Of a DNA stretch of 42,226 bases, positions 1-42,226 are shown piece after piece (the stretch's first letter is position 1; every line of letters starts with the position of its first letter). The translations under genes were made by a program, and so were the position numbers. Under the pieces are notes generated by a model. The model searched no databases. It worked only from the letters and a program-made list of their open reading frames with translations, and was not told the DNA's origin. Origin of the DNA: Desulfobacteraceae bacterium. GTDB taxonomy: Bacteria; Desulfobacterota; Desulfobacteria; Desulfobacterales; JAJDOA01. Location: the NCBI GenBank assembly GCA_022340405.1, contig JAJDOA010000273.1, positions 1-42,226 on the forward strand. The letters run 5' to 3'.

Positions 1-229
1 ACAAACGGTTCGCTTTCAAAGACTGGCGTTATCTTCCCTCAGCGCCACTGAACGGTTGGAAAAAATTATAATTCAGTGGCGCCAAGTAGCGGATTAGCTC
101 AATCCATTCAGATTTGGACAACATCAGCGCTCTCCACAAAAATGGGACAATAGCGGGACAGAATTAACTAAACAGGTATTTTATATGATATTCATTGCTC
201 ATTGATAGGCCATTTTTACTAATGATTTC

Positions 230-318
230 TGGTGCCTGGGACGAGAATCGAACTCGTACGGGGACTCAGCCCCAAGGGATTTTAAGTCCCTTGCGTCTAC
301 CTATTCCGCCACCCAGGC
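230..318 (-). tRNA. tRNA-Leu (anticodon UAA), type II with long variable arm, CCA encoded
   Basis: The reverse complement reads GCCTGGGTGGCGGAATAGGTAGACGCAAGGGACTTAAAATCCCTTGGGGCTGAGTCCCCGTACGAGTTCGATTCTCGTCCCAGGCACCA. It has a 7-bp acceptor stem GCCTGGG/CCCAGGC, an anticodon stem AGGGA/TCCCT with loop CTTAAAA (anticodon TAA), a GTTCGATTC T-loop and a long extra arm. Confidence 0.9.
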
Positions 319-374
319 GCTTGGATAGGGTGTACCGCTCGGATCCTCTCGACCGGAGCGATGAAATTCGATTG

Positions 375-403
375 GTTGTAAAAGCTGGCTGGGCAATTGT
401 CAA
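375..403 (-). promoter_or_regulatory. Putative sigma70-type promoter for tRNA-Leu (TTGACA-17 nt-TACAAC on the minus strand)
   Basis: The minus strand reads TTGACAattgcccagccagctttTACAAC: a perfect -35, a 17-nt spacer and a 4/6 match at -10. It lies about 55 nt upstream of the tRNA 5' end. Confidence 0.3.
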
Positions 404-544
404 GATGGGCCGCAGCGTTGCAGGCGGGATTCGCCCGGGGAAAAGACCTTCGGGTGCATGAAAACGCGTGTGGTAACCCCTATCGGCCTTTTGCGCTGCG
501 ACGGAACAGCCGGTCCCCGCCTTTACGGACATCGGACTTCCATT

Positions 545-1207
545 CTATGGGGCTTCCGCCGGTCCCTTGTTTAGGAGGGCATGGACCACCCCGTGGCACT
601 TGCAGGCCGTGGCCAGGAGAACGGGGGTTTTCGCGCTCTCGACCGCACCCAACGCTTCTCGGAGATCCCCGGTTCGGTAGCCCCCCACCCCGGGCAACAG
701 CTGCCGGCTCTGTACCACGACGGTCTGGAAGGGCGGGAATGCCAGGTTTTGGATATGTTCGTAGAGCCGATATGGGCGGGGTCGGCCCGTACACGTGCAG
801 ATTTTCGGCGGTTCGGGGCAATCCGGCGGGCACATAAAATCGGCAATGGAGGTGTACAAGGCTCCCCCCTCCCCCTTTATGGGATTGGGCAGTTGACGGA
901 GGACGGCATCCGGAACCGGCATCGTCTCCAATCCGGGCAGTACCAGCTGGAGCCATTCCCGCAGCAGATGCACCGGGACGGCGGGAACGATCCAGTCCGG
1001 CCGATTACGATCGTCCAGCCGTTGAAAAAGAAACACCGCACCGTCTGCGCAGACGGTGTCGATTCCCGGAAGGTCCAGACGCCTCAGGGGTTCCGGGTCT
1101 ATGTCCACCACGGTAAATATCGCGCCGGGATGCTTCCGGTTCAGCTCCCGCACGGCCATGGAGCCGAAAGTGCCGGCCCCAATCACCCAGAATGACTTCC
1201 GTATCAC
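545..1207 (-). CDS. NAD(P)-binding Rossmann-fold protein of unknown function with a Cys-rich central motif
   Basis: The ORF is 545..1369. The N-terminal dinucleotide-binding motif FWVIGAGTFGS directly follows a GTG (1207) preceded by GGAAAGGGAA. The longer ATG start at 1369 would overlap the divergent maf start. The protein carries the motif CPPDCPEPPKICTCTG and a later CKCH. Confidence 0.6.
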   Translation of the reverse strand: MIRKSFWVIGAGTFGSMAVRELNRKHPGAIFTVVDIDPEPLRRLDLPGIDTVCADGAVFLFQRLDDRNRPDWIVPAVPVHLLREWLQLVLPGLETMPVPDAVLRQLPNPIKGEGGALYTSIADFMCPPDCPEPPKICTCTGRPRPYRLYEHIQNLAFPPFQTVVVQSRQLLPGVGGYRTGDLREALGAVESAKTPVLLATACKCHGVVHALLNKGPAEAP

Positions 1208-1362
1208 GTGCTGTTCCCTTTCCGTGGTCGTCCTTGGGTCCTCAATGCGCCCCCAGTGACTCTCTTTCTCTCTCCAGGCCCGACTTGTCAAGAGTGCGTT
1301 GGCATGATACGAGCTCTGCTTCCGGTCTGGAAATGTGGCCGCATCGGTGCTATTTTTTGAAT

Positions 1363-1986
1363 ATGCCAAGCGAAAGAGTGCAACCGCCGATCGTGCTGGC
1401 GTCTAAATCGCCCCGGCGCAAATACCTGCTGGAACAAGCCGGCATCTCCGTTGAGGTGTCGCCGTCCGGTGTGGACGAGGAAACCCTCTCCCACACCGAT
1501 CCGGAGTCGCACGCCCGGATCCTGGCCGAGGCGAAAGCACTGGATGTGGCCGAACGGATACCGGACAGTTGGGTCATCGGAGCGGATACCATCGTGGTGG
1601 CGGGCAAGGACGTGCTGGGAAAGCCCGGTTCCGATACCGAGGCCAGAAACATGCTCAAGCAGCTGAGCGGCCAGTGCCACCGGGTGATCACCGGATGGTG
1701 CGTTTGCTGTCGGAAACGGAATCAGCTCTTTTCCGACGCCGTGAGCACCGATGTATGGTTCAAGACGCTCAGCGACGCCGAAATCGACTGGTACATCCAC
1801 ACCGGAGAACCCTTCGACAAGGCCGGTGCGTACGCCATCCAGGGGCTGGGAACCTTTCTGGTGAAATCCATTCGTGGATCGTACACCAACGTCGTGGGGC
1901 TTCCGGTCTGTGAAATCATCGAGATCCTGCTGCAGCAGGACATCCTTCGCTACCGGGATCGCTCCGGGGAAAAGGAGATATCGTGA
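1363..1986 (+). CDS. maf: Maf-like nucleoside triphosphate pyrophosphatase (septum formation protein Maf family)
   Basis: N-terminus MPSERVQPPIVLASKSPRRKYLL, then GADTIV, DKAGAYAIQG and GSYTNVVGLP, which are typical Maf motifs. ATG 1363 was chosen inside ORF 1192..1986; the alternative ATG 1333 is not excluded. Confidence 0.88.
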   Translation: MPSERVQPPIVLASKSPRRKYLLEQAGISVEVSPSGVDEETLSHTDPESHARILAEAKALDVAERIPDSWVIGADTIVVAGKDVLGKPGSDTEARNMLKQLSGQCHRVITGWCVCCRKRNQLFSDAVSTDVWFKTLSDAEIDWYIHTGEPFDKAGAYAIQGLGTFLVKSIRGSYTNVVGLPVCEIIEILLQQDILRYRDRSGEKEIS

Positions 1987-2672
1987 TCGCGGATCGTCTT
2001 GAACACATCTGCTCCCGCATCCGGACATCCACCGCCTCCTGCGGACGGGATCCCGGATCCGTCCGCCTGGTGGCGGTGACGAAAACGCACCCGGCCGATG
2101 CGGTGAGGGAAGCCTATGCCGCAGGCCAGACGCTATTCGGGGAAAACTACGTTCAGGAAGCCCGCGAGAAGATCGCTGCGCTTTCCGACCTGCCGCTCCA
2201 CTGGCATTTCATCGGGCACCTGCAAAGCAACAAGGCCAAATACGCCGTGGATCTTTTTGATCTAATCCATACCGTGGACTCTCTCAAACTTGCCCGCGAG
2301 TTGGACAAACAAGCGGCCAAGCGGGGCAAGGTCCAGCAAATTCTCGTCCAGGTCAACGTTGGGTACGAACAGACCAAGTCGGGCGTCTTCGCCGAGGATT
2401 GTCTCGATCTGGTACAGAGCATCGCCCTCCTTTCCCACTTGCAGATTCTCGGGTTGATGACCCTGCCCCCCTTTTTCGACCAGCCCGAGCGGGTGCGGCC
2501 TTATTTCCGGCGGCTGCGGGAACTGGCCGATGGGATCCGAGCTGAAAACCTGCCCGGCGTCCGAATGGAAGAGCTCTCCATGGGAATGACCGGCGACTTC
2601 ACCGCCGCCATCGAGGAGGGAGCCACCCTGGTGCGGGTGGGAACGGCCATTTTCGGGGAGCGGAAACGATGA
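1983..2672 (+). CDS. yggS: YggS-family pyridoxal-phosphate homeostasis protein
   Basis: VRLVAVTKTHP, FGENYVQE, HFIGHLQSNK, LSMGMTGDF and ATLVRVGTAIFG match the YggS/PLPBP family. The GTG start overlaps the maf stop (GTGA). Confidence 0.9.
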   Translation: MIADRLEHICSRIRTSTASCGRDPGSVRLVAVTKTHPADAVREAYAAGQTLFGENYVQEAREKIAALSDLPLHWHFIGHLQSNKAKYAVDLFDLIHTVDSLKLARELDKQAAKRGKVQQILVQVNVGYEQTKSGVFAEDCLDLVQSIALLSHLQILGLMTLPPFFDQPERVRPYFRRLRELADGIRAENLPGVRMEELSMGMTGDFTAAIEEGATLVRVGTAIFGERKR

Positions 2673-3223
2673 AAATTCTTCTCCACACCTGCTGCGGGCC
2701 ATGCACGATTTACCCGCTGCGCATCCTGCGGGACGAGGGTCTGGACGTCATGGGGTTTTTCTACCGACACAACATCCACCCCTACACCGAATGCCTGCGG
2801 CGGCAGGAAACTCTTTCGGAATATGCGGACTCGGCCGGCTTCCGCCTGATTGTGCAGAAGGGCTATGACATGGAAGGCTTTCTCCGATCTGTGGTATTCC
2901 GTGAATCCAACCGCTGCGACATCTGTTACCACCACCGCTTGCAGTCGGCGGCAAAGGTCGCCAAGAAAGGTCGGTTCGACGCATTTTCCACCACACTGCT
3001 CTACAGCCGCCACCAGCGGCACGAGCGGATCCGATCCGTGGGCGAAGCCGTCGCCGCCGCCGAAAACATTCCCTTTCTCTATCGCGATTTCCGTGAAGGC
3101 TGGAAGGAGGGTATCGACGCCTCCCGCCGCATGGGCATGTACCGTCAGCCCTACTGCGGTTGCATCTACAGTGAAAAAGAACGCTTCTGCAAGCCAGAGA
3201 AGGATCGACACCCTCTCCCGTGA
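2669..3223 (+). CDS. queH: Epoxyqueuosine reductase QueH (DUF208)
   Basis: LLHTCCGPC at the N-terminus, NIHPYTEC, CDICYHHRL and YRQPYCGCIYSEKERF at the C-terminus are QueH hallmarks. The ATG overlaps the yggS stop (ATGA). Confidence 0.9.
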   Translation: MKILLHTCCGPCTIYPLRILRDEGLDVMGFFYRHNIHPYTECLRRQETLSEYADSAGFRLIVQKGYDMEGFLRSVVFRESNRCDICYHHRLQSAAKVAKKGRFDAFSTTLLYSRHQRHERIRSVGEAVAAAENIPFLYRDFREGWKEGIDASRRMGMYRQPYCGCIYSEKERFCKPEKDRHPLP

Positions 3224-5052
3224 TCTTCTCCAACCTCATATATTTCATTGTCGCCCTGCTGGTGTACACCACGTACCATCCACCCGAGTCCCTCCATTTC
3301 CCGCCAGAGGACACCGCGTTTCTTCTTGTGGGGATCTTCGCCATCTTCGCGGTGTTCACCCGGCTTCAATTTCGGCACCTGCTGGTCCATCTGAAACGAG
3401 GCGCCAACCGTACCGCCATCGATCACCTCTTCGACGGGGCGGTCCTGCGGCAGTCCGTGCTGGCCATTTTCGTCTATGCAATCGAAATCTACGGTCTGGG
3501 CCTACCGGCGGCTCTGGCCGGGAAACCGGTGTTCTCGTCCGCTCCTACGCTCCTCGCCCTGCTGTTCGTCGGACTGTTCACGCTCCACCTGGTGGTGGTG
3601 TGGGCTTTTGCCTTCGACGTGCACCGGTGCCTGTACGGCGTCTCCATTTCCCGAAAAACCTACGTGGTTTCCAACCTGCTCTTTGCAGTACCGATTCTGC
3701 TCCCCTGGCTGCTGCTGTCCGGATTCGCGGATATCGTCGCCGCCCTGCCCTTTGAAGGACCCCGGCAGTTTCTCTCCTCCACCGCTGGGGAAATCACCTA
3801 CTTTCTTTCGTTCCTGGTTTTTGCGGCTGTGTTCGCCCCGGTGCTGATCCAGCGGTTCTGGCAGTGCTCCCCCATGGAGAACGGCCACCAGCGAAGTCTC
3901 ATCGAAAGGGTTTGCCGCACCGCCGGTGTTCACTATCGGAACATCCTGTATTGGCCCATCTACGGCGGTCGCATGATCACCGCCGGTGTCATGGGGCTGG
4001 TGGGGCGGTTCCGCTATATTCTGGTGACCGAAGCCATGCTGGATTACCTGACGCCCCGCGAAATCGAGGCGGTAATGGCACACGAGATCGGGCACGTCAA
4101 AAGGCACCATCTGGTCTTTTACCTGGCATTTCTGGTCGGCTACATGCTGGTATCCTATGCCACCTTCGACCTGATCATTTTCGGAATCCTTTACACCCAT
4201 CCGATGTGGCGCCATCTCGCCACATTGGGTCTGGATCAGGAATCGATGACATCGCTGCTGTTCAGTTCCGCCATCATTGTAATGTTCCTGGTCTATTTCC
4301 GTTTTGTGTTCGGATACTTCATGCGAAATTTCGAACGCCAAGCCGACGCCTACGTCTATCGTCTCTTCGACAGTGCAACCCCGCTCATCGACACGCTGTC
4401 AAAAATCGCCTACACCAGCGGGCAATCGGCGGAAAAGCCCAACTGGCACCATTTCAGCATCGCCGAGCGCATTCGGTTCCTGCGACGTTGCGAGGGAGAC
4501 CGCCGCTGGATCGACCGGCACGAAAAAAAAATGCGCAACAGCATTGCTGTATTCGTTGCAGGCATGCTCCTTGTGGGCATTATGGGAATCCAGCTCAACT
4601 ACGGCGAGACCGGACGACGTCTCAATCGTCACATGTTCGAAACGCTGCTGGAAAGGGAACTGGAGAAGCATCCCGGGGATCCGGACCTGCTGGCCTCTCT
4701 GGGGGACATCTATCTGGAAAACGGCAATCTGCTCGAAGCGGAACGGACCTATCAGATGGCGCTGGAAAGGGATTCAAGCAGTGCACATGTCCTCAACAAC
4801 CTGTCCTGGCTGTACGCCACGGCCGAAGATTCCCGATTTCGCAAACCGGAACGGGCTCTCGCTCTGGCCTTGCGGGCTGTAAAAGTGGATCCTTCCCCCC
4901 ATGTGTGGGATACGCTGGCCGAAAGCTATTTCGTCAACGGAGAGATGGAAAATGCGGTGGAGGCCGCCAGGACCGCCCTGGACAAGGCTACGGTCAACCG
5001 CGCCTACTTCCGTGAGCAATTGCAGCGCTTCCAGAATGCACTGCACCGCTGA
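3220..5052 (+). CDS. Integral-membrane M48-family zinc metalloprotease with C-terminal TPR repeats
   Basis: HEIGHVKRHH (HEXXH) plus a downstream NFERQADAY glutamate. Six or more hydrophobic segments lie N-terminal to the catalytic site and two within the catalytic region. The C-terminus (LGDIYLENGNLLEAERTYQMAL etc.) is TPR-like. The GTG start overlaps the queH stop. Confidence 0.85.
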   Translation: MIFSNLIYFIVALLVYTTYHPPESLHFPPEDTAFLLVGIFAIFAVFTRLQFRHLLVHLKRGANRTAIDHLFDGAVLRQSVLAIFVYAIEIYGLGLPAALAGKPVFSSAPTLLALLFVGLFTLHLVVVWAFAFDVHRCLYGVSISRKTYVVSNLLFAVPILLPWLLLSGFADIVAALPFEGPRQFLSSTAGEITYFLSFLVFAAVFAPVLIQRFWQCSPMENGHQRSLIERVCRTAGVHYRNILYWPIYGGRMITAGVMGLVGRFRYILVTEAMLDYLTPREIEAVMAHEIGHVKRHHLVFYLAFLVGYMLVSYATFDLIIFGILYTHPMWRHLATLGLDQESMTSLLFSSAIIVMFLVYFRFVFGYFMRNFERQADAYVYRLFDSATPLIDTLSKIAYTSGQSAEKPNWHHFSIAERIRFLRRCEGDRRWIDRHEKKMRNSIAVFVAGMLLVGIMGIQLNYGETGRRLNRHMFETLLERELEKHPGDPDLLASLGDIYLENGNLLEAERTYQMALERDSSSAHVLNNLSWLYATAEDSRFRKPERALALALRAVKVDPSPHVWDTLAESYFVNGEMENAVEAARTALDKATVNRAYFREQLQRFQNALHR

Positions 5053-5142
5053 GTCAGGTCCGTCAAAGCGGAAAATGGAAGCGGTTAAAGTGATAAGCAT
5101 GCCGGAAAGGGAACGGAATTTTGGCAATCGCCATAAAATGCG

Positions 5143-5180
5143 AAAACGCCCGTGAGCGGCATGCCCACGGGCGTTTTTTT
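5143..5180. terminator. Bidirectional rho-independent terminator between the convergent M48 and gspE-like genes
   Basis: Perfect 10-bp stem AACGCCCGTG / CACGGGCGTT with an 11-nt loop. It is flanked by AAAA on the left and T7 on the right, so a U-run follows the hairpin on either strand. Confidence 0.65.
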
Positions 5181-5211
5181 ACCGTTTTGCGGTGTGCTGT
5201 TCCCGCTCCTG

Positions 5212-7524
5212 CTATTTGATACACACCTTCCGGACCTGCATCAGATCCAGATTCCCGCCGAAGATCTTTCCGATGCCGTCCTGCTTCAGCGTGGTCATGC
5301 CGTCCTTCAGCGCCTGCTCGGTAAGCACCTCCACGGGCTTGGCCTGCTGAATGAGTCGCTTCATGTCGTCGGTTCCCATCAGCAGCTCATGCAGACCCAT
5401 TCGTCCGGCATAGCCGGTGCTGTTGCACTTCTCGCAGCCGTTGGTCCTGTATAGCATGAGGTCGTCCGTGTAAGGAAGGTTGACATACTTGTCAAAGAGT
5501 TCTTTGGCGCCGTATTCCCGCACGAGTTCGTCGTATTCGTCCCGGGTGGGGTGGAATTCCTCCTTGCACTTCTTGCAAAGCGTACGGCCGAGTCGCTGGG
5601 CCAGGATGCACAGGATGGCATCGGCGAAGTTGAAGGGGTCCATACCCATGTCCAAAAGCCGGGTGATGCTTTCCGGTGCACTGTTGGTATGCAGGGTGGA
5701 AAAAACCAAATGCCCGGTAAGGGAGGCCTCGACGCCGATGGAAGTGGTTTCCTTGTCACGCATCTCACCCACCATGATCACATCCGGGTCGGCACGGAGA
5801 AATGCGCGCATGGCCGCAGCGAAATCGAAGCCGATCTTCGACTGCACCTGCACCTGGCGAAGCCCCTTCTGGGTGATTTCCACCGGATCCTCGGCGGTCC
5901 AAATCTTGGTTTCGATCTTGTTGATGTAGCCCAGAGCCGAGTGCAGCGATGTGGTTTTCCCCGAGCCGGTGGGACCGCATACAAAAATGATGCCGTAGGG
6001 CTGTGTGATGACGCTGACGAAATTGTCGAAGTTCTGCGGCGTCAATCCCAGCTTTTCCAGAGGGATAGGCTCTCCGGCGGCCAGGATACGCATGACCACG
6101 TCCTCCATGCCTCCCTGGGTCGGAATGGTGGCCACACGAAGCTCAATGTCTTTTCCGCCGTATTTTTTGAACTTGATCTTGCCGTCCTGGGGTTTGCGTC
6201 GCTCGGCGATGTCCAGGTCCGACATGATCTTGAGGCGGGACACCAGGGCATTCCGATAGGCGAAGGGGATCGTCTGGTACACCGTGCAGGCGCCGTCGAT
6301 GCGGATGCGGACCCGGGTGTTTTCTTTGCCGGGGTAAGGTTCGATGTGAATATCCGAAGCCCCCCTGGCGTAGGAGTCCAGAATGATCTTGTTGACCAGC
6401 TTGACGACGGCACTGTCTTCTTCGTTGAGGCTGGTCTCGGCCTCCTCGATCTCATCCTCTTCGGCCTGCAGCTCGGAGAGGATCTCGTCCATGGACTCCA
6501 ACTCTTTGTCGTCCTGTGTGAACAGCTTGATAAACGCCTGAATGTCTTCTCTCAGGGAAACGTGAAATTCCAGCCGTTTGCCCGGCAGCAGGGCCTTGAT
6601 GCTGTCGGTGCGCTGCAGGTCGTGTGGGTTGTCGATGAGAAGGATGACCTTTTCGTCTTCGGTGCGCAGCGGCAGCCAATTGTTTTTCTTCAGAAAGGGC
6701 ACTTTCAATCCGGTGAGCAGATCTCCGGGGATGGGTGTGTTGGCGTTGTACTCGACAAAGGGAACCTTGTAAAATTTGCTCAAGGACTGCCCGATGTCCT
6801 TTTTATCCACCTTGAATTCCTTCATCAGGACGTTTTCGATGGGTTCCTTGCGCTGGCGGGCGTCCACGATGGCTTTGTCGAGTTCTTTCTGGGTGAGGAT
6901 GTGGTTTTCCAGGATGTAGTCGAATTTGGTCGGACGCGTCTTGGCCATTCGCTTCTGGTTGTACAGCGCGATGCCCACGATCTCCGCCAGCTTCGCCACA
7001 GATTCCTCGTCCAGCTTCGTGAACGAGTCACCGCTGGTGCGGTTGATCAGCTGGATGGCGCCCAAAAGGAATTTTTTGTAGATGATGGGATAAACCAGCA
7101 CCTGCCGCGTTCGGAACCCGGTCTTTTTGTCCCAACTGCTGTCGAACTTCAGGTTCGGATCCAGGGCTGCCAGTTCTTTGTCGTCGTATACATCCTTGAG
7201 GTTGAGCAGTTTTTGCTTGTAGGCGGAGTAACCGGCGATGCTGCTGTTGGCGACCGGGATGCGGATTTCGGCAATCTCGTCTCCCGACTTGAACCGGGAG
7301 ACCAGCTCGCGCTTTTTCCCGTCGACGACGAATACAGTGATCCGCTCCGATTCGAACAGACCCGTGATCTGGTCTTGGAGCTCGATGAGGATTCCGTCCA
7401 GGTTCTTGGCTGCAAAAATTTTGTTGCAGATTTCCTGAAGCTTGGTGCGGTACTCCACCTCGCTCCGCAGATTCTGAACGTCGCTATTGGCCTCATCGGC
7501 CTTGGGTTTGAGTGCTACGGCCAT
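5212..7524 (-). CDS. GspE/PilB-family secretion ATPase with N-terminal GAF domain
   Basis: Walker A GPTGSGKTT, Asp/His boxes (IMVGEMRD, TGHLVFSTLHTN) and a C-terminal tetracysteine CKKC...CEKC. A T2SSE_N-like region (VPFVEY...LPL) is present. The first ~195 aa look like a GAF fold (ERITVFVVD...AIQLINR). Confidence 0.9.
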   Translation of the reverse strand: MAVALKPKADEANSDVQNLRSEVEYRTKLQEICNKIFAAKNLDGILIELQDQITGLFESERITVFVVDGKKRELVSRFKSGDEIAEIRIPVANSSIAGYSAYKQKLLNLKDVYDDKELAALDPNLKFDSSWDKKTGFRTRQVLVYPIIYKKFLLGAIQLINRTSGDSFTKLDEESVAKLAEIVGIALYNQKRMAKTRPTKFDYILENHILTQKELDKAIVDARQRKEPIENVLMKEFKVDKKDIGQSLSKFYKVPFVEYNANTPIPGDLLTGLKVPFLKKNNWLPLRTEDEKVILLIDNPHDLQRTDSIKALLPGKRLEFHVSLREDIQAFIKLFTQDDKELESMDEILSELQAEEDEIEEAETSLNEEDSAVVKLVNKIILDSYARGASDIHIEPYPGKENTRVRIRIDGACTVYQTIPFAYRNALVSRLKIMSDLDIAERRKPQDGKIKFKKYGGKDIELRVATIPTQGGMEDVVMRILAAGEPIPLEKLGLTPQNFDNFVSVITQPYGIIFVCGPTGSGKTTSLHSALGYINKIETKIWTAEDPVEITQKGLRQVQVQSKIGFDFAAAMRAFLRADPDVIMVGEMRDKETTSIGVEASLTGHLVFSTLHTNSAPESITRLLDMGMDPFNFADAILCILAQRLGRTLCKKCKEEFHPTRDEYDELVREYGAKELFDKYVNLPYTDDLMLYRTNGCEKCNSTGYAGRMGLHELLMGTDDMKRLIQQAKPVEVLTEQALKDGMTTLKQDGIGKIFGGNLDLMQVRKVCIK

Positions 7525-7563
7525 GATACACCCTCGTCCCGTTGCGTGTGGTTTTGGCGGAAA

Positions 7564-7806
7564 CTACTTCCCGGAAGGCGGATCGTCCGCCTTCCCCCAG
7601 TTGCTGTGGATTTTTTTCGCTCCGCCGCCGATCAGAAAAATACCGACGAAATAGAGACAAAACCGTATGAAAACCGAAACGGAGGAAAACTGTTCGATGG
7701 ACTCGATGCGGGGCATCAGCTGGGGGGTCCGGAAAAAAAGTGCAAGGCCCATCAGGACAAGGGCAATCCCCCAAATCAACTGACCGGCGTTTCGGCTTTC
7801 GGGCAT
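7564..7806 (-). CDS. Small (80 aa) two-TM membrane protein, unknown function
   Basis: Internal ATG at 7806 of ORF 7564..8145; the upstream part of that ORF overlaps the crotonase gene. Two hydrophobic helices are present (LIWGIALVLMGLALFF and FIRFCLYFVGIFLIGG). It ends 40 nt before the gspE-like start. Confidence 0.5.
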   Translation of the reverse strand: MPESRNAGQLIWGIALVLMGLALFFRTPQLMPRIESIEQFSSVSVFIRFCLYFVGIFLIGGGAKKIHSNWGKADDPPSGK

Positions 7807-7870
7807 GGTGTGAAAGATCCTGAACCCCAACCGAGCATCGGCGTTACAGAAACGATATCCCGATCGATGT

Positions 7871-7899
7871 ATCGTAATAGAGAATGGGATGAATGTCAA
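7871..7899 (-). promoter_or_regulatory. Putative sigma70-type promoter (TTGACA-17 nt-TACGAT) upstream of the small membrane protein/gspE-like pair
   Basis: The minus strand reads TTGACAttcatcccattctctatTACGAT, in the 112-nt gap after the crotonase stop. Confidence 0.3.
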
Positions 7900-7918
7900 A
7901 CCATTAGAGCCGTCCCCG

Positions 7919-8713
7919 TCAGGCGTCCCGATTCCCGTCAAAGGATGGTTTTCGTTTATCCAGAAATGCGCCGGTGCCCTCCTTGGCGTCCTCGCTGGCC
8001 ATGCAAAGGGCGAAAGCATCGACTTCCACCGCGCAACCGGTGGCGAGATCCGCATCGGTTCCGGTGTTGACGGCATGCTTGGCCGCACGCAAGGAAACCT
8101 TCCCTTTTTGGGCGATGGATCGGGCCGTCTTTGCCGTTTCGGCAAGCAGTGAATCGGAGGCCAGAACGCGATTGACCAGCCCGATCTCTCTGGCTTCGGA
8201 AGCCGGAATCATCTTTCCCGTAAAGATGAGTTCCTTGGCCATGTTTTTCCCAATCAGTCGGGGCAGCCTCTGGGTTCCCCCGAAGCCGGGTATGATGCCC
8301 AGATTGATTTCCGGAAGGCCGAACTGGGCGTTTTCCGAAGCGTAGACGAAGTCGCAGGCCAGAGCGATTTCACACCCGCCGCCGAGTGCATAGCCGTTGA
8401 CCGCGGCGATCACCGGTATGGGAAGGTCCTGGAGGGCGCCGATGGCCTGGTGGCCGAGCCGGGAAAATTTCCTTGCCTGCAACGGGTTGAAGGTGGCCAG
8501 TTCGGTGATGTCGGCCCCTGCGACGAAAGCCTTGTCTCCGGCCCCGGTGAGAACGAGTACGCGTATGGATTCGTCGTCTTCGATGTCGCGCAGGGCTTGG
8601 GAAAACTCCGCGAGCAGGGCCGCGTTGAGGGCATTGAGGGCCTTGGGACGGTGAAAGGTCAGGGTGGCGACCCCTTGGTCCATGTCGAAAACGAGATGTT
8701 CAAAGTCCTTCAT
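7919..8713 (-). CDS. Enoyl-CoA hydratase/isomerase (crotonase family)
   Basis: ATLTFHRPKALNALN, VLVLTGAGDKAFVAGADI, AAVNGYALGGGCEIALACD and GLPEINLGIIPGFGGTQRL are crotonase-fold signature segments. Confidence 0.9.
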   Translation of the reverse strand: MKDFEHLVFDMDQGVATLTFHRPKALNALNAALLAEFSQALRDIEDDESIRVLVLTGAGDKAFVAGADITELATFNPLQARKFSRLGHQAIGALQDLPIPVIAAVNGYALGGGCEIALACDFVYASENAQFGLPEINLGIIPGFGGTQRLPRLIGKNMAKELIFTGKMIPASEAREIGLVNRVLASDSLLAETAKTARSIAQKGKVSLRAAKHAVNTGTDADLATGCAVEVDAFALCMASEDAKEGTGAFLDKRKPSFDGNRDA

Positions 8714-8819
8714 GGGCTTCCTCCTGTGGGTCAGACTGTGGATGGGCTCCGAACGGGAGCGGTTTCGAGGATCCGCCGGATCCCTTTGGTGGGGTCGCCG
8801 GGGTTTTCCCCGCGGCCTC

Positions 8820-11267
8820 CTATCCCCCCCGGTTGCCTGAGCCGAATGCGGAGTCCGAAAAGGCGGCCGGGTTCGTTTCTTTTATGTACGACACGATCCC
8901 CTCAGCAATGGCGTCCGTCAGGTGGTCCTGGTACTGGGGATTGACCAGCCGTTTGCACTCGCGCGGATTGCTGATGAAGGAAGTTTCCACGAGTATGGCG
9001 GGCATCTGGGCGCCCAACAAAACGTAAAACGGCGCCTGTTTCACGCCTTTGTTTCGGATGCGGCTGTAGCGTTTTTTCAGAAAATCCACCATTCCGCTCT
9101 GCACGTGCCCGGCAAGGCGGCTGGATTCATTGATTTTCGCATTCTTCATCAGATCGGACAAAATGGTCTGCAGATCGCTGATATTCTTGGTGGAGGTGGC
9201 GTTTTCAATGGCGGCCACGCGAATGGCGTCCTCGTCCGTTGCGAGGTTCAGAAAATAGGTTTCGATGCCGTAGGCCTTCCGGCTGCGGGCCGAGTTGGTG
9301 TGTATGGAAATGAACAGATCGGCGTTTTTGGTGTTGGCGATGGCCGTTCTCTCCTCCAAGGTAAGGTATCGGTCCGTGGACCGGGTCATAACCACCTCGC
9401 ACCGCAGCCGTTTTCGCAGCTTCTCGGCCAGAAGTAACCCGATTTCGAGAACAATTTTCTTTTCATGAACTCCCCGAAGGTACCCCGGAGCACCGAAGTC
9501 CTTCCCGCCGTGGCCCGGATCCACAACGATTCGGCTGACCCCAAGAGCCAGCTGCCGGGCCAAGGAGTTCGGGCCGACCGTGCCGTCCTCGGGAATTTCT
9601 GGTGTGAAAATCCGTGCCGGAGAAGGCTCCGACTTCCGCTCCCCCCAGACGTCGATGACGATGCGGAACGGGTTTTTGAGAGAAAAAATCTTGTAGGTTT
9701 CGAAACTTTTGATGTCCACCACCACCCGCACCGAATCCGGCGTGTACTGGCCGGCCCTTGCATCCATGAGCAGGTCATCGTCGATGGGAACCGTTTTCTG
9801 TATGCTGGTGCCCAGATGCGTGCGGTCCAGGTCCACGTACAACCGCTGCGGTTTTCCGAGGGAAAGATCCTTTTTGAGCAGGTGATGGGAAAAATCGGTC
9901 TCCTGGTTTGCGTCGATGACCACCCGGGTGTAGCTCGGATTGGACCAGTACCGTAACCCTTCCACCAGTACCCATTCTCCCGTGGCGGCAGCTCCCGGCT
10001 CTTGCTTTGTGGGTCCAGCCTTCTGGATTACGCTGGCAATGGGATCCGGAGCATCCGTAACCTCTTCCTGCTTTTGCTCTTCGGCCGCCAATTCGGCTTC
10101 TTTCCGGGCGATGCGGCGGGATTCGGGAATGCCTATGGCATCGGCGGCTTGCACACCGTATTCGGTGTCGGGAAAGCGTTTCCAGACCTGCTCGAAACGC
10201 CTCCGGGACTCTTCCAGATCGGCGGGAAGATAGGACTTGCCGTGCAGCTGCCGGTACAGCTCGGCAGACTGGAACAAACTGACCGCCGCCAGCGGACCAT
10301 CCGGATCCCCTTTGTAGGCGGTTTCATAATCCTCGATGCAGTCGAGCCAGAACTCCCGATACTTTTGCTTGCGGGTATTGTCGCGCAGCTTCCGGTAACA
10401 GGTTTCGGCCGCATCGAAACGCTTTTGCACGGCCGGGAGTGCCTTTTCCGCCGGAGATGTCTTTTCTGCCAGAGATGCCTTTTCTGCCGGAGATGCCTTC
10501 GGTGGGGCCTTGGTCTCATCGGGTGCGGCATACGCTCGTTTGGCATAATCGCTTTGGGGGAAATCACGACGCAGCCGATCCAATCGTTTCACCGACTCGC
10601 TGCGGTCGGAGCGCAGATAGGACCGGTCGGCCAGCTCGTCGTACAGCCTGCCGGCCATATAAAGCGCCGCCGGAGCAAAGGGGCCGTCCGGATCGCTTCG
10701 GTGTACCTTGTCGAATCCGTCGATGCACCGCAGCCACTGGTCTCGGTACTGGACCCGCCGCGCATCCGCCTTCAACCGACGGTAGCAGTCTTCCGCTTTT
10801 TCGAAAGCGGATCGAAGCTTGCCGTTGTCTCGGGGCTTGGGCGGGCTCGGGCTGCGGGCACCCAGGGTCTTCAGTTCGTTTCCTGCCCGCTGTTGGTATC
10901 GGCTGTCAGGGTAGCGCTTGACGATGCGTTCGAAAATATCGCGCGCCTCCCGCAGGTCCGCTGCGCGGCCGGAGCGCCGGTAAAGCTCCAGATAGAGCTT
11001 GCCGCTCATGTAAAGCCCGGCTGCCGCCCACGGACCGGTAGGATCGAACCGGTACACCCCCTCGAATTTCCGAATGCACTCCATCCACTGGTCCCGGTAC
11101 TTCTGCCGCCGGGGGTCGTTGCGGAGATCGCGGTAGCAGGCATCCCCCTGCAGATACCGGCTCTTTGCGGATTCGGCCCACGCCGTCGGAACAGGTGTCG
11201 CCTGGACCGATCCGAGGATCAATCCGACGGCTATCATTCTGGTGAGAAGCTTCATCAGGGTGCACAT
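8820..11267 (-). CDS. N-acetylmuramoyl-L-alanine amidase (AmiC-like): signal peptide, three ~110-aa helical repeat modules, AMIN domain, Amidase_3 domain
   Basis: C-terminal IVVDPGHGGKDFGA...ADLFISIHTN...YVL is Amidase_3. VEGLRYWSNPSYTRVVID...RLYVDL is AMIN-like. The N-terminus has a signal sequence; the alternative start MKLL at 11255 is possible. Confidence 0.88.
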   Translation of the reverse strand: MCTLMKLLTRMIAVGLILGSVQATPVPTAWAESAKSRYLQGDACYRDLRNDPRRQKYRDQWMECIRKFEGVYRFDPTGPWAAAGLYMSGKLYLELYRRSGRAADLREARDIFERIVKRYPDSRYQQRAGNELKTLGARSPSPPKPRDNGKLRSAFEKAEDCYRRLKADARRVQYRDQWLRCIDGFDKVHRSDPDGPFAPAALYMAGRLYDELADRSYLRSDRSESVKRLDRLRRDFPQSDYAKRAYAAPDETKAPPKASPAEKASLAEKTSPAEKALPAVQKRFDAAETCYRKLRDNTRKQKYREFWLDCIEDYETAYKGDPDGPLAAVSLFQSAELYRQLHGKSYLPADLEESRRRFEQVWKRFPDTEYGVQAADAIGIPESRRIARKEAELAAEEQKQEEVTDAPDPIASVIQKAGPTKQEPGAAATGEWVLVEGLRYWSNPSYTRVVIDANQETDFSHHLLKKDLSLGKPQRLYVDLDRTHLGTSIQKTVPIDDDLLMDARAGQYTPDSVRVVVDIKSFETYKIFSLKNPFRIVIDVWGERKSEPSPARIFTPEIPEDGTVGPNSLARQLALGVSRIVVDPGHGGKDFGAPGYLRGVHEKKIVLEIGLLLAEKLRKRLRCEVVMTRSTDRYLTLEERTAIANTKNADLFISIHTNSARSRKAYGIETYFLNLATDEDAIRVAAIENATSTKNISDLQTILSDLMKNAKINESSRLAGHVQSGMVDFLKKRYSRIRNKGVKQAPFYVLLGAQMPAILVETSFISNPRECKRLVNPQYQDHLTDAIAEGIVSYIKETNPAAFSDSAFGSGNRGG
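10441..10500. repeat. In-frame 18-bp tandem repeat (about 3.3 copies) inside the amidase linker
   Basis: gccttttccgccggagat / gtcttttctgccagagat / gccttttctgccggagat / gccttc..., encoding (A/T)S(P/L)AEK repeats on the minus strand. Confidence 0.75.
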
Positions 11268-11337
11268 GAATCCGAATCCGGGGTTGCTGCTGATGGATAT
11301 ACCGTTGGTCTCCTCTACAGGATCATGCCCCTTTTCG

Positions 11338-13947
11338 TCAATCGGAACCGGACCGAAGCCGTTTTACCAGATGGTCGAGTAGGTTCAAAGCCTCCAACGG
11401 CGTGAGGGCCGCCGTTTCCACTTTTTCCAATGCCTCCAACACGGCATCGCCCGGAGACCGGAACAGCGTCAACTGCCGGGGATGACGGCCGCCGGCATCG
11501 GGAACCGGAGCGTGCTCCCCTTCCCTGTTCTCCACGTCGAAAAGGATTTTTTTGGCCCGCTCGATGACCGGTCGGGGAATGCCGGCCAGACGCGCCACTT
11601 GAATGCCGTAGCTGCGATTGGTGGCGCCTTCGACGAGTTTGCGAAGAAATATGATCTCTTCGTTCCACTCTTTTACGGCGATGTTGAGGTTTTTCACACG
11701 CTCACGCGTCCGCTCCAGCGCCGTCAACTCGTGATAATGCGTCGCAAAAAGGGTTTTGACGCCCGTGCCGCGGAGATCGTGCAGATATTCGGCTACGGCC
11801 CATGCAATGCTCAGGCCGTCGTACGTGCTCGTTCCCCGGCCGATTTCATCTAGAACCACCAGGCTGCGCGCGGTCGCATTGTGGAGAATGTCGGCGGTTT
11901 CCTGCATTTCCACCATAAAAGTGCTCTGCCCGTGCGACAAATTGTCCAAAGCGCCGACACGGGTAAAAATGCGATCGGTGATGCTGATGGAGGCGCTTCG
12001 AGCCGGTACGAAAGATCCCATCTGCGCCAGGATCACCGTAAGCGCCACCTGCCGCAAAATGGTGGATTTTCCAGCCATGTTGGGACCGGTGATCAGCAGC
12101 ACCTGCTGCTCCATGTCGTCCAGACAAACGCTGTTGGGGACGAACCGCTCCCCAGCGATCATTTTCTCCACAACCGGATGGCGCCCATCCTGAATGTCGA
12201 TGATCCCTTCACTGTGAATTCGCGGCCGACAGTAGTTCTGGGTCTCGGCCACCTCGGCCAAGGAACCAAAACAATCCACGGCAGCCAAATATCGAGCCAA
12301 TTCCTGGAGTTCGGCATTGACAACGGCCACCGACTGCCGGACCCGGTCGAACAGCTCGAATTCCAGCCGGGCCCGCTTCTCCTCCGCGCCGAGCACTTTT
12401 TCTTCGAAGGTTTTCAGTTCCTCAGTGATGTATCGTTCGGCATTGACCAGGGTTTGCTTGCGGATATACGTCTCTGGCACGGCACTCACCTGGCTCTTGG
12501 GCACTTCGATGTAGTAGCCGAACACCTTGTTGAACCGGACTTTCAGTGAAGCAATCCCGGTCACTTCCTTTTCCCGGGCTTCCAGCGACGCCAGCCAGCC
12601 CTTGCCGTCCCTTCCGATATGGATCAACGTATCCAGCTCGGTGTCGTAACCCTCTCGGATCAGGCCGCCTTCCAAGAGGGTCGGAGGCGCGTCTTCCCGG
12701 ATGGATCTTCCGATGAGATCGGCCGTTTTACGAAGCGTGTCCGAATCTCCCTTCCAGTGATACGCTTTCGAGGTGAAACCGGACAGGACGTCCAAAATCT
12801 CCGGCACGTTCAGCAACGATCTTCGAAGGGCGAGGAGATCCCTGGCATTGCCCTGACCCATGGAGATCTTGCTTCCCAACCGCTCCAGGTCGTATACGCC
12901 TTTCAAGGCCTCCCGTACACGCCGAATGGCTGCGATGTCACTTTTGGCTTCGGCCACGGCATCCAGACGAAGATCGATACCCTCGATATCCAGCAACGGA
13001 TATCTCAGCCATCGGGCCAAAAGCCGGCCTCCCATCGCGGTGATCGTTCGGTCCAAAACGGCGATCAGGGTTCCTCTTCGTCCAGCGGAACGCAGATTGC
13101 GCAACAATTCCAGGTTGCGGCAGCTCTGATCGTCCACCACGAGAAACTGATCGAGATAATAGGTTTCCATGCCGGTCACGTGGGCAACGGCCTGTTTCTG
13201 CGTTTCCCCCACGTAAAACAGCAACGCACCGGCAGCGGAAATCCCCTGCTGGAGGTGTGCGCACCCGAATCCCTCCAGACTCAGCGTGTGAAACTGCGCC
13301 AACAGGCGCCGTTTCCCCTCGCCTGGTTCGAAGACTGAATCGTCCAGAAAGGTCAGGGATCGCTCGGCCATGGCATCGTTGATCCCCGTGTGACGCGGTC
13401 CTCCCCTTTCGGACTCCGCCATCAGGATTTCCCGGGGAGAAACCCGAAGAATTTCATCCATCACGAGGGAGGGGTTTTCCGTCTGGCACAAACGGAAGGT
13501 GCCGGTGGAAATGTCGAGATAGGCCAGCCCCACGGTATCTTCGTTTCGGGCATATGCCAGCAGATAATTGTTCTGTCGGGCATCCAGCATCTCGCCGTCC
13601 AGGACCATGCCGGGAGTCACCACCCGGACCACTTCCCGTCGGACCAGACCCTGAGCAGTGGAGGGATCTTCCACCTGATCGCAGACGGCCACCTTGAATC
13701 CTTTCTCAATGAGGCGGGCGATGTATCCCTGCGCCGCCTTATGCGGAACGCCGCACATGGGCACCGGGCTCTCGTCCTTTTTGTTCCTCGACGTCAGCGT
13801 GATTTCCAGGACACGGGAGGCCGTTTCTGCGTCCTCGAAGAACATTTCGTAAAAGTCGCCCATCCGATAGAAAAGAATGGCATCCGGATATCTCTCCTTG
13901 ATGGAGAGATACTGCTGGATCATGGGGGTGACCTTAACGGGACTCAT
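11338..13947 (-). CDS. mutS: DNA mismatch repair protein MutS
   Basis: N-terminal TPMIQQYLSIKERYPDAILFYRMGDFYEMFFEDA, Walker A GPNMAGKST, DEIGRGTSTYDG, FATHYHELT; 869 aa. Confidence 0.95.
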   Translation of the reverse strand: MSPVKVTPMIQQYLSIKERYPDAILFYRMGDFYEMFFEDAETASRVLEITLTSRNKKDESPVPMCGVPHKAAQGYIARLIEKGFKVAVCDQVEDPSTAQGLVRREVVRVVTPGMVLDGEMLDARQNNYLLAYARNEDTVGLAYLDISTGTFRLCQTENPSLVMDEILRVSPREILMAESERGGPRHTGINDAMAERSLTFLDDSVFEPGEGKRRLLAQFHTLSLEGFGCAHLQQGISAAGALLFYVGETQKQAVAHVTGMETYYLDQFLVVDDQSCRNLELLRNLRSAGRRGTLIAVLDRTITAMGGRLLARWLRYPLLDIEGIDLRLDAVAEAKSDIAAIRRVREALKGVYDLERLGSKISMGQGNARDLLALRRSLLNVPEILDVLSGFTSKAYHWKGDSDTLRKTADLIGRSIREDAPPTLLEGGLIREGYDTELDTLIHIGRDGKGWLASLEAREKEVTGIASLKVRFNKVFGYYIEVPKSQVSAVPETYIRKQTLVNAERYITEELKTFEEKVLGAEEKRARLEFELFDRVRQSVAVVNAELQELARYLAAVDCFGSLAEVAETQNYCRPRIHSEGIIDIQDGRHPVVEKMIAGERFVPNSVCLDDMEQQVLLITGPNMAGKSTILRQVALTVILAQMGSFVPARSASISITDRIFTRVGALDNLSHGQSTFMVEMQETADILHNATARSLVVLDEIGRGTSTYDGLSIAWAVAEYLHDLRGTGVKTLFATHYHELTALERTRERVKNLNIAVKEWNEEIIFLRKLVEGATNRSYGIQVARLAGIPRPVIERAKKILFDVENREGEHAPVPDAGGRHPRQLTLFRSPGDAVLEALEKVETAALTPLEALNLLDHLVKRLRSGSD

Positions 13948-14023
13948 GAAAAGGATTGGATGAAAAAACGGAAGCGGTTGGTAAGCTTTGCCATCGACTC
14001 ATGAAATCATCCGAACCGAAGCG

Positions 14024-14446
14024 TCACCCTTCTTGCCGTTCGGTAACGGCCGGTTTGGATTCCTTCGGCTCCGGGGGTTCCTTCGGCCCTGCGGACGGAT
14101 CGAATGTCTCGGAGGGGGCGTTCTGGACAGCCGGTCCCTTCTCCAGTCGACCCTTGAGGGAGGCAATTTCTTCCAATTGGGCGGAGATGGTCGCTTCTTT
14201 GTCCCTGAGGGTCTTGTTGGACTTGAAACGCTCCAACAGACTGAAAAAATAAGCGATCAGCAGTCCAAAAACGAAAAAGGCCACGAATAAAACCGCATTG
14301 GGAACCTGGGGGATGTGATAGGTTTCCAAAAAGGGGATCTGAAAGGTCAAAGAGGGTTTGCTGAGGAAGAAATCTTTGTTCTGATAGAAAAAGAGCCCTA
14401 TGACGGCGAGAAGAAGGATCCAAAGGGTAATCTTGAATTTGCGCAT
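14024..14446 (-). CDS. LapA/DUF1049-like inner-membrane protein with C-terminal coiled-coil tail (tentative family)
   Basis: Two N-terminal TM helices (ITLWILLLAVIGLFF and AVLFVAFFVFGLLIAYFF) are followed by a charged helical segment, LRDKEATISAQLEEIASLKGRLEK. Confidence 0.6.
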   Translation of the reverse strand: MRKFKITLWILLLAVIGLFFYQNKDFFLSKPSLTFQIPFLETYHIPQVPNAVLFVAFFVFGLLIAYFFSLLERFKSNKTLRDKEATISAQLEEIASLKGRLEKGPAVQNAPSETFDPSAGPKEPPEPKESKPAVTERQEG

Positions 14447-14485
14447 GGATGATCTCCGTATTTTTTCCGTAAGATACGGTATCCT

Positions 14486-15283
14486 CTACTCTTTCTGATG
14501 TGAAAACTCAACCCCTTTTTTCTGGAGGGGAACGATTTCCATTCGGCCCCAGACCCCGGCCCTTTCTTCGCAGATGACCAGAGATCCCTGCACGCGCTGG
14601 AGGTTTCGGGCAAAGGCCAGGGCATCGGAGATGTCTTCCGGACCCCGGACCCGGTTGCCGATGGCAGTGGCTGCGGCATCGGCCACTGCGCAGGAATCGG
14701 AAACGACGCAAACGGCGTCGGCGCGGCCGTAGCTCAAGGAATGCCCCACGGTACCGGATGAGGTGCAGACACCCACTGGTTCCCCGCCAGGATCGAAACG
14801 CACTCCCACTCTCATATTGAGCGGAGAGGCTCCGGCAAAAACGGCCACCACGACGGGTCCATCCACTTTCAAGAAGATGTCGCCGCCGTTTTCCACGATG
14901 ATCTCCGGCGATCTGTCCAACAGATCCCGTCCCACCCGCTCCGCAATGGCACCCGCAACGGCGGCCATGGGTCCCGTTCCGGCGATCCGACCGGCTTCGG
15001 CCATGTCTCGCACAACGGCCGCTGCCGGCAGCTCCAACGGCCAGGGCTCGAGCGTTGTACGAAAGGACGGATGTTCCTGTATGAAAGATTCCAGATAGCC
15101 CCTGTGCAGGATCACGCTGTCGCGGGCTTCCGGTTCCAGTGTACGAACAGCCTGCACCCACAGATCGGTTTCGCTGACCGTTACCCGGAAAGGAACCAGC
15201 CCCTTCCGTGAAACCCGCTTGCGATAGCTTCGGTTGCGGTAGTCGGAAGGAGACCGTTGGGATTGTTTTCCGTCTTTGGACAT
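14486..15283 (-). CDS. UPF0280-family (ApbE-like fold) protein
   Basis: TDLWVQA, GTGPMAAVAGAIAE, ENGGDIFL and CTSSGTVGHSLSYGRADAV recall the UPF0280 family found in archaea and deltaproteobacteria. The assignment is from memory. Confidence 0.75.
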   Translation of the reverse strand: MSKDGKQSQRSPSDYRNRSYRKRVSRKGLVPFRVTVSETDLWVQAVRTLEPEARDSVILHRGYLESFIQEHPSFRTTLEPWPLELPAAAVVRDMAEAGRIAGTGPMAAVAGAIAERVGRDLLDRSPEIIVENGGDIFLKVDGPVVVAVFAGASPLNMRVGVRFDPGGEPVGVCTSSGTVGHSLSYGRADAVCVVSDSCAVADAAATAIGNRVRGPEDISDALAFARNLQRVQGSLVICEERAGVWGRMEIVPLQKKGVEFSHQKE

Positions 15284-15296
15284 GGGCGCGTAACCC

Positions 15297-16457
15297 TCAG
15301 CTCAAAATGGGGGCAGGCCGTTCCGATTCGGGAAACTGCCGAAGAAAGTAACGGTCGGTCATCCCTGCAATGAAATCGCGGACCTTTTCTTCGATGCTGT
15401 GATGCTCAAGGTAGCGCTCGCTCTTGTCTTCGAGAAACTGTGAAAAAATAACGGATTCCCTCCGATCCCGGGCCACGTCTTCGCAATAGCGTTGAAACAG
15501 GGTTTCGAACATCCTGCGCAGCCTTCCGGAATAGGGTTTTATTTTCGGATTCAGATAGATGCGCTCCAGATTGAACGCTTTCAGCTTTGCCAGCGCCTCG
15601 GAAACTTCCGGGCCGAACCCGACGAAATCCCTGCCGCGGCTGTTGGCAATGAGGTCTGTGACCAACCGGTGCACGATGGTACCGTTGGTGTTTCCCAGAA
15701 TTTCGACGCAAAACGTCGGAATATCCGAGCGCCGAATGACGTCGAGCCGTATGGCGTCCTCGATGTCGCGACCGATATAGCTTACGGTATCCGCCAGCCG
15801 TACAACACAACCCTCCAGCGTCATGGGTGTCAGACGCAGCGAAGACGCCTTCTTTTTTGCCTCGAGTTCCCATTCCAGCGTCTCGAAGGTCTTGTCGGGC
15901 GTCGGGCGCAGGGTTTGGTCGTGCACTTCACCGTCATGCCCCAGAATGCCGTCCAATGTCTGCAGGCAGAGATTCCAGCCTTTCCCCTTTCGTTCGACAT
16001 GTTCCAGAAATTGGACGCTCTGTACATTGTGGTGAAAATGGCCGATGCCCGACCGGAAACACAGCTCGGACAGAAACCGCTCTCCGTCGTGACCAAAGGG
16101 GGCGTGTCCGATATCATGCCCCAGGGCCACCGCTTCGATGAGATCCTGGTTGAGGCCGAGAAAGCGTCCCACCGTCCGGGCGATTTTGGAAACCAACTGA
16201 ACGTGGAGCACACGGTGGGTGATATGATCGTTTTTTACGAGATAAAATACCTGGGTTTTGTCGATATAGCGGGTGTAGGCTCGGGAATGGAGAATGCGAT
16301 CCGCGTCCACGGCGAAGTGAAACCGGTAGTCGGATGCCAGCAGATGCTCCGGCCTCCGCCGCAGTGCATCGGTGTTGCGCACGGCATGCCCCGAGAGAAA
16401 CCGGGCCTCCGAGTCCTCGAGCTCCTCCCGTATCCGTTGCAGCAGGGATTCGTTCAC
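15297..16457 (-). CDS. HD-domain dGTP triphosphohydrolase-like protein
   Basis: F..D.DRILHSRAYTRYIDKTQVF, THRVLHVQLVSKIAR and GHDIGHAPFGHDGE are dGTPase-family motifs. A GTG start at 16457 overlaps the stop of the upstream ATP-grasp gene (ATGTGAAC). The ORF track extension to 16610 would overlap that gene. Confidence 0.85.
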   Translation of the reverse strand: MNESLLQRIREELEDSEARFLSGHAVRNTDALRRRPEHLLASDYRFHFAVDADRILHSRAYTRYIDKTQVFYLVKNDHITHRVLHVQLVSKIARTVGRFLGLNQDLIEAVALGHDIGHAPFGHDGERFLSELCFRSGIGHFHHNVQSVQFLEHVERKGKGWNLCLQTLDGILGHDGEVHDQTLRPTPDKTFETLEWELEAKKKASSLRLTPMTLEGCVVRLADTVSYIGRDIEDAIRLDVIRRSDIPTFCVEILGNTNGTIVHRLVTDLIANSRGRDFVGFGPEVSEALAKLKAFNLERIYLNPKIKPYSGRLRRMFETLFQRYCEDVARDRRESVIFSQFLEDKSERYLEHHSIEEKVRDFIAGMTDRYFLRQFPESERPAPILS

Positions 16458-17239
16458 ATCAGCCCCTCTTCGATCATTTGTTCCATCATTCGGGTGTAAT
16501 CGATGCCTGCCTGCCGAAATCCCTCTTTGCCGTATTTCATGTTGCCTTCCAGCACGTACCATCGATCCCGGAACGGAAGCAAATCGATGCCAACATCGTC
16601 CCAGCCGCACCGTTCCGCAACGGTCAGTGCCAGCGCCACGGCAGGGTCCGGAACTGGATCGAACCGGATCCGCCCGCCGGCGGACACGTTTGCTCGGAAT
16701 TCACCCTCCGGAGCGATTCGCCAGTACGCGAGCACCGCCCTGCCTCCGATCACCACCACCCGTACGTCTCGATCGCTGGGAAGATATTCCTGGATGTAGG
16801 CCACCGGCGTCAGAGCGCAGTAACGGCGAAGTGCATCCGTGTCTGCGATGCGGAAGACTCCCCGGCCCATGGCGGATCCTCTGGGAATCTTGGCAACGAA
16901 AGGAAAGGAGAAGTGCTCAGCGATGGCCGCTTGCTGACGTCTTCCGTAAAAGACACGCGTGCGGGGGTGCGGTATTTCCAACAACTGGAACAGCGCGCTC
17001 TGTTTGATTTTATCCTGGGCAAAACGGTAAGCACTGCAGCGCGGAAAGGTCCGCTTTCCCATGGCGTCGAAGAGGTCGGCATACAGGCTGCTCGGATAGT
17101 AGATCACCTCTGCATCGCGGATGCGGCGTACCGCGCCGGCGTCATAGTCGGCGAAATTGGGCTTTACGCCCAGCGTCAAGACGTTCCGACACGAACGGAG
17201 CCTGGACTCAAGGGCAACCGCTTTCGGGGAAGAAGCCAT
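16454..17239 (-). CDS. RimK-like ATP-grasp ligase
   Basis: FPFVAKIPRGSAMGRGV, YIQEYLPSDRDVRVVVIG, FRANVSAGG and GIDLL...YVLEGN are typical of the ATP-grasp (RimK/GSH-synthetase-like) fold. Confidence 0.8.
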   Translation of the reverse strand: MASSPKAVALESRLRSCRNVLTLGVKPNFADYDAGAVRRIRDAEVIYYPSSLYADLFDAMGKRTFPRCSAYRFAQDKIKQSALFQLLEIPHPRTRVFYGRRQQAAIAEHFSFPFVAKIPRGSAMGRGVFRIADTDALRRYCALTPVAYIQEYLPSDRDVRVVVIGGRAVLAYWRIAPEGEFRANVSAGGRIRFDPVPDPAVALALTVAERCGWDDVGIDLLPFRDRWYVLEGNMKYGKEGFRQAGIDYTRMMEQMIEEGLM

Positions 17240-17257
17240 AGGGGAATCCGGGCTCCG

Positions 17258-18070
17258 TCAGGGTTTTTTGTTTTTTGCGGAAGCGTCCGGTGGTTGCGAA
17301 AGAACGAAAACCGAGTCATCCACTTTCGCTTCCTGCCAGAACCTTTCGACCTCGAGTCGGAATCGATCGGAATTCGGAGCAGTGACGGACAGTGCGCGGA
17401 AATTTCCCCCGCCCGGAGGCGAATGCTGTCCGTCGAATGTCACACGATAGCGCAATCGACCGAAAAAATCGAAGTATTCAGCGGCTCCCACACGCTTTTC
17501 CCCTGGCTCGAAAAAAAGCTTTTGGGATACCGTACCGAGCCATCGTTTCGCCACCAGCTGCGCCGGATACCGTGAAGCGTCGTCCGGCTGGGGCTGCAGA
17601 AGCGTGAAACGCCCAGGGCTGGACGGCAACCCCCCTCCCAGCAGTCGGAACAGATCCCCGGGCCGGATGTCCACACCGAAGATGTCGGAAAGGTCCACGG
17701 CGTTCCGGGAATGCTGCGTAAGGCGGGGCGGATTTCGGGACCGAAAATAGAAGGTTTTCTCGTCCATGGCGACACTGGCGGAAGAAAACCCCGGCAAGCC
17801 GAATACTTCGACTCTCAGCTTCTCAGGCTGCTTACCCGCCCATGCGATCCGCGCCTTTTGGTCTCGATTTCCCCGATGAATGGAAAGGGTCCCGGTTCCC
17901 TTGAACGATGCAGGCACCGCATGGGCCTTATCCGCCACGGATAGAAGGGATGCCAGCCGGATTGCCTCCGCCTCCGCAGTCGAGGGTTGGATCTTTGCCG
18001 GAGGCGGTACCGTCGCACAACCGATCAGCCACATCAGAGCGGCCAGGGCAAGGATCCATCTCCCCATCAC
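17258..18070 (-). CDS. Lipoprotein, LolB/DUF4292-like (tentative)
   Basis: Signal peptide with lipobox LIGC. The body pattern FKGTGTLSIHRGNRDQKARIAWAG..PEKLRVEVFG resembles LolA/LolB-fold lipoproteins. The GTG (18070) or ATG (18067) start overlaps the stop of the upstream TPR gene. Confidence 0.6.
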   Translation of the reverse strand: MMGRWILALAALMWLIGCATVPPPAKIQPSTAEAEAIRLASLLSVADKAHAVPASFKGTGTLSIHRGNRDQKARIAWAGKQPEKLRVEVFGLPGFSSASVAMDEKTFYFRSRNPPRLTQHSRNAVDLSDIFGVDIRPGDLFRLLGGGLPSSPGRFTLLQPQPDDASRYPAQLVAKRWLGTVSQKLFFEPGEKRVGAAEYFDFFGRLRYRVTFDGQHSPPGGGNFRALSVTAPNSDRFRLEVERFWQEAKVDDSVFVLSQPPDASAKNKKP

Positions 18071-19980
18071 GGCGTTTCCTCGGTCAGGGATCGGATCTTT
18101 TCCTCGATCCCGGAGGTATCCCCATCCTGTGCATCCTCAGACTTTCGGTAGTACTCTAATGCCCTGTCCCGGTTGCCCAACTTGAGGTACACATCTCCCA
18201 AATGCTCCAGGATGACCGGATCGTCCGGAACGAGCTCGACGGCTTTCTGGATGACTTCCAGGGCCTTCCGGTACTCCCCCCTTTTGTAGAAAACCCATCC
18301 GAGGCTGTCGGTGATGTAGCCGTCGTCGGGGCGCTTCTTCAGGGCCCTGCGAATCAAACGCTCGGCCTCGTCCAATCGAACGCCCATGTCCGCGTAGGTG
18401 TAACCGAGATAATTGAGCGCATTGGCATGCTCGGGATCCAGCTGAATCACGGTTTTCATGGACGAGATGCTCTCCTGCTTACGGCCCTGTTTGTCGTAAA
18501 CGACTCCCAGCCGAAAGTGCACTTTTGGATTTTCGGGATCCATCTGAACGGCTTTTTGGAGCAATGCCTCGGCCTTCTCGTAAGCTTTTACTTCTTCGTA
18601 GAAAGAGGCCAGATACAGCTTGAACTCCACGTTTTCCGGCTTCGCCTCGACGGCCCTCTCCATGTGCTCGATCGCTTCGTCCAGCGCGTCCCGCTGTTGC
18701 AGGATATAAGCGATGTTGATAGTGGCGTTTTCGTAGAATTCAGACTGGACGCCCACGGCCCTGAAATGACGCAGGGCCTCCGCCTTGCGGTCCAGCTCGT
18801 TCAATGTCAATCCCAGCACGTAGTGGAGATCCGGAGAGTCGGGCGCCTCTTTCAGCATCTCCTGGAGCATGAGCTCTGTTTCGGAGAAGGCGTTCTGTTC
18901 GAAATATTGCCGTACCACCGTCGACAGGACGGCGTTTTCCGTCAGGCTCCTCTGGCCGAGTTGGCGGAAAATCGCTTCGGCTTCGTTCCGTCTCCCCTGT
19001 TGCCAGTGCCACAGACCCAGCTCTATGGAGGCCTGAACGTTTCCCGGGCGAAGGGACAAGATCTCCTGGTAGGTTTCGACAATGCGGCGGTCCAATATCT
19101 GCTCCACCGATTCAGGCCCCATGAACTTCGACCAGGGCATCCGGATCACCTGCCCGGCTTGGACGCTGCCCAGATCTCGGAGATTCGGATTCGCCCTCCG
19201 AATACCGGCGATCACTTCCGCATCAAAGCGACCGTAAATCCGCTCTGCTATGTCGCTGACCGTCATCCCGGCCTTTACCGTGATGGACTGGTAGCCGTAC
19301 CCCTCCGACCGATAGAGCCGAACCAGTTCGAAACGCGGCTCCACCAGTTCGGGTTCCAGCTGCAGCGCCTTGCGCAGGGCCTTCTCGGCACCGGGATACT
19401 GGCCCTTCTCCCGGTGCAGTTTGCCGATGAAGAAATGACCCACGAAGGAGGCGGGATAGCGTTGTACCAACTGGCGATAGACACGGAAGGCATTGTTCCG
19501 GTCCCCCCGCGTCTGGTAGAGACGGCCCAGCAGAAGATAGTCTCTTTCCTCGCCGGCACCCAAAGCAATGACTTTTTCATAAGCCGCCATGGCTGGATCG
19601 ATGCGGTCCATCTCTTGGAGGATCTGTGCGTAGAGGCGGAGAGCATCGGTGTCTTCGGGCTCCACGGAGAGGATTTCCTCGAGAATCTGCAGCGCCTGAT
19701 CGGTCTCCTTTTTCTGCCGGTACAGTTGGGCCAGTTCCCATTTCAGATACAGGGAATTCGCGTCTTTTTCCAACGCGCGGCGCAGGGAGTGCATCGATGC
19801 CTCCGTTTCCCCATTCAGACGCTCCATCTGACTCTCGGCGAAAAAGTAGTAGGCATTGGGCGATTCCGGTGCCGCACCTGCCGGCAACGGAGGCGGTGCA
19901 TGCCGCTTCCCGGCGCAGGCGAACAGACCGATTGCCAAAAAAGCCCAGAGGACCCTACAGAAGGGTGCCATTCGTTTCAT
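18067..19980 (-). CDS. TPR-repeat lipoprotein with an embedded LysM-like domain
   Basis: MKRMAPFCRVLWAFLAIGLFAC provides a lipobox (LFAC). Numerous TPR-like units run throughout. ITVKAGMTVSDIAERIYG...NPNLRDLGSVQAGQVIRMP matches the LysM pattern. The start was set at ATG 19980; the ORF extends to 20037. Confidence 0.8.
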   Translation of the reverse strand: MKRMAPFCRVLWAFLAIGLFACAGKRHAPPPLPAGAAPESPNAYYFFAESQMERLNGETEASMHSLRRALEKDANSLYLKWELAQLYRQKKETDQALQILEEILSVEPEDTDALRLYAQILQEMDRIDPAMAAYEKVIALGAGEERDYLLLGRLYQTRGDRNNAFRVYRQLVQRYPASFVGHFFIGKLHREKGQYPGAEKALRKALQLEPELVEPRFELVRLYRSEGYGYQSITVKAGMTVSDIAERIYGRFDAEVIAGIRRANPNLRDLGSVQAGQVIRMPWSKFMGPESVEQILDRRIVETYQEILSLRPGNVQASIELGLWHWQQGRRNEAEAIFRQLGQRSLTENAVLSTVVRQYFEQNAFSETELMLQEMLKEAPDSPDLHYVLGLTLNELDRKAEALRHFRAVGVQSEFYENATINIAYILQQRDALDEAIEHMERAVEAKPENVEFKLYLASFYEEVKAYEKAEALLQKAVQMDPENPKVHFRLGVVYDKQGRKQESISSMKTVIQLDPEHANALNYLGYTYADMGVRLDEAERLIRRALKKRPDDGYITDSLGWVFYKRGEYRKALEVIQKAVELVPDDPVILEHLGDVYLKLGNRDRALEYYRKSEDAQDGDTSGIEEKIRSLTEETP

Positions 19981-20166
19981 AGGGGGAACGTTCCTGTATT
20001 GCGATCCGGTGTGCTCCATACCGCACGGCTGTGACATGGGAAGCTCGCGCTTTCATCGTGTGGCCCGGGGTCCGGTTCGATGGCACGATGCGTTTCCAGA
20101 GGTGTCGGCCGGTGAAGCACCGGAAGGCGGAACGGAAGCGAAGCTTCCTGGCTGCGGAAAGAGGCG

Positions 20167-21147
20167 TCAGCCAGATTCACTTCCATCGGTGTAGGAGGCA
20201 AAGTCCGGGATTTCCTTTTTGAAATATTCTCTCATCTTCTTGATGATGTTTTTCTCGATCTGCCGGACGCGCTCCCTGGATATCCCGTAGCGGTCTCCGA
20301 TCTCCTGCAGCGTCGAAGGCGAATCGGAAAAGATACGGGAATCGAAAATCTCCAACTCTCTCGGGGTCATGTTGCGGCGAAAATCGGCGATCTTCTCGTG
20401 CAGCAGCGCATCCATCTCCTTCTTGGCCACGCGGTCTTCCACCGAGGCGTGATCCGAGCTGAGAAATTCGATGCGCTCGGTGTCCGAGTCCTCTTTCAAA
20501 GGAGCATCCAGGGATACATCCCAGTTGTCCAGTCGCTGGTCCATGTCGACAATCTCTTTTTCCGACACCCCCAGACGTTCGGAGAGCAGCCGCGGTTTGG
20601 GATCGAAACCCTGATCGATCAAACGCTGCTTTTCCTTTTTCAGTTTGAAAAACAGTTTCCGCTGCCCCTGGGTGGTTCCGATTTTGACCAGGCGCCAGTT
20701 GTCCATGATGAATTTCAGGATGTAAGCCTTGATCCAGAATGAGGCATAGTAGGAAAACTTGACATTCTTGTACGGGTCGAACTTGCGCACCGCCTGCATC
20801 AGGCCGATATTGCCCTCCTGAATGAGGTCCAACAGGTTCTGCATCCAGATGCGCTGGAATTCCAGCGCGATCTTGACCACTAGCCGGAGATTGGAGGTCA
20901 CCAGAATGTAGGCCGCTTCCGAGTCGCCATTCTCCTGGATACGCTCACCCAGGATCTTTTCCTCATCCCGTGTCAGGAGACGAAAGCGGCTGATCTCCTG
21001 CAAGTACCGTTGCAGCGGATCGTACTTGACCAGCGCCTTGTCCGAACCACCCGTGGTTTTTGTCTGGAAATCCTTTCTGGACAGAGGTTTGATCTTCTTT
21101 TTGGGAGTTTTCGACTCCTTTTGGGCCACTTTTTTTTTCTTTGCCAT
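20167..21147 (-). CDS. rpoH: RpoH-like (sigma-32 family) RNA polymerase sigma factor with Lys-rich N-terminal extension
   Basis: Region 2 is LRLVVKIALEF...DLIQEGNIGLMQAVRKFDP. QRKLFFKLKKEKQRL matches the RpoH box. Region 4 is TLQEIGDRYGISRERVRQIE. Confidence 0.85.
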   Translation of the reverse strand: MAKKKKVAQKESKTPKKKIKPLSRKDFQTKTTGGSDKALVKYDPLQRYLQEISRFRLLTRDEEKILGERIQENGDSEAAYILVTSNLRLVVKIALEFQRIWMQNLLDLIQEGNIGLMQAVRKFDPYKNVKFSYYASFWIKAYILKFIMDNWRLVKIGTTQGQRKLFFKLKKEKQRLIDQGFDPKPRLLSERLGVSEKEIVDMDQRLDNWDVSLDAPLKEDSDTERIEFLSSDHASVEDRVAKKEMDALLHEKIADFRRNMTPRELEIFDSRIFSDSPSTLQEIGDRYGISRERVRQIEKNIIKKMREYFKKEIPDFASYTDGSESG

Positions 21148-21247
21148 AGCCTTGTGTTCGCCTCGATTCTAAGGGTTCCTGGCGGAATGCGTTTTCTGTG
21201 GACAACCCCGGGGGCTTGTGGTATGCGAGCACCTACCTTACCGAAAG

Positions 21248-21324
<77 letters not shown>

Positions 21325-21335
21325 AATCCGCCCGC

Positions 21336-21362
21336 AAAGGGCTTGCTCGGCGCAAGTCCTTT
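21336..21362 (+). terminator. Hairpin immediately downstream of tRNA-Arg (terminator-like, weak U-tract)
   Basis: AAAGGGCTTGC-tcggc-GCAAGTCCTTT: an 11-bp stem with one G-U pair and a 5-nt loop. It is followed only by a short T-containing stretch. Confidence 0.3.
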
Positions 21363-21543
21363 CCGGAAACGATGATCCTTAAGTTTTCTTCATTCTTAAA
21401 CAATTCGTACTCAAATTGCAAGCGCATTTGCCCTCTGTGCAGACAGCGGCAAATTCCCCTTGGGACGATTCGCCTTGCCGGCCTCGTGAGGGAAAGGGCA
21501 ACGAAAACTTCCGCTGTCGTGTCCCCGGATGGCTCCCGGGGTT

Positions 21544-23709
21544 TCACCTCTCCGACCGGGTGACTCTCCGGATGAAATGGTGAATCGCCTGGTGCACCGT
21601 ATGGGCTTCCTCACCCAGCAAAATACCGTGTCGCTGAAAATTGACGAACAGTAGAGATTTGTTTTCCGATTCCAGCCGGTCGAACACCTTTCGGGCGCCG
21701 CCGGGTTGCACCACGGGATCCCTGTCGGATTGGATTACTAGGGCGGGGACATGGATGGACGGCAGGACTTCGGCGACGGCGTCCATGAGCCTTTCCAACT
21801 CATGGATGCCGCTGACGGGATTGCGCGTGTAGTTGATGTGCGGGTTTTCCGGTTCATTGGCCACAAACTCCAGCATGGCTCCCCTCCACCGCACCCTTTC
21901 CATGAGTCGATTCCAGGTGTCCACCGCCGGTGCAAAGCGGGCGGAAAAATCCTGCAGACGCAGCGGCGGCGCCACTGCGAACACACCGGAGAGCCCCTTG
22001 ACTCTAGCAGCGAGCTCCAGAGCCAGCCCTGCTCCCGTCGAAAACCCGCCCACCACCACTTCCTTGCAGGTCCCGGAGATCACGGCATAGGCACGATTGA
22101 CCGAATCGATCCAGTCATTGTGTGTGCGCAAGGCCAAATCCTCCGGCGAGGTACCGTGGCCCCGCAACCGCGGGACGTACACCCAAAGACCCCGGGCTCC
22201 CAGGTAGTCCGCCAGGTCTTTTAGTTCGTAAGGGGCGGCCATGTATCCGTGGACGAGAACCACGCCGATCCGGTCCCGGCCTCCGCGCAGAAAATAGGGA
22301 CGGCCGACGCGCTTTGCCCTGCTTTGCCCGTCTCGATGGTAGGCGGCATAGTCGTCATCGAAGCATTTCAGGTCCTGCCGGAGCAGTTTCCAGGCGATCC
22401 TGCGTCGAAGCCAGAAGTCCGGGATCCAGGCCAGGTGCCGTATGGCCCGCTCCAGTGCCTGCAGGGGCTCCACTTCGTTTGCGATCACGGCCACCGGGTT
22501 TTCCATCCGCGCCCGGTCGAAATGGAAAAGGCCGTCGAACTTGGCGTTGTTCCGCACCCAGTCCGACCCCTCCCGCGCAGCGATCCGGGTTTGCAGGGCC
22601 AGGCGCTCGAAATCCCTGTACTTGCCGTATCGGTCGTCGACGATGAGATGCAGCTGGTCCGTGCGCAGGCTGTCGTGGCAGAATACCCCCAAACGCTCCA
22701 AATCCATGACTGCGGCGGCGTACACCTTTCTACGAAACGCCATTTCATCGATGCGGTTCAGCGGCATTTTTTTGAAGACGACGGCGAACAGGTGATCGTG
22801 GTTCACGGTGGTCATCCGATAGATATCCGTCATGTACCGCCGCATCAATAGCAGCGCTTCCTTCCGCATCCGCGGAAGAGAGGAGAGCGCGTCGTTGAAG
22901 TCGATTCGGCTTTTCCGGGTGATATCGGCGCGGATGGTCCGGTGACGCAGATGGGACACCACCGGAATCGGTTTGCCGAAGCGGATGTCCATATCCACGC
23001 CGCTGAGCAGCATCGTTCCTTCGGTCATGATCTCGTCGATGGCGCGGTCGGGGATATCTTCGACCAATATCGATGCCAATTGGCTGAGGACGTTCTCCCG
23101 GGCTCGAATGGGGTAGTAGGTGATGTTCACGGGAACGATATGAGTGGACCGCCCGGAGAGAATTTCGAGAGATTCGATCTGAAAACGGTGCTGCAGGCGC
23201 TCGGCCTCCTCCGGCATCTCCTTCCATAAGTGAAGCAGCCGCTGGCGATAGAATTCGGTTCGTATGGCCAGCGTCGCAGCCCCTGTGTGCGGGGGGTGTT
23301 TGCCGCCGGCGTAGGAGACCATGAAGCGACCGTTTTCCAGGATCTTCTTGTTTTTCACCATGCGGCCTTCGGGAAAAATGATCCAGTGGGCCTCTCCGGT
23401 GAGCAGGGTTTTTACGATGAGCCGATCCCTGTCCGGATTCTGCGTACTGAGGGCACCGACCTGCTCCAGGAAAGCGCCGAAAGCGCCGACGAAAAGACCG
23501 GCATCGGCCAATGACCAGACCTGGTGTTGCGTCAGATGGTGAATGTGATAGGGGAGCAGCAGGGTTTCGATGCGCGTGAAATGGTTGACGACGAAGACGA
23601 TGGAACCCTCCGGTATGTTCTCCGATCCGTGGATTTGGATGTTGGCCCTGGACAGGCCCGATAGGGTTTTGATGGCAAGACCTGTGGTGCGATAGGCAAA
23701 CGAGTTCAT
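21544..23709 (-). CDS. Fusion protein: N-terminal PlsC/LPLAT-type glycerolipid acyltransferase, ~250-aa middle region, C-terminal alpha/beta-hydrolase (esterase/lysophospholipase-like)
   Basis: The N-terminus has VVNHFTRIE (an HX4D/E-type motif) and IIFPEGRM (FPEG block). The C-terminus has VVLVHGYMAAP, the nucleophile elbow GGFSTGAG (GxSxG), and late DRDPVV and RHGIL residues consistent with a Ser-Asp-His triad. Confidence 0.85.
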   Translation of the reverse strand: MNSFAYRTTGLAIKTLSGLSRANIQIHGSENIPEGSIVFVVNHFTRIETLLLPYHIHHLTQHQVWSLADAGLFVGAFGAFLEQVGALSTQNPDRDRLIVKTLLTGEAHWIIFPEGRMVKNKKILENGRFMVSYAGGKHPPHTGAATLAIRTEFYRQRLLHLWKEMPEEAERLQHRFQIESLEILSGRSTHIVPVNITYYPIRARENVLSQLASILVEDIPDRAIDEIMTEGTMLLSGVDMDIRFGKPIPVVSHLRHRTIRADITRKSRIDFNDALSSLPRMRKEALLLMRRYMTDIYRMTTVNHDHLFAVVFKKMPLNRIDEMAFRRKVYAAAVMDLERLGVFCHDSLRTDQLHLIVDDRYGKYRDFERLALQTRIAAREGSDWVRNNAKFDGLFHFDRARMENPVAVIANEVEPLQALERAIRHLAWIPDFWLRRRIAWKLLRQDLKCFDDDYAAYHRDGQSRAKRVGRPYFLRGGRDRIGVVLVHGYMAAPYELKDLADYLGARGLWVYVPRLRGHGTSPEDLALRTHNDWIDSVNRAYAVISGTCKEVVVGGFSTGAGLALELAARVKGLSGVFAVAPPLRLQDFSARFAPAVDTWNRLMERVRWRGAMLEFVANEPENPHINYTRNPVSGIHELERLMDAVAEVLPSIHVPALVIQSDRDPVVQPGGARKVFDRLESENKSLLFVNFQRHGILLGEEAHTVHQAIHHFIRRVTRSER

Positions 23710-23907
23710 ATCGCCTTATCTAACCGAAATTGTAAAAGAAGTAAAGAAATCCGATACGGGGCCAAGAGAGCGGTTCGCCAACCCGGAGGCAATGCCGTCT
23801 CCGGACGGCCATGGATGCCGACGGTCGCTTGGGTTTGCCTAACAGGCCCGCAAAAGGATCCGCCTTCCGAATTGCGTCGGGAACAAGGCCGCCGACGGCC
23901 GATCCGG

Positions 23908-23936
23908 TTGACAGCCCCGTCGAATGCCGTTAGTTT
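23908..23936 (+). promoter_or_regulatory. Putative sigma70-type promoter for mnmA-mtaB (TTGACA-17 nt-TAGTTT)
   Basis: TTGACAgccccgtcgaatgccgtTAGTTT, 37 nt upstream of the mnmA ATG. A GAGGAGAGGG ribosome-binding site follows. Confidence 0.3.
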
Positions 23937-23972
23937 TCGCTTTCCATTGCCACAGAGGAGAGGGCGAAATCG

Positions 23973-25046
23973 ATGCCTCGCCGGATCGCCGTTGCCGTAA
24001 GCGGCGGAGTGGATTCCCTCACCGCCGCCTTTTTATTGAAGCGCCAGGGATGGGACGTGGTGGGTATTCACTTTCTCAGCGGATACCCCAAGCCGGCGCG
24101 GTCCACCTCCGGTGCGGCGCCATCGAGCCTCGGGGCCACCGATCGACTCGTGAAAATGGGCGATGTCCTGGGCTTCCCCGTCCATGTCATCGACTGCCGG
24201 AAGCTCTTCCAGAAGCGGGTGGTGGACTACTTCGTCCGGTCTTACCGGAGGGGCCGAACGCCCAATCCCTGCATGGTCTGCAATCCGGTGGTCAAATTCG
24301 GTCGGTTGCTCTCTGCTGCCCGGGGACTCGGTGCCGAGCGGCTGGCCACAGGTCATTACGCGCGCTCGCTACGGGATGGGAAAGGCTGGGTTCATCTCCA
24401 CAGAGGCAAGGACCCCGCAAAGGAGCAATCCTACTTCCTCGGATTTCTCACACAGCGGCAGTTGCAGAGGGCGGAGTTTCCGCTGGGCGAGTGGAAGAAA
24501 ACCGACGTGGTCCGACTGGCTGAAGAAAACGGGATCGTTCCCGTCAGCGCTGGAGAGAGCCAGGACGTTTGCTTCATCGCCGGAGGCTCCTGCGGGGATT
24601 TTCTCGCCGCGCAGTCGGGCGACGTGCCGGAGTCCGGTCCCATCGAGGACACGGCTGGCCGAACCATCGGCGTGCACCCGGGGCTGCATCGATTCACCGT
24701 CGGACAACGGAGGGGGATCAACTGCCCGGGCCCGGAACCGTACTACGTGATCCGCCTGGATGCGGAGCGAAACCGGCTGGTGGTTGGTCACCGGGAGGCC
24801 CTTTTTGCCGATGGATGTCCGCTGTCCGGCGTCCGTTGGACTACCAAACCTCCCCTGGGGCCGTTGCGGGTGTGCGTGCGCATCCGATACCGCAGCCGCG
24901 AGGTTCCCGCCACGGTCCTTCCCGCTCGGCACAGCGAGGCATCGCTTCGCTTCGACAGGCCGCAGGCCGCCGTAGCGCCGGGACAGGCCGCCGTTTTCTA
25001 CTGTGGAACCGAAGTGATCGGTGCGGGCTGGATCGAACCGATATGA
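23973..25046 (+). CDS. mnmA: tRNA-specific 2-thiouridylase MnmA
   Basis: The PP-loop IAVAVSGGVDS, catalytic region TPNPCMVCN, ATGHYAR and KDQSYFL-like KEQSYFL are MnmA hallmarks. Confidence 0.9.
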   Translation: MPRRIAVAVSGGVDSLTAAFLLKRQGWDVVGIHFLSGYPKPARSTSGAAPSSLGATDRLVKMGDVLGFPVHVIDCRKLFQKRVVDYFVRSYRRGRTPNPCMVCNPVVKFGRLLSAARGLGAERLATGHYARSLRDGKGWVHLHRGKDPAKEQSYFLGFLTQRQLQRAEFPLGEWKKTDVVRLAEENGIVPVSAGESQDVCFIAGGSCGDFLAAQSGDVPESGPIEDTAGRTIGVHPGLHRFTVGQRRGINCPGPEPYYVIRLDAERNRLVVGHREALFADGCPLSGVRWTTKPPLGPLRVCVRIRYRSREVPATVLPARHSEASLRFDRPQAAVAPGQAAVFYCGTEVIGAGWIEPI

Positions 25047-26374
25047 CCAAAACCTACGTGATCAAAACCCTCGGCTGCAAGGTCAACCGATTCGACTCCG
25101 ACGCCCTTGAAGCCGCATTGGAGAAGCGGGGATGGCGGCGCGCCGACGGAGACGAGCCGGCGGGGTTGTGCATCGTGAACACCTGCACCGTCACCGGAAA
25201 GGGGGCGATGCAGTCCCGGCAGGAGATTCGCCGACTGATACGCCGATTTCCCCAGGCCCGTGTGGTTGTGACCGGATGCCACGCCCAGGTGGCCCCCCAG
25301 GACCTGCGCGCCATCGCCGGTGTGGACGATGTGGTCGGCACGGCTGAAAAAGGGCTTATCCCCGAACGGGTCACGGCGCTGCTGGAAAACAAGACCGTCA
25401 ACCGGTCCGGGAAAAACATAGAGGCCTCCATGGGCCCCGGAAAGGGCTGTTTTGCCGACCCTTCGCTGCCGGTGACCGGAAGGCGCACCCGCCCCGTTGT
25501 CAAAATACAGGACGGATGCGACGCCTTCTGCACCTATTGCATCGTACCCTACGCCCGCGGCAGAAGCCGTAGCTCGACTCCGGAAGACGTTCTGGCGGCC
25601 CTGTTCGGCCTCTCCGAGGCCGGCTACCATGAGGCGGTGCTGTCCGGGATTCATCTGGGCCATTATGGCAGGGATCTGTCTCCACCCACGGATCTGACCG
25701 CGATGATGCGGCAAATCGAGCGACTGCAGCCCATACGGCGCGTGCGGCTCAGTTCCATCGAGCCCAACGAAATCGAAGATGAGATGCTGGAGATCATCGC
25801 CGGTAGCGATCGGTTCTGCCGCCACCTTCATGTTCCACTGCAGAGCGGTAGCGACGACGTGCTGCAAAAAATGGGGCGGCCCTACTCCGCGGCCCTTTTT
25901 TCAGAGAAAGTCGCCGGGATTCATGAAAAAATTCCCGACGCCGCCATCGGAGCGGATGTTCTGATCGGCTTCCCGGGGGAGACCGATGCCGCCTTTTCCG
26001 ACACCTATGATCTGGTGGCATCCCTTCCACTGGCATACCTGCACGTATTCCCCTTCTCGCCCCGACCCGGTACACCCGCAAGTCGCTATCCGGGGCGGGT
26101 GCCGCATGCGGTTGTCCGGGAGAGATGCGGCAGCATGCGGCGTCTCGGTGCCCGAAAACGAGAGCGTTTTCTTGCCCGATGGGTGGGGAAGGAAGTGGAG
26201 GTCCTCGTGGAGTCGAGCCGGGACCGTGAAACCGGAAAATGGAAAGGGATCAGCTCACAATACACGACAGTCCTTCTGGATAGCGATGAGCAACTTTCCA
26301 ACCGTATTCTTCGCGTTCAGGTGGAGGCCGTAGCCGACCCTTGTCGGCTGACGGGATCCGTAAAGGTGCCGTAG
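25043..26374 (+). CDS. mtaB: Radical-SAM methylthiotransferase, MtaB-like (tRNA t6A37 methylthiotransferase)
   Basis: N-terminal UPF0004 domain YVIKTLGCKVNRFDS, radical-SAM cluster CDAFCTYCIVPYARG and a C-terminal TRAM-like segment. ATG 25043 overlaps the mnmA stop (ATGA). The MiaB versus MtaB choice rests on length and the N-terminus only. Confidence 0.8.
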   Translation: MTKTYVIKTLGCKVNRFDSDALEAALEKRGWRRADGDEPAGLCIVNTCTVTGKGAMQSRQEIRRLIRRFPQARVVVTGCHAQVAPQDLRAIAGVDDVVGTAEKGLIPERVTALLENKTVNRSGKNIEASMGPGKGCFADPSLPVTGRRTRPVVKIQDGCDAFCTYCIVPYARGRSRSSTPEDVLAALFGLSEAGYHEAVLSGIHLGHYGRDLSPPTDLTAMMRQIERLQPIRRVRLSSIEPNEIEDEMLEIIAGSDRFCRHLHVPLQSGSDDVLQKMGRPYSAALFSEKVAGIHEKIPDAAIGADVLIGFPGETDAAFSDTYDLVASLPLAYLHVFPFSPRPGTPASRYPGRVPHAVVRERCGSMRRLGARKRERFLARWVGKEVEVLVESSRDRETGKWKGISSQYTTVLLDSDEQLSNRILRVQVEAVADPCRLTGSVKVP

Positions 26375-26601
26375 CAGCGCACGTTGACACCCAGGGGACG
26401 CTGCTCTATGCTTTTTTTGGAGCGTTGGCCAAGGACAGGCTCCGATTGAAACGACTTTATTCATGCTTTTTCTACAGGCGGAGTTGATCCCCGCCAGCGG
26501 GAACGAAGCGAAATTCCGACAATCGCCAAAACCGTAAGCCTTACAAGCGCCGGACGGGTCCCGGAATAGAGGAAAACCCACCGGAACAGGAGAAACGCAT
26601 C

Positions 26602-27105
26602 ATGACCCAGGACAAGGCATTGGAAATACTCAAGCAGGCCATTCTGCTGGAACGGCGCGGCAAATCGTTTTACGCCGAGACCGCAAAGGCGGCGGAAAAC
26701 CAAGCCGTCCGCGAATTCTTCCTGAACATGGCCTCTGAAGAAGAGCGCCATATCGCGATTCTCTCCGAGCAGTTCAAGTCGTACACGGCCACCGGCCGTT
26801 TCCGCGCCGGCGGCGATGCGGACACGAATCCCGAGTCGGTGGCCAAAACCGTGCTTCCCTCCGAGCTGCAAAAGCGAATATCGGCTGCAGGAGTGGAGGC
26901 GGCCGCCGTATCGGCAGCCATGGCCATGGAAGAGCGGGCAGTACGGCTGTATGCCGCACGGTCTGAAGAAGCCTCGGACGAAGCGGAGAAAGCCCTGTAC
27001 CAATGGCTTGCCAGGTGGGAAACCCAGCATCTGGAGACGCTGGCCGAACTGGATCGGGCCCTGACTGAAACCATTTGGAACGACAACAGCTTCTGGCCAT
27101 TTTAG
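26602..27105 (+). CDS. Ferritin-like / rubrerythrin-family diiron-domain protein
   Basis: Four-helix pattern with paired E...ExxH motifs (LERRGKSFY...ASEEERH and AMEERA...WETQH). A good RBS, ACAGGAGAAA, precedes the start. Confidence 0.7.
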   Translation: MTQDKALEILKQAILLERRGKSFYAETAKAAENQAVREFFLNMASEEERHIAILSEQFKSYTATGRFRAGGDADTNPESVAKTVLPSELQKRISAAGVEAAAVSAAMAMEERAVRLYAARSEEASDEAEKALYQWLARWETQHLETLAELDRALTETIWNDNSFWPF

Positions 27106-27150
27106 GGCCGGTCAATAGCCGGTGATCCAGAACGGAAAGGACGCTGAGAG

Positions 27151-27933
27151 ATGCCGCGCAAGGCACGCCCTCTGGTCGATGTGCTCCAGTTCCTTCTGCT
27201 GGCCGGGGTGATCGCCTGGGTTCTGGCCGAAGGCTTCGGCAACATCCACTACAATTGGCAGTGGTACCGGATTCCCGAAACCCTGTTCCGTTTTCAGAAC
27301 GGGCGGTTCGTCCCCGGCCCCCTTCTGAACGGGCTGTGGGTAACGGTTCAGATCAGCACTGCCAGTTTTATTCTGGCGTTTGCATTCGGATTGATCACAG
27401 CGCTGCTTCGCCTGTCAGGAGCGGTCACCGCACAATGGGTCGCACGCGGATATCTGGAAATCGTCCGTAACACACCGCTGCTGGTGCAGTTGTTTTTCAT
27501 CTACTTCGTGCTGTCGCCGATCCTGGGCATCGAGCGCTACACCGCGGCGATTCTGGCGCTGAGCCTTTTCGAGGGCGCCTATGCCTCGGAGATCTTCCGG
27601 GCCGGTATCCAATCCATAGCGCGCGATCAGTGGGAGGCGGCGGACAGCCTTGGCCTGACGCGGTACCAGGCATACCGTTTCGTCATTCTTCCGCAGGCCA
27701 TTCATAAAATTCTGCCCCCGCTCACCGGTCAGGGAATATCCCTGATCAAGGACTCGGCGCTGGTGAGCACCATTGCCATCTACGACCTGACCATGCAGGG
27801 TCAGGCCATTATCGCGGAAACCTTTCTGACTTTCGAAATATGGTTCACCGTGGCGGCGATGTACCTGGCCCTGACCCTTTCCCTCTCCGTCATGGTCCAG
27901 CGCATGGAGTCCCGCTTCGAAGCCGTCGCCTGA
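27151..27933 (+). CDS. Polar amino-acid ABC transporter permease (His/Glu/Gln/Arg/opine family)
   Basis: EIVRNTPLLVQLFFIYF and the EAA loop EAADSLGLTRYQAYRFVILPQA. Confidence 0.85.
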   Translation: MPRKARPLVDVLQFLLLAGVIAWVLAEGFGNIHYNWQWYRIPETLFRFQNGRFVPGPLLNGLWVTVQISTASFILAFAFGLITALLRLSGAVTAQWVARGYLEIVRNTPLLVQLFFIYFVLSPILGIERYTAAILALSLFEGAYASEIFRAGIQSIARDQWEAADSLGLTRYQAYRFVILPQAIHKILPPLTGQGISLIKDSALVSTIAIYDLTMQGQAIIAETFLTFEIWFTVAAMYLALTLSLSVMVQRMESRFEAVA

Positions 27934-27990
27934 AGCCGTATACGGTCACCGTGCATACCAACCGATGTAGCGAAGAAAGGAGAAACGTTC

Positions 27991-28824
27991 ATGACGACCC
28001 GAAAGAAAGTGCTCGCCGTTCTGACCATTTGCACCTTGTTGCTGACCGTCGCGGCAACCCCATGGGCAGCCTCGATCCAGCAGCAGCTCACCGAGGAAAG
28101 CACCCTGGAACAGGTGCTTCGTAGGGGGACCCTGCGGGTGGGAATGTCCACCTTCGTACCGTGGGCCATGAAGGACAAAACCGGCAAACTCATCGGCTTT
28201 GAAATCGACGTCGCCAGACGCCTCGCCGAGGACATGGGCGTGGAAGTGGAGTTCGTGCCCACCAAGTGGGCGGGTATCATTCCGGCCCTGCTGACCGGCA
28301 AGTTCGACGTGATCATCGGCGGCATGGGCATTCTGCCCCAGCGAAACCTCAAGGTCAATTTCACCATTCCCTACGATCATACCGGGATGTCCATGGTAGC
28401 CAACAGGAAATTGGCCGCGGGCTTCGACAGCCTCGATGATTTCAACCGACCCGATGTGGTGCTGGCGGCCCGCTTGGGAGGCACGCCCGTGGAGGCCGCC
28501 AAGAAGTACATGCCGAAGGCGGAACTGCGCCTGTTCGACGACGAAGCACAGACGTACCAGGAACTGCTCAACGGAAGGGTCCACGCCGTGGTGGCGTCCG
28601 CGCCCACCCCGGCTTTTCAGGCCGCCAAATATCCGGACCAGCTCTTCCTTCCGCTGGAGGATACGTTCACCCAAGAGCCCATCGGGTTTGCCGTCCGCAA
28701 GGGCGATTTCGATACGCTCAACTTCTTCAACAATTGGATACGGGTGGTTCAGGACGAGGGGTGGCTGAAGGAGCGAAAGCAGTACTGGTTTCTGGGCACC
28801 GAGTGGGAAAGCCGTATCAAATAG
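27991..28824 (+). CDS. Periplasmic amino-acid-binding protein (SBP family 3)
   Basis: A signal peptide is followed by LRVGMSTFVPWAM...GFEIDVARRLAE...KWAGIIPALLTGKFDVIIGGM...PIGFAVRKGD. The RBS is AAGGAG. Confidence 0.85.
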   Translation: MTTRKKVLAVLTICTLLLTVAATPWAASIQQQLTEESTLEQVLRRGTLRVGMSTFVPWAMKDKTGKLIGFEIDVARRLAEDMGVEVEFVPTKWAGIIPALLTGKFDVIIGGMGILPQRNLKVNFTIPYDHTGMSMVANRKLAAGFDSLDDFNRPDVVLAARLGGTPVEAAKKYMPKAELRLFDDEAQTYQELLNGRVHAVVASAPTPAFQAAKYPDQLFLPLEDTFTQEPIGFAVRKGDFDTLNFFNNWIRVVQDEGWLKERKQYWFLGTEWESRIK

Positions 28825-28839
28825 GAGCTCCATTCCCTG

Positions 28840-29727
28840 TTGCCGAAAAGAACAGCCATAAAGCCGCTGGATATCGTAGTGCTGTCGGTGCTTGGAGCGG
28901 CCTGCGCCTACCTGTTTTACCGCGTCCGGATCGGGCTCCAGTACCGCTGGGAATGGGAGGCGATCCCGCAGTACCTGTTTCGGTACGATCCGGTTCGGGG
29001 TGCATGGGTGTCCAATGTATTGGTGGAGGGACTGCTCACAACGATTCGCCTGAGCATCTGGAGCATCCTCCTGGCCACCGTGATGGGCACCGTCACCGGT
29101 CTGCTGCGCATCAGCCCCCGATTGCTGCACCGGCTGGTGGGCCGATCCTATGTGGAAAGCGTCCGCAATCTTCCTCCGCTGGTGCTGGTGTTCATCTTCT
29201 ATTATTTCATCAGCGATCAAATCATGCCGGTGCTGGGCATTGCGGAGTGGGCGCGCAGCGCCAGTGCGCCCCTGCAGCAGGTCGTGGGGATTTTCTTCGC
29301 CCCGCCGGCCCGGCTGAACGCCTTCATCGCAGCGTTGGCCGCCCTTGCGGTGTTTGAAGGGGCTTACATCGCCGAGATCGTGCGCGCCGGCATCCAGTCC
29401 GTGGAAAAGGGACAGTGGGAAGCCGCTCGTGCCCTGGGGCTTTCCCGGTGGCACCAGATGCGCCGGGTGATCGGTCCCCAGGCCGTGCGCAGCATTCTGC
29501 CCCCGCTGGCCGGCCAGTTCGTTTCCACCATCAAGGATTCCTCCATTGTCGCGGTCATTTCCATTCAGGAATTGACGTTTCAGGCCATGGAGCTGATGTC
29601 GGCCACCTATCTGACGTTTGAGATCTGGGTCACGGTAACGTTTCTCTATCTTTTGCTGACCTTCCCGTGCGCCCTTGCCGTGGGCCGCTTGGAATCGCGG
29701 TTCCGTAGGTATGAAACCGCAACGTGA
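28840..29727 (+). CDS. Second polar amino-acid ABC transporter permease
   Basis: SVRNLPPLVLVFIFYYF and the EAA loop EAARALGLSRWHQMRRVIGPQA. It uses a TTG start 12 nt after AGGAG. Confidence 0.8.
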   Translation: MPKRTAIKPLDIVVLSVLGAACAYLFYRVRIGLQYRWEWEAIPQYLFRYDPVRGAWVSNVLVEGLLTTIRLSIWSILLATVMGTVTGLLRISPRLLHRLVGRSYVESVRNLPPLVLVFIFYYFISDQIMPVLGIAEWARSASAPLQQVVGIFFAPPARLNAFIAALAALAVFEGAYIAEIVRAGIQSVEKGQWEAARALGLSRWHQMRRVIGPQAVRSILPPLAGQFVSTIKDSSIVAVISIQELTFQAMELMSATYLTFEIWVTVTFLYLLLTFPCALAVGRLESRFRRYETAT

Positions 29728-30002
29728 TCGACCGCGGCTTCTTTTCCGCTCCGAATGAACGGCCCCGACCCCCCGGTATCCGCGATGTGTGATTCGCCCT
29801 AGCAAGCGACGGAGAGTGCACCTTGTCCGCCGCCTGCGGATTGAAAGCGGTCAACGGGTGTGGTAGACACGGCATACACCGCAACCAATGGACTTCTCCG
29901 TCCCAGCGGCGGACAATAAAACCGCATACGCCACCGGCGGATGCAACAGGGAACCACGGCGAAGGCAGCCGGGCACCGGTTCCGATCCTGGAGTTCTTCC
30001 AT

Positions 30003-31124
30003 ATGAAAAGTATCTATGCGGAGCGGACGGACCGCACAACAGAAAAACTGCCCCAACACGACATTGACACACTGATGGTCGTCGTAGGGGAAAACCGACG
30101 TTATCTCAGCGGGTTCACGGGGGAGGACACCCAGTTCGACGAAACCGCAGGGGCCCTGTTCATCACACGCGATCGCCGCATCCTGGCCACGGATACCCGT
30201 TATGCCCTTCAGGCCGAGACGGAGGCGCCGGAGTACGAGATCCGCTGCTACCGAGACAGCCTGAGCCGTGAAACGCCGGAAATCCTTCGGGATCTGGGAA
30301 CGCAACGCCTGGGATACGAAAGCGTCCGCCTGTCGTGTTGGATGCTCGATCGGCTCCAAAAAGCGTTGGCCGAGGCAGCTTGGGAGACGGAGCTGCGCGG
30401 GGTCGAGGACCTGGTGGAGTCCCAGCGGGCCGTTAAAACGGAGGAGGAAATCCGCAGCACACGCCAAGCCCTCGATATCGCCGAACAGGCTTTCTGCGAG
30501 ACGGCCGCGGGCCTGCGGGAGGGCATGACGGAACGCCAACTGGCCTGGGAGATGGAGCGCCGGATGCGGGAAAAAGGCGCGGATTCCCTTTCCTTTCCCG
30601 TCATCGTCGCCGCCGGGGCCAATAGCGCGCTGCCCCATGCCGTACCGGGAGATCGCCCCGTGCGCAGAGGCGAACCGATTCTTTTCGACTGGGGCGCCCG
30701 GTGGGGCGGTTACTGTTCGGACACGTCGAGAACCCTCGTTTTGGGAGAACCCGACGACACCTTCGTATCCGTTTTCCAAACCGTCCGGAAAGCCCAGCGC
30801 GAGGCGATCGCCGCCATTCGTCCCGGAGCGAGCACCAGGGCCGTGGACGCCGTGGCCCGGGACTGCATCGGCGATGCCGGCTTTGCCGGGAAATTCGGCC
30901 ACGGCCTCGGTCACGGAACCGGCCTGGCCATCCACGAAGCCCCCCGACTGAGCCCTCTTCGGGAAACGACATTGGCGGCCGGAATGGTGGTTACCGTGGA
31001 GCCCGGCGTTTATCTACCCGATTGGGGCGGTATCCGGCTCGAAAACCAGGTGGTCGTGAGACCCGACGGCGCCGAGATTCTCACCCGACTGCCGGTGGAC
31101 TGGAACCCCGGGGCTTTCCGATGA
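30003..31124 (+). CDS. pepP: Xaa-Pro aminopeptidase / M24B family metallopeptidase
   Basis: Creatinase-like N-terminal domain, then PSFPVIVAAGANSALPHA, DWGARWGGYCSDTSRT, HGLGHGTGLAIHE, VEPGVY and IRLEN metal-ligand blocks. ATG 30003 was chosen inside ORF 29823..31124. Confidence 0.85.
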   Translation: MKSIYAERTDRTTEKLPQHDIDTLMVVVGENRRYLSGFTGEDTQFDETAGALFITRDRRILATDTRYALQAETEAPEYEIRCYRDSLSRETPEILRDLGTQRLGYESVRLSCWMLDRLQKALAEAAWETELRGVEDLVESQRAVKTEEEIRSTRQALDIAEQAFCETAAGLREGMTERQLAWEMERRMREKGADSLSFPVIVAAGANSALPHAVPGDRPVRRGEPILFDWGARWGGYCSDTSRTLVLGEPDDTFVSVFQTVRKAQREAIAAIRPGASTRAVDAVARDCIGDAGFAGKFGHGLGHGTGLAIHEAPRLSPLRETTLAAGMVVTVEPGVYLPDWGGIRLENQVVVRPDGAEILTRLPVDWNPGAFR

Positions 31125-32062
31125 CGGAAGGCAAGCCCGATACACCCGCAGTGCCGGCGCCGGGGGAGACCGGGATCCATCCGCTGCTGGATCGCTACCT
31201 CGACTACCTGCTGGTGGAAAAAGGTCTTTCCCGCCGGACCCTGGAAGCCTACAGCCGAGACCTGTCCCGCTTTGCCACTTTCCTGCTCGATCAAGCGGTC
31301 GACCGCCCCACAGAGCAGGACACCGCGATTCTTCTCGCTTATTTGATCCATCTTCGAAAATCCGGACTCTCCGGACGGTCCCGGGCCCGGCATCTGGTGT
31401 CCATCCGCGGTTTCTACCGGTTTCTGTGCAGGGAGGGCCTTCTGAATTCCGACCCCTCGTTGCGCGTGGATCTGCCCAAGACCACACAGAAGCTGCCGGA
31501 GGTGTTGAGTGTCCGTGAAGTGGAACGGCTGCTGCGCGCACCTGCCGAGGACACCCCAACGGGGCTTCGGGATGGCGCCATGATCGAGATGATGTATGCT
31601 GCGGGATTGCGTGTCAGCGAGCTGGTGGGCATGAAGCGCCACGATGTCAATCTCGAGGCCGGATTCGTGCGCGTGCTGGGAAAAGGCGCCAAAGAGCGCA
31701 TCGTACCCATCGGACGCTACGCCCGCGACAGGATTGCATCCTACATCGAAAACGCACGGCCCGTTTTGCTGAAAAGCCGAACGAGCCCCTACCTCTTTGT
31801 CGGGCGCGGAGCAAAGGCCATGAGCCGTCAGGGATTTTGGAAGCTGCTGCGCAGATACGGCCTGAAAGCAGGACTCAGAAGGCCCGTTTCTCCGCACGCT
31901 CTCCGGCATTCCTTTGCCAGCCACCTGCTGGAGGGGGGGGCGGATCTGAGGGCGGTTCAGGCCATGTTGGGACACGCGGACATTTCCACGACACAGATCT
32001 ACACGCATGTGGCGCGGGAGCGCCTGCAACTTGTGCACAAAAAGTACCATCCCAGGGGGTGA
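31121..32062 (+). CDS. xerD: Site-specific tyrosine recombinase XerD
   Basis: LDRYLDYLLVEKGLSRRTLEAYSRDL at the N-terminus, ARDRIMIEMMYAAGLRVSEL-like box I, and HALRHSFASHLLEGGADLRAVQAMLGHADISTTQIYTHV with the catalytic Tyr. The ATG overlaps the pepP stop (ATGA). Confidence 0.85.
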   Translation: MTEGKPDTPAVPAPGETGIHPLLDRYLDYLLVEKGLSRRTLEAYSRDLSRFATFLLDQAVDRPTEQDTAILLAYLIHLRKSGLSGRSRARHLVSIRGFYRFLCREGLLNSDPSLRVDLPKTTQKLPEVLSVREVERLLRAPAEDTPTGLRDGAMIEMMYAAGLRVSELVGMKRHDVNLEAGFVRVLGKGAKERIVPIGRYARDRIASYIENARPVLLKSRTSPYLFVGRGAKAMSRQGFWKLLRRYGLKAGLRRPVSPHALRHSFASHLLEGGADLRAVQAMLGHADISTTQIYTHVARERLQLVHKKYHPRG

Positions 32063-32083
32063 CCTCGTTATGGCTTCGCGTGC

Positions 32084-32112
32084 TTGACAGCCAGCGGCGC
32101 TTCAGGTAGAAA
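32084..32112 (+). promoter_or_regulatory. Putative sigma70-type promoter for the pfaD-etfBA operon (TTGACA-17 nt-TAGAAA)
   Basis: TTGACAgccagcggcgcttcaggTAGAAA, 89 nt upstream of the pfaD ATG, directly after the xerD stop. Confidence 0.35.
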
Positions 32113-32200
32113 TACGGTTTTTTTGCAGGCTCGCATCGACGGAAAGAGGCAATGGAGGGCGGCCTCTTCAAAGAGACATCACGGGCAAGAGTGATATTCC

Positions 32201-33850
32201 ATGGAATCGAAAACCAACCCCGCCGGCTGGTGGATTCCGCCGGCCGACGTCGCGCCGGACCGGGCCAACCGGGTCGATTCCATGCGTCACGTGCTCTACC
32301 GTGTCGGCAAACCGCTGTTCGTAGCGGTGTCGGAAGGGGAAACGGTCGTTGCCTGCGACGGCACGGCCCTGATGGGTCGCGGAGATCGCCCTTCCGAAAG
32401 CGCCCTGCCCCTGAAAGCCTGGATTCCCCCGCTGGATCCGGCGGACCTGGGAGACCCTGTCTTTCGGCGCCGCTATGGCCTGCGATTTCCTTATGTCGCA
32501 GGCGCCATGGCCAACGGCATCACGTCCGTGGAGATGGTTCGGTCCATGGGAGAAGCCGGGATGATCGGTTTTTTCGGGGCCGCCGGACTTTCACTGGATC
32601 GGATCGAATCAGCCATCGACGACCTGAAGGCAAAGCTTGGGGATCGGCCTTACGGATGCAACCTGATCCACAGTCCCTACGATCCGGCGCTGGAGGAGGC
32701 GACGGTGGACCTGTACCTGCGGCGCGGCATCCGGAGGGTGAGCGCTTCGGCGTACCTGGACCTCACACCTTCGCTGGTGCGGTACCGGCTTTCAGGAATC
32801 CATCGCGATCCGAAGGGACGAGTGGTATGCCCCAATCAGGTGCTGGCGAAGGTGTCCCGTGTCGAGGTCGCCCGGAAATTCCTGTCCCCGGCGCCGGCCA
32901 AATGGATTGCCCATCTCTTGGATCGGGGCCTCCTTGCGGCCGAGCAGGCGGCCCTGGCCGAGGGGGTTCCCATGGCCGACGACATGACGGCGGAGGCGGA
33001 TTCGGGTGGGCACACCGATAACCGTCCCGCTCTGGCACTGCTGCCTGTCATGACCCGTTTGCGGGACGAAATGACGGACCGGTATCAATACGGCGAACCC
33101 GTCTGCGTAGGCCTTGCCGGAGGGATTGCGACGCCGGAGTCCACGGCGGCCGCCTTTGCCATGGGGGCCGCTTATGTACTCACCGGTTCCATTAACCAAT
33201 CATGCGTGGAAGCCGGAACCTCAGATGCGGTGCGACGGATGCTCGCCGAGGCGGAACAGGCCGATGTGGTCATGGCACCGGCGGCCGACATGTTCGAAAT
33301 GGGCGTAAAGGTCCAGGTGCTCAAACGCGGCACCCTGTTCGCCGTGCGAGCCGCCAAGCTCTACGATCTGTACCGCCGGTACGATAGCTGGGAGGCCGTC
33401 CCTGCATCCGAACGCGTTCGTCTGGAACGGGACTGCTTCCGTAAATCCTATGCGGAAGAGTGGGCGGATACCCGCCGGTTCTTTCTTCACCGGGATCCGA
33501 AACAGATCGACCGGGCCGAGCGGGATCCCCGCCACCAAATGGCCCTCGTGTTTCGTAGCTATCTGGGACAGTCTTCGAATTGGGCGGTGTCCGGCGATCC
33601 TCAGCGGAAAGTCGACTATCAGATCTGGTGCGGTCCGGCCATGGGCACGTTCAACGAATGGGTTCGGGGCTCCCTTTTGGAGCCTCCGGAAAACAGAACC
33701 GTGACGACGGTTGCCATGAACCTGCTGTGGGGCGCTGCCGTAATTACCCGCATCAACTGGCTGCGCCTCCAGCGAGTTGACCTTCCGCCGGAGGTTTGCC
33801 ACGTGCCGCCCCTTTCCACGGAGCAGATCCGCCACTATCTGGAGGAATGA
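32201..33850 (+). CDS. pfaD: PfaD-family enoyl reductase (FMN-dependent, 2-nitropropane-dioxygenase-like; PUFA/polyketide synthase ER subunit)
   Basis: FRRRYGLRFPYVAGAMANGITSVEMV, GMIGFFGAAGL, GCNLIHSP, TAEADSGGHTDNRPA, GLAGGIATPES and YQIWCGPAMGTFNEW match the PfaD family along the full 549 aa. Confidence 0.9.
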   Translation: MESKTNPAGWWIPPADVAPDRANRVDSMRHVLYRVGKPLFVAVSEGETVVACDGTALMGRGDRPSESALPLKAWIPPLDPADLGDPVFRRRYGLRFPYVAGAMANGITSVEMVRSMGEAGMIGFFGAAGLSLDRIESAIDDLKAKLGDRPYGCNLIHSPYDPALEEATVDLYLRRGIRRVSASAYLDLTPSLVRYRLSGIHRDPKGRVVCPNQVLAKVSRVEVARKFLSPAPAKWIAHLLDRGLLAAEQAALAEGVPMADDMTAEADSGGHTDNRPALALLPVMTRLRDEMTDRYQYGEPVCVGLAGGIATPESTAAAFAMGAAYVLTGSINQSCVEAGTSDAVRRMLAEAEQADVVMAPAADMFEMGVKVQVLKRGTLFAVRAAKLYDLYRRYDSWEAVPASERVRLERDCFRKSYAEEWADTRRFFLHRDPKQIDRAERDPRHQMALVFRSYLGQSSNWAVSGDPQRKVDYQIWCGPAMGTFNEWVRGSLLEPPENRTVTTVAMNLLWGAAVITRINWLRLQRVDLPPEVCHVPPLSTEQIRHYLEE

Positions 33851-33853
33851 TTC

Positions 33854-34723
33854 ATGCCCTTGAAGATCATTGTCACCGTCAAACAGGTGCCGGACACCCA
33901 CAACGTTTCCGGCGATGCCATGAAACCGGACGGCACCGTGAACCGCGCCGCCCTGCCGGCCATCTTCAACCCCGAAGACCTCAATGCCCTGGAGGAGGCG
34001 CTGCGCATCAAGGACACCCTCGGCGGCACCGTGACGGCCGTCACCATGGGGCCTCCCGGTGCTTCGGAGGTGTTGAGGGAATGTCTCTATCGCGGCGCGG
34101 ACGATGTCGTGCTTCTCTCCGATCGGCGTTTTGCGGGAGCCGACACCCTTGCCACCAGCTATACGCTTGCCTGTGCCATTCGAAAATTGGGGGATTTCGA
34201 CCTGATTCTTTGCGGGCGTCAGGCCATCGACGGCGATACCGCACAGGTGGGGCCCCAAATCGCCGAGAAACTCGGAATCAACCAGTTCACCTCGGTTTCG
34301 GAAGTCATCGATGTCTCAACCGACCACATCACCGTGCGCCGAACGATAGAGTCCGGTTTCGAGATTCTACGCTCCGGGTTGCCGGTGCTGCTCACCATCA
34401 CTTCGGACGCGAACGAGCCCCGGCCGCCCAGTGCCAAACGGGCCATGGCCTACAAGCGGATCGGGCGGCAGGCCTGCCAGGGCGATTTCGACGAGGCGTA
34501 CATCCAGCCGGGCGTCTGCGGCCCCTTGGATTTCATCCGTGAATGGAACGCCGATTCCATCGGGGCGGATCCGCAGCGATGTGGTTTGAGCGGTTCGCCC
34601 ACCAAGGTGAAAAAGGTCCAAAACGTCGTGCTCACGGCCTCCGACTCCCGGAAGGTTCCCAACACCGATGCGGATATCGCCAAACTGATACATGATCTCA
34701 TTGAAGAAAACATTCTCGGTTAG
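33854..34723 (+). CDS. etfB: Electron transfer flavoprotein beta subunit, clostridial/FixA-like type
   Basis: IIVTVKQVPDT, FNPEDLNALEEAL, MGPP and GRQAIDGDTAQVGPQIAE, where mitochondrial-type EtfB has DDDxNQTGQ, plus GLSGSPTKVKKV. The RBS GGAGGAA precedes the start, which lies 3 nt after the pfaD stop. Confidence 0.9.
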   Translation: MPLKIIVTVKQVPDTHNVSGDAMKPDGTVNRAALPAIFNPEDLNALEEALRIKDTLGGTVTAVTMGPPGASEVLRECLYRGADDVVLLSDRRFAGADTLATSYTLACAIRKLGDFDLILCGRQAIDGDTAQVGPQIAEKLGINQFTSVSEVIDVSTDHITVRRTIESGFEILRSGLPVLLTITSDANEPRPPSAKRAMAYKRIGRQACQGDFDEAYIQPGVCGPLDFIREWNADSIGADPQRCGLSGSPTKVKKVQNVVLTASDSRKVPNTDADIAKLIHDLIEENILG

Positions 34724-34732
34724 GAGAGCGTT

Positions 34733-35752
34733 ATGACGGAAGCCAAGAACGTCATGGTGTTCATCGAGGCGGACCGGGGCCGCGTCGCCGACGTCAGCCT
34801 CGAGCTGGTGTGCGAAGCCGGACGACTGGCCGAACGCCTTGGGGGAACCGTCGAGGCCGCCGCTATGGGATACGGCATGACCGAGGCCCTGGCGGATCTC
34901 GGACGGTATGGATGCCGCCGCGTCTACTACACGGAAGATCGGAGGCTGGAGCGCTTCGCCTCCGTACCCTATGCCAAGATAACGGCAGATATCATCCGCC
35001 GACGGACCCCGAAGGTGGTTCTTTTCGGTGCGAGCACCACCGGCCGGGACGTCGCACCCCGGGTGGCTTCGATCCTGCGCTGCGGCCTTACCGCGGACTG
35101 CACCGAATTGGATATCGGTGATTACCGCTTCAAGGACAGGCAATGGGAGGACGTCCTATTGCAGATCCGCCCCGCCTTCGGAGGGAATATCGTGGCCACC
35201 ATCGTGAGCCCCGAGAGCGTTCCCAGCATGGCCACGGTTCGGGAAGGGGTGATGCGGCTCATCGAATCCGATCCGGAAGCCCGGGCGGAGGTCTTGCGGG
35301 AAGCCGTCAGCCTGGGAGGGGATGACTTTCCCACCGAAATCATCGAGGTGATCGAGCAGGAGCGGTGCGTGGATCTGAAATCCGCACGAATCATCGTCGC
35401 CGCCGGAGTCGGTGCCAGCGATCCGGAATCGCTGAAGCTGGTGCGCCAACTGGCTCGACTGCTAGGCGGTGTGGTCGGAGCCTCTCGTCCGGTTGTGGAT
35501 GCCTGCGTGCTCCCCCGAGACCACCAGGTCGGACAGACCGGCACCACGGTGCGGCCCAATCTGTATGTCGCCTGCGGCATATCCGGACAGATCCAGCACC
35601 GGGCGGGAATGGCGGAGTCCAAGAGGATCATCGCCATCAACCGAGATCCGGACGCACCCATCTTCGACGTGGCCCACTACGGCATCGTCGGTGACGTGCG
35701 GGAAGTCATTCCGCGAATGATCAAAGCCTACAAGGTGCGGGGAACGCTGTGA
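34733..35752 (+). CDS. etfA: Electron transfer flavoprotein alpha subunit
   Basis: The C-terminal FAD-binding domain is IIVAAGVGA...GASRPVVDA...QVGQTGTTVRPNLYVACGISGQIQHRAGM...IIAINRDPDAPIF. The RBS is AGGAGAG. No N-terminal ferredoxin domain is present. Confidence 0.9.
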   Translation: MTEAKNVMVFIEADRGRVADVSLELVCEAGRLAERLGGTVEAAAMGYGMTEALADLGRYGCRRVYYTEDRRLERFASVPYAKITADIIRRRTPKVVLFGASTTGRDVAPRVASILRCGLTADCTELDIGDYRFKDRQWEDVLLQIRPAFGGNIVATIVSPESVPSMATVREGVMRLIESDPEARAEVLREAVSLGGDDFPTEIIEVIEQERCVDLKSARIIVAAGVGASDPESLKLVRQLARLLGGVVGASRPVVDACVLPRDHQVGQTGTTVRPNLYVACGISGQIQHRAGMAESKRIIAINRDPDAPIFDVAHYGIVGDVREVIPRMIKAYKVRGTL

Positions 35753-35785
35753 AGACCGTTGCCGGGGCGGTTGAACCTTACCGGC

Positions 35786-35811
35786 CCCCCAGCATCGGCG
35801 TGGGGGTTTTT
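35786..35811 (+). terminator. Terminator/attenuator-like hairpin between etfA and the acyl-CoA dehydrogenase gene
   Basis: CCCCCA-gcatcggcg-TGGGGG followed by TTTTT. It lies 34 nt after the etfA stop and 26 nt before the GTG start of the next gene. Confidence 0.4.
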
Positions 35812-35836
35812 GATCGCAAGCAAGGGGGAAATAACC

Positions 35837-37561
35837 GTGTCGAATTTTTTTCGTGACAATCCGGATATTCTCTTTCACATGGAGCACCTGGACTTTTCCA
35901 GGATCGTGGAACTCAAAGAGGACGGATTCGCCGACAGGGACCGATTTCCGGAAGCGCCGACGGACCTCGAAGATGCCGTGGACAACTACCGGCGCGTTCT
36001 GGACATTGTCGGCGATATCGCCGGCGGGTACGTGGCCCCCCGCGCCGAGCAGGTGGACCGCACCGGAGCCCGGTTTGCGGACGGTGTCGTCACCTATGCT
36101 CCCGGCACCCGGGAGGCCCTGGAACGTCTCCGACAGGCGGAGGTCATGGGGTTCACCCTGCCGCGGCGCTACGGCGGTCTCAACATGCCCAAAACGGTCT
36201 ACTCCATCGCCATCGAAATGATCTCCCGCGCCGACGCCTCGTTGATGAACATTTTCGGTCTGCAGGAAATCGCGGACACCATCAACAAGTTCGGATCGGA
36301 GGAACAAAAGCAGCGCTATCTGCCTCGCTTCTGCGAGGGTTCGGTGATGGGCTCCATGGCGCTGACCGAACCGGATGCCGGCAGCGACCTGCAGTCCGTG
36401 CGGTTGCGTTCGCACCAAGACGAGGACGGTATCTGGCACCTCAACGGCGTCAAGCGCTTCATCACCAACGGATGCGCGGACATCTCTCTGGTCATGGCCC
36501 GGTCGGAGGAGGGCACTACCGGTGGACGGGGCATTTCCCTTTTCATCTACGAGCGCGACGAACACATGCGGATTCGACGCATCGAGGAAAAGCTGGGAAT
36601 TCACGGCTCTCCGACCTGTGAGCTGCAGTTCGACGACGCCCCGGCCGAACTGCTGGGGCGACGGAAAATGGGGCTGGTCAAGTATACGATGTCGTTGATG
36701 AACGGCGCCCGTCTCGGCGTGGCGGCGCAAGCCGTGGGAATCGCCGAGGCGGCGTGCCGGGAAGCCACCCGATACGCCCGGGATCGAACCCAGTTCAAAA
36801 AGCCCATCCATCAGTTCGCCGCGGTTTACGAAATGCTCACCTGCATGCAGGTGGATATCGAGGCCGCCCGCACACTGCTGTATGAGACCTCCCGCATCGT
36901 CGACATCAAGGAGGGACTGGAGGAAAAGGCGGAGCGGCACCCCGAATCCGCCCGGGACATCGCCGGCGCTGTAAAGCGCTATACGAAATTGGCCGGGGTC
37001 CTCACCCCGATGGTCAAGGCCTACGCCAGCGAAGTCGCCAATCGCATCTGCTACGATGCGATCCAGGTCCATGCAGGGGTGGGCTTTACCTGCGACTTTC
37101 CCGTGGAACGCCTGTACCGGGATGTACGGATCACCAACATCTACGAGGGTACGACTCAGCTGCAGGTGGTGGCCGCCATCGGTACGGTACTCGGAGGCGG
37201 CATTTCCGAACTGCTCTCGGCATACGAAGAGGAATACGACTTCTCCCCGGTGTCCGAACGGTTCGCCCAAGCGGAGCAACTGCGAAGGGACCTGGAGGCG
37301 GCCGTTTCGGCGGTCAAGCAGGCCGGCGATCCCGCCTTTCAGGAATACCATTCACGGCGGATCGTGGAAACGGCCATCGATGCCGTCACCGGATACCGGT
37401 TGTGCATCGATGCCCTGTATTCGGAAAGAAAACGGAAAGTGGCGGCCCTTTTTCTCGCCCGGGCGGTCCACCGTTGCAGAACACGGCTGGAGATCATCCT
37501 CTCGGGCGACCGGAACTGTATGGATTTCCATCCGGAGATCATCGCCGGGTTCCCCGAATAG
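35837..37561 (+). CDS. Long-form acyl-CoA dehydrogenase (~574 aa; core ACAD fold plus ~190-aa C-terminal extension)
   Basis: MALTEPDAGSDL, WHLNGVKRFITNG, RRIEEKLGIHGSPTCEL, ARDRTQFKKPI and VHAGVGFTCDFPVERLYRDVRITNIYEGTTQLQ (catalytic Glu). GTG 35837 is preceded by GGGGGAAATAACC and lies downstream of the hairpin. The track start at 35759 is a TTG with no RBS. Confidence 0.85.
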   Translation: MSNFFRDNPDILFHMEHLDFSRIVELKEDGFADRDRFPEAPTDLEDAVDNYRRVLDIVGDIAGGYVAPRAEQVDRTGARFADGVVTYAPGTREALERLRQAEVMGFTLPRRYGGLNMPKTVYSIAIEMISRADASLMNIFGLQEIADTINKFGSEEQKQRYLPRFCEGSVMGSMALTEPDAGSDLQSVRLRSHQDEDGIWHLNGVKRFITNGCADISLVMARSEEGTTGGRGISLFIYERDEHMRIRRIEEKLGIHGSPTCELQFDDAPAELLGRRKMGLVKYTMSLMNGARLGVAAQAVGIAEAACREATRYARDRTQFKKPIHQFAAVYEMLTCMQVDIEAARTLLYETSRIVDIKEGLEEKAERHPESARDIAGAVKRYTKLAGVLTPMVKAYASEVANRICYDAIQVHAGVGFTCDFPVERLYRDVRITNIYEGTTQLQVVAAIGTVLGGGISELLSAYEEEYDFSPVSERFAQAEQLRRDLEAAVSAVKQAGDPAFQEYHSRRIVETAIDAVTGYRLCIDALYSERKRKVAALFLARAVHRCRTRLEIILSGDRNCMDFHPEIIAGFPE

Positions 37562-37623
37562 CAATGGGGCCCACAGCGGTTGACAAAATTCCGTTCCGTT
37601 TCATCATGCTTGTGGTTTGAACC

Positions 37624-37650
37624 GTAGGGGCGGGGTTTGTCCCCTCCCGT
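37624..37650. repeat. GC-rich REP-like hairpin at the convergent junction of the ACAD and HTH genes
   Basis: GTAGGGGCGGGGtttgtCCCCTCCCGT: GGGG/CCCC and GGG/CCC pair around a TTTGT loop with one mismatch. There is no U-tract on either strand. Confidence 0.3.
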
Positions 37651-37674
37651 GCTGCGAACCCATCGCACAAGAGC

Positions 37675-38301
37675 CTATCGCGCGGCGTCCTGTATGCGCC
37701 CCCCTTTGGGAGGCTGTTGAAGAAAGGAAAAGCAGGCGGGGGGCAGCCCCAGGAGGTCGACGAACTCCCAAAGCATGGCACCGAGGGGAAGCAGTCTCGC
37801 CCCATATCCTGCCAATTGCGAACGCGACCAGTATGGCCGATCCGGCAAGAGTTCTTCGCTCCACCGCTCTTCCAGCCGTTCCGATCCCCCTTTCCGTCCC
37901 AGTCGCGTGCGGCGTTCGATGGTTTGGATACGATAATGCATCCTTGAGGCATTTCCGGATTGAATCCACACCCGGATATCCACGGCTGCTTCTGCCGTTG
38001 GATTTTTCGAATCGCTTCGATCGAGGCCGGCCGGGTCGAATCGAAAACCGGATGCTTCCATCAACGGCCGCAGATCCTGCAAGACCTGACGGGTGTCGGG
38101 AATGGTGAAGCCGGCGGAGGAAACGAGATAGCCGGCCAAAAACAGCTGGAAGGCGTCGTCCGGGCTGTACTGACGGGCATAGCCGGACTGAAGCCCCCCC
38201 AGTGGATCGGGGGCAAGGAATTCCCTGGACCAGCGCTTCCATTTGGCCAGATTGACGCCAAAGGATTCGGACAACTGCCGGTTGGTGTAGTAGCGGATCA
38301 T
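37675..38301 (-). CDS. Hypothetical protein with MerR-like N-terminal helix-turn-helix (tentative) and uncharacterised C-terminal domain
   Basis: From ATG 38301 the protein reads MIRYYTNRQLSESFGVNLAKWKRWSREFLAPDP.....GYARQYSPDDAFQLFLA. This follows the MerR pattern of HTH, then G-Y-R-x-Y-s-x-x-D-l-x-x-l. The ORF extends to 38439, but that part lies in AT-rich, motif-laden DNA. Confidence 0.45.
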   Translation of the reverse strand: MIRYYTNRQLSESFGVNLAKWKRWSREFLAPDPLGGLQSGYARQYSPDDAFQLFLAGYLVSSAGFTIPDTRQVLQDLRPLMEASGFRFDPAGLDRSDSKNPTAEAAVDIRVWIQSGNASRMHYRIQTIERRTRLGRKGGSERLEERWSEELLPDRPYWSRSQLAGYGARLLPLGAMLWEFVDLLGLPPACFSFLQQPPKGGRIQDAAR

Positions 38302-38375
38302 TGCGGGGTACCTGCGGTGAAGAATACGGTGAAATGGAACAGCATTGCCAAATGCCGCATCATCATAATGATATC

Positions 38376-38515
38376 TTGTTATATCATATAAACAACCATT
38401 ACAAGAACAATCCTGAATGCGAAACCGATCGGAACGCACAATGAGCGGCCTTCTTTCCCAGTATCCTGGATTTCCGCTTCTAATATGATAAGTTGTTATA
38501 CCAGTCTATCATATA
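38376..38515. promoter_or_regulatory. Candidate operator cluster: 20-bp near-palindrome TTGTTATATCATATAAACAA plus repeated TTGTTATA and TATCATAT half-sites
   Basis: TATCATAT occurs at 38382-38389 and 38507-38514, and as its complement ATATGATA at 38483-38490. TTGTTATA occurs at 38376-38383 and 38493-38500. ATCATAATGAT lies at 38363-38373. All of this sits in a visibly AT-rich island inside GC-rich DNA. Confidence 0.4.
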
Positions 38516-38534
38516 GAAATCTGTTTCCATTCCC

Positions 38535-38563
38535 TTGAAAACCGCCGAATCCTAAGCTATAAG
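38535..38563 (+). promoter_or_regulatory. Putative sigma70-type promoter for the pfaA-like gene (TTGAAA-17 nt-TATAAG)
   Basis: TTGAAAaccgccgaatcctaagcTATAAG, 87 nt upstream of ATG 38650 and immediately downstream of the TATCATAT motif cluster. Confidence 0.4.
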
Positions 38564-38649
38564 TTAGATTTCGTTTCGAACCGAACACATCGTTCCATTC
38601 GGTCACTGCTGCAGGAAGGGCGCGAGGCCGGTCTGGAGTCGGTTTCATC

Positions 38650-41600
38650 ATGAAAAATTCCACCCAAAACGGATCCCCCGTCGCCGTCATCGGTATCGGT
38701 TGCTTTTTTCCGGGATCTCCCGGGCTAAAGCCGTTCTGGCAGTTGTTGTTCCGGGAAAGAGATGCCATCACGGATGTCCCGCCATCCCACTGGTCCCGGG
38801 AGGATTATTTCGACGAAGACCCGAAACGGCCGGATCATGTCTACTGCTCCAGGGGCGGTTTTCTATCTCCCGTGGCCTTCGATCCCTCCGAATACGGAAT
38901 TCCCCCCAGCAACCTCCAGGCCACGGACACTTCCCAATTGCTCGGTCTCGCCGCTGCCAAGGCGGCTCTGGAAGACGCCGGTTACGGGGATGATCGGGAT
39001 TTCGACAGGGACAGGACCAGCGTGGTGCTCGGCGTCACCGGCACACAGGAGCTGGTGATCCCTTTGGGGGCCCGTCTCGGGCATCCCATCTGGCGCAGAG
39101 CGCTGCACGAAGCGGGCGTGGCGCCCGAAACGGCGGAAACCGTGATCCAAGGCATTTCCGACGCTTACGTACCCTGGCAGGAAAACGCTTTTCCGGGCCT
39201 GCTGGGAAACGTCGTTGCGGGTCGGATCTGCAACCGACTCGACTTCGGCGGCACCAACTGCGTGGTCGACGCGGCCTGCGCCAGCTCCATGGGCGCGATT
39301 CATCTGGCGATGCTGGAACTGGAGACGGCACGCTCCAACATGGTGGTCACCGGTGGCGTTGACGCCATCAACGACATCTTCATGCACATGTGCTTTGCCA
39401 AGACGCAGATTCTATCCCCCACCGGGAATGCACGCCCATTTTCCAGGGATGCCGACGGGACGGTGCTGGGCGAAGGCATCGGCATATTGATCTTCAAGCG
39501 GCTGGCCGATGCCGAGCGCGACGGCGACCGGATATACGCCGTGATCCGGGGCATCGGGTCCGCCAGCGACGGTCGTTCCCAGAGCATCTATGCCCCCCGC
39601 GTTCAAGGGCAGACCAAAGCGCTGCGTCGTGCCTATGAAAAAGCCGGAGTGGATCCGGCCTCGGTGGGGCTGATCGAGGCCCACGGCACCGGAACCCGTG
39701 TCGGCGACGCCGTGGAATTCAGAGCTCTCCGTGACCATTTCGGAAAGGTTGCAGCCGGCGACAACCGGTGTGCCGTCGGGGCGGTCAAGTCCATGATCGG
39801 CCACACCAAGGCGGCTGCAGGCGCCGCCGGCCTGATCAAGGCCGTACTGGCCCTGCATCACAAGGTGCTGCCCCCCACCCTGAAAATATCCGAGCCCGAT
39901 CCAGGACTGGAACTGGAAGACAGTCCTTTCTACTTGAACACCCGTCTGCGCCCCTGGATGAACGACGGGCTCACGCCCCGCCGTGCCGGGGTGAGTGCTT
40001 TCGGTTTCGGCGGCAGCAACTACCATGTGGTGCTCGAGGAGTACCGACCGGAAAAATCGGAGATCTCCTGGGACGGTTCGGTGGAAATCCTCGCTTTTTC
40101 CGGAGCCAACCCGGAGCAGGTCCGGCAGCGGGTGCGTTCGTTTCAAAAAGACCTCCGGCAAATCGGCGACCTGGACGCCGCCGCCCACCAAGCCGGCGGG
40201 ACGCGCAAATCCTTCTCCCATCGGGATCCCTGCCGGCTGACACTGGTCGCTCCCGTCCGCGGCGACGTAGGGGATCTGCGCGACGACTGGCTCCGGAGAC
40301 TCGACGCCGCCCGGAAGCGGTTATCGGATGCACCGCCCCGGTCCGAGGATTCGGATGGAGAGGTTTTCCTCGCTCAAGGCGATGTGCCGGGCGGGCTGGC
40401 GTTTCTTTTCCCCGGCCAGGGCAGCCAGTACTTGTACATGGGCCGGGATGTCCTTTGCATGTTCCCCCAGGCAATGGAATGCCTCGCATGCGCCGACGAG
40501 ATCGCCGGAGGCGATGATCGGCTGTCGGACCGCATCTATCCGATACCGGCCTTCAAGCCGGAACACGCCTCCATGCAGGAAAACCGGCTGCGGGAGACGC
40601 AGACGGCACAGCCGGCCATCGGAGCCGTCAGCGCTGCCATGCTGGCGGTGCTGCATTATTTCGGCGTCGAACCCGACGCCGTCGCGGGCCACAGCTTCGG
40701 TGAACTCACGGCCCTTTACGCCGCGGGCCGCATATCGGAACGAGATTTTCACCGACTGGCGGCAACACGCGGCAGGATCATGCACGAAGCCGCAGGCGGT
40801 CGGCGCCAGGACGCCGGTGCCATGCTGGCAGTGAACGCTCCCCTGGAGCGCCTGGCATCCCTGGTCGAGAATGAGACGGAAACACTTGTCCTGGCCAATC
40901 GCAACAGCCCGAAGCAAGGTGTGTTTTCGGGATCTTCGGCGGCGGTATCCCGTCTGGAAGAGCGATGCCGGGAACAGGGCCTGCCGGCCGTCCGGCTGCC
41001 TGTGGCAGCGGCGTTTCACAGCCCCCTGCTCGGGTCCGCCGGTGCGGCCTTTGGCAAGGAACTGGGCAACGTCTCTTTCCGGGAGGGAAGCATCCCGGTT
41101 TTTGCCAACACCACCGCCGCGGTGTATCCAGATGATCCTTCGGAGGCAAAGCGCATCCTGGCCGAGCAGATCCGCCACCCGTTGGATTTCGTCGGAATGG
41201 TGGAAGCGCTTTATGCCGCAGGCTGCCGAACCTTTGTGGAGGTCGGCCCCGGAAGCGTCCTCAGCGGTCTGGTACGCCGCATTCTCGAAGGAAGACCGTC
41301 GGTTGCGGCCGCTCTGGACCCCGCGGCGGGAAAGCGTTCCGGGACAACCGACCTGGCTGCCGTGTTGTGCCGGCTGGCATCGATGGGGTACCCGATTCGG
41401 CTGGAACACTGGGAAAAACTTGCCGCAACGCCCAGGAAGCGAAGAATGAACATACCGCTGTCCGGCGCAAATTACCGCCCGGAGGGCAGTGCCGGGGAGA
41501 GCCGCCCATCCTCTTACGCTGCCGCTGCCGCCACTCCTCTCCGGAACACGGATCTGCAAAACCCGGTCATCGAAAAAAACCCGACGGTACCGGCTCCACC

Positions 41601-42226
41601 CAGGCCGGTTGCCGAAACCCGTACGATATCGAACGAAACCATGAAAGAGTCCCAACTACACCATTCGATCCCTTCACAGCCGACGGTTTCCGAATCCGTG
41701 TCGGATGCGATGTCCACGATCCAGGAAGGTCTTCGCTCTCTACAGACCCTCCAGCACCAGACGGCCGAAGCCCACCGGATGTTTTTGGAGAACCAGACCG
41801 AGATCAGCCGTAACATCCAGGCCCTGATGCAGCAGGCCGGAACCCTGGCCGGATGGTCCGCCTCACCGGAGGAGCGCTCTACGGCGCCTGCCCCCGAAAG
41901 ACCGGAAAGGCGGCGGCCTGCGCTCCAACCGGAAGGAATCCGACAGCCTGTCCCCGTCGCCGATGTACCGGTTGCAGCAGTCCCGGAGACACTGCCTCCA
42001 CCCGCTTCGCAACCGGGACAGACGCGAACCGCTGCACAAGAAGTGCCGCCGCCGCAACCGGAGACGCCGGCAAGCTCTTCCGTGCCGACGGCCCTGAAGG
42101 CGGTGGTCTCCGAGCTCACCGGGTATCCGGAGGAAATGCTCTCTGCCGACATGGATATCGAGGCCGACCTGGGCATCGACTCCATCAAGCGTGTGGAGAT
42201 CCTGTCCACCCTCGAGGAGCGCGTGC
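38650..42226 (+). CDS. pfaA: PfaA-like polyketide/PUFA-synthase subunit, 5' partial (KS - malonyl-CoA:ACP acyltransferase - Pro/Ala-rich linker - start of first ACP); continues beyond the window
   Basis: I translated this by hand; it is not in the ORF track because it has no stop in the window.
- KS: VAVIGIGCFFPG; VVDAACASS (Cys210, nt 39277-39279); EAHGTGT; KSMIGHTKAAAG.
- AT: AFLFPGQGSQY; GHSFGE (Ser682, nt 40693-40695); AAFHSPL.
- ACP: DLGIDSIKRVEILS (Ser1178, nt 42181-42183). Confidence 0.9.
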   Translation, partial: MKNSTQNGSPVAVIGIGCFFPGSPGLKPFWQLLFRERDAITDVPPSHWSREDYFDEDPKRPDHVYCSRGGFLSPVAFDPSEYGIPPSNLQATDTSQLLGLAAAKAALEDAGYGDDRDFDRDRTSVVLGVTGTQELVIPLGARLGHPIWRRALHEAGVAPETAETVIQGISDAYVPWQENAFPGLLGNVVAGRICNRLDFGGTNCVVDAACASSMGAIHLAMLELETARSNMVVTGGVDAINDIFMHMCFAKTQILSPTGNARPFSRDADGTVLGEGIGILIFKRLADAERDGDRIYAVIRGIGSASDGRSQSIYAPRVQGQTKALRRAYEKAGVDPASVGLIEAHGTGTRVGDAVEFRALRDHFGKVAAGDNRCAVGAVKSMIGHTKAAAGAAGLIKAVLALHHKVLPPTLKISEPDPGLELEDSPFYLNTRLRPWMNDGLTPRRAGVSAFGFGGSNYHVVLEEYRPEKSEISWDGSVEILAFSGANPEQVRQRVRSFQKDLRQIGDLDAAAHQAGGTRKSFSHRDPCRLTLVAPVRGDVGDLRDDWLRRLDAARKRLSDAPPRSEDSDGEVFLAQGDVPGGLAFLFPGQGSQYLYMGRDVLCMFPQAMECLACADEIAGGDDRLSDRIYPIPAFKPEHASMQENRLRETQTAQPAIGAVSAAMLAVLHYFGVEPDAVAGHSFGELTALYAAGRISERDFHRLAATRGRIMHEAAGGRRQDAGAMLAVNAPLERLASLVENETETLVLANRNSPKQGVFSGSSAAVSRLEERCREQGLPAVRLPVAAAFHSPLLGSAGAAFGKELGNVSFREGSIPVFANTTAAVYPDDPSEAKRILAEQIRHPLDFVGMVEALYAAGCRTFVEVGPGSVLSGLVRRILEGRPSVAAALDPAAGKRSGTTDLAAVLCRLASMGYPIRLEHWEKLAATPRKRRMNIPLSGANYRPEGSAGESRPSSYAAAAATPLRNTDLQNPVIEKNPTVPAPPRPVAETRTISNETMKESQLHHSIPSQPTVSESVSDAMSTIQEGLRSLQTLQHQTAEAHRMFLENQTEISRNIQALMQQAGTLAGWSASPEERSTAPAPERPERRRPALQPEGIRQPVPVADVPVAAVPETLPPPASQPGQTRTAAQEVPPPQPETPASSSVPTALKAVVSELTGYPEEMLSADMDIEADLGIDSIKRVEILSTLEERV

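Follow-up and report, generated by a model that had tools for sequence, protein, structure and literature searches.

The window analysed here is the whole of a 42,226-bp Desulfobacteraceae contig from a metagenome-assembled genome, and it ends inside a pfaA-like gene. We found all the genes named in the original prediction, namely a pfaD-family enoyl reductase (ER), etfB, etfA, a 574-aa acyl-CoA dehydrogenase (ACAD), a MerR-type regulator and a truncated pfaA-like gene, and every listed element was recovered at or near its predicted position. The features are as follows.

30006..32062, plus strand: pepP and xerD, Pfam-annotated gene calls in the identical contig L001
32085..32113, plus strand: promoter-like site TTGACA-N17-TAGAAA, read from the sequence, upstream of pfaD
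32201..33850, plus strand: pfaD-family ER, 549 aa; TIGR02814, 646 bits; Pfam NMO and FabD_helical_ins
33854..34723, plus strand: etfB, Pfam ETF; putative bifurcating-type (group 2) small subunit
34733..35752, plus strand: etfA, 339 aa, Pfam ETF and ETF_alpha; putative bifurcating-type large subunit
35785..35811, plus strand: CCCCCC-N10-GGGGG hairpin with a trailing T5, in the gap separating etfA from the ACAD gene
35837..37561, plus strand: long-form ACAD (acd), 574 aa; Pfam Acyl-CoA_dh_N, Acyl-CoA_dh_M, Acyl-CoA_dh_1 and AcylCoA_dehyd_C
37675..38301, minus strand: MerR-type HTH regulator, 208 aa; weak Pfam MerR_1 match (E 3e-5)
38302..38649, no strand: AT-rich divergent promoter/operator region with repeats; GC 44.5% (window, 59.4%)
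38650..42226, plus strand: pfaA-like iterative type I synthase gene, open frame cut at residue 1192

Genes and regulatory features of the locus

The pepP product (Creatinase_N/Peptidase_M24) and the xerD product (tyrosine recombinase), both assigned by Pfam, are flanking context and lie outside the system. The profile searches that had been proposed for the PfaD family, for ETF alpha and beta and for ACAD all gave matches, and the predicted gene identities proved correct (TIGR02814, TIGR02813, Pfam ETF, ETF_alpha and the ACAD domains), as did the 4.8-kb separation between the ER gene and the megasynthase gene. By homology, PfaD is an FMN-dependent trans-acting enoyl reductase; the cut-off of TIGR02814 is 449 bits. 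It has more than 8000 homologues, among which one 99%-identical cluster comes from the same organism and the next closest are 60–64% identical. The promoter-like site upstream of pfaD is readable as predicted, but it fails the criteria of the consensus scan, which did not report it, and it is a weakly supported candidate.

The start of etfB lies 3 nt past the pfaD stop codon and its ribosome-binding site, GGAGGA, is within the 3' end of pfaD, which implies a single transcript; judged from this spacing, the etfB-etfA-acd cassette is probably co-transcribed with pfaD in the window. All five PDB matches of EtfB at E<1e-20 were Etf small subunits (CarD, LctB and the EtfB proteins of C. difficile, T. 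maritima and A. fermentans), belonging to CarCDE, Ldh-Etf, Bcd-Etf, EtfABCX and the A. fermentans Etf, and its GRQAIDGDTAQVG motif in the beta-FAD region is identical in CarD. EtfA, which has no ferredoxin domain, scored 198–261 bits against T. maritima EtfA, CarE, C. difficile EtfA, LctC and A. fermentans EtfA, compared with about 130 bits against the human and Paracoccus ETF. The Etf of the cassette is thus of the bifurcating type by homology, and bifurcation itself is only predicted.

The hairpin downstream of etfA is present, but the fold of the region is no improvement on that of shuffled sequence (z-score not significant), and the scan did not flag the hairpin, its loop being longer than 8 nt. 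It may act as a partial terminator or attenuator.

The ACAD reading frame is open from 35759, with a likely GTG start at 35837, and public records likewise call a protein of 574 aa. The protein combines a Bcd-like catalytic core and a YEGT catalytic-base motif (Y436-E437-G438-T439, invariant in comparison with locus L019) with N- and C-terminal extensions (PF12186). The best PDB matches of the core were two unnamed bacterial ACADs, 4n5f and 4m9a, with the butyryl-CoA dehydrogenases 5ol2_C, 4l1f and 1buc just behind; the long-form matches were FadE5, the DmdC-like 6ijc, 3owa and 2z1q. The Bacillus FadE model NF058590 scored 199 bits. Assignment as an orthologue of the FadE5, YusJ or DmdC types was rejected, as all scores were far under the equivalog cut-offs.

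The regulator gene converges on the ACAD gene and is transcribed away from pfaA, and the real extent of its product is 208 aa rather than that of the 254-aa open reading frame. The protein (P0241; NCBI name, MerR family regulator) has 1281 homologues, mostly unannotated. Its AlphaFold model (pLDDT 85.8) has a non-canonical beta-sheet C-terminal domain, and the MerR-type regulator CvkR (7xn2) was the sole significant PDB match of the model. The spacer between this gene and pfaA is AT-rich and laden with motifs, in agreement with the original prediction: a 19-nt direct repeat, ATGATAnnTTGTTATAnCA, occurs at 38368–38386 and 38485–38503, with a partial inverted copy at 38494–38512, and TATCATAT is found three times, against 0.17 expected over the whole window. 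In 26 related loci, 42 of the 46 matches to TTGTTATA(Y)-type patterns fell in the spacer between the HTH gene and pfaA, which makes up 1.8% of the sequence, a count inflated by overlapping pattern matches; in the same loci no TTGTTATA boxes were found upstream of pfaD or etfB. In 16 of 80 species loci the gene of the MerR-type regulator is placed between pfaD and pfaA, and its product is likely to bind the paired TTGTTATA boxes of the spacer.

Since the window derives from a metagenome assembly, its arrangement might be that of a chimeric contig or a unique strain-specific rearrangement, but this we regard as highly improbable. Three contigs that come from other samples and were each assembled independently (L001–L003) have the identical gene order, so the window is no assembly chimera, and the same order is present in L019, L050, L087–L090, L167, L168, L173 and L174. 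Composition is also uniform across the junctions, and the GC and GC3 of the cassette match those of its neighbours, so that no recent transfer has taken place.

The pfaD–pfaA pair in related genomes

In the window, the pfaA-like product comprises KS, a malonyl-type AT and the first ACP (Pfam ketoacyl-synt, Ketoacyl-synt_C, KAsynt_C_assoc, Acyl_transf_1 and PP-binding), and even in truncated form it scored 980 bits with TIGR02813. Full-length PfaA relatives have 2120–2246 aa; a scan of PfaA from locus L089 gave KS-AT-ACPx3-KR-PS-DH, and the gene calls of L004 and L005 gave the same families. The core conserved in relatives is pepP-xerD-pfaD, the MerR-type gene on the minus strand and pfaA, with PfaA organised as KS-AT-ACP3-KR-DH'. 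We surveyed gene order in 80 species-level loci. Of the 72 that had enough sequence to be usable, 63 have pfaD directly before pfaA. The leading position of the ER gene, considered unusual in the original prediction, is therefore the majority order, which PMC3098273 also describes for the secondary-lipid cluster Types I, J, K and L. The pepP-xerD-pfaD order is kept in about 20 related loci at 50–65% identity; because pepP and xerD are equally conserved beside pfaD without any functional relation to it, synteny within the clade is weak evidence of function.

The window stops within pfaA and its own downstream genes lie beyond the contig end. An ordinary PUFA synthase cluster, with pfaB, pfaC and the pfaE PPTase just past that end and a known PUFA or polyene product, would fit this truncation and also the very strong scores of PfaA and PfaD on the omega-3 PfaA/PfaD family models. 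Against it, no pfaB or pfaC follows the full-length pfaA in L004, L005 or L089. The next gene in L004 and L005 encodes a convergent DEAD-box helicase, and in L089 pfaA is followed by two small ORFs that lie on the opposite strand and match no Pfam family. A tblastn search with the window PfaA found no second downstream KS/AT-like gene in HTH-bearing Desulfobacterales with enough sequence, whereas the same scan does find one in Planctomycetota, Acidobacteria and Geobacteraceae. The downstream KS-CLF, FabA-type DH and PPTase that had been expected were absent within 10 kb in relatives, and there was no PPTase among the scanned ORFs of the 42-kb window. We therefore give the PUFA-cluster explanation little credence, and the original view of the locus as something other than a canonical pfaABCD cluster is borne out.

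Together, PfaD and the PfaA-like protein (KS-MAT-ACPn-KR-DH') contain all the activities of a fully reducing elongation cycle. As neither a KS-CLF nor a FabA-type DH protein comes next in relatives, the likely product would be an acyl chain that is saturated, or at least mostly so, rather than a PUFA.

Distribution of the cassette and its relation to the synthase

Of 80 ACAD-homologue loci, 73 carried the cassette intact; in six of the seven exceptions the upstream sequence is shorter than 700 nt. Its position between pfaD and the regulator gene was seen in only two Desulfobacterales sub-clades, in about 10 distinct loci that stem from different environments and have 57–76% amino-acid identity. 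The complete pfaD-etfBA-acd-HTH-pfaA order, whose conservation had been proposed as a check, is thus no one-off, but most close relatives lack etfBA and acd: the order without the cassette (pepP-xerD-pfaD-HTH-pfaA) is found in L004, L005 and 16 species representatives, and among the 18 species representatives that carry the regulator or the cassette, 16 had no Etf/ACAD genes and two had the cassette. All four of the ACAD homologues at least 71% identical whose context was examined are linked to pfaD. The closest other relatives of the cassette sit among housekeeping genes, with orthologues 67–70% identical between surA and tsaE-ybeY-phoH in L169, L170 and L172; L172 and the cassette-less pfa locus L004 come from the same sample. 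In a concatenated tree, pfa-linked and unlinked cassettes were interleaved. In L167 and L168 the interval from acd to the regulator gene also contains MotA/ExbB and MotB/OmpA genes, which are unrelated; insertions are thus tolerated there.

The adjacency of the pfa genes and the cassette is therefore recurrent and not integral. It seems somewhat more probable than the alternatives that the locus combines two separate units: a PUFA-synthase-like lipid synthase of two genes, which is known but uncharacterised, and the cassette, which was inserted into its neighbourhood in some lineages. The cassette would then be autonomous and no component of the synthase. By homology it would form a Bcd/EtfAB-like complex, with the FAD of the ACAD and the alpha- and beta-FAD of Etf, that would interconvert acyl-CoA and trans-2-enoyl-CoA with NADH/NAD+ and ferredoxin and with no membrane partner encoded; in the cassette loci no gene for a membrane Etf:quinone oxidoreductase was found beside it. 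Fatty-acid-oxidising sulfate reducers have many Etf/ACAD sets, of which the cassette would be one; Desulfobacteraceae carry 15–17 ACAD sets and as many as 7 of Etf (PMC2702500, PMC5109826). In the two sub-clades the cassette would have arrived, or been retained, between pfaD and the gene of the regulator.

The original prediction had proposed an undescribed variant wired to Etf; the module would then serve the Pfa-like synthase of these lineages as an accessory. Such an accessory could (de)saturate the alpha,beta-bond of an acyl thioester product or its intermediates, supply or recycle primers, or serve as an energy-conserving second enoyl reductase beside PfaD. That pfaD-etfB-etfA-acd recurs in about 10 loci of two clades fits this proposal, and the pfaD–etfB spacing resembles translational coupling. 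The same cassette family is also independently tied to FASII operons, behind which it was found in seven other metagenomic loci, as in fabH-fabD-fabG-fabF-fabZ-etfB-etfA-acd (L158) and ...fabZ-fabV-etfB... (L127/L128). Through these other anaerobes a link to fatty-acid synthesis is conceivable, and two landings beside fatty-acid synthase genes are unlikely to be due to chance, a point against two separate units. ACADs acting on carrier-protein-bound substrates exist as well: prolyl-ACP dehydrogenase (4irn) was a PDB match, and the MbtN and PigA models were among the NCBIfam matches of the ACAD. However, these ACP-dependent models scored far below their cut-offs, and the best matches were the CoA-dependent Bcd, FadE5 and DmdC types. 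Most relatives run the pfaD/pfaA pair without the cassette, which is autonomous elsewhere; the pfa-linked cassettes form no distinct subfamily, their nearest sequences being in housekeeping contexts; no operator motif is common to the cassette and pfaA; and ER activity is already provided by PfaD. Functional coupling is consequently a possible but rather doubtful explanation, and we prefer two units sharing one neighbourhood.

Comparison with known systems

The locus resembles the canonical pfaABCDE clusters of Shewanella, Photobacterium and Moritella in PfaA and PfaD family membership (NCBIfam models) and in the KS-MAT-ACPn-KR-DH' order of PfaA. It differs in that the locus family has no PfaB and no PfaC (KS-CLF and two FabA-type DHs), the neighbourhood in relatives has no PPTase, and the ER comes first instead of last. 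In Shewanella and Colwellia, pfaA is immediately preceded by pfaR, a regulator gene whose product is HTH-only (bioRxiv 10.1101/2020.01.28.924217); the likeness of the window regulator to PfaR would be one of position only. The predicted regulator fold shares with CvkR (7XN2), a MerR-type repressor of cyanobacterial CRISPR-associated transposons, an N-terminal MerR-type HTH and a compact non-canonical C-terminal domain, but with 13% identity, TM-scores of 0.47/0.62 and an unrelated genomic role this would be a resemblance of fold only.

The relevant comparison for the cassette is with the Bcd-EtfAB and other bifurcating complexes (C. difficile 5OL2, A. fermentans 4KPU/4L1F, CarCDE 6FAH and Ldh-EtfAB 7QH2), which EtfB and EtfA match far better than they match non-bifurcating ETFs. 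The GRQAIDGDTAQVG beta-FAD motif and a neighbourhood free of an Etf:quinone oxidoreductase gene are shared with these complexes, whereas the 574-aa ACAD is a long form with PF12186 extensions, like FadE5, YusJ and DmdC, and the gene order is etfB-etfA-acd. A group-2-like Etf can also serve as a plain carrier, for example in Fusobacterium (PMC12630350). The long-form ACADs mycobacterial FadE5 (6KSE and others), FadE (YusJ) of B. anthracis/B. subtilis (3OWA) and the DmdC-like 6IJC share the length class and AcylCoA_dehyd_C with the window protein, although they work with respiratory (non-bifurcating) ETF, unlike the Etf type of the window.

In gene order and domain make-up the pfa pair matches the published Type J-like secondary-lipid clusters. 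Type J itself is a two-gene cluster of Planctomyces limnophilus, pfaD [ER] followed by pfaA [KS-MAT-ACP3-KR] (Shulse & Allen 2011, PMC3098273). With Types I, J, K and L the locus has in common a leading ER gene, a single PfaA-like megasynthase (three ACPs in relatives), no adjacent pfaB or pfaC and an uncharacterised product. Compared with Type J, the Desulfobacterales pair has a MerR-type regulator gene and operator boxes between its two genes and is fixed beside pepP-xerD, and in the lineage of the window pfaD is followed by the etfB-etfA-acd cassette.

Gene content of the window

The original prediction described a non-canonical pfa-type locus with an embedded Etf/acyl-CoA dehydrogenase (ACAD) module. 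Each gene that it named was confirmed by the open reading frame (ORF) list together with Pfam and NCBIfam scans, and the genes are as follows.

32201-33850: pfaD-family enoyl reductase (ER); TIGR02814 646.3 bits against a cut-off of 449.25; Pfam NMO and FabD_helical_ins
33854-34723: etfB, from the Pfam/NCBIfam scan of ORF translations
34733-35752: etfA, from the same scan
35837, likely GTG start: acd, long acyl-CoA dehydrogenase; 574 aa as in public gene calls
37675-38301, minus strand: regulator gene; 208 aa, extent from public annotation and homologue lengths
38650 to contig end: pfaA-like KS-AT-ACP frame, open and cut by the contig end

The enoyl reductase belongs to the PfaD family, as it exceeds the curated NCBIfam cut-off and has the NMO/FMN barrel with an inserted helical domain. 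The dehydrogenase is a member of the ACAD superfamily, whose N, M and C domains each pass the Pfam cut-off and are followed by a PF12186 C-terminal domain; no NCBIfam equivalog model reached its cut-off for EtfB, EtfA, ACAD or the regulator. The truncated PfaA (1192 aa, comprising KS, AT and the first ACP) scored 980.4 bits with TIGR02813, for which the cut-off is 1010.1. The KS Cys/His/His motifs, the AT motifs GHSFG and AFHS (malonyl-type) and the ACP DSI motif are readable in its translation. The window stops before the tandem ACPs, KR and DH', which are visible in full-length relatives such as the compared locus L089. Only 3 nt separate pfaD from etfB, and the ribosome-binding site of etfB lies inside pfaD. 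A promoter-like TTGACA-N17-TAGAAA upstream of pfaD and a hairpin with T5 between etfA and acd are both present and statistically unremarkable; the hairpin and the spacer after the ACAD gene were discarded as structured elements because shuffled sequence folds equally well.

The window spans the whole of a 42,226-bp MAG contig, which NCBI labels Desulfobacteraceae bacterium, and exact-protein look-ups for a longer version returned shorter contigs only. Its gene order was also found in three independent assemblies. Elsewhere on the contig, housekeeping genes predominate: maf, queH, mutS, amiC, a sigma-70-family sigma factor gene, mnmA, a miaB-like gene, ABC permeases, pepP and xerD. Three further genes were noted there.

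5212-7524, minus strand: GAF-MshEN-T2SSE ATPase, 770 aa; an ATPase of the type II/IV secretion kind that carries an MshEN domain and, at its N terminus, a GAF domain
7919-8713, minus strand: stand-alone enoyl-CoA hydratase (ECH_1) among housekeeping genes, the contig's sole other beta-oxidation-type gene
21544-23709, minus strand: fusion of a PlsC-type acyltransferase and an alpha/beta hydrolase (Hydrolase_4, lysophospholipase-like), 721 aa; a candidate lipid-remodelling protein about 8.5 kb upstream of pfaD

The pfaD/pfaA pair and its regulator

A scan with the PfaD alignment, taking one genome per GTDB species, gave 80 loci, and their arrangement was determined by tblastn with the window proteins.

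Arrangement at the 80 species-level pfaD loci
pfaA immediately after pfaD: 45/80
homologue of the window's regulator between pfaD and pfaA: 16/80
other short pfaD-pfaA spacing: 2/80
etfB after pfaD: 2/80 (L019, L050)
no pfaA within 1.7 kb of pfaD: 7/80
contig too short to judge: 8/80

Among these loci, pfaD before pfaA is therefore the rule, and a leading ER gene is nothing unusual; the ER-first order has been published for secondary-lipid Types I, J, K and L (PMC3098273). The nearest PfaD homologues are 60-64% identical to that of the window and come mostly from Desulfobacterales MAGs, with the exception of one 99%-identical cluster from the same organism. At two of the compared loci, L004 (1.1 Mb) and L005, the order is pepP, xerD, pfaD, a minus-strand gene (189-195 aa, no Pfam match), a gene for a KS-AT-ACP-KR-PS-DH protein of 2120-2139 aa and a convergent DEAD-box helicase gene. 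What is conserved as the core is pfaD with the pfaA-like gene, and Etf and ACAD genes do not belong to it. In another Desulfobacteraceae pfa locus, a distantly related etfB/etfA pair (26-32% identity) was seen upstream of pepP and not downstream of pfaD (L016:4766-6512).

The 208-aa regulator has about 1,280 homologues, almost all hypothetical or unnamed. Its Pfam match to MerR_1 (E 3e-5) lies above the gathering score, and the sole significant PDB match of its confident AlphaFold model (pLDDT 85.8, pTM 0.83, built from 49 sequences) was CvkR (E 9.6e-4), a repressor of the MerR type that acts on cyanobacterial CRISPR-associated transposons. Proteins of the MerR family have an N-terminal winged HTH followed by a long dimerisation coiled coil. 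The model supports an N-terminal HTH of the MerR type, and in the predicted C-terminal half a beta-sheet domain takes the place of the classical coiled coil.

The spacer between the regulator gene and pfaA (38302-38649) has a GC content of 44.5%, compared with 59.4% in the window. TATCATAT occurs three times in the spacer (0.17 occurrences would be expected in the entire window), which also has two copies of a 19-nt repeat with an inverted partial copy (38368-38512). In 26 related loci, TTGTTATA(Y)-type patterns matched 46 times, a count inflated by overlapping pattern matches, and 42 of these matches fell within this spacer, which makes up 1.8% of the sequence. The box is conserved across Desulfobacterales, usually as two copies per spacer, with equivalents in about 20 related loci (L005, L019 and L089 among them). 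These boxes are probably the operator of the regulator, placed at a divergent promoter pair. Because they are confined to this spacer, the pfaD(-etfBA-acd) unit is left unmarked by such a site, and we set aside shared regulation of pfaD or etfB with pfaA, as a pattern search of the window and the 26 related loci found no operator-like motif upstream of either gene.

To classify the cluster, its flanks also have to be considered. By tblastn, no second KS/AT-like gene was found within 10 kb downstream of pfaA in the regulator-bearing Desulfobacterales relatives; such genes do occur downstream in Planctomycetota, Acidobacteria and Geobacteraceae loci of the same PfaD scan. At L089, which bears the Etf/ACAD genes, a full-length KS-AT-ACPx3-KR-PS-DH protein is followed by small unrelated ORFs. 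The scanned ORFs in the 38 kb preceding the window's pfaA, and the flanks of L004, L005 and L089, yielded neither PfaB nor a PfaE-type PPTase, though both genes could lie elsewhere in the genome. This two-gene layout with a leading ER gene is a known, uncharacterised type. As judged from the encoded domains, PfaD and a KS-MAT-ACP3-KR-DH' protein comprise all activities of a fully reducing cycle and no CLF/FabA-type machinery, and for these two reasons a saturated or near-saturated chain would be the most economical prediction for the product.

Throughout Desulfobacterales, pfaD and the pfaA-like gene keep a fixed place next to housekeeping genes, together with a conserved regulator of their own and operator-like boxes. 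Abundant marine sulfate reducers may use the pair as a core fatty-acid synthase. The published precedent concerns Type S: the secondary-lipid cluster of D. autotrophicum was suggested to be the core FAS on the basis that fabA and fabZ are missing in this organism (Shulse & Allen, PMC3098273).

Contexts and history of the etfB-etfA-acd cassette

We also scanned metagenomes with the ACAD alignment and obtained 80 loci. The etfA gene lies directly upstream of the ACAD gene, in the same order, in 73 of them, as does etfB where the sequence reaches, and six of the remaining seven have less than 700 nt of upstream sequence. The three genes form an autonomous cassette. The complete order pepP-xerD-pfaD-etfB-etfA-acd-HTH-pfaA was present only at L087-L090 among these 80 loci. 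A tyrosine recombinase beside etfB at L093 was set aside as an instance of the same flank, being 25% identical to the window's XerD. Cassettes close to that of the window occur in several settings.

Contexts of cassettes with ACADs similar to that of the window
L167, L168, L173, L174: ACAD 71-73% identical (four examined); pfaD-linked
L169, L170, L172: ACAD 67-70% identical; surA-like (minus) / etfB-etfA-acd / tsaE-ybeY-7TMR-HD-phoH
L171: ACAD 68% identical; yet another context

The surA-type context, between an opposite-strand surA-like PPIase gene and tsaE-ybeY-7TMR-HD-phoH, is a second conserved cassette site in Desulfobacterales (L169:8097-11713, L170:6099-9749, L172:6099-9734), and L172 shares its sample of origin with the cassette-less pfa locus L004 (a sample-level match). 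In the window's two closest cassette-bearing relatives, L167 and L168, an unannotated gene of 250-300 aa lies between the ACAD and regulator genes (L168:11776-14646, L167:11899-14454). MotB/OmpA-like genes were also seen there in both, and a MotA/ExbB-like gene was called in L168 only. These extra genes indicate that unrelated insertions are tolerated between pfaD and the regulator gene.

The adjacency of pfaD, etfBA, acd, the HTH gene and pfaA is real and not a one-off, as it was found at about ten distinct loci. A neighbour-joining tree of concatenated EtfB, EtfA and ACAD (1177 columns, 200 bootstraps) gave two well-supported Pfa-linked clades, one of the window with L168 (99%) and one of L019 with L087-89 (100%), the latter sister to the unlinked L166 (84%). 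The surA-context clade (99%) and other unlinked cassettes fall between them, with deep nodes at 38-52%. The PfaD neighbour-joining tree is star-like: the window, L167 and L168 group in 5 of 100 bootstraps, and L050, L019 and L087-90 in 82 of 100. Both one ancient insertion with several relocations and two or three insertions would fit these trees. The GC and GC3 of the cassette are in line with those of the neighbouring genes, and its recent horizontal transfer was rejected on this ground.

The interpretation in the original prediction is partly supported: the recurrent adjacency stands. The cassette is neither universal at nor specific to pfa loci, and the layout was already known. We regard the proposed functional coupling of the Etf/ACAD module to the Pfa-like synthase as possible, though doubtful. 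What speaks for it is that the cassette family also adjoins FASII operons. We clustered the gene families that neighbour the 80 ACAD loci, with a Pfam check on the proteins of L158, L128, L109 and L112 and assignment of the rest by cluster membership, and found seven metagenomic loci, all from other organisms, at which the cassette follows or faces an operon fabH-fabD-fabG-fabF-fabZ, sometimes with a FabV/TER-type enoyl reductase.

FASII-linked cassettes
L158:3539-11167: fabH-fabD-fabG-fabF-fabZ-etfB-etfA-acd; Pfam-checked
L128:1-9022: ...fabZ-fabV(TER)-etfB-etfA-acd; Pfam-checked
L127:1-6277: ...fabZ-fabV(TER)-etfB-etfA-acd; by cluster membership
L109:346-11710: TetR, adenine deaminase and STAS genes intervene; Pfam-checked
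L137:1-8200: TetR, adenine deaminase and STAS genes intervene; by cluster membership
L112:1820-11704: operon divergent from the cassette; Pfam-checked
L103:2254-11722: FASII-linked; by cluster membership only

At L158, etfB follows fabZ with no enoyl reductase gene in between. It is unlikely that the cassette stands beside fatty-acid synthase genes of two architectures by pure chance, and these two architectures keep the link of the cassette family to acyl-chain synthesis or turnover alive. Literature searches for a pfaD-Etf/ACAD or FASII-Etf association found nothing relevant among the papers covered. On balance, two independent units in a conserved neighbourhood seem to us the best reading, and we hold it with modest confidence.

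Predicted function of the cassette and comparison with known systems

All PDB matches of the window's EtfB at E<1e-20 are Etf small subunits (CarCDE, Ldh-Etf, Bcd-Etf, EtfABCX and A. fermentans Etf). Its GRQAIDGDTAQVG is the same as in CarD and is invariant across the cassette family. Similarly, EtfA matched bifurcating-type Etf subunits with 198-261 bits and the human and Paracoccus ETFs with about 130 bits, and both subunits are far more similar to CarCDE, Ldh-Etf, C. difficile Bcd-Etf, T. maritima EtfABCX and A. fermentans Etf than to AMP-binding respiratory ETFs. By the sequence features of the beta-FAD site and closest similarity, the Etf is assigned to the bifurcating (group 2) type. Compared with CarD, EtfB has an insertion of 25-35 residues (34445-34550, residues ~199-232) before the conserved C-terminal GLSGSPTKV segment; this insertion was rejected as a family signature, as its length and sequence vary across the cassette family. 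In the ACAD, Y436-E437-G438-T439 (YEGT) is present and invariant with respect to L019, and its Glu is presumably the catalytic base, as established for MCAD and Bcd. The unnamed bacterial ACAD entries 4n5f and 4m9a head the PDB matches of the ACAD core, with the butyryl-CoA dehydrogenases 5ol2_C, 4l1f and 1buc close behind.

The cassette would accordingly encode a soluble complex like Bcd/EtfAB, which would connect acyl-CoA/enoyl-CoA with NAD(H) and ferredoxin. In a bolder and rather improbable reading, strict anaerobes would use the cassette specifically alongside their fatty-acid synthases, as an Etf-dependent, possibly bifurcating, enoyl-thioester reductase or acyl-thioester dehydrogenase. 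It would then have been recruited at least twice, after pfaD (Desulfobacterales type I) and after fabZ/fabV (FASII, other anaerobes), and either lipid synthesis would be tied to the reduction of ferredoxin or there would be one more class of enoyl reductase besides FabI, FabK, FabL and FabV. The insertion of the cassette by itself is a modest observation, and if the link is merely positional the locus is a lineage-specific rearrangement of known parts. A bifurcating-type Etf/ACAD beside two synthase architectures nevertheless offers a concrete, testable lead as to whether acyl-chain reduction is coupled to ferredoxin in some anaerobes.

Desulfobacteraceae have several Etf pairs in addition to 15-17 ACADs (PMC2702500, PMC5109826). 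The substrate-specific Etf sets of Desulfococcus multivorans come with a partner gene for an Etf:quinone or FeS oxidoreductase (PMC5109826), whereas no such gene recurs beside the cassette at the 80 ACAD-homologue loci. In length and tail, the window's ACAD is like FadE5, YusJ and DmdC-type enzymes. An HTH-only pfaR lies directly upstream of pfaA in Shewanella and Colwellia (bioRxiv 10.1101/2020.01.28.924217); its likeness to the window's regulator is a positional analogy only, and the name PfaR is absent among 120 listed homologues of the regulator. The locus differs from a canonical pfaABCDE PUFA synthase in that neither PfaC (KS-CLF plus two FabA-type DH, the latter searched for in part of the relatives' loci) nor PfaB/PfaE was found in the neighbourhoods examined, the window itself ending inside pfaA. 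It is secondary-lipid Type J, pfaD [ER] followed by a single pfaA [KS-MAT-ACP3-KR] without pfaB or pfaC (Shulse & Allen 2011, PMC3098273), that the relatives match by gene layout and with which the window is consistent.

Follow-up and report, generated by a model that had tools for sequence, protein, structure and literature searches.

Several described systems resemble the locus analysed here. Clostridial Bcd/EtfAB (C. difficile, PDB 5OL2; A. fermentans Etf, 4KPU, and Bcd, 4L1F) has the same trio of genes, comprising etfB, etfA, and an acyl-CoA dehydrogenase (ACAD). Similar systems are also found in CarCDE of Acetobacterium woodii (6FAH) and in AcrABC of Clostridium propionicum (NF042970, NF042971, and NF042972), which is likewise an Etf-ACAD enoyl-CoA reductase complex. 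In Syntrophus aciditrophicus, a deltaproteobacterial ETF acts with ACADs in fatty-acyl-CoA redox reactions that are reversible in vivo; this ETF was found experimentally to be non-bifurcating and has a membrane FeS/haem oxidoreductase, ETF:methylmenaquinone oxidoreductase (EMO), as its partner (PMC8805022). With respect to lipid synthesis, the type I, J, and K "secondary lipid synthase" clusters of Deltaproteobacteria and Planctomycetes carry pfaD at the 5′ side (Shulse and Allen 2011, PMC3098273), and their descriptions include no etf or ACAD genes inside the cluster. No report of a link between pfa and etf genes was found in the literature searched.

The window, a stretch of 42,226 nt from contig JAJDOA010000273.1 of a Desulfobacteraceae bacterium (GCA_022340405.1), contains genes of both kinds in the order xerD-pfaD-etfB-etfA-ACAD-(minus-strand regulator)-pfaA-like (Table 1). 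As in types I, J, and K, pfaD (ER) comes before pfaA (KS-AT-ACPn-KR...) but, unlike in those clusters, the trio lies between pfaD and the regulator/pfaA, both here and in 10 other loci. The families originally assigned to PfaD, EtfB, and EtfA hold, with PfaD scoring 646 bits on TIGR02814 in a profile search, against a cutoff of 449.

Table 1. Features of the pfaD-etfB-etfA-ACAD region (positions refer to the window)
Feature	Position	Strand	Details
Xaa-Pro/M24 peptidase gene	29823..31124	+	PF00557, PF01321; upstream synteny marker, conserved, outside the unit
xerD-type tyrosine recombinase gene	31148..32062 (start approximate)	+	TIGR02225, 368 bits
pfaD	32201..33850	+	549 aa; stop TGA 33848-33850; TIGR02814, PF03060, PF21607
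Shine-Dalgarno-like GGAGGAA for etfB	33841..33847	+	inside pfaD 3′ end; read from sequence
etfB, small/beta subunit	33854..34723	+	289 aa; ATG 33854, stop TAG 34721-34723; PF01012
etfA, large/alpha subunit	34733..35752	+	339 aa; ATG 34733; PF01012 + PF00766
G+C-rich hairpin + U5, weak	35786..35811	+	between etfA and ACAD gene; predicted fold
ACAD gene	35837..37561	+	574 aa; GTG start; PF02771, PF02770, PF00441, PF12186
MerR-like HTH regulator gene	37675..38301	-	208 aa; PF13411, E = 2.5e-5; divergent from pfaA
19-nt direct repeat ATGATAnnTTGTTATAnCA, two copies	38368-38386 and 38485-38503	.	regulator-pfaA intergenic region
pfaA-like iterative synthase gene	38650..42226 (window end cuts gene)	+	KS-AT-ACP...; PF00109, PF02801, PF16197, PF00698, PF00550

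Both EtfB motifs named in the original prediction are present in the translation, GRQAIDGDTAQVGP at residues 121-134 (nt 34214-34255) and GLSGSPTKV at residues 244-252 (nt 34583-34609). With RPAFGG in EtfA (35168-35185), the pair contains both group-2 motifs, RPxFGG and G..SPTxV. The GRQAIDGDTAQVGP stretch is identical to the corresponding segment of CarD, with the motif core invariant in 13 family members, and the GRQAIDGDTAQVG segment is likewise the same in the two proteins. EtfB scored 156-194 bits against CarD, LctB, C. difficile EtfB, T. maritima EtfAB, and A. fermentans EtfB, but just 50-72 bits against the non-bifurcating ETFs of Paracoccus, human, Methylophilus, and Geobacter; EtfA shows the same preference for bifurcating over non-bifurcating solved chains. 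The closest solved relatives are 6fah_B, 7qh2_B, 5ol2_B, 7koe_A, and 4kpu_B for EtfB and 7koe_B, 6fah_A, and 5ol2_A for EtfA, corresponding to the CarDE, LctBC, Bcd-Etf, and EtfABCX systems. CarD is the best solved match for EtfB (E = 2.9e-56) and CarE the second-best for EtfA, which lacks the N-terminal ferredoxin-like domain of CarE (the CarE alignment begins at residue 69). By sequence, the pair belongs to group 2, the bifurcating-type class, and the earlier call is borne out by the scores and the motifs. Membership of this class, which is no proof of bifurcation, suggests a second FAD and bifurcation. The accompanying view, in which ACAD-fold enzymes are the sole partners of bifurcating Etfs, was too narrow, as LctD and EtfCX/FixCX also serve in this role (7qh2 and 7koe).

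The ACAD consists of a Bcd/SCAD-like catalytic core with an N-terminal extension and a C-terminal PF12186 domain. Its catalytic Glu437 (nt 37145-37147), found at the same position as in Bcd, lies in an IYEGT motif that is invariant, glutamate included, in 129 relatives. The core is closest to Bcd-type enzymes (PDB 5ol2_C, 4l1f, and 1buc), and the protein also matches the long-form structures 8r1e, 6ijc, 2z1q, and 3owa; the overall architecture is long and FadE/VLCAD-like, typical of beta-oxidation. Relative to clostridial Bcd/EtfAB, against which EtfB and EtfA score 156-253 bits, the locus differs in its etfB-etfA-acd order, its sulfate-reducer host, and a variable EtfB insertion of ∼25 aa (residues ∼199-236) that is also seen relative to CarD. 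The ACAD itself, with 574 residues and extra domains (an N-terminal extension of ∼50-90 aa and PF12186), departs from the analogy with Bcd and CarC of known bifurcating complexes, both of which are much shorter (∼380 aa).

In a search of NCBIfam, the AcrABC models are the top hits for EtfA and ACAD and the second-best for EtfB. Orthology with AcrABC was rejected, with scores of 218, 314, and 261 bits against equivalog cutoffs of 475, 600, and 640. The acryloyl-CoA reductase of C. propionicum is not known to bifurcate or to reduce ferredoxin, and the rank of its subunit models runs against the bifurcating part of the function proposed below.

An ACAD gene accompanies etfBA in all 20 loci in which etfBA and the downstream flank are readable (the window, L052, L055, L086-L089, L091, L092, L094-L097, L100, L105, and L108-L112), and pfaD-etfBA without ACAD was not found at any locus examined. 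The etfB-etfA-ACAD set is a conserved trio, widespread in Desulfobacterales. Eight or more loci have the trio but no pfaD (L088, L089, L091, L094-L097, and L100); for each of these, no less than 2.6 kb of sequence on the upstream side was available. The orthologous pfaD loci are mostly free of Etf: at species level, 67 of the 69 informative loci have none and run pfaD-(regulator)-pfaA directly, with the trio present at the other two. Because the trio occurs without pfaD, and pfaD-etfBA never without ACAD, the partner of the Etf is most likely the ACAD encoded by the next gene, and the Etf most likely serves this enzyme, not the enoyl reductase of the synthase.

The adjacency of pfaD and etf, whose absence from other genomes would have counted against the original prediction, is nevertheless conserved: outside the window, the order pfaD-etfB-etfA-ACAD(-regulator-pfaA) recurs in 10 of the loci fetched, of which eight or more are distinct. 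Among them are L052, L055, L086, L087, L108, L109/L110, L111, and L112. Relative to the window, these loci share 58-64% identity in PfaD and 63-72% in the trio, and etfB is the first gene after pfaD in every case. PfaD itself is the trans-acting enoyl reductase, of the FMN type, that belongs to a pfa-like synthase, and full-length orthologues (56-65% identity) adjoin pfaA in more than 60 loci. In reductases of the PfaD/FabK type, the FMN accepts hydride directly from NAD(P)H. Four full-length Etf-linked PfaDs were compared with unlinked ones; a conservative Leu-to-Val exchange is the only distinctive column they have in common, and of the 155 columns with at least 95% conservation among unlinked PfaDs, 149 are retained in the linked ones.

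Our preferred explanation, which is probably correct, is that etfB-etfA-acd forms a self-contained cassette in which Etf and ACAD are partners, and that PfaD is ordinary and Etf-independent. The group-2 Etf, presumably FAD/FAD, would dock on the flavin-containing ACAD by analogy with Bcd-EtfAB and CarCDE. The complex would link the oxidation of NADH to the reduction of enoyl-CoA, and possibly of ferredoxin, or would work in the opposite direction when fatty acids are oxidized. In some lineages the cassette occupies the slot between pfaD and the divergent regulator/pfaA, where it would have been inherited together with pfaD. The synthase would be a two-gene, pfa-like system (pfaD plus pfaA, KS-AT-ACPn-KR-DH) in which PfaD acts as an ordinary NAD(P)H/FMN enoyl reductase with no requirement for Etf. 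On this contig, where just 3 nt are left between pfaD and etfB, the cassette would be read from the pfaD transcript. With the Etf most likely serving its own dehydrogenase, the find is modest: a common redox cassette sits between the two synthase genes in some relatives of sulfate reducers.

The original prediction had instead proposed PfaD as the redox partner, drawing electrons from the Etf or delivering them to it; together they would make up an enoyl-thioester reductase of a new, Etf-dependent and possibly bifurcating kind, in which the partner has the NMO/FabK fold. The 3-nt junction, with the ribosome-binding site of etfB inside pfaD, the constant position of etfB directly 3′ of pfaD in linked loci, and the existence of non-ACAD partners such as LctD and EtfCX all fit such an exchange of electrons; the constancy of the ACAD, the pfaD-free trios, the many PfaDs with no Etf neighbour, the lack of substitutions specific to linked PfaDs, the direct use of NAD(P)H by this type of reductase, and a tight junction that is confined to this contig make it very improbable. 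A tenable, if doubtful, alternative retains the Etf-ACAD partnership and has a non-bifurcating Etf pass beta-oxidation electrons to an Etf:(methyl)menaquinone oxidoreductase in the membrane, whose gene would lie elsewhere. This has a parallel in S. aciditrophicus, whose ETF was characterized as non-bifurcating (PMC8805022), and has been proposed for Desulfococcus multivorans; a route from deltaproteobacterial ETFs into the quinone pool via FeS oxidoreductases has been documented or proposed, Desulfobacteraceae encode as many as seven Etf pairs that differ in role, and the long ACAD is in keeping with beta-oxidation. However, the Etf has the full group-2 motif set and matches closely only bifurcating Etfs, and no FeS/EMO-type gene adjoins the trio at any locus examined, nor does a membrane Etf:quinone oxidoreductase gene flank it in the window or in L088/L089. 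The quinone-linked Etfs of D. multivorans, by contrast, co-localize with FeS/EMO-type genes.

It is also conceivable, but unlikely, that the trio serves the pfa-like synthase as a dedicated accessory and that pfaD-etfB-etfA-acd is a selected operon, with ACAD-Etf acting on the acyl chain of PfaA/PfaD, as a CoA or ACP thioester, to provide a reduced starter, to introduce or eliminate a 2,3 double bond, or to carry out an energy-conserving enoyl reduction. All of the partners handle acyl thioesters, and the window and the linked loci share one gene order. The linked loci fall in four supported ACAD clades, all nine tested members of which are pfaD-linked, whereas all eight informative members outside are unlinked; for L111 and L112, the ACAD tree led to a prediction of linkage that was borne out. 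The distances between PfaDs and those between trios are correlated (r = 0.92, Mantel p ∼4e-4), and L109/L110 keep pfaD with the trio and have no pfaA within 9 kb. Recurrence, co-divergence, and L109/L110 point tentatively to a functional connection, for which a cassette acting on its own gives no explanation. On the other hand, the linked trios receive no support as a monophyletic group (0% bootstrap), most pfaD/pfaA loci are without the trio, close trio relatives (69-70% ACAD identity) adjoin unrelated genes elsewhere, and spacers of 39-221 nt would permit separate promoters. In L086, L087, and L109 the slot beside pfaD contains unrelated genes as well (motA, motB, and an unknown gene), and adjacency in this region is unspecific: of the 68 informative loci, 32 have xerD, a conserved but functionally unrelated neighbour, no more than 2.5 kb upstream of pfaD, and the M24 peptidase gene is 5′ of xerD-pfaD in many relatives. 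Since these genes are conserved beside pfaD as well, descent alone can explain the position of the trio, and neutral synteny is a live alternative to a possible functional link between the trio and the pfa lipid pathway.

The gaps of 3 nt between pfaD and etfB and 9 nt between etfB and etfA, and the GGAGGAA within the end of pfaD, were confirmed. The 3-nt gap, which is found only on this contig (39-221 nt in other linked loci), leaves no space for a promoter or terminator and suggests co-transcription. The terminator-like hairpin described after etfA (∼35786-35806, followed by UUUUU at 35807-35811) is weak and does not end the unit, as it precedes the fourth same-strand gene, the ACAD, which is part of the same block. 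It was not picked up by a terminator scan, the predicted fold of its region is no more stable than that of shuffled versions (z = 0.62), and it is at most an attenuator.

Beyond the trio, the regulator gene directly follows pfaD in most relatives. Matches to the MerR-like regulator were obtained by tblastn in 39 of 107 loci, and a minus-strand gene of 189-196 aa occupies its position in several relatives. The pfaA-like frame is open to the window end, and its orthologues have 2120-2258 aa with added KR and DH domains. The two copies of the 19-nt repeat that precede it are candidate operators.

The three open reading frames named in the original prediction, pfaD, etfB and etfA, were all confirmed at their positions in the window, together with the GGAGGAA motif within pfaD and the two short gaps: read from the sequence, the pfaD stop lies 3 nt before the etfB ATG and the etfB stop 9 nt before the etfA start. 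A gene for an acyl-CoA dehydrogenase (ACAD), outside the segment originally considered, begins 84 nt 3' of etfA on the same strand and completes an etfB–etfA–ACAD trio. Where the trio directly follows pfaD in other genomes (linked loci), the pfaD–etfB spacer is 39–221 nt, and the 3-nt junction is therefore a local feature. The terminator-like hairpin proposed to follow etfA does exist, at ~35786–35806 and followed by U5, but its reading as a terminator was rejected as weak, being absent from the predictions of a terminator scan and lying in a region whose folding does not exceed that of shuffled sequence (z = 0.62).

Coordinates of the pfaD–trio region in the window and of the motA/motB block in comparison loci
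Feature	Location	Strand	Description
pfaD	32201-33850	+	549 aa, stop TGA 33848-33850
GGAGGAA	33841-33847	+	within pfaD
etfB	33854-34723	+	289 aa
etfA	34733-35752	+	339 aa
ACAD	35837-37561	+	GTG start, 574 aa; three ACAD domains and C-terminal PF12186 domain
MerR-like regulator	37675-38301	-	208 aa, weak MerR HTH match; divergent from pfaA
pfaA	38650 to window end	+	open frame, KS-AT-ACP
motA/motB block, L086	10899-13454		after the trio
motA/motB block, L087	10776-13646		after the trio
motA/motB block, L109	9163-12126		after the trio
motA/motB block, L110	5518-8883		after the trio

By its sequence, the window PfaD is classed as a member of the PfaD family of enoyl reductases (TIGR02814), with a whole-protein score of 646.3 bits (cutoff, 449.25) and coverage of profile positions 3–442 of 444. 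It contains PF03060 (aa 98–377) and PF21607 (aa 394–473), corresponding to an NMO/FabK-type FMN TIM-barrel with an inserted helical domain. An exact-sequence look-up of the window PfaD gave no match. Full-length relatives number in the thousands; one, on a contig of 2.3 kb, is 99% identical, and the nearest after it are at 60–64%. A pfaA-like gene accompanies pfaD in the window, and most of the 69 downstream-informative loci have pfaA 3' of pfaD. Of 155 highly conserved columns, 149 are retained in the four full-length PfaDs from linked loci that were compared, and a search among these proteins for residues specific to Etf-linked PfaDs yielded nothing beyond one shared distinctive column, which is conservative.

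EtfB matches PF01012 and EtfA matches both PF01012 and PF00766. The bifurcating-type label originally given to this electron-transfer flavoprotein (Etf) holds at the sequence level, where EtfB scores 156–194 bits against bifurcating and 50–72 bits against non-bifurcating Etfs, and EtfA 198–261 and 90–130 bits, respectively. The best solved relatives of EtfB (CarD, LctB, C. difficile EtfB, T. maritima EtfAB, and A. fermentans EtfB; E = 1e-45 to 3e-56) all belong to bifurcating systems, whereas the Paracoccus, human, Methylophilus, and Geobacter ETFs match at E = 1e-12 to 1e-19. Both EtfB motifs named in the original prediction were located, GRQAIDGDTAQVGP at aa 121–134 and GLSGSPTKV at aa 244–252. 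The former, which is identical in CarD and near-identical in LctB, corresponds to the conserved segment around the second (bifurcating) FAD of such Etfs, which replaces the AMP-site sequence, and the GRQAIDGDTAQVG segment, the same as in CarD, is unchanged in 13 of 13 aligned trio EtfBs, whether linked to pfaD or not. Mitochondrial-type ETFs carry a contrasting motif at the AMP-site sequence. Group-2 Etfs are marked by RPxFGG in the large subunit and by G..SPTxV and RxGV in the small subunit (PMC10734219); the window Etf has RPAFGG and GLSGSPTKV, while the RxGV position reads R-A-A-L, with the Arg retained and the Gly-Val substituted. The Etf is accordingly assigned to the group 2 (bifurcating-type) sequence class. 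The top NCBIfam models are the subunits of C. propionicum acryloyl-CoA reductase, but the window proteins differ from clostridial AcrABC in falling far below all three equivalog cutoffs (218 against 475, 314 against 600, and 261 against 640 bits). The C. propionicum enzyme is not known to bifurcate, and at least one deltaproteobacterial ETF has been shown by experiment to be non-bifurcating. EtfBs of the trio family also carry a variable insertion of ~25 aa relative to CarD and the other solved EtfBs (aa ~199–236 in the window, 34448–34561), which directly precedes the G..SPTxV loop and often contains one or two unconserved cysteines.

The ACAD core is most like Bcd-type enzymes, including the Bcd chains of solved bifurcating complexes, and the catalytic Glu437 occupies the MCAD/SCAD position within IYEGT, a motif invariant in 129 relatives. 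The window system resembles Bcd-EtfAB and CarCDE in that the Etf genes adjoin an ACAD-fold gene with a catalytic glutamate, but differs in the size of that subunit, which is short (~380 aa) in those complexes. With its N-terminal extension and PF12186 domain, the layout of the window ACAD is closer to the 577–603-aa ACADs 8r1e, 6ijc, 2z1q, and 3owa. A sequence search with the ACAD returned many relatives of equal length and domain set at 63–74% identity. The trio itself is kept in 20 loci, with constant sizes across context look-ups and a metagenome scan (etfB 289 aa, etfA ~337 aa, and ACAD 570–582 aa). It occurs apart from pfaD in eight comparison loci (L088, L089, L091, L094–L097, and L100), in each of which the upstream sequence is long enough to reveal an adjacent pfaD, and pfaD–etfBA lacking the ACAD was seen at none of the loci examined. 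On the simplest reading the partner of the Etf is most likely the ACAD, which it would serve as a Bcd-Etf-like module.

In Desulfococcus multivorans, genes for Etf:quinone oxidoreductase co-localise with quinone-linked Etfs. The window trio differs from such systems in having no adjacent gene of this kind: none (membrane FeS/EMO, EtfCX/FixCX) was detected among the scanned ORFs of the window, nor among the genes adjoining the trio in the tables for loci L086–L089 and L108–L112, although one may be encoded at another site in the genome. In the metagenomic data, JGI contig Ga0316576_10044430 (L093) carries a trio 100% identical in amino acids to that of the window, and P0001, a 2.3-kb JGI contig, encodes a PfaD 99% identical to the window's; the same population has therefore been sampled independently.

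The pfa system has two genes, of which pfaD is the 5' one, and in this layout it matches types I, J, and K described by Shulse and Allen (PMC3098273), which are uncharacterised. The relatives looked at first have the order M24 peptidase–xerD–pfaD–small minus-strand gene–pfaA, with no etf or ACAD genes in the pfaD–pfaA locus, and pfaA encodes 2120–2258 aa with KS-AT-ACP-KR-DH architecture. A species-level scan with one genome per species gave 80 loci, mainly from Desulfobacterales with some from Planctomycetota and others, and the trio followed pfaD in only 2 of the 69 that were downstream-informative (L052 and L055, from sister MAGs). Look-ups of ACAD relatives added the pfaD–etfB–etfA–ACAD order in L086, L087, L108, L109/L110, L111, and L112, so that the adjacency of pfaD and etfBA in other genomes, the absence of which would have counted against the original prediction, is borne out; the species-level scan had understated how conserved the linkage is. 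In a tree of 129 ACAD sequences, all nine linked loci tested fall within four supported clades, and all eight informative loci outside these clades are unlinked. L111 and L112, which were picked as predictions from this tree, both show the exact arrangement of the window.

Distances between PfaDs are correlated with those between trios across eight linked loci (r = 0.92, Mantel p ~4e-4), and the block has therefore been inherited together. In trees of PfaD alone and of PfaD/PfaA (63 taxa), the window groups with L087 at 29% bootstrap and a clade of all linked loci is effectively unsupported; in the concatenated trio tree, monophyly of the linked trios receives 0% support and the alternative 11–16%. 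Because backbone support is poor in the trio tree as well as in the PfaD/PfaA trees, a single insertion with many losses and a few insertions are indistinguishable. A conserved block lies 3' of the trio in one ACAD clade and consists of a gene for a 250–305-aa protein with no Pfam hit, then MotA/ExbB and MotB/OmpA-like genes. It precedes the regulator and pfaA and is absent from the window. L109/L110 is the sole case seen in which pfaD remains beside the trio and is separated from pfaA. Neither pfaA nor the regulator occurs within 9 kb there, and the pfaD–trio set is located among glycosyltransferase, TPR, and methyltransferase genes (L109 1-17728 and L110).

The original prediction was that PfaD and EtfBA could form a new Etf-dependent, possibly bifurcating or confurcating, enoyl-thioester reductase. 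The ACAD is always present, however, 67 of the 69 orthologous pfaD loci have no Etf neighbour, the PfaDs of linked loci share only their one conservative column, and the 3-nt junction is not kept elsewhere. As the most likely partner of the Etf is the ACAD encoded 3' of it, a partnership with PfaD is not supported, and we regard a direct PfaD–Etf enzyme as highly improbable. A functional link between the trio as a whole and the pfa pathway is somewhat easier to accept, since the trio turns up repeatedly within a pfa-like lipid synthase locus, where it is co-inherited; neighbours in this region, however, can also be neutral. The order M24 peptidase–xerD–pfaD, present 5' of pfaD in the window (29823–33850), is common across many Desulfobacterales (for example L001, L002, L009, L012, L087, L111, and L112); it is without obvious functional relation to pfaD and provides a useful control for neutral synteny. 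Unrelated xerD lies within 2.5 kb 5' of pfaD in 32 of 68 loci, and adjacency is consequently weak evidence here. The slot 3' of pfaD also takes other inserts, such as the unknown gene with motA and motB in L086, L087, and L109. With these points on either side, a link of some kind is possible but on balance rather unlikely.

The most specific form of such a link, that pfaD–etfB–etfA–acd are co-inherited under selection as a four-gene redox unit of the two-gene pfa-like synthase in anaerobic Desulfobacterales, with the bifurcating-type Etf/ACAD pair helping to make or tailor the PfaA-built lipid, is more doubtful still. Such a pair would, for example, subject the nascent acyl thioester to an energy-conserving enoyl reduction coupled to ferredoxin or to a desaturation linked to the Etf. 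A search of a paper library for work connecting pfaD or pfaA with Etf found nothing relevant. If true, the four-gene unit would be the first link of flavin-based electron bifurcation to a PKS/FAS-type assembly line; if the trio is merely a neighbour, it is a common type of Etf/ACAD module, brought close to pfaD by chance shortening of the spacer, and nothing changes.

The recurrence and co-inheritance of the trio in the pfa-like locus and the pairing of a group-2 Etf with a long ACAD are nevertheless of interest. It is a new observation that in a large Desulfobacterales family this Etf class accompanies a long FadE/VLCAD-like ACAD instead of a short Bcd; in sulfate reducers, longer acyl-CoAs could thereby come within the range of electron bifurcation or confurcation. 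The recurrence of the trio within an uncharacterised two-gene synthase locus is likewise new, and offers a handle on the synthase product and on whether the redox steps of the synthase tie to the ferredoxin pool. The arrangement can also serve as a marker, the ACAD clade having foretold genomic context in two of two blind tests.

Several further features of these loci were observed. The regulator is kept between pfaD and pfaA, with a tblastn match in 39 of the 107 loci fetched by then, and in most relatives it has no Pfam match. In L006 and L022, pfaA was not found within 10 kb 3' of pfaD, and in L017 the two genes are separated by ~5.4 kb (11632–17000) containing short ORFs only, possibly a degraded insertion or the remains of a mobile element in the same slot. 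A 19-nt direct repeat occurs twice in the AT-rich regulator–pfaA intergenic region of the window, as ATGATATCTTGTTATATCA (38368–38386) and ATGATAAGTTGTTATACCA (38485–38503), 117 nt apart; both copies are candidate operator sites. The other genes of the window are housekeeping, among them mutS, an amidase, a sigma factor, mnmA, mtaB, and an amino-acid ABC transporter. On the minus strand, 8.5 kb from the pfa locus, a gene at 21544–23709 encodes a 721-aa fusion of PlsC-type acyltransferase and alpha/beta-hydrolase (S33) domains, which could be a lipid-remodelling enzyme.
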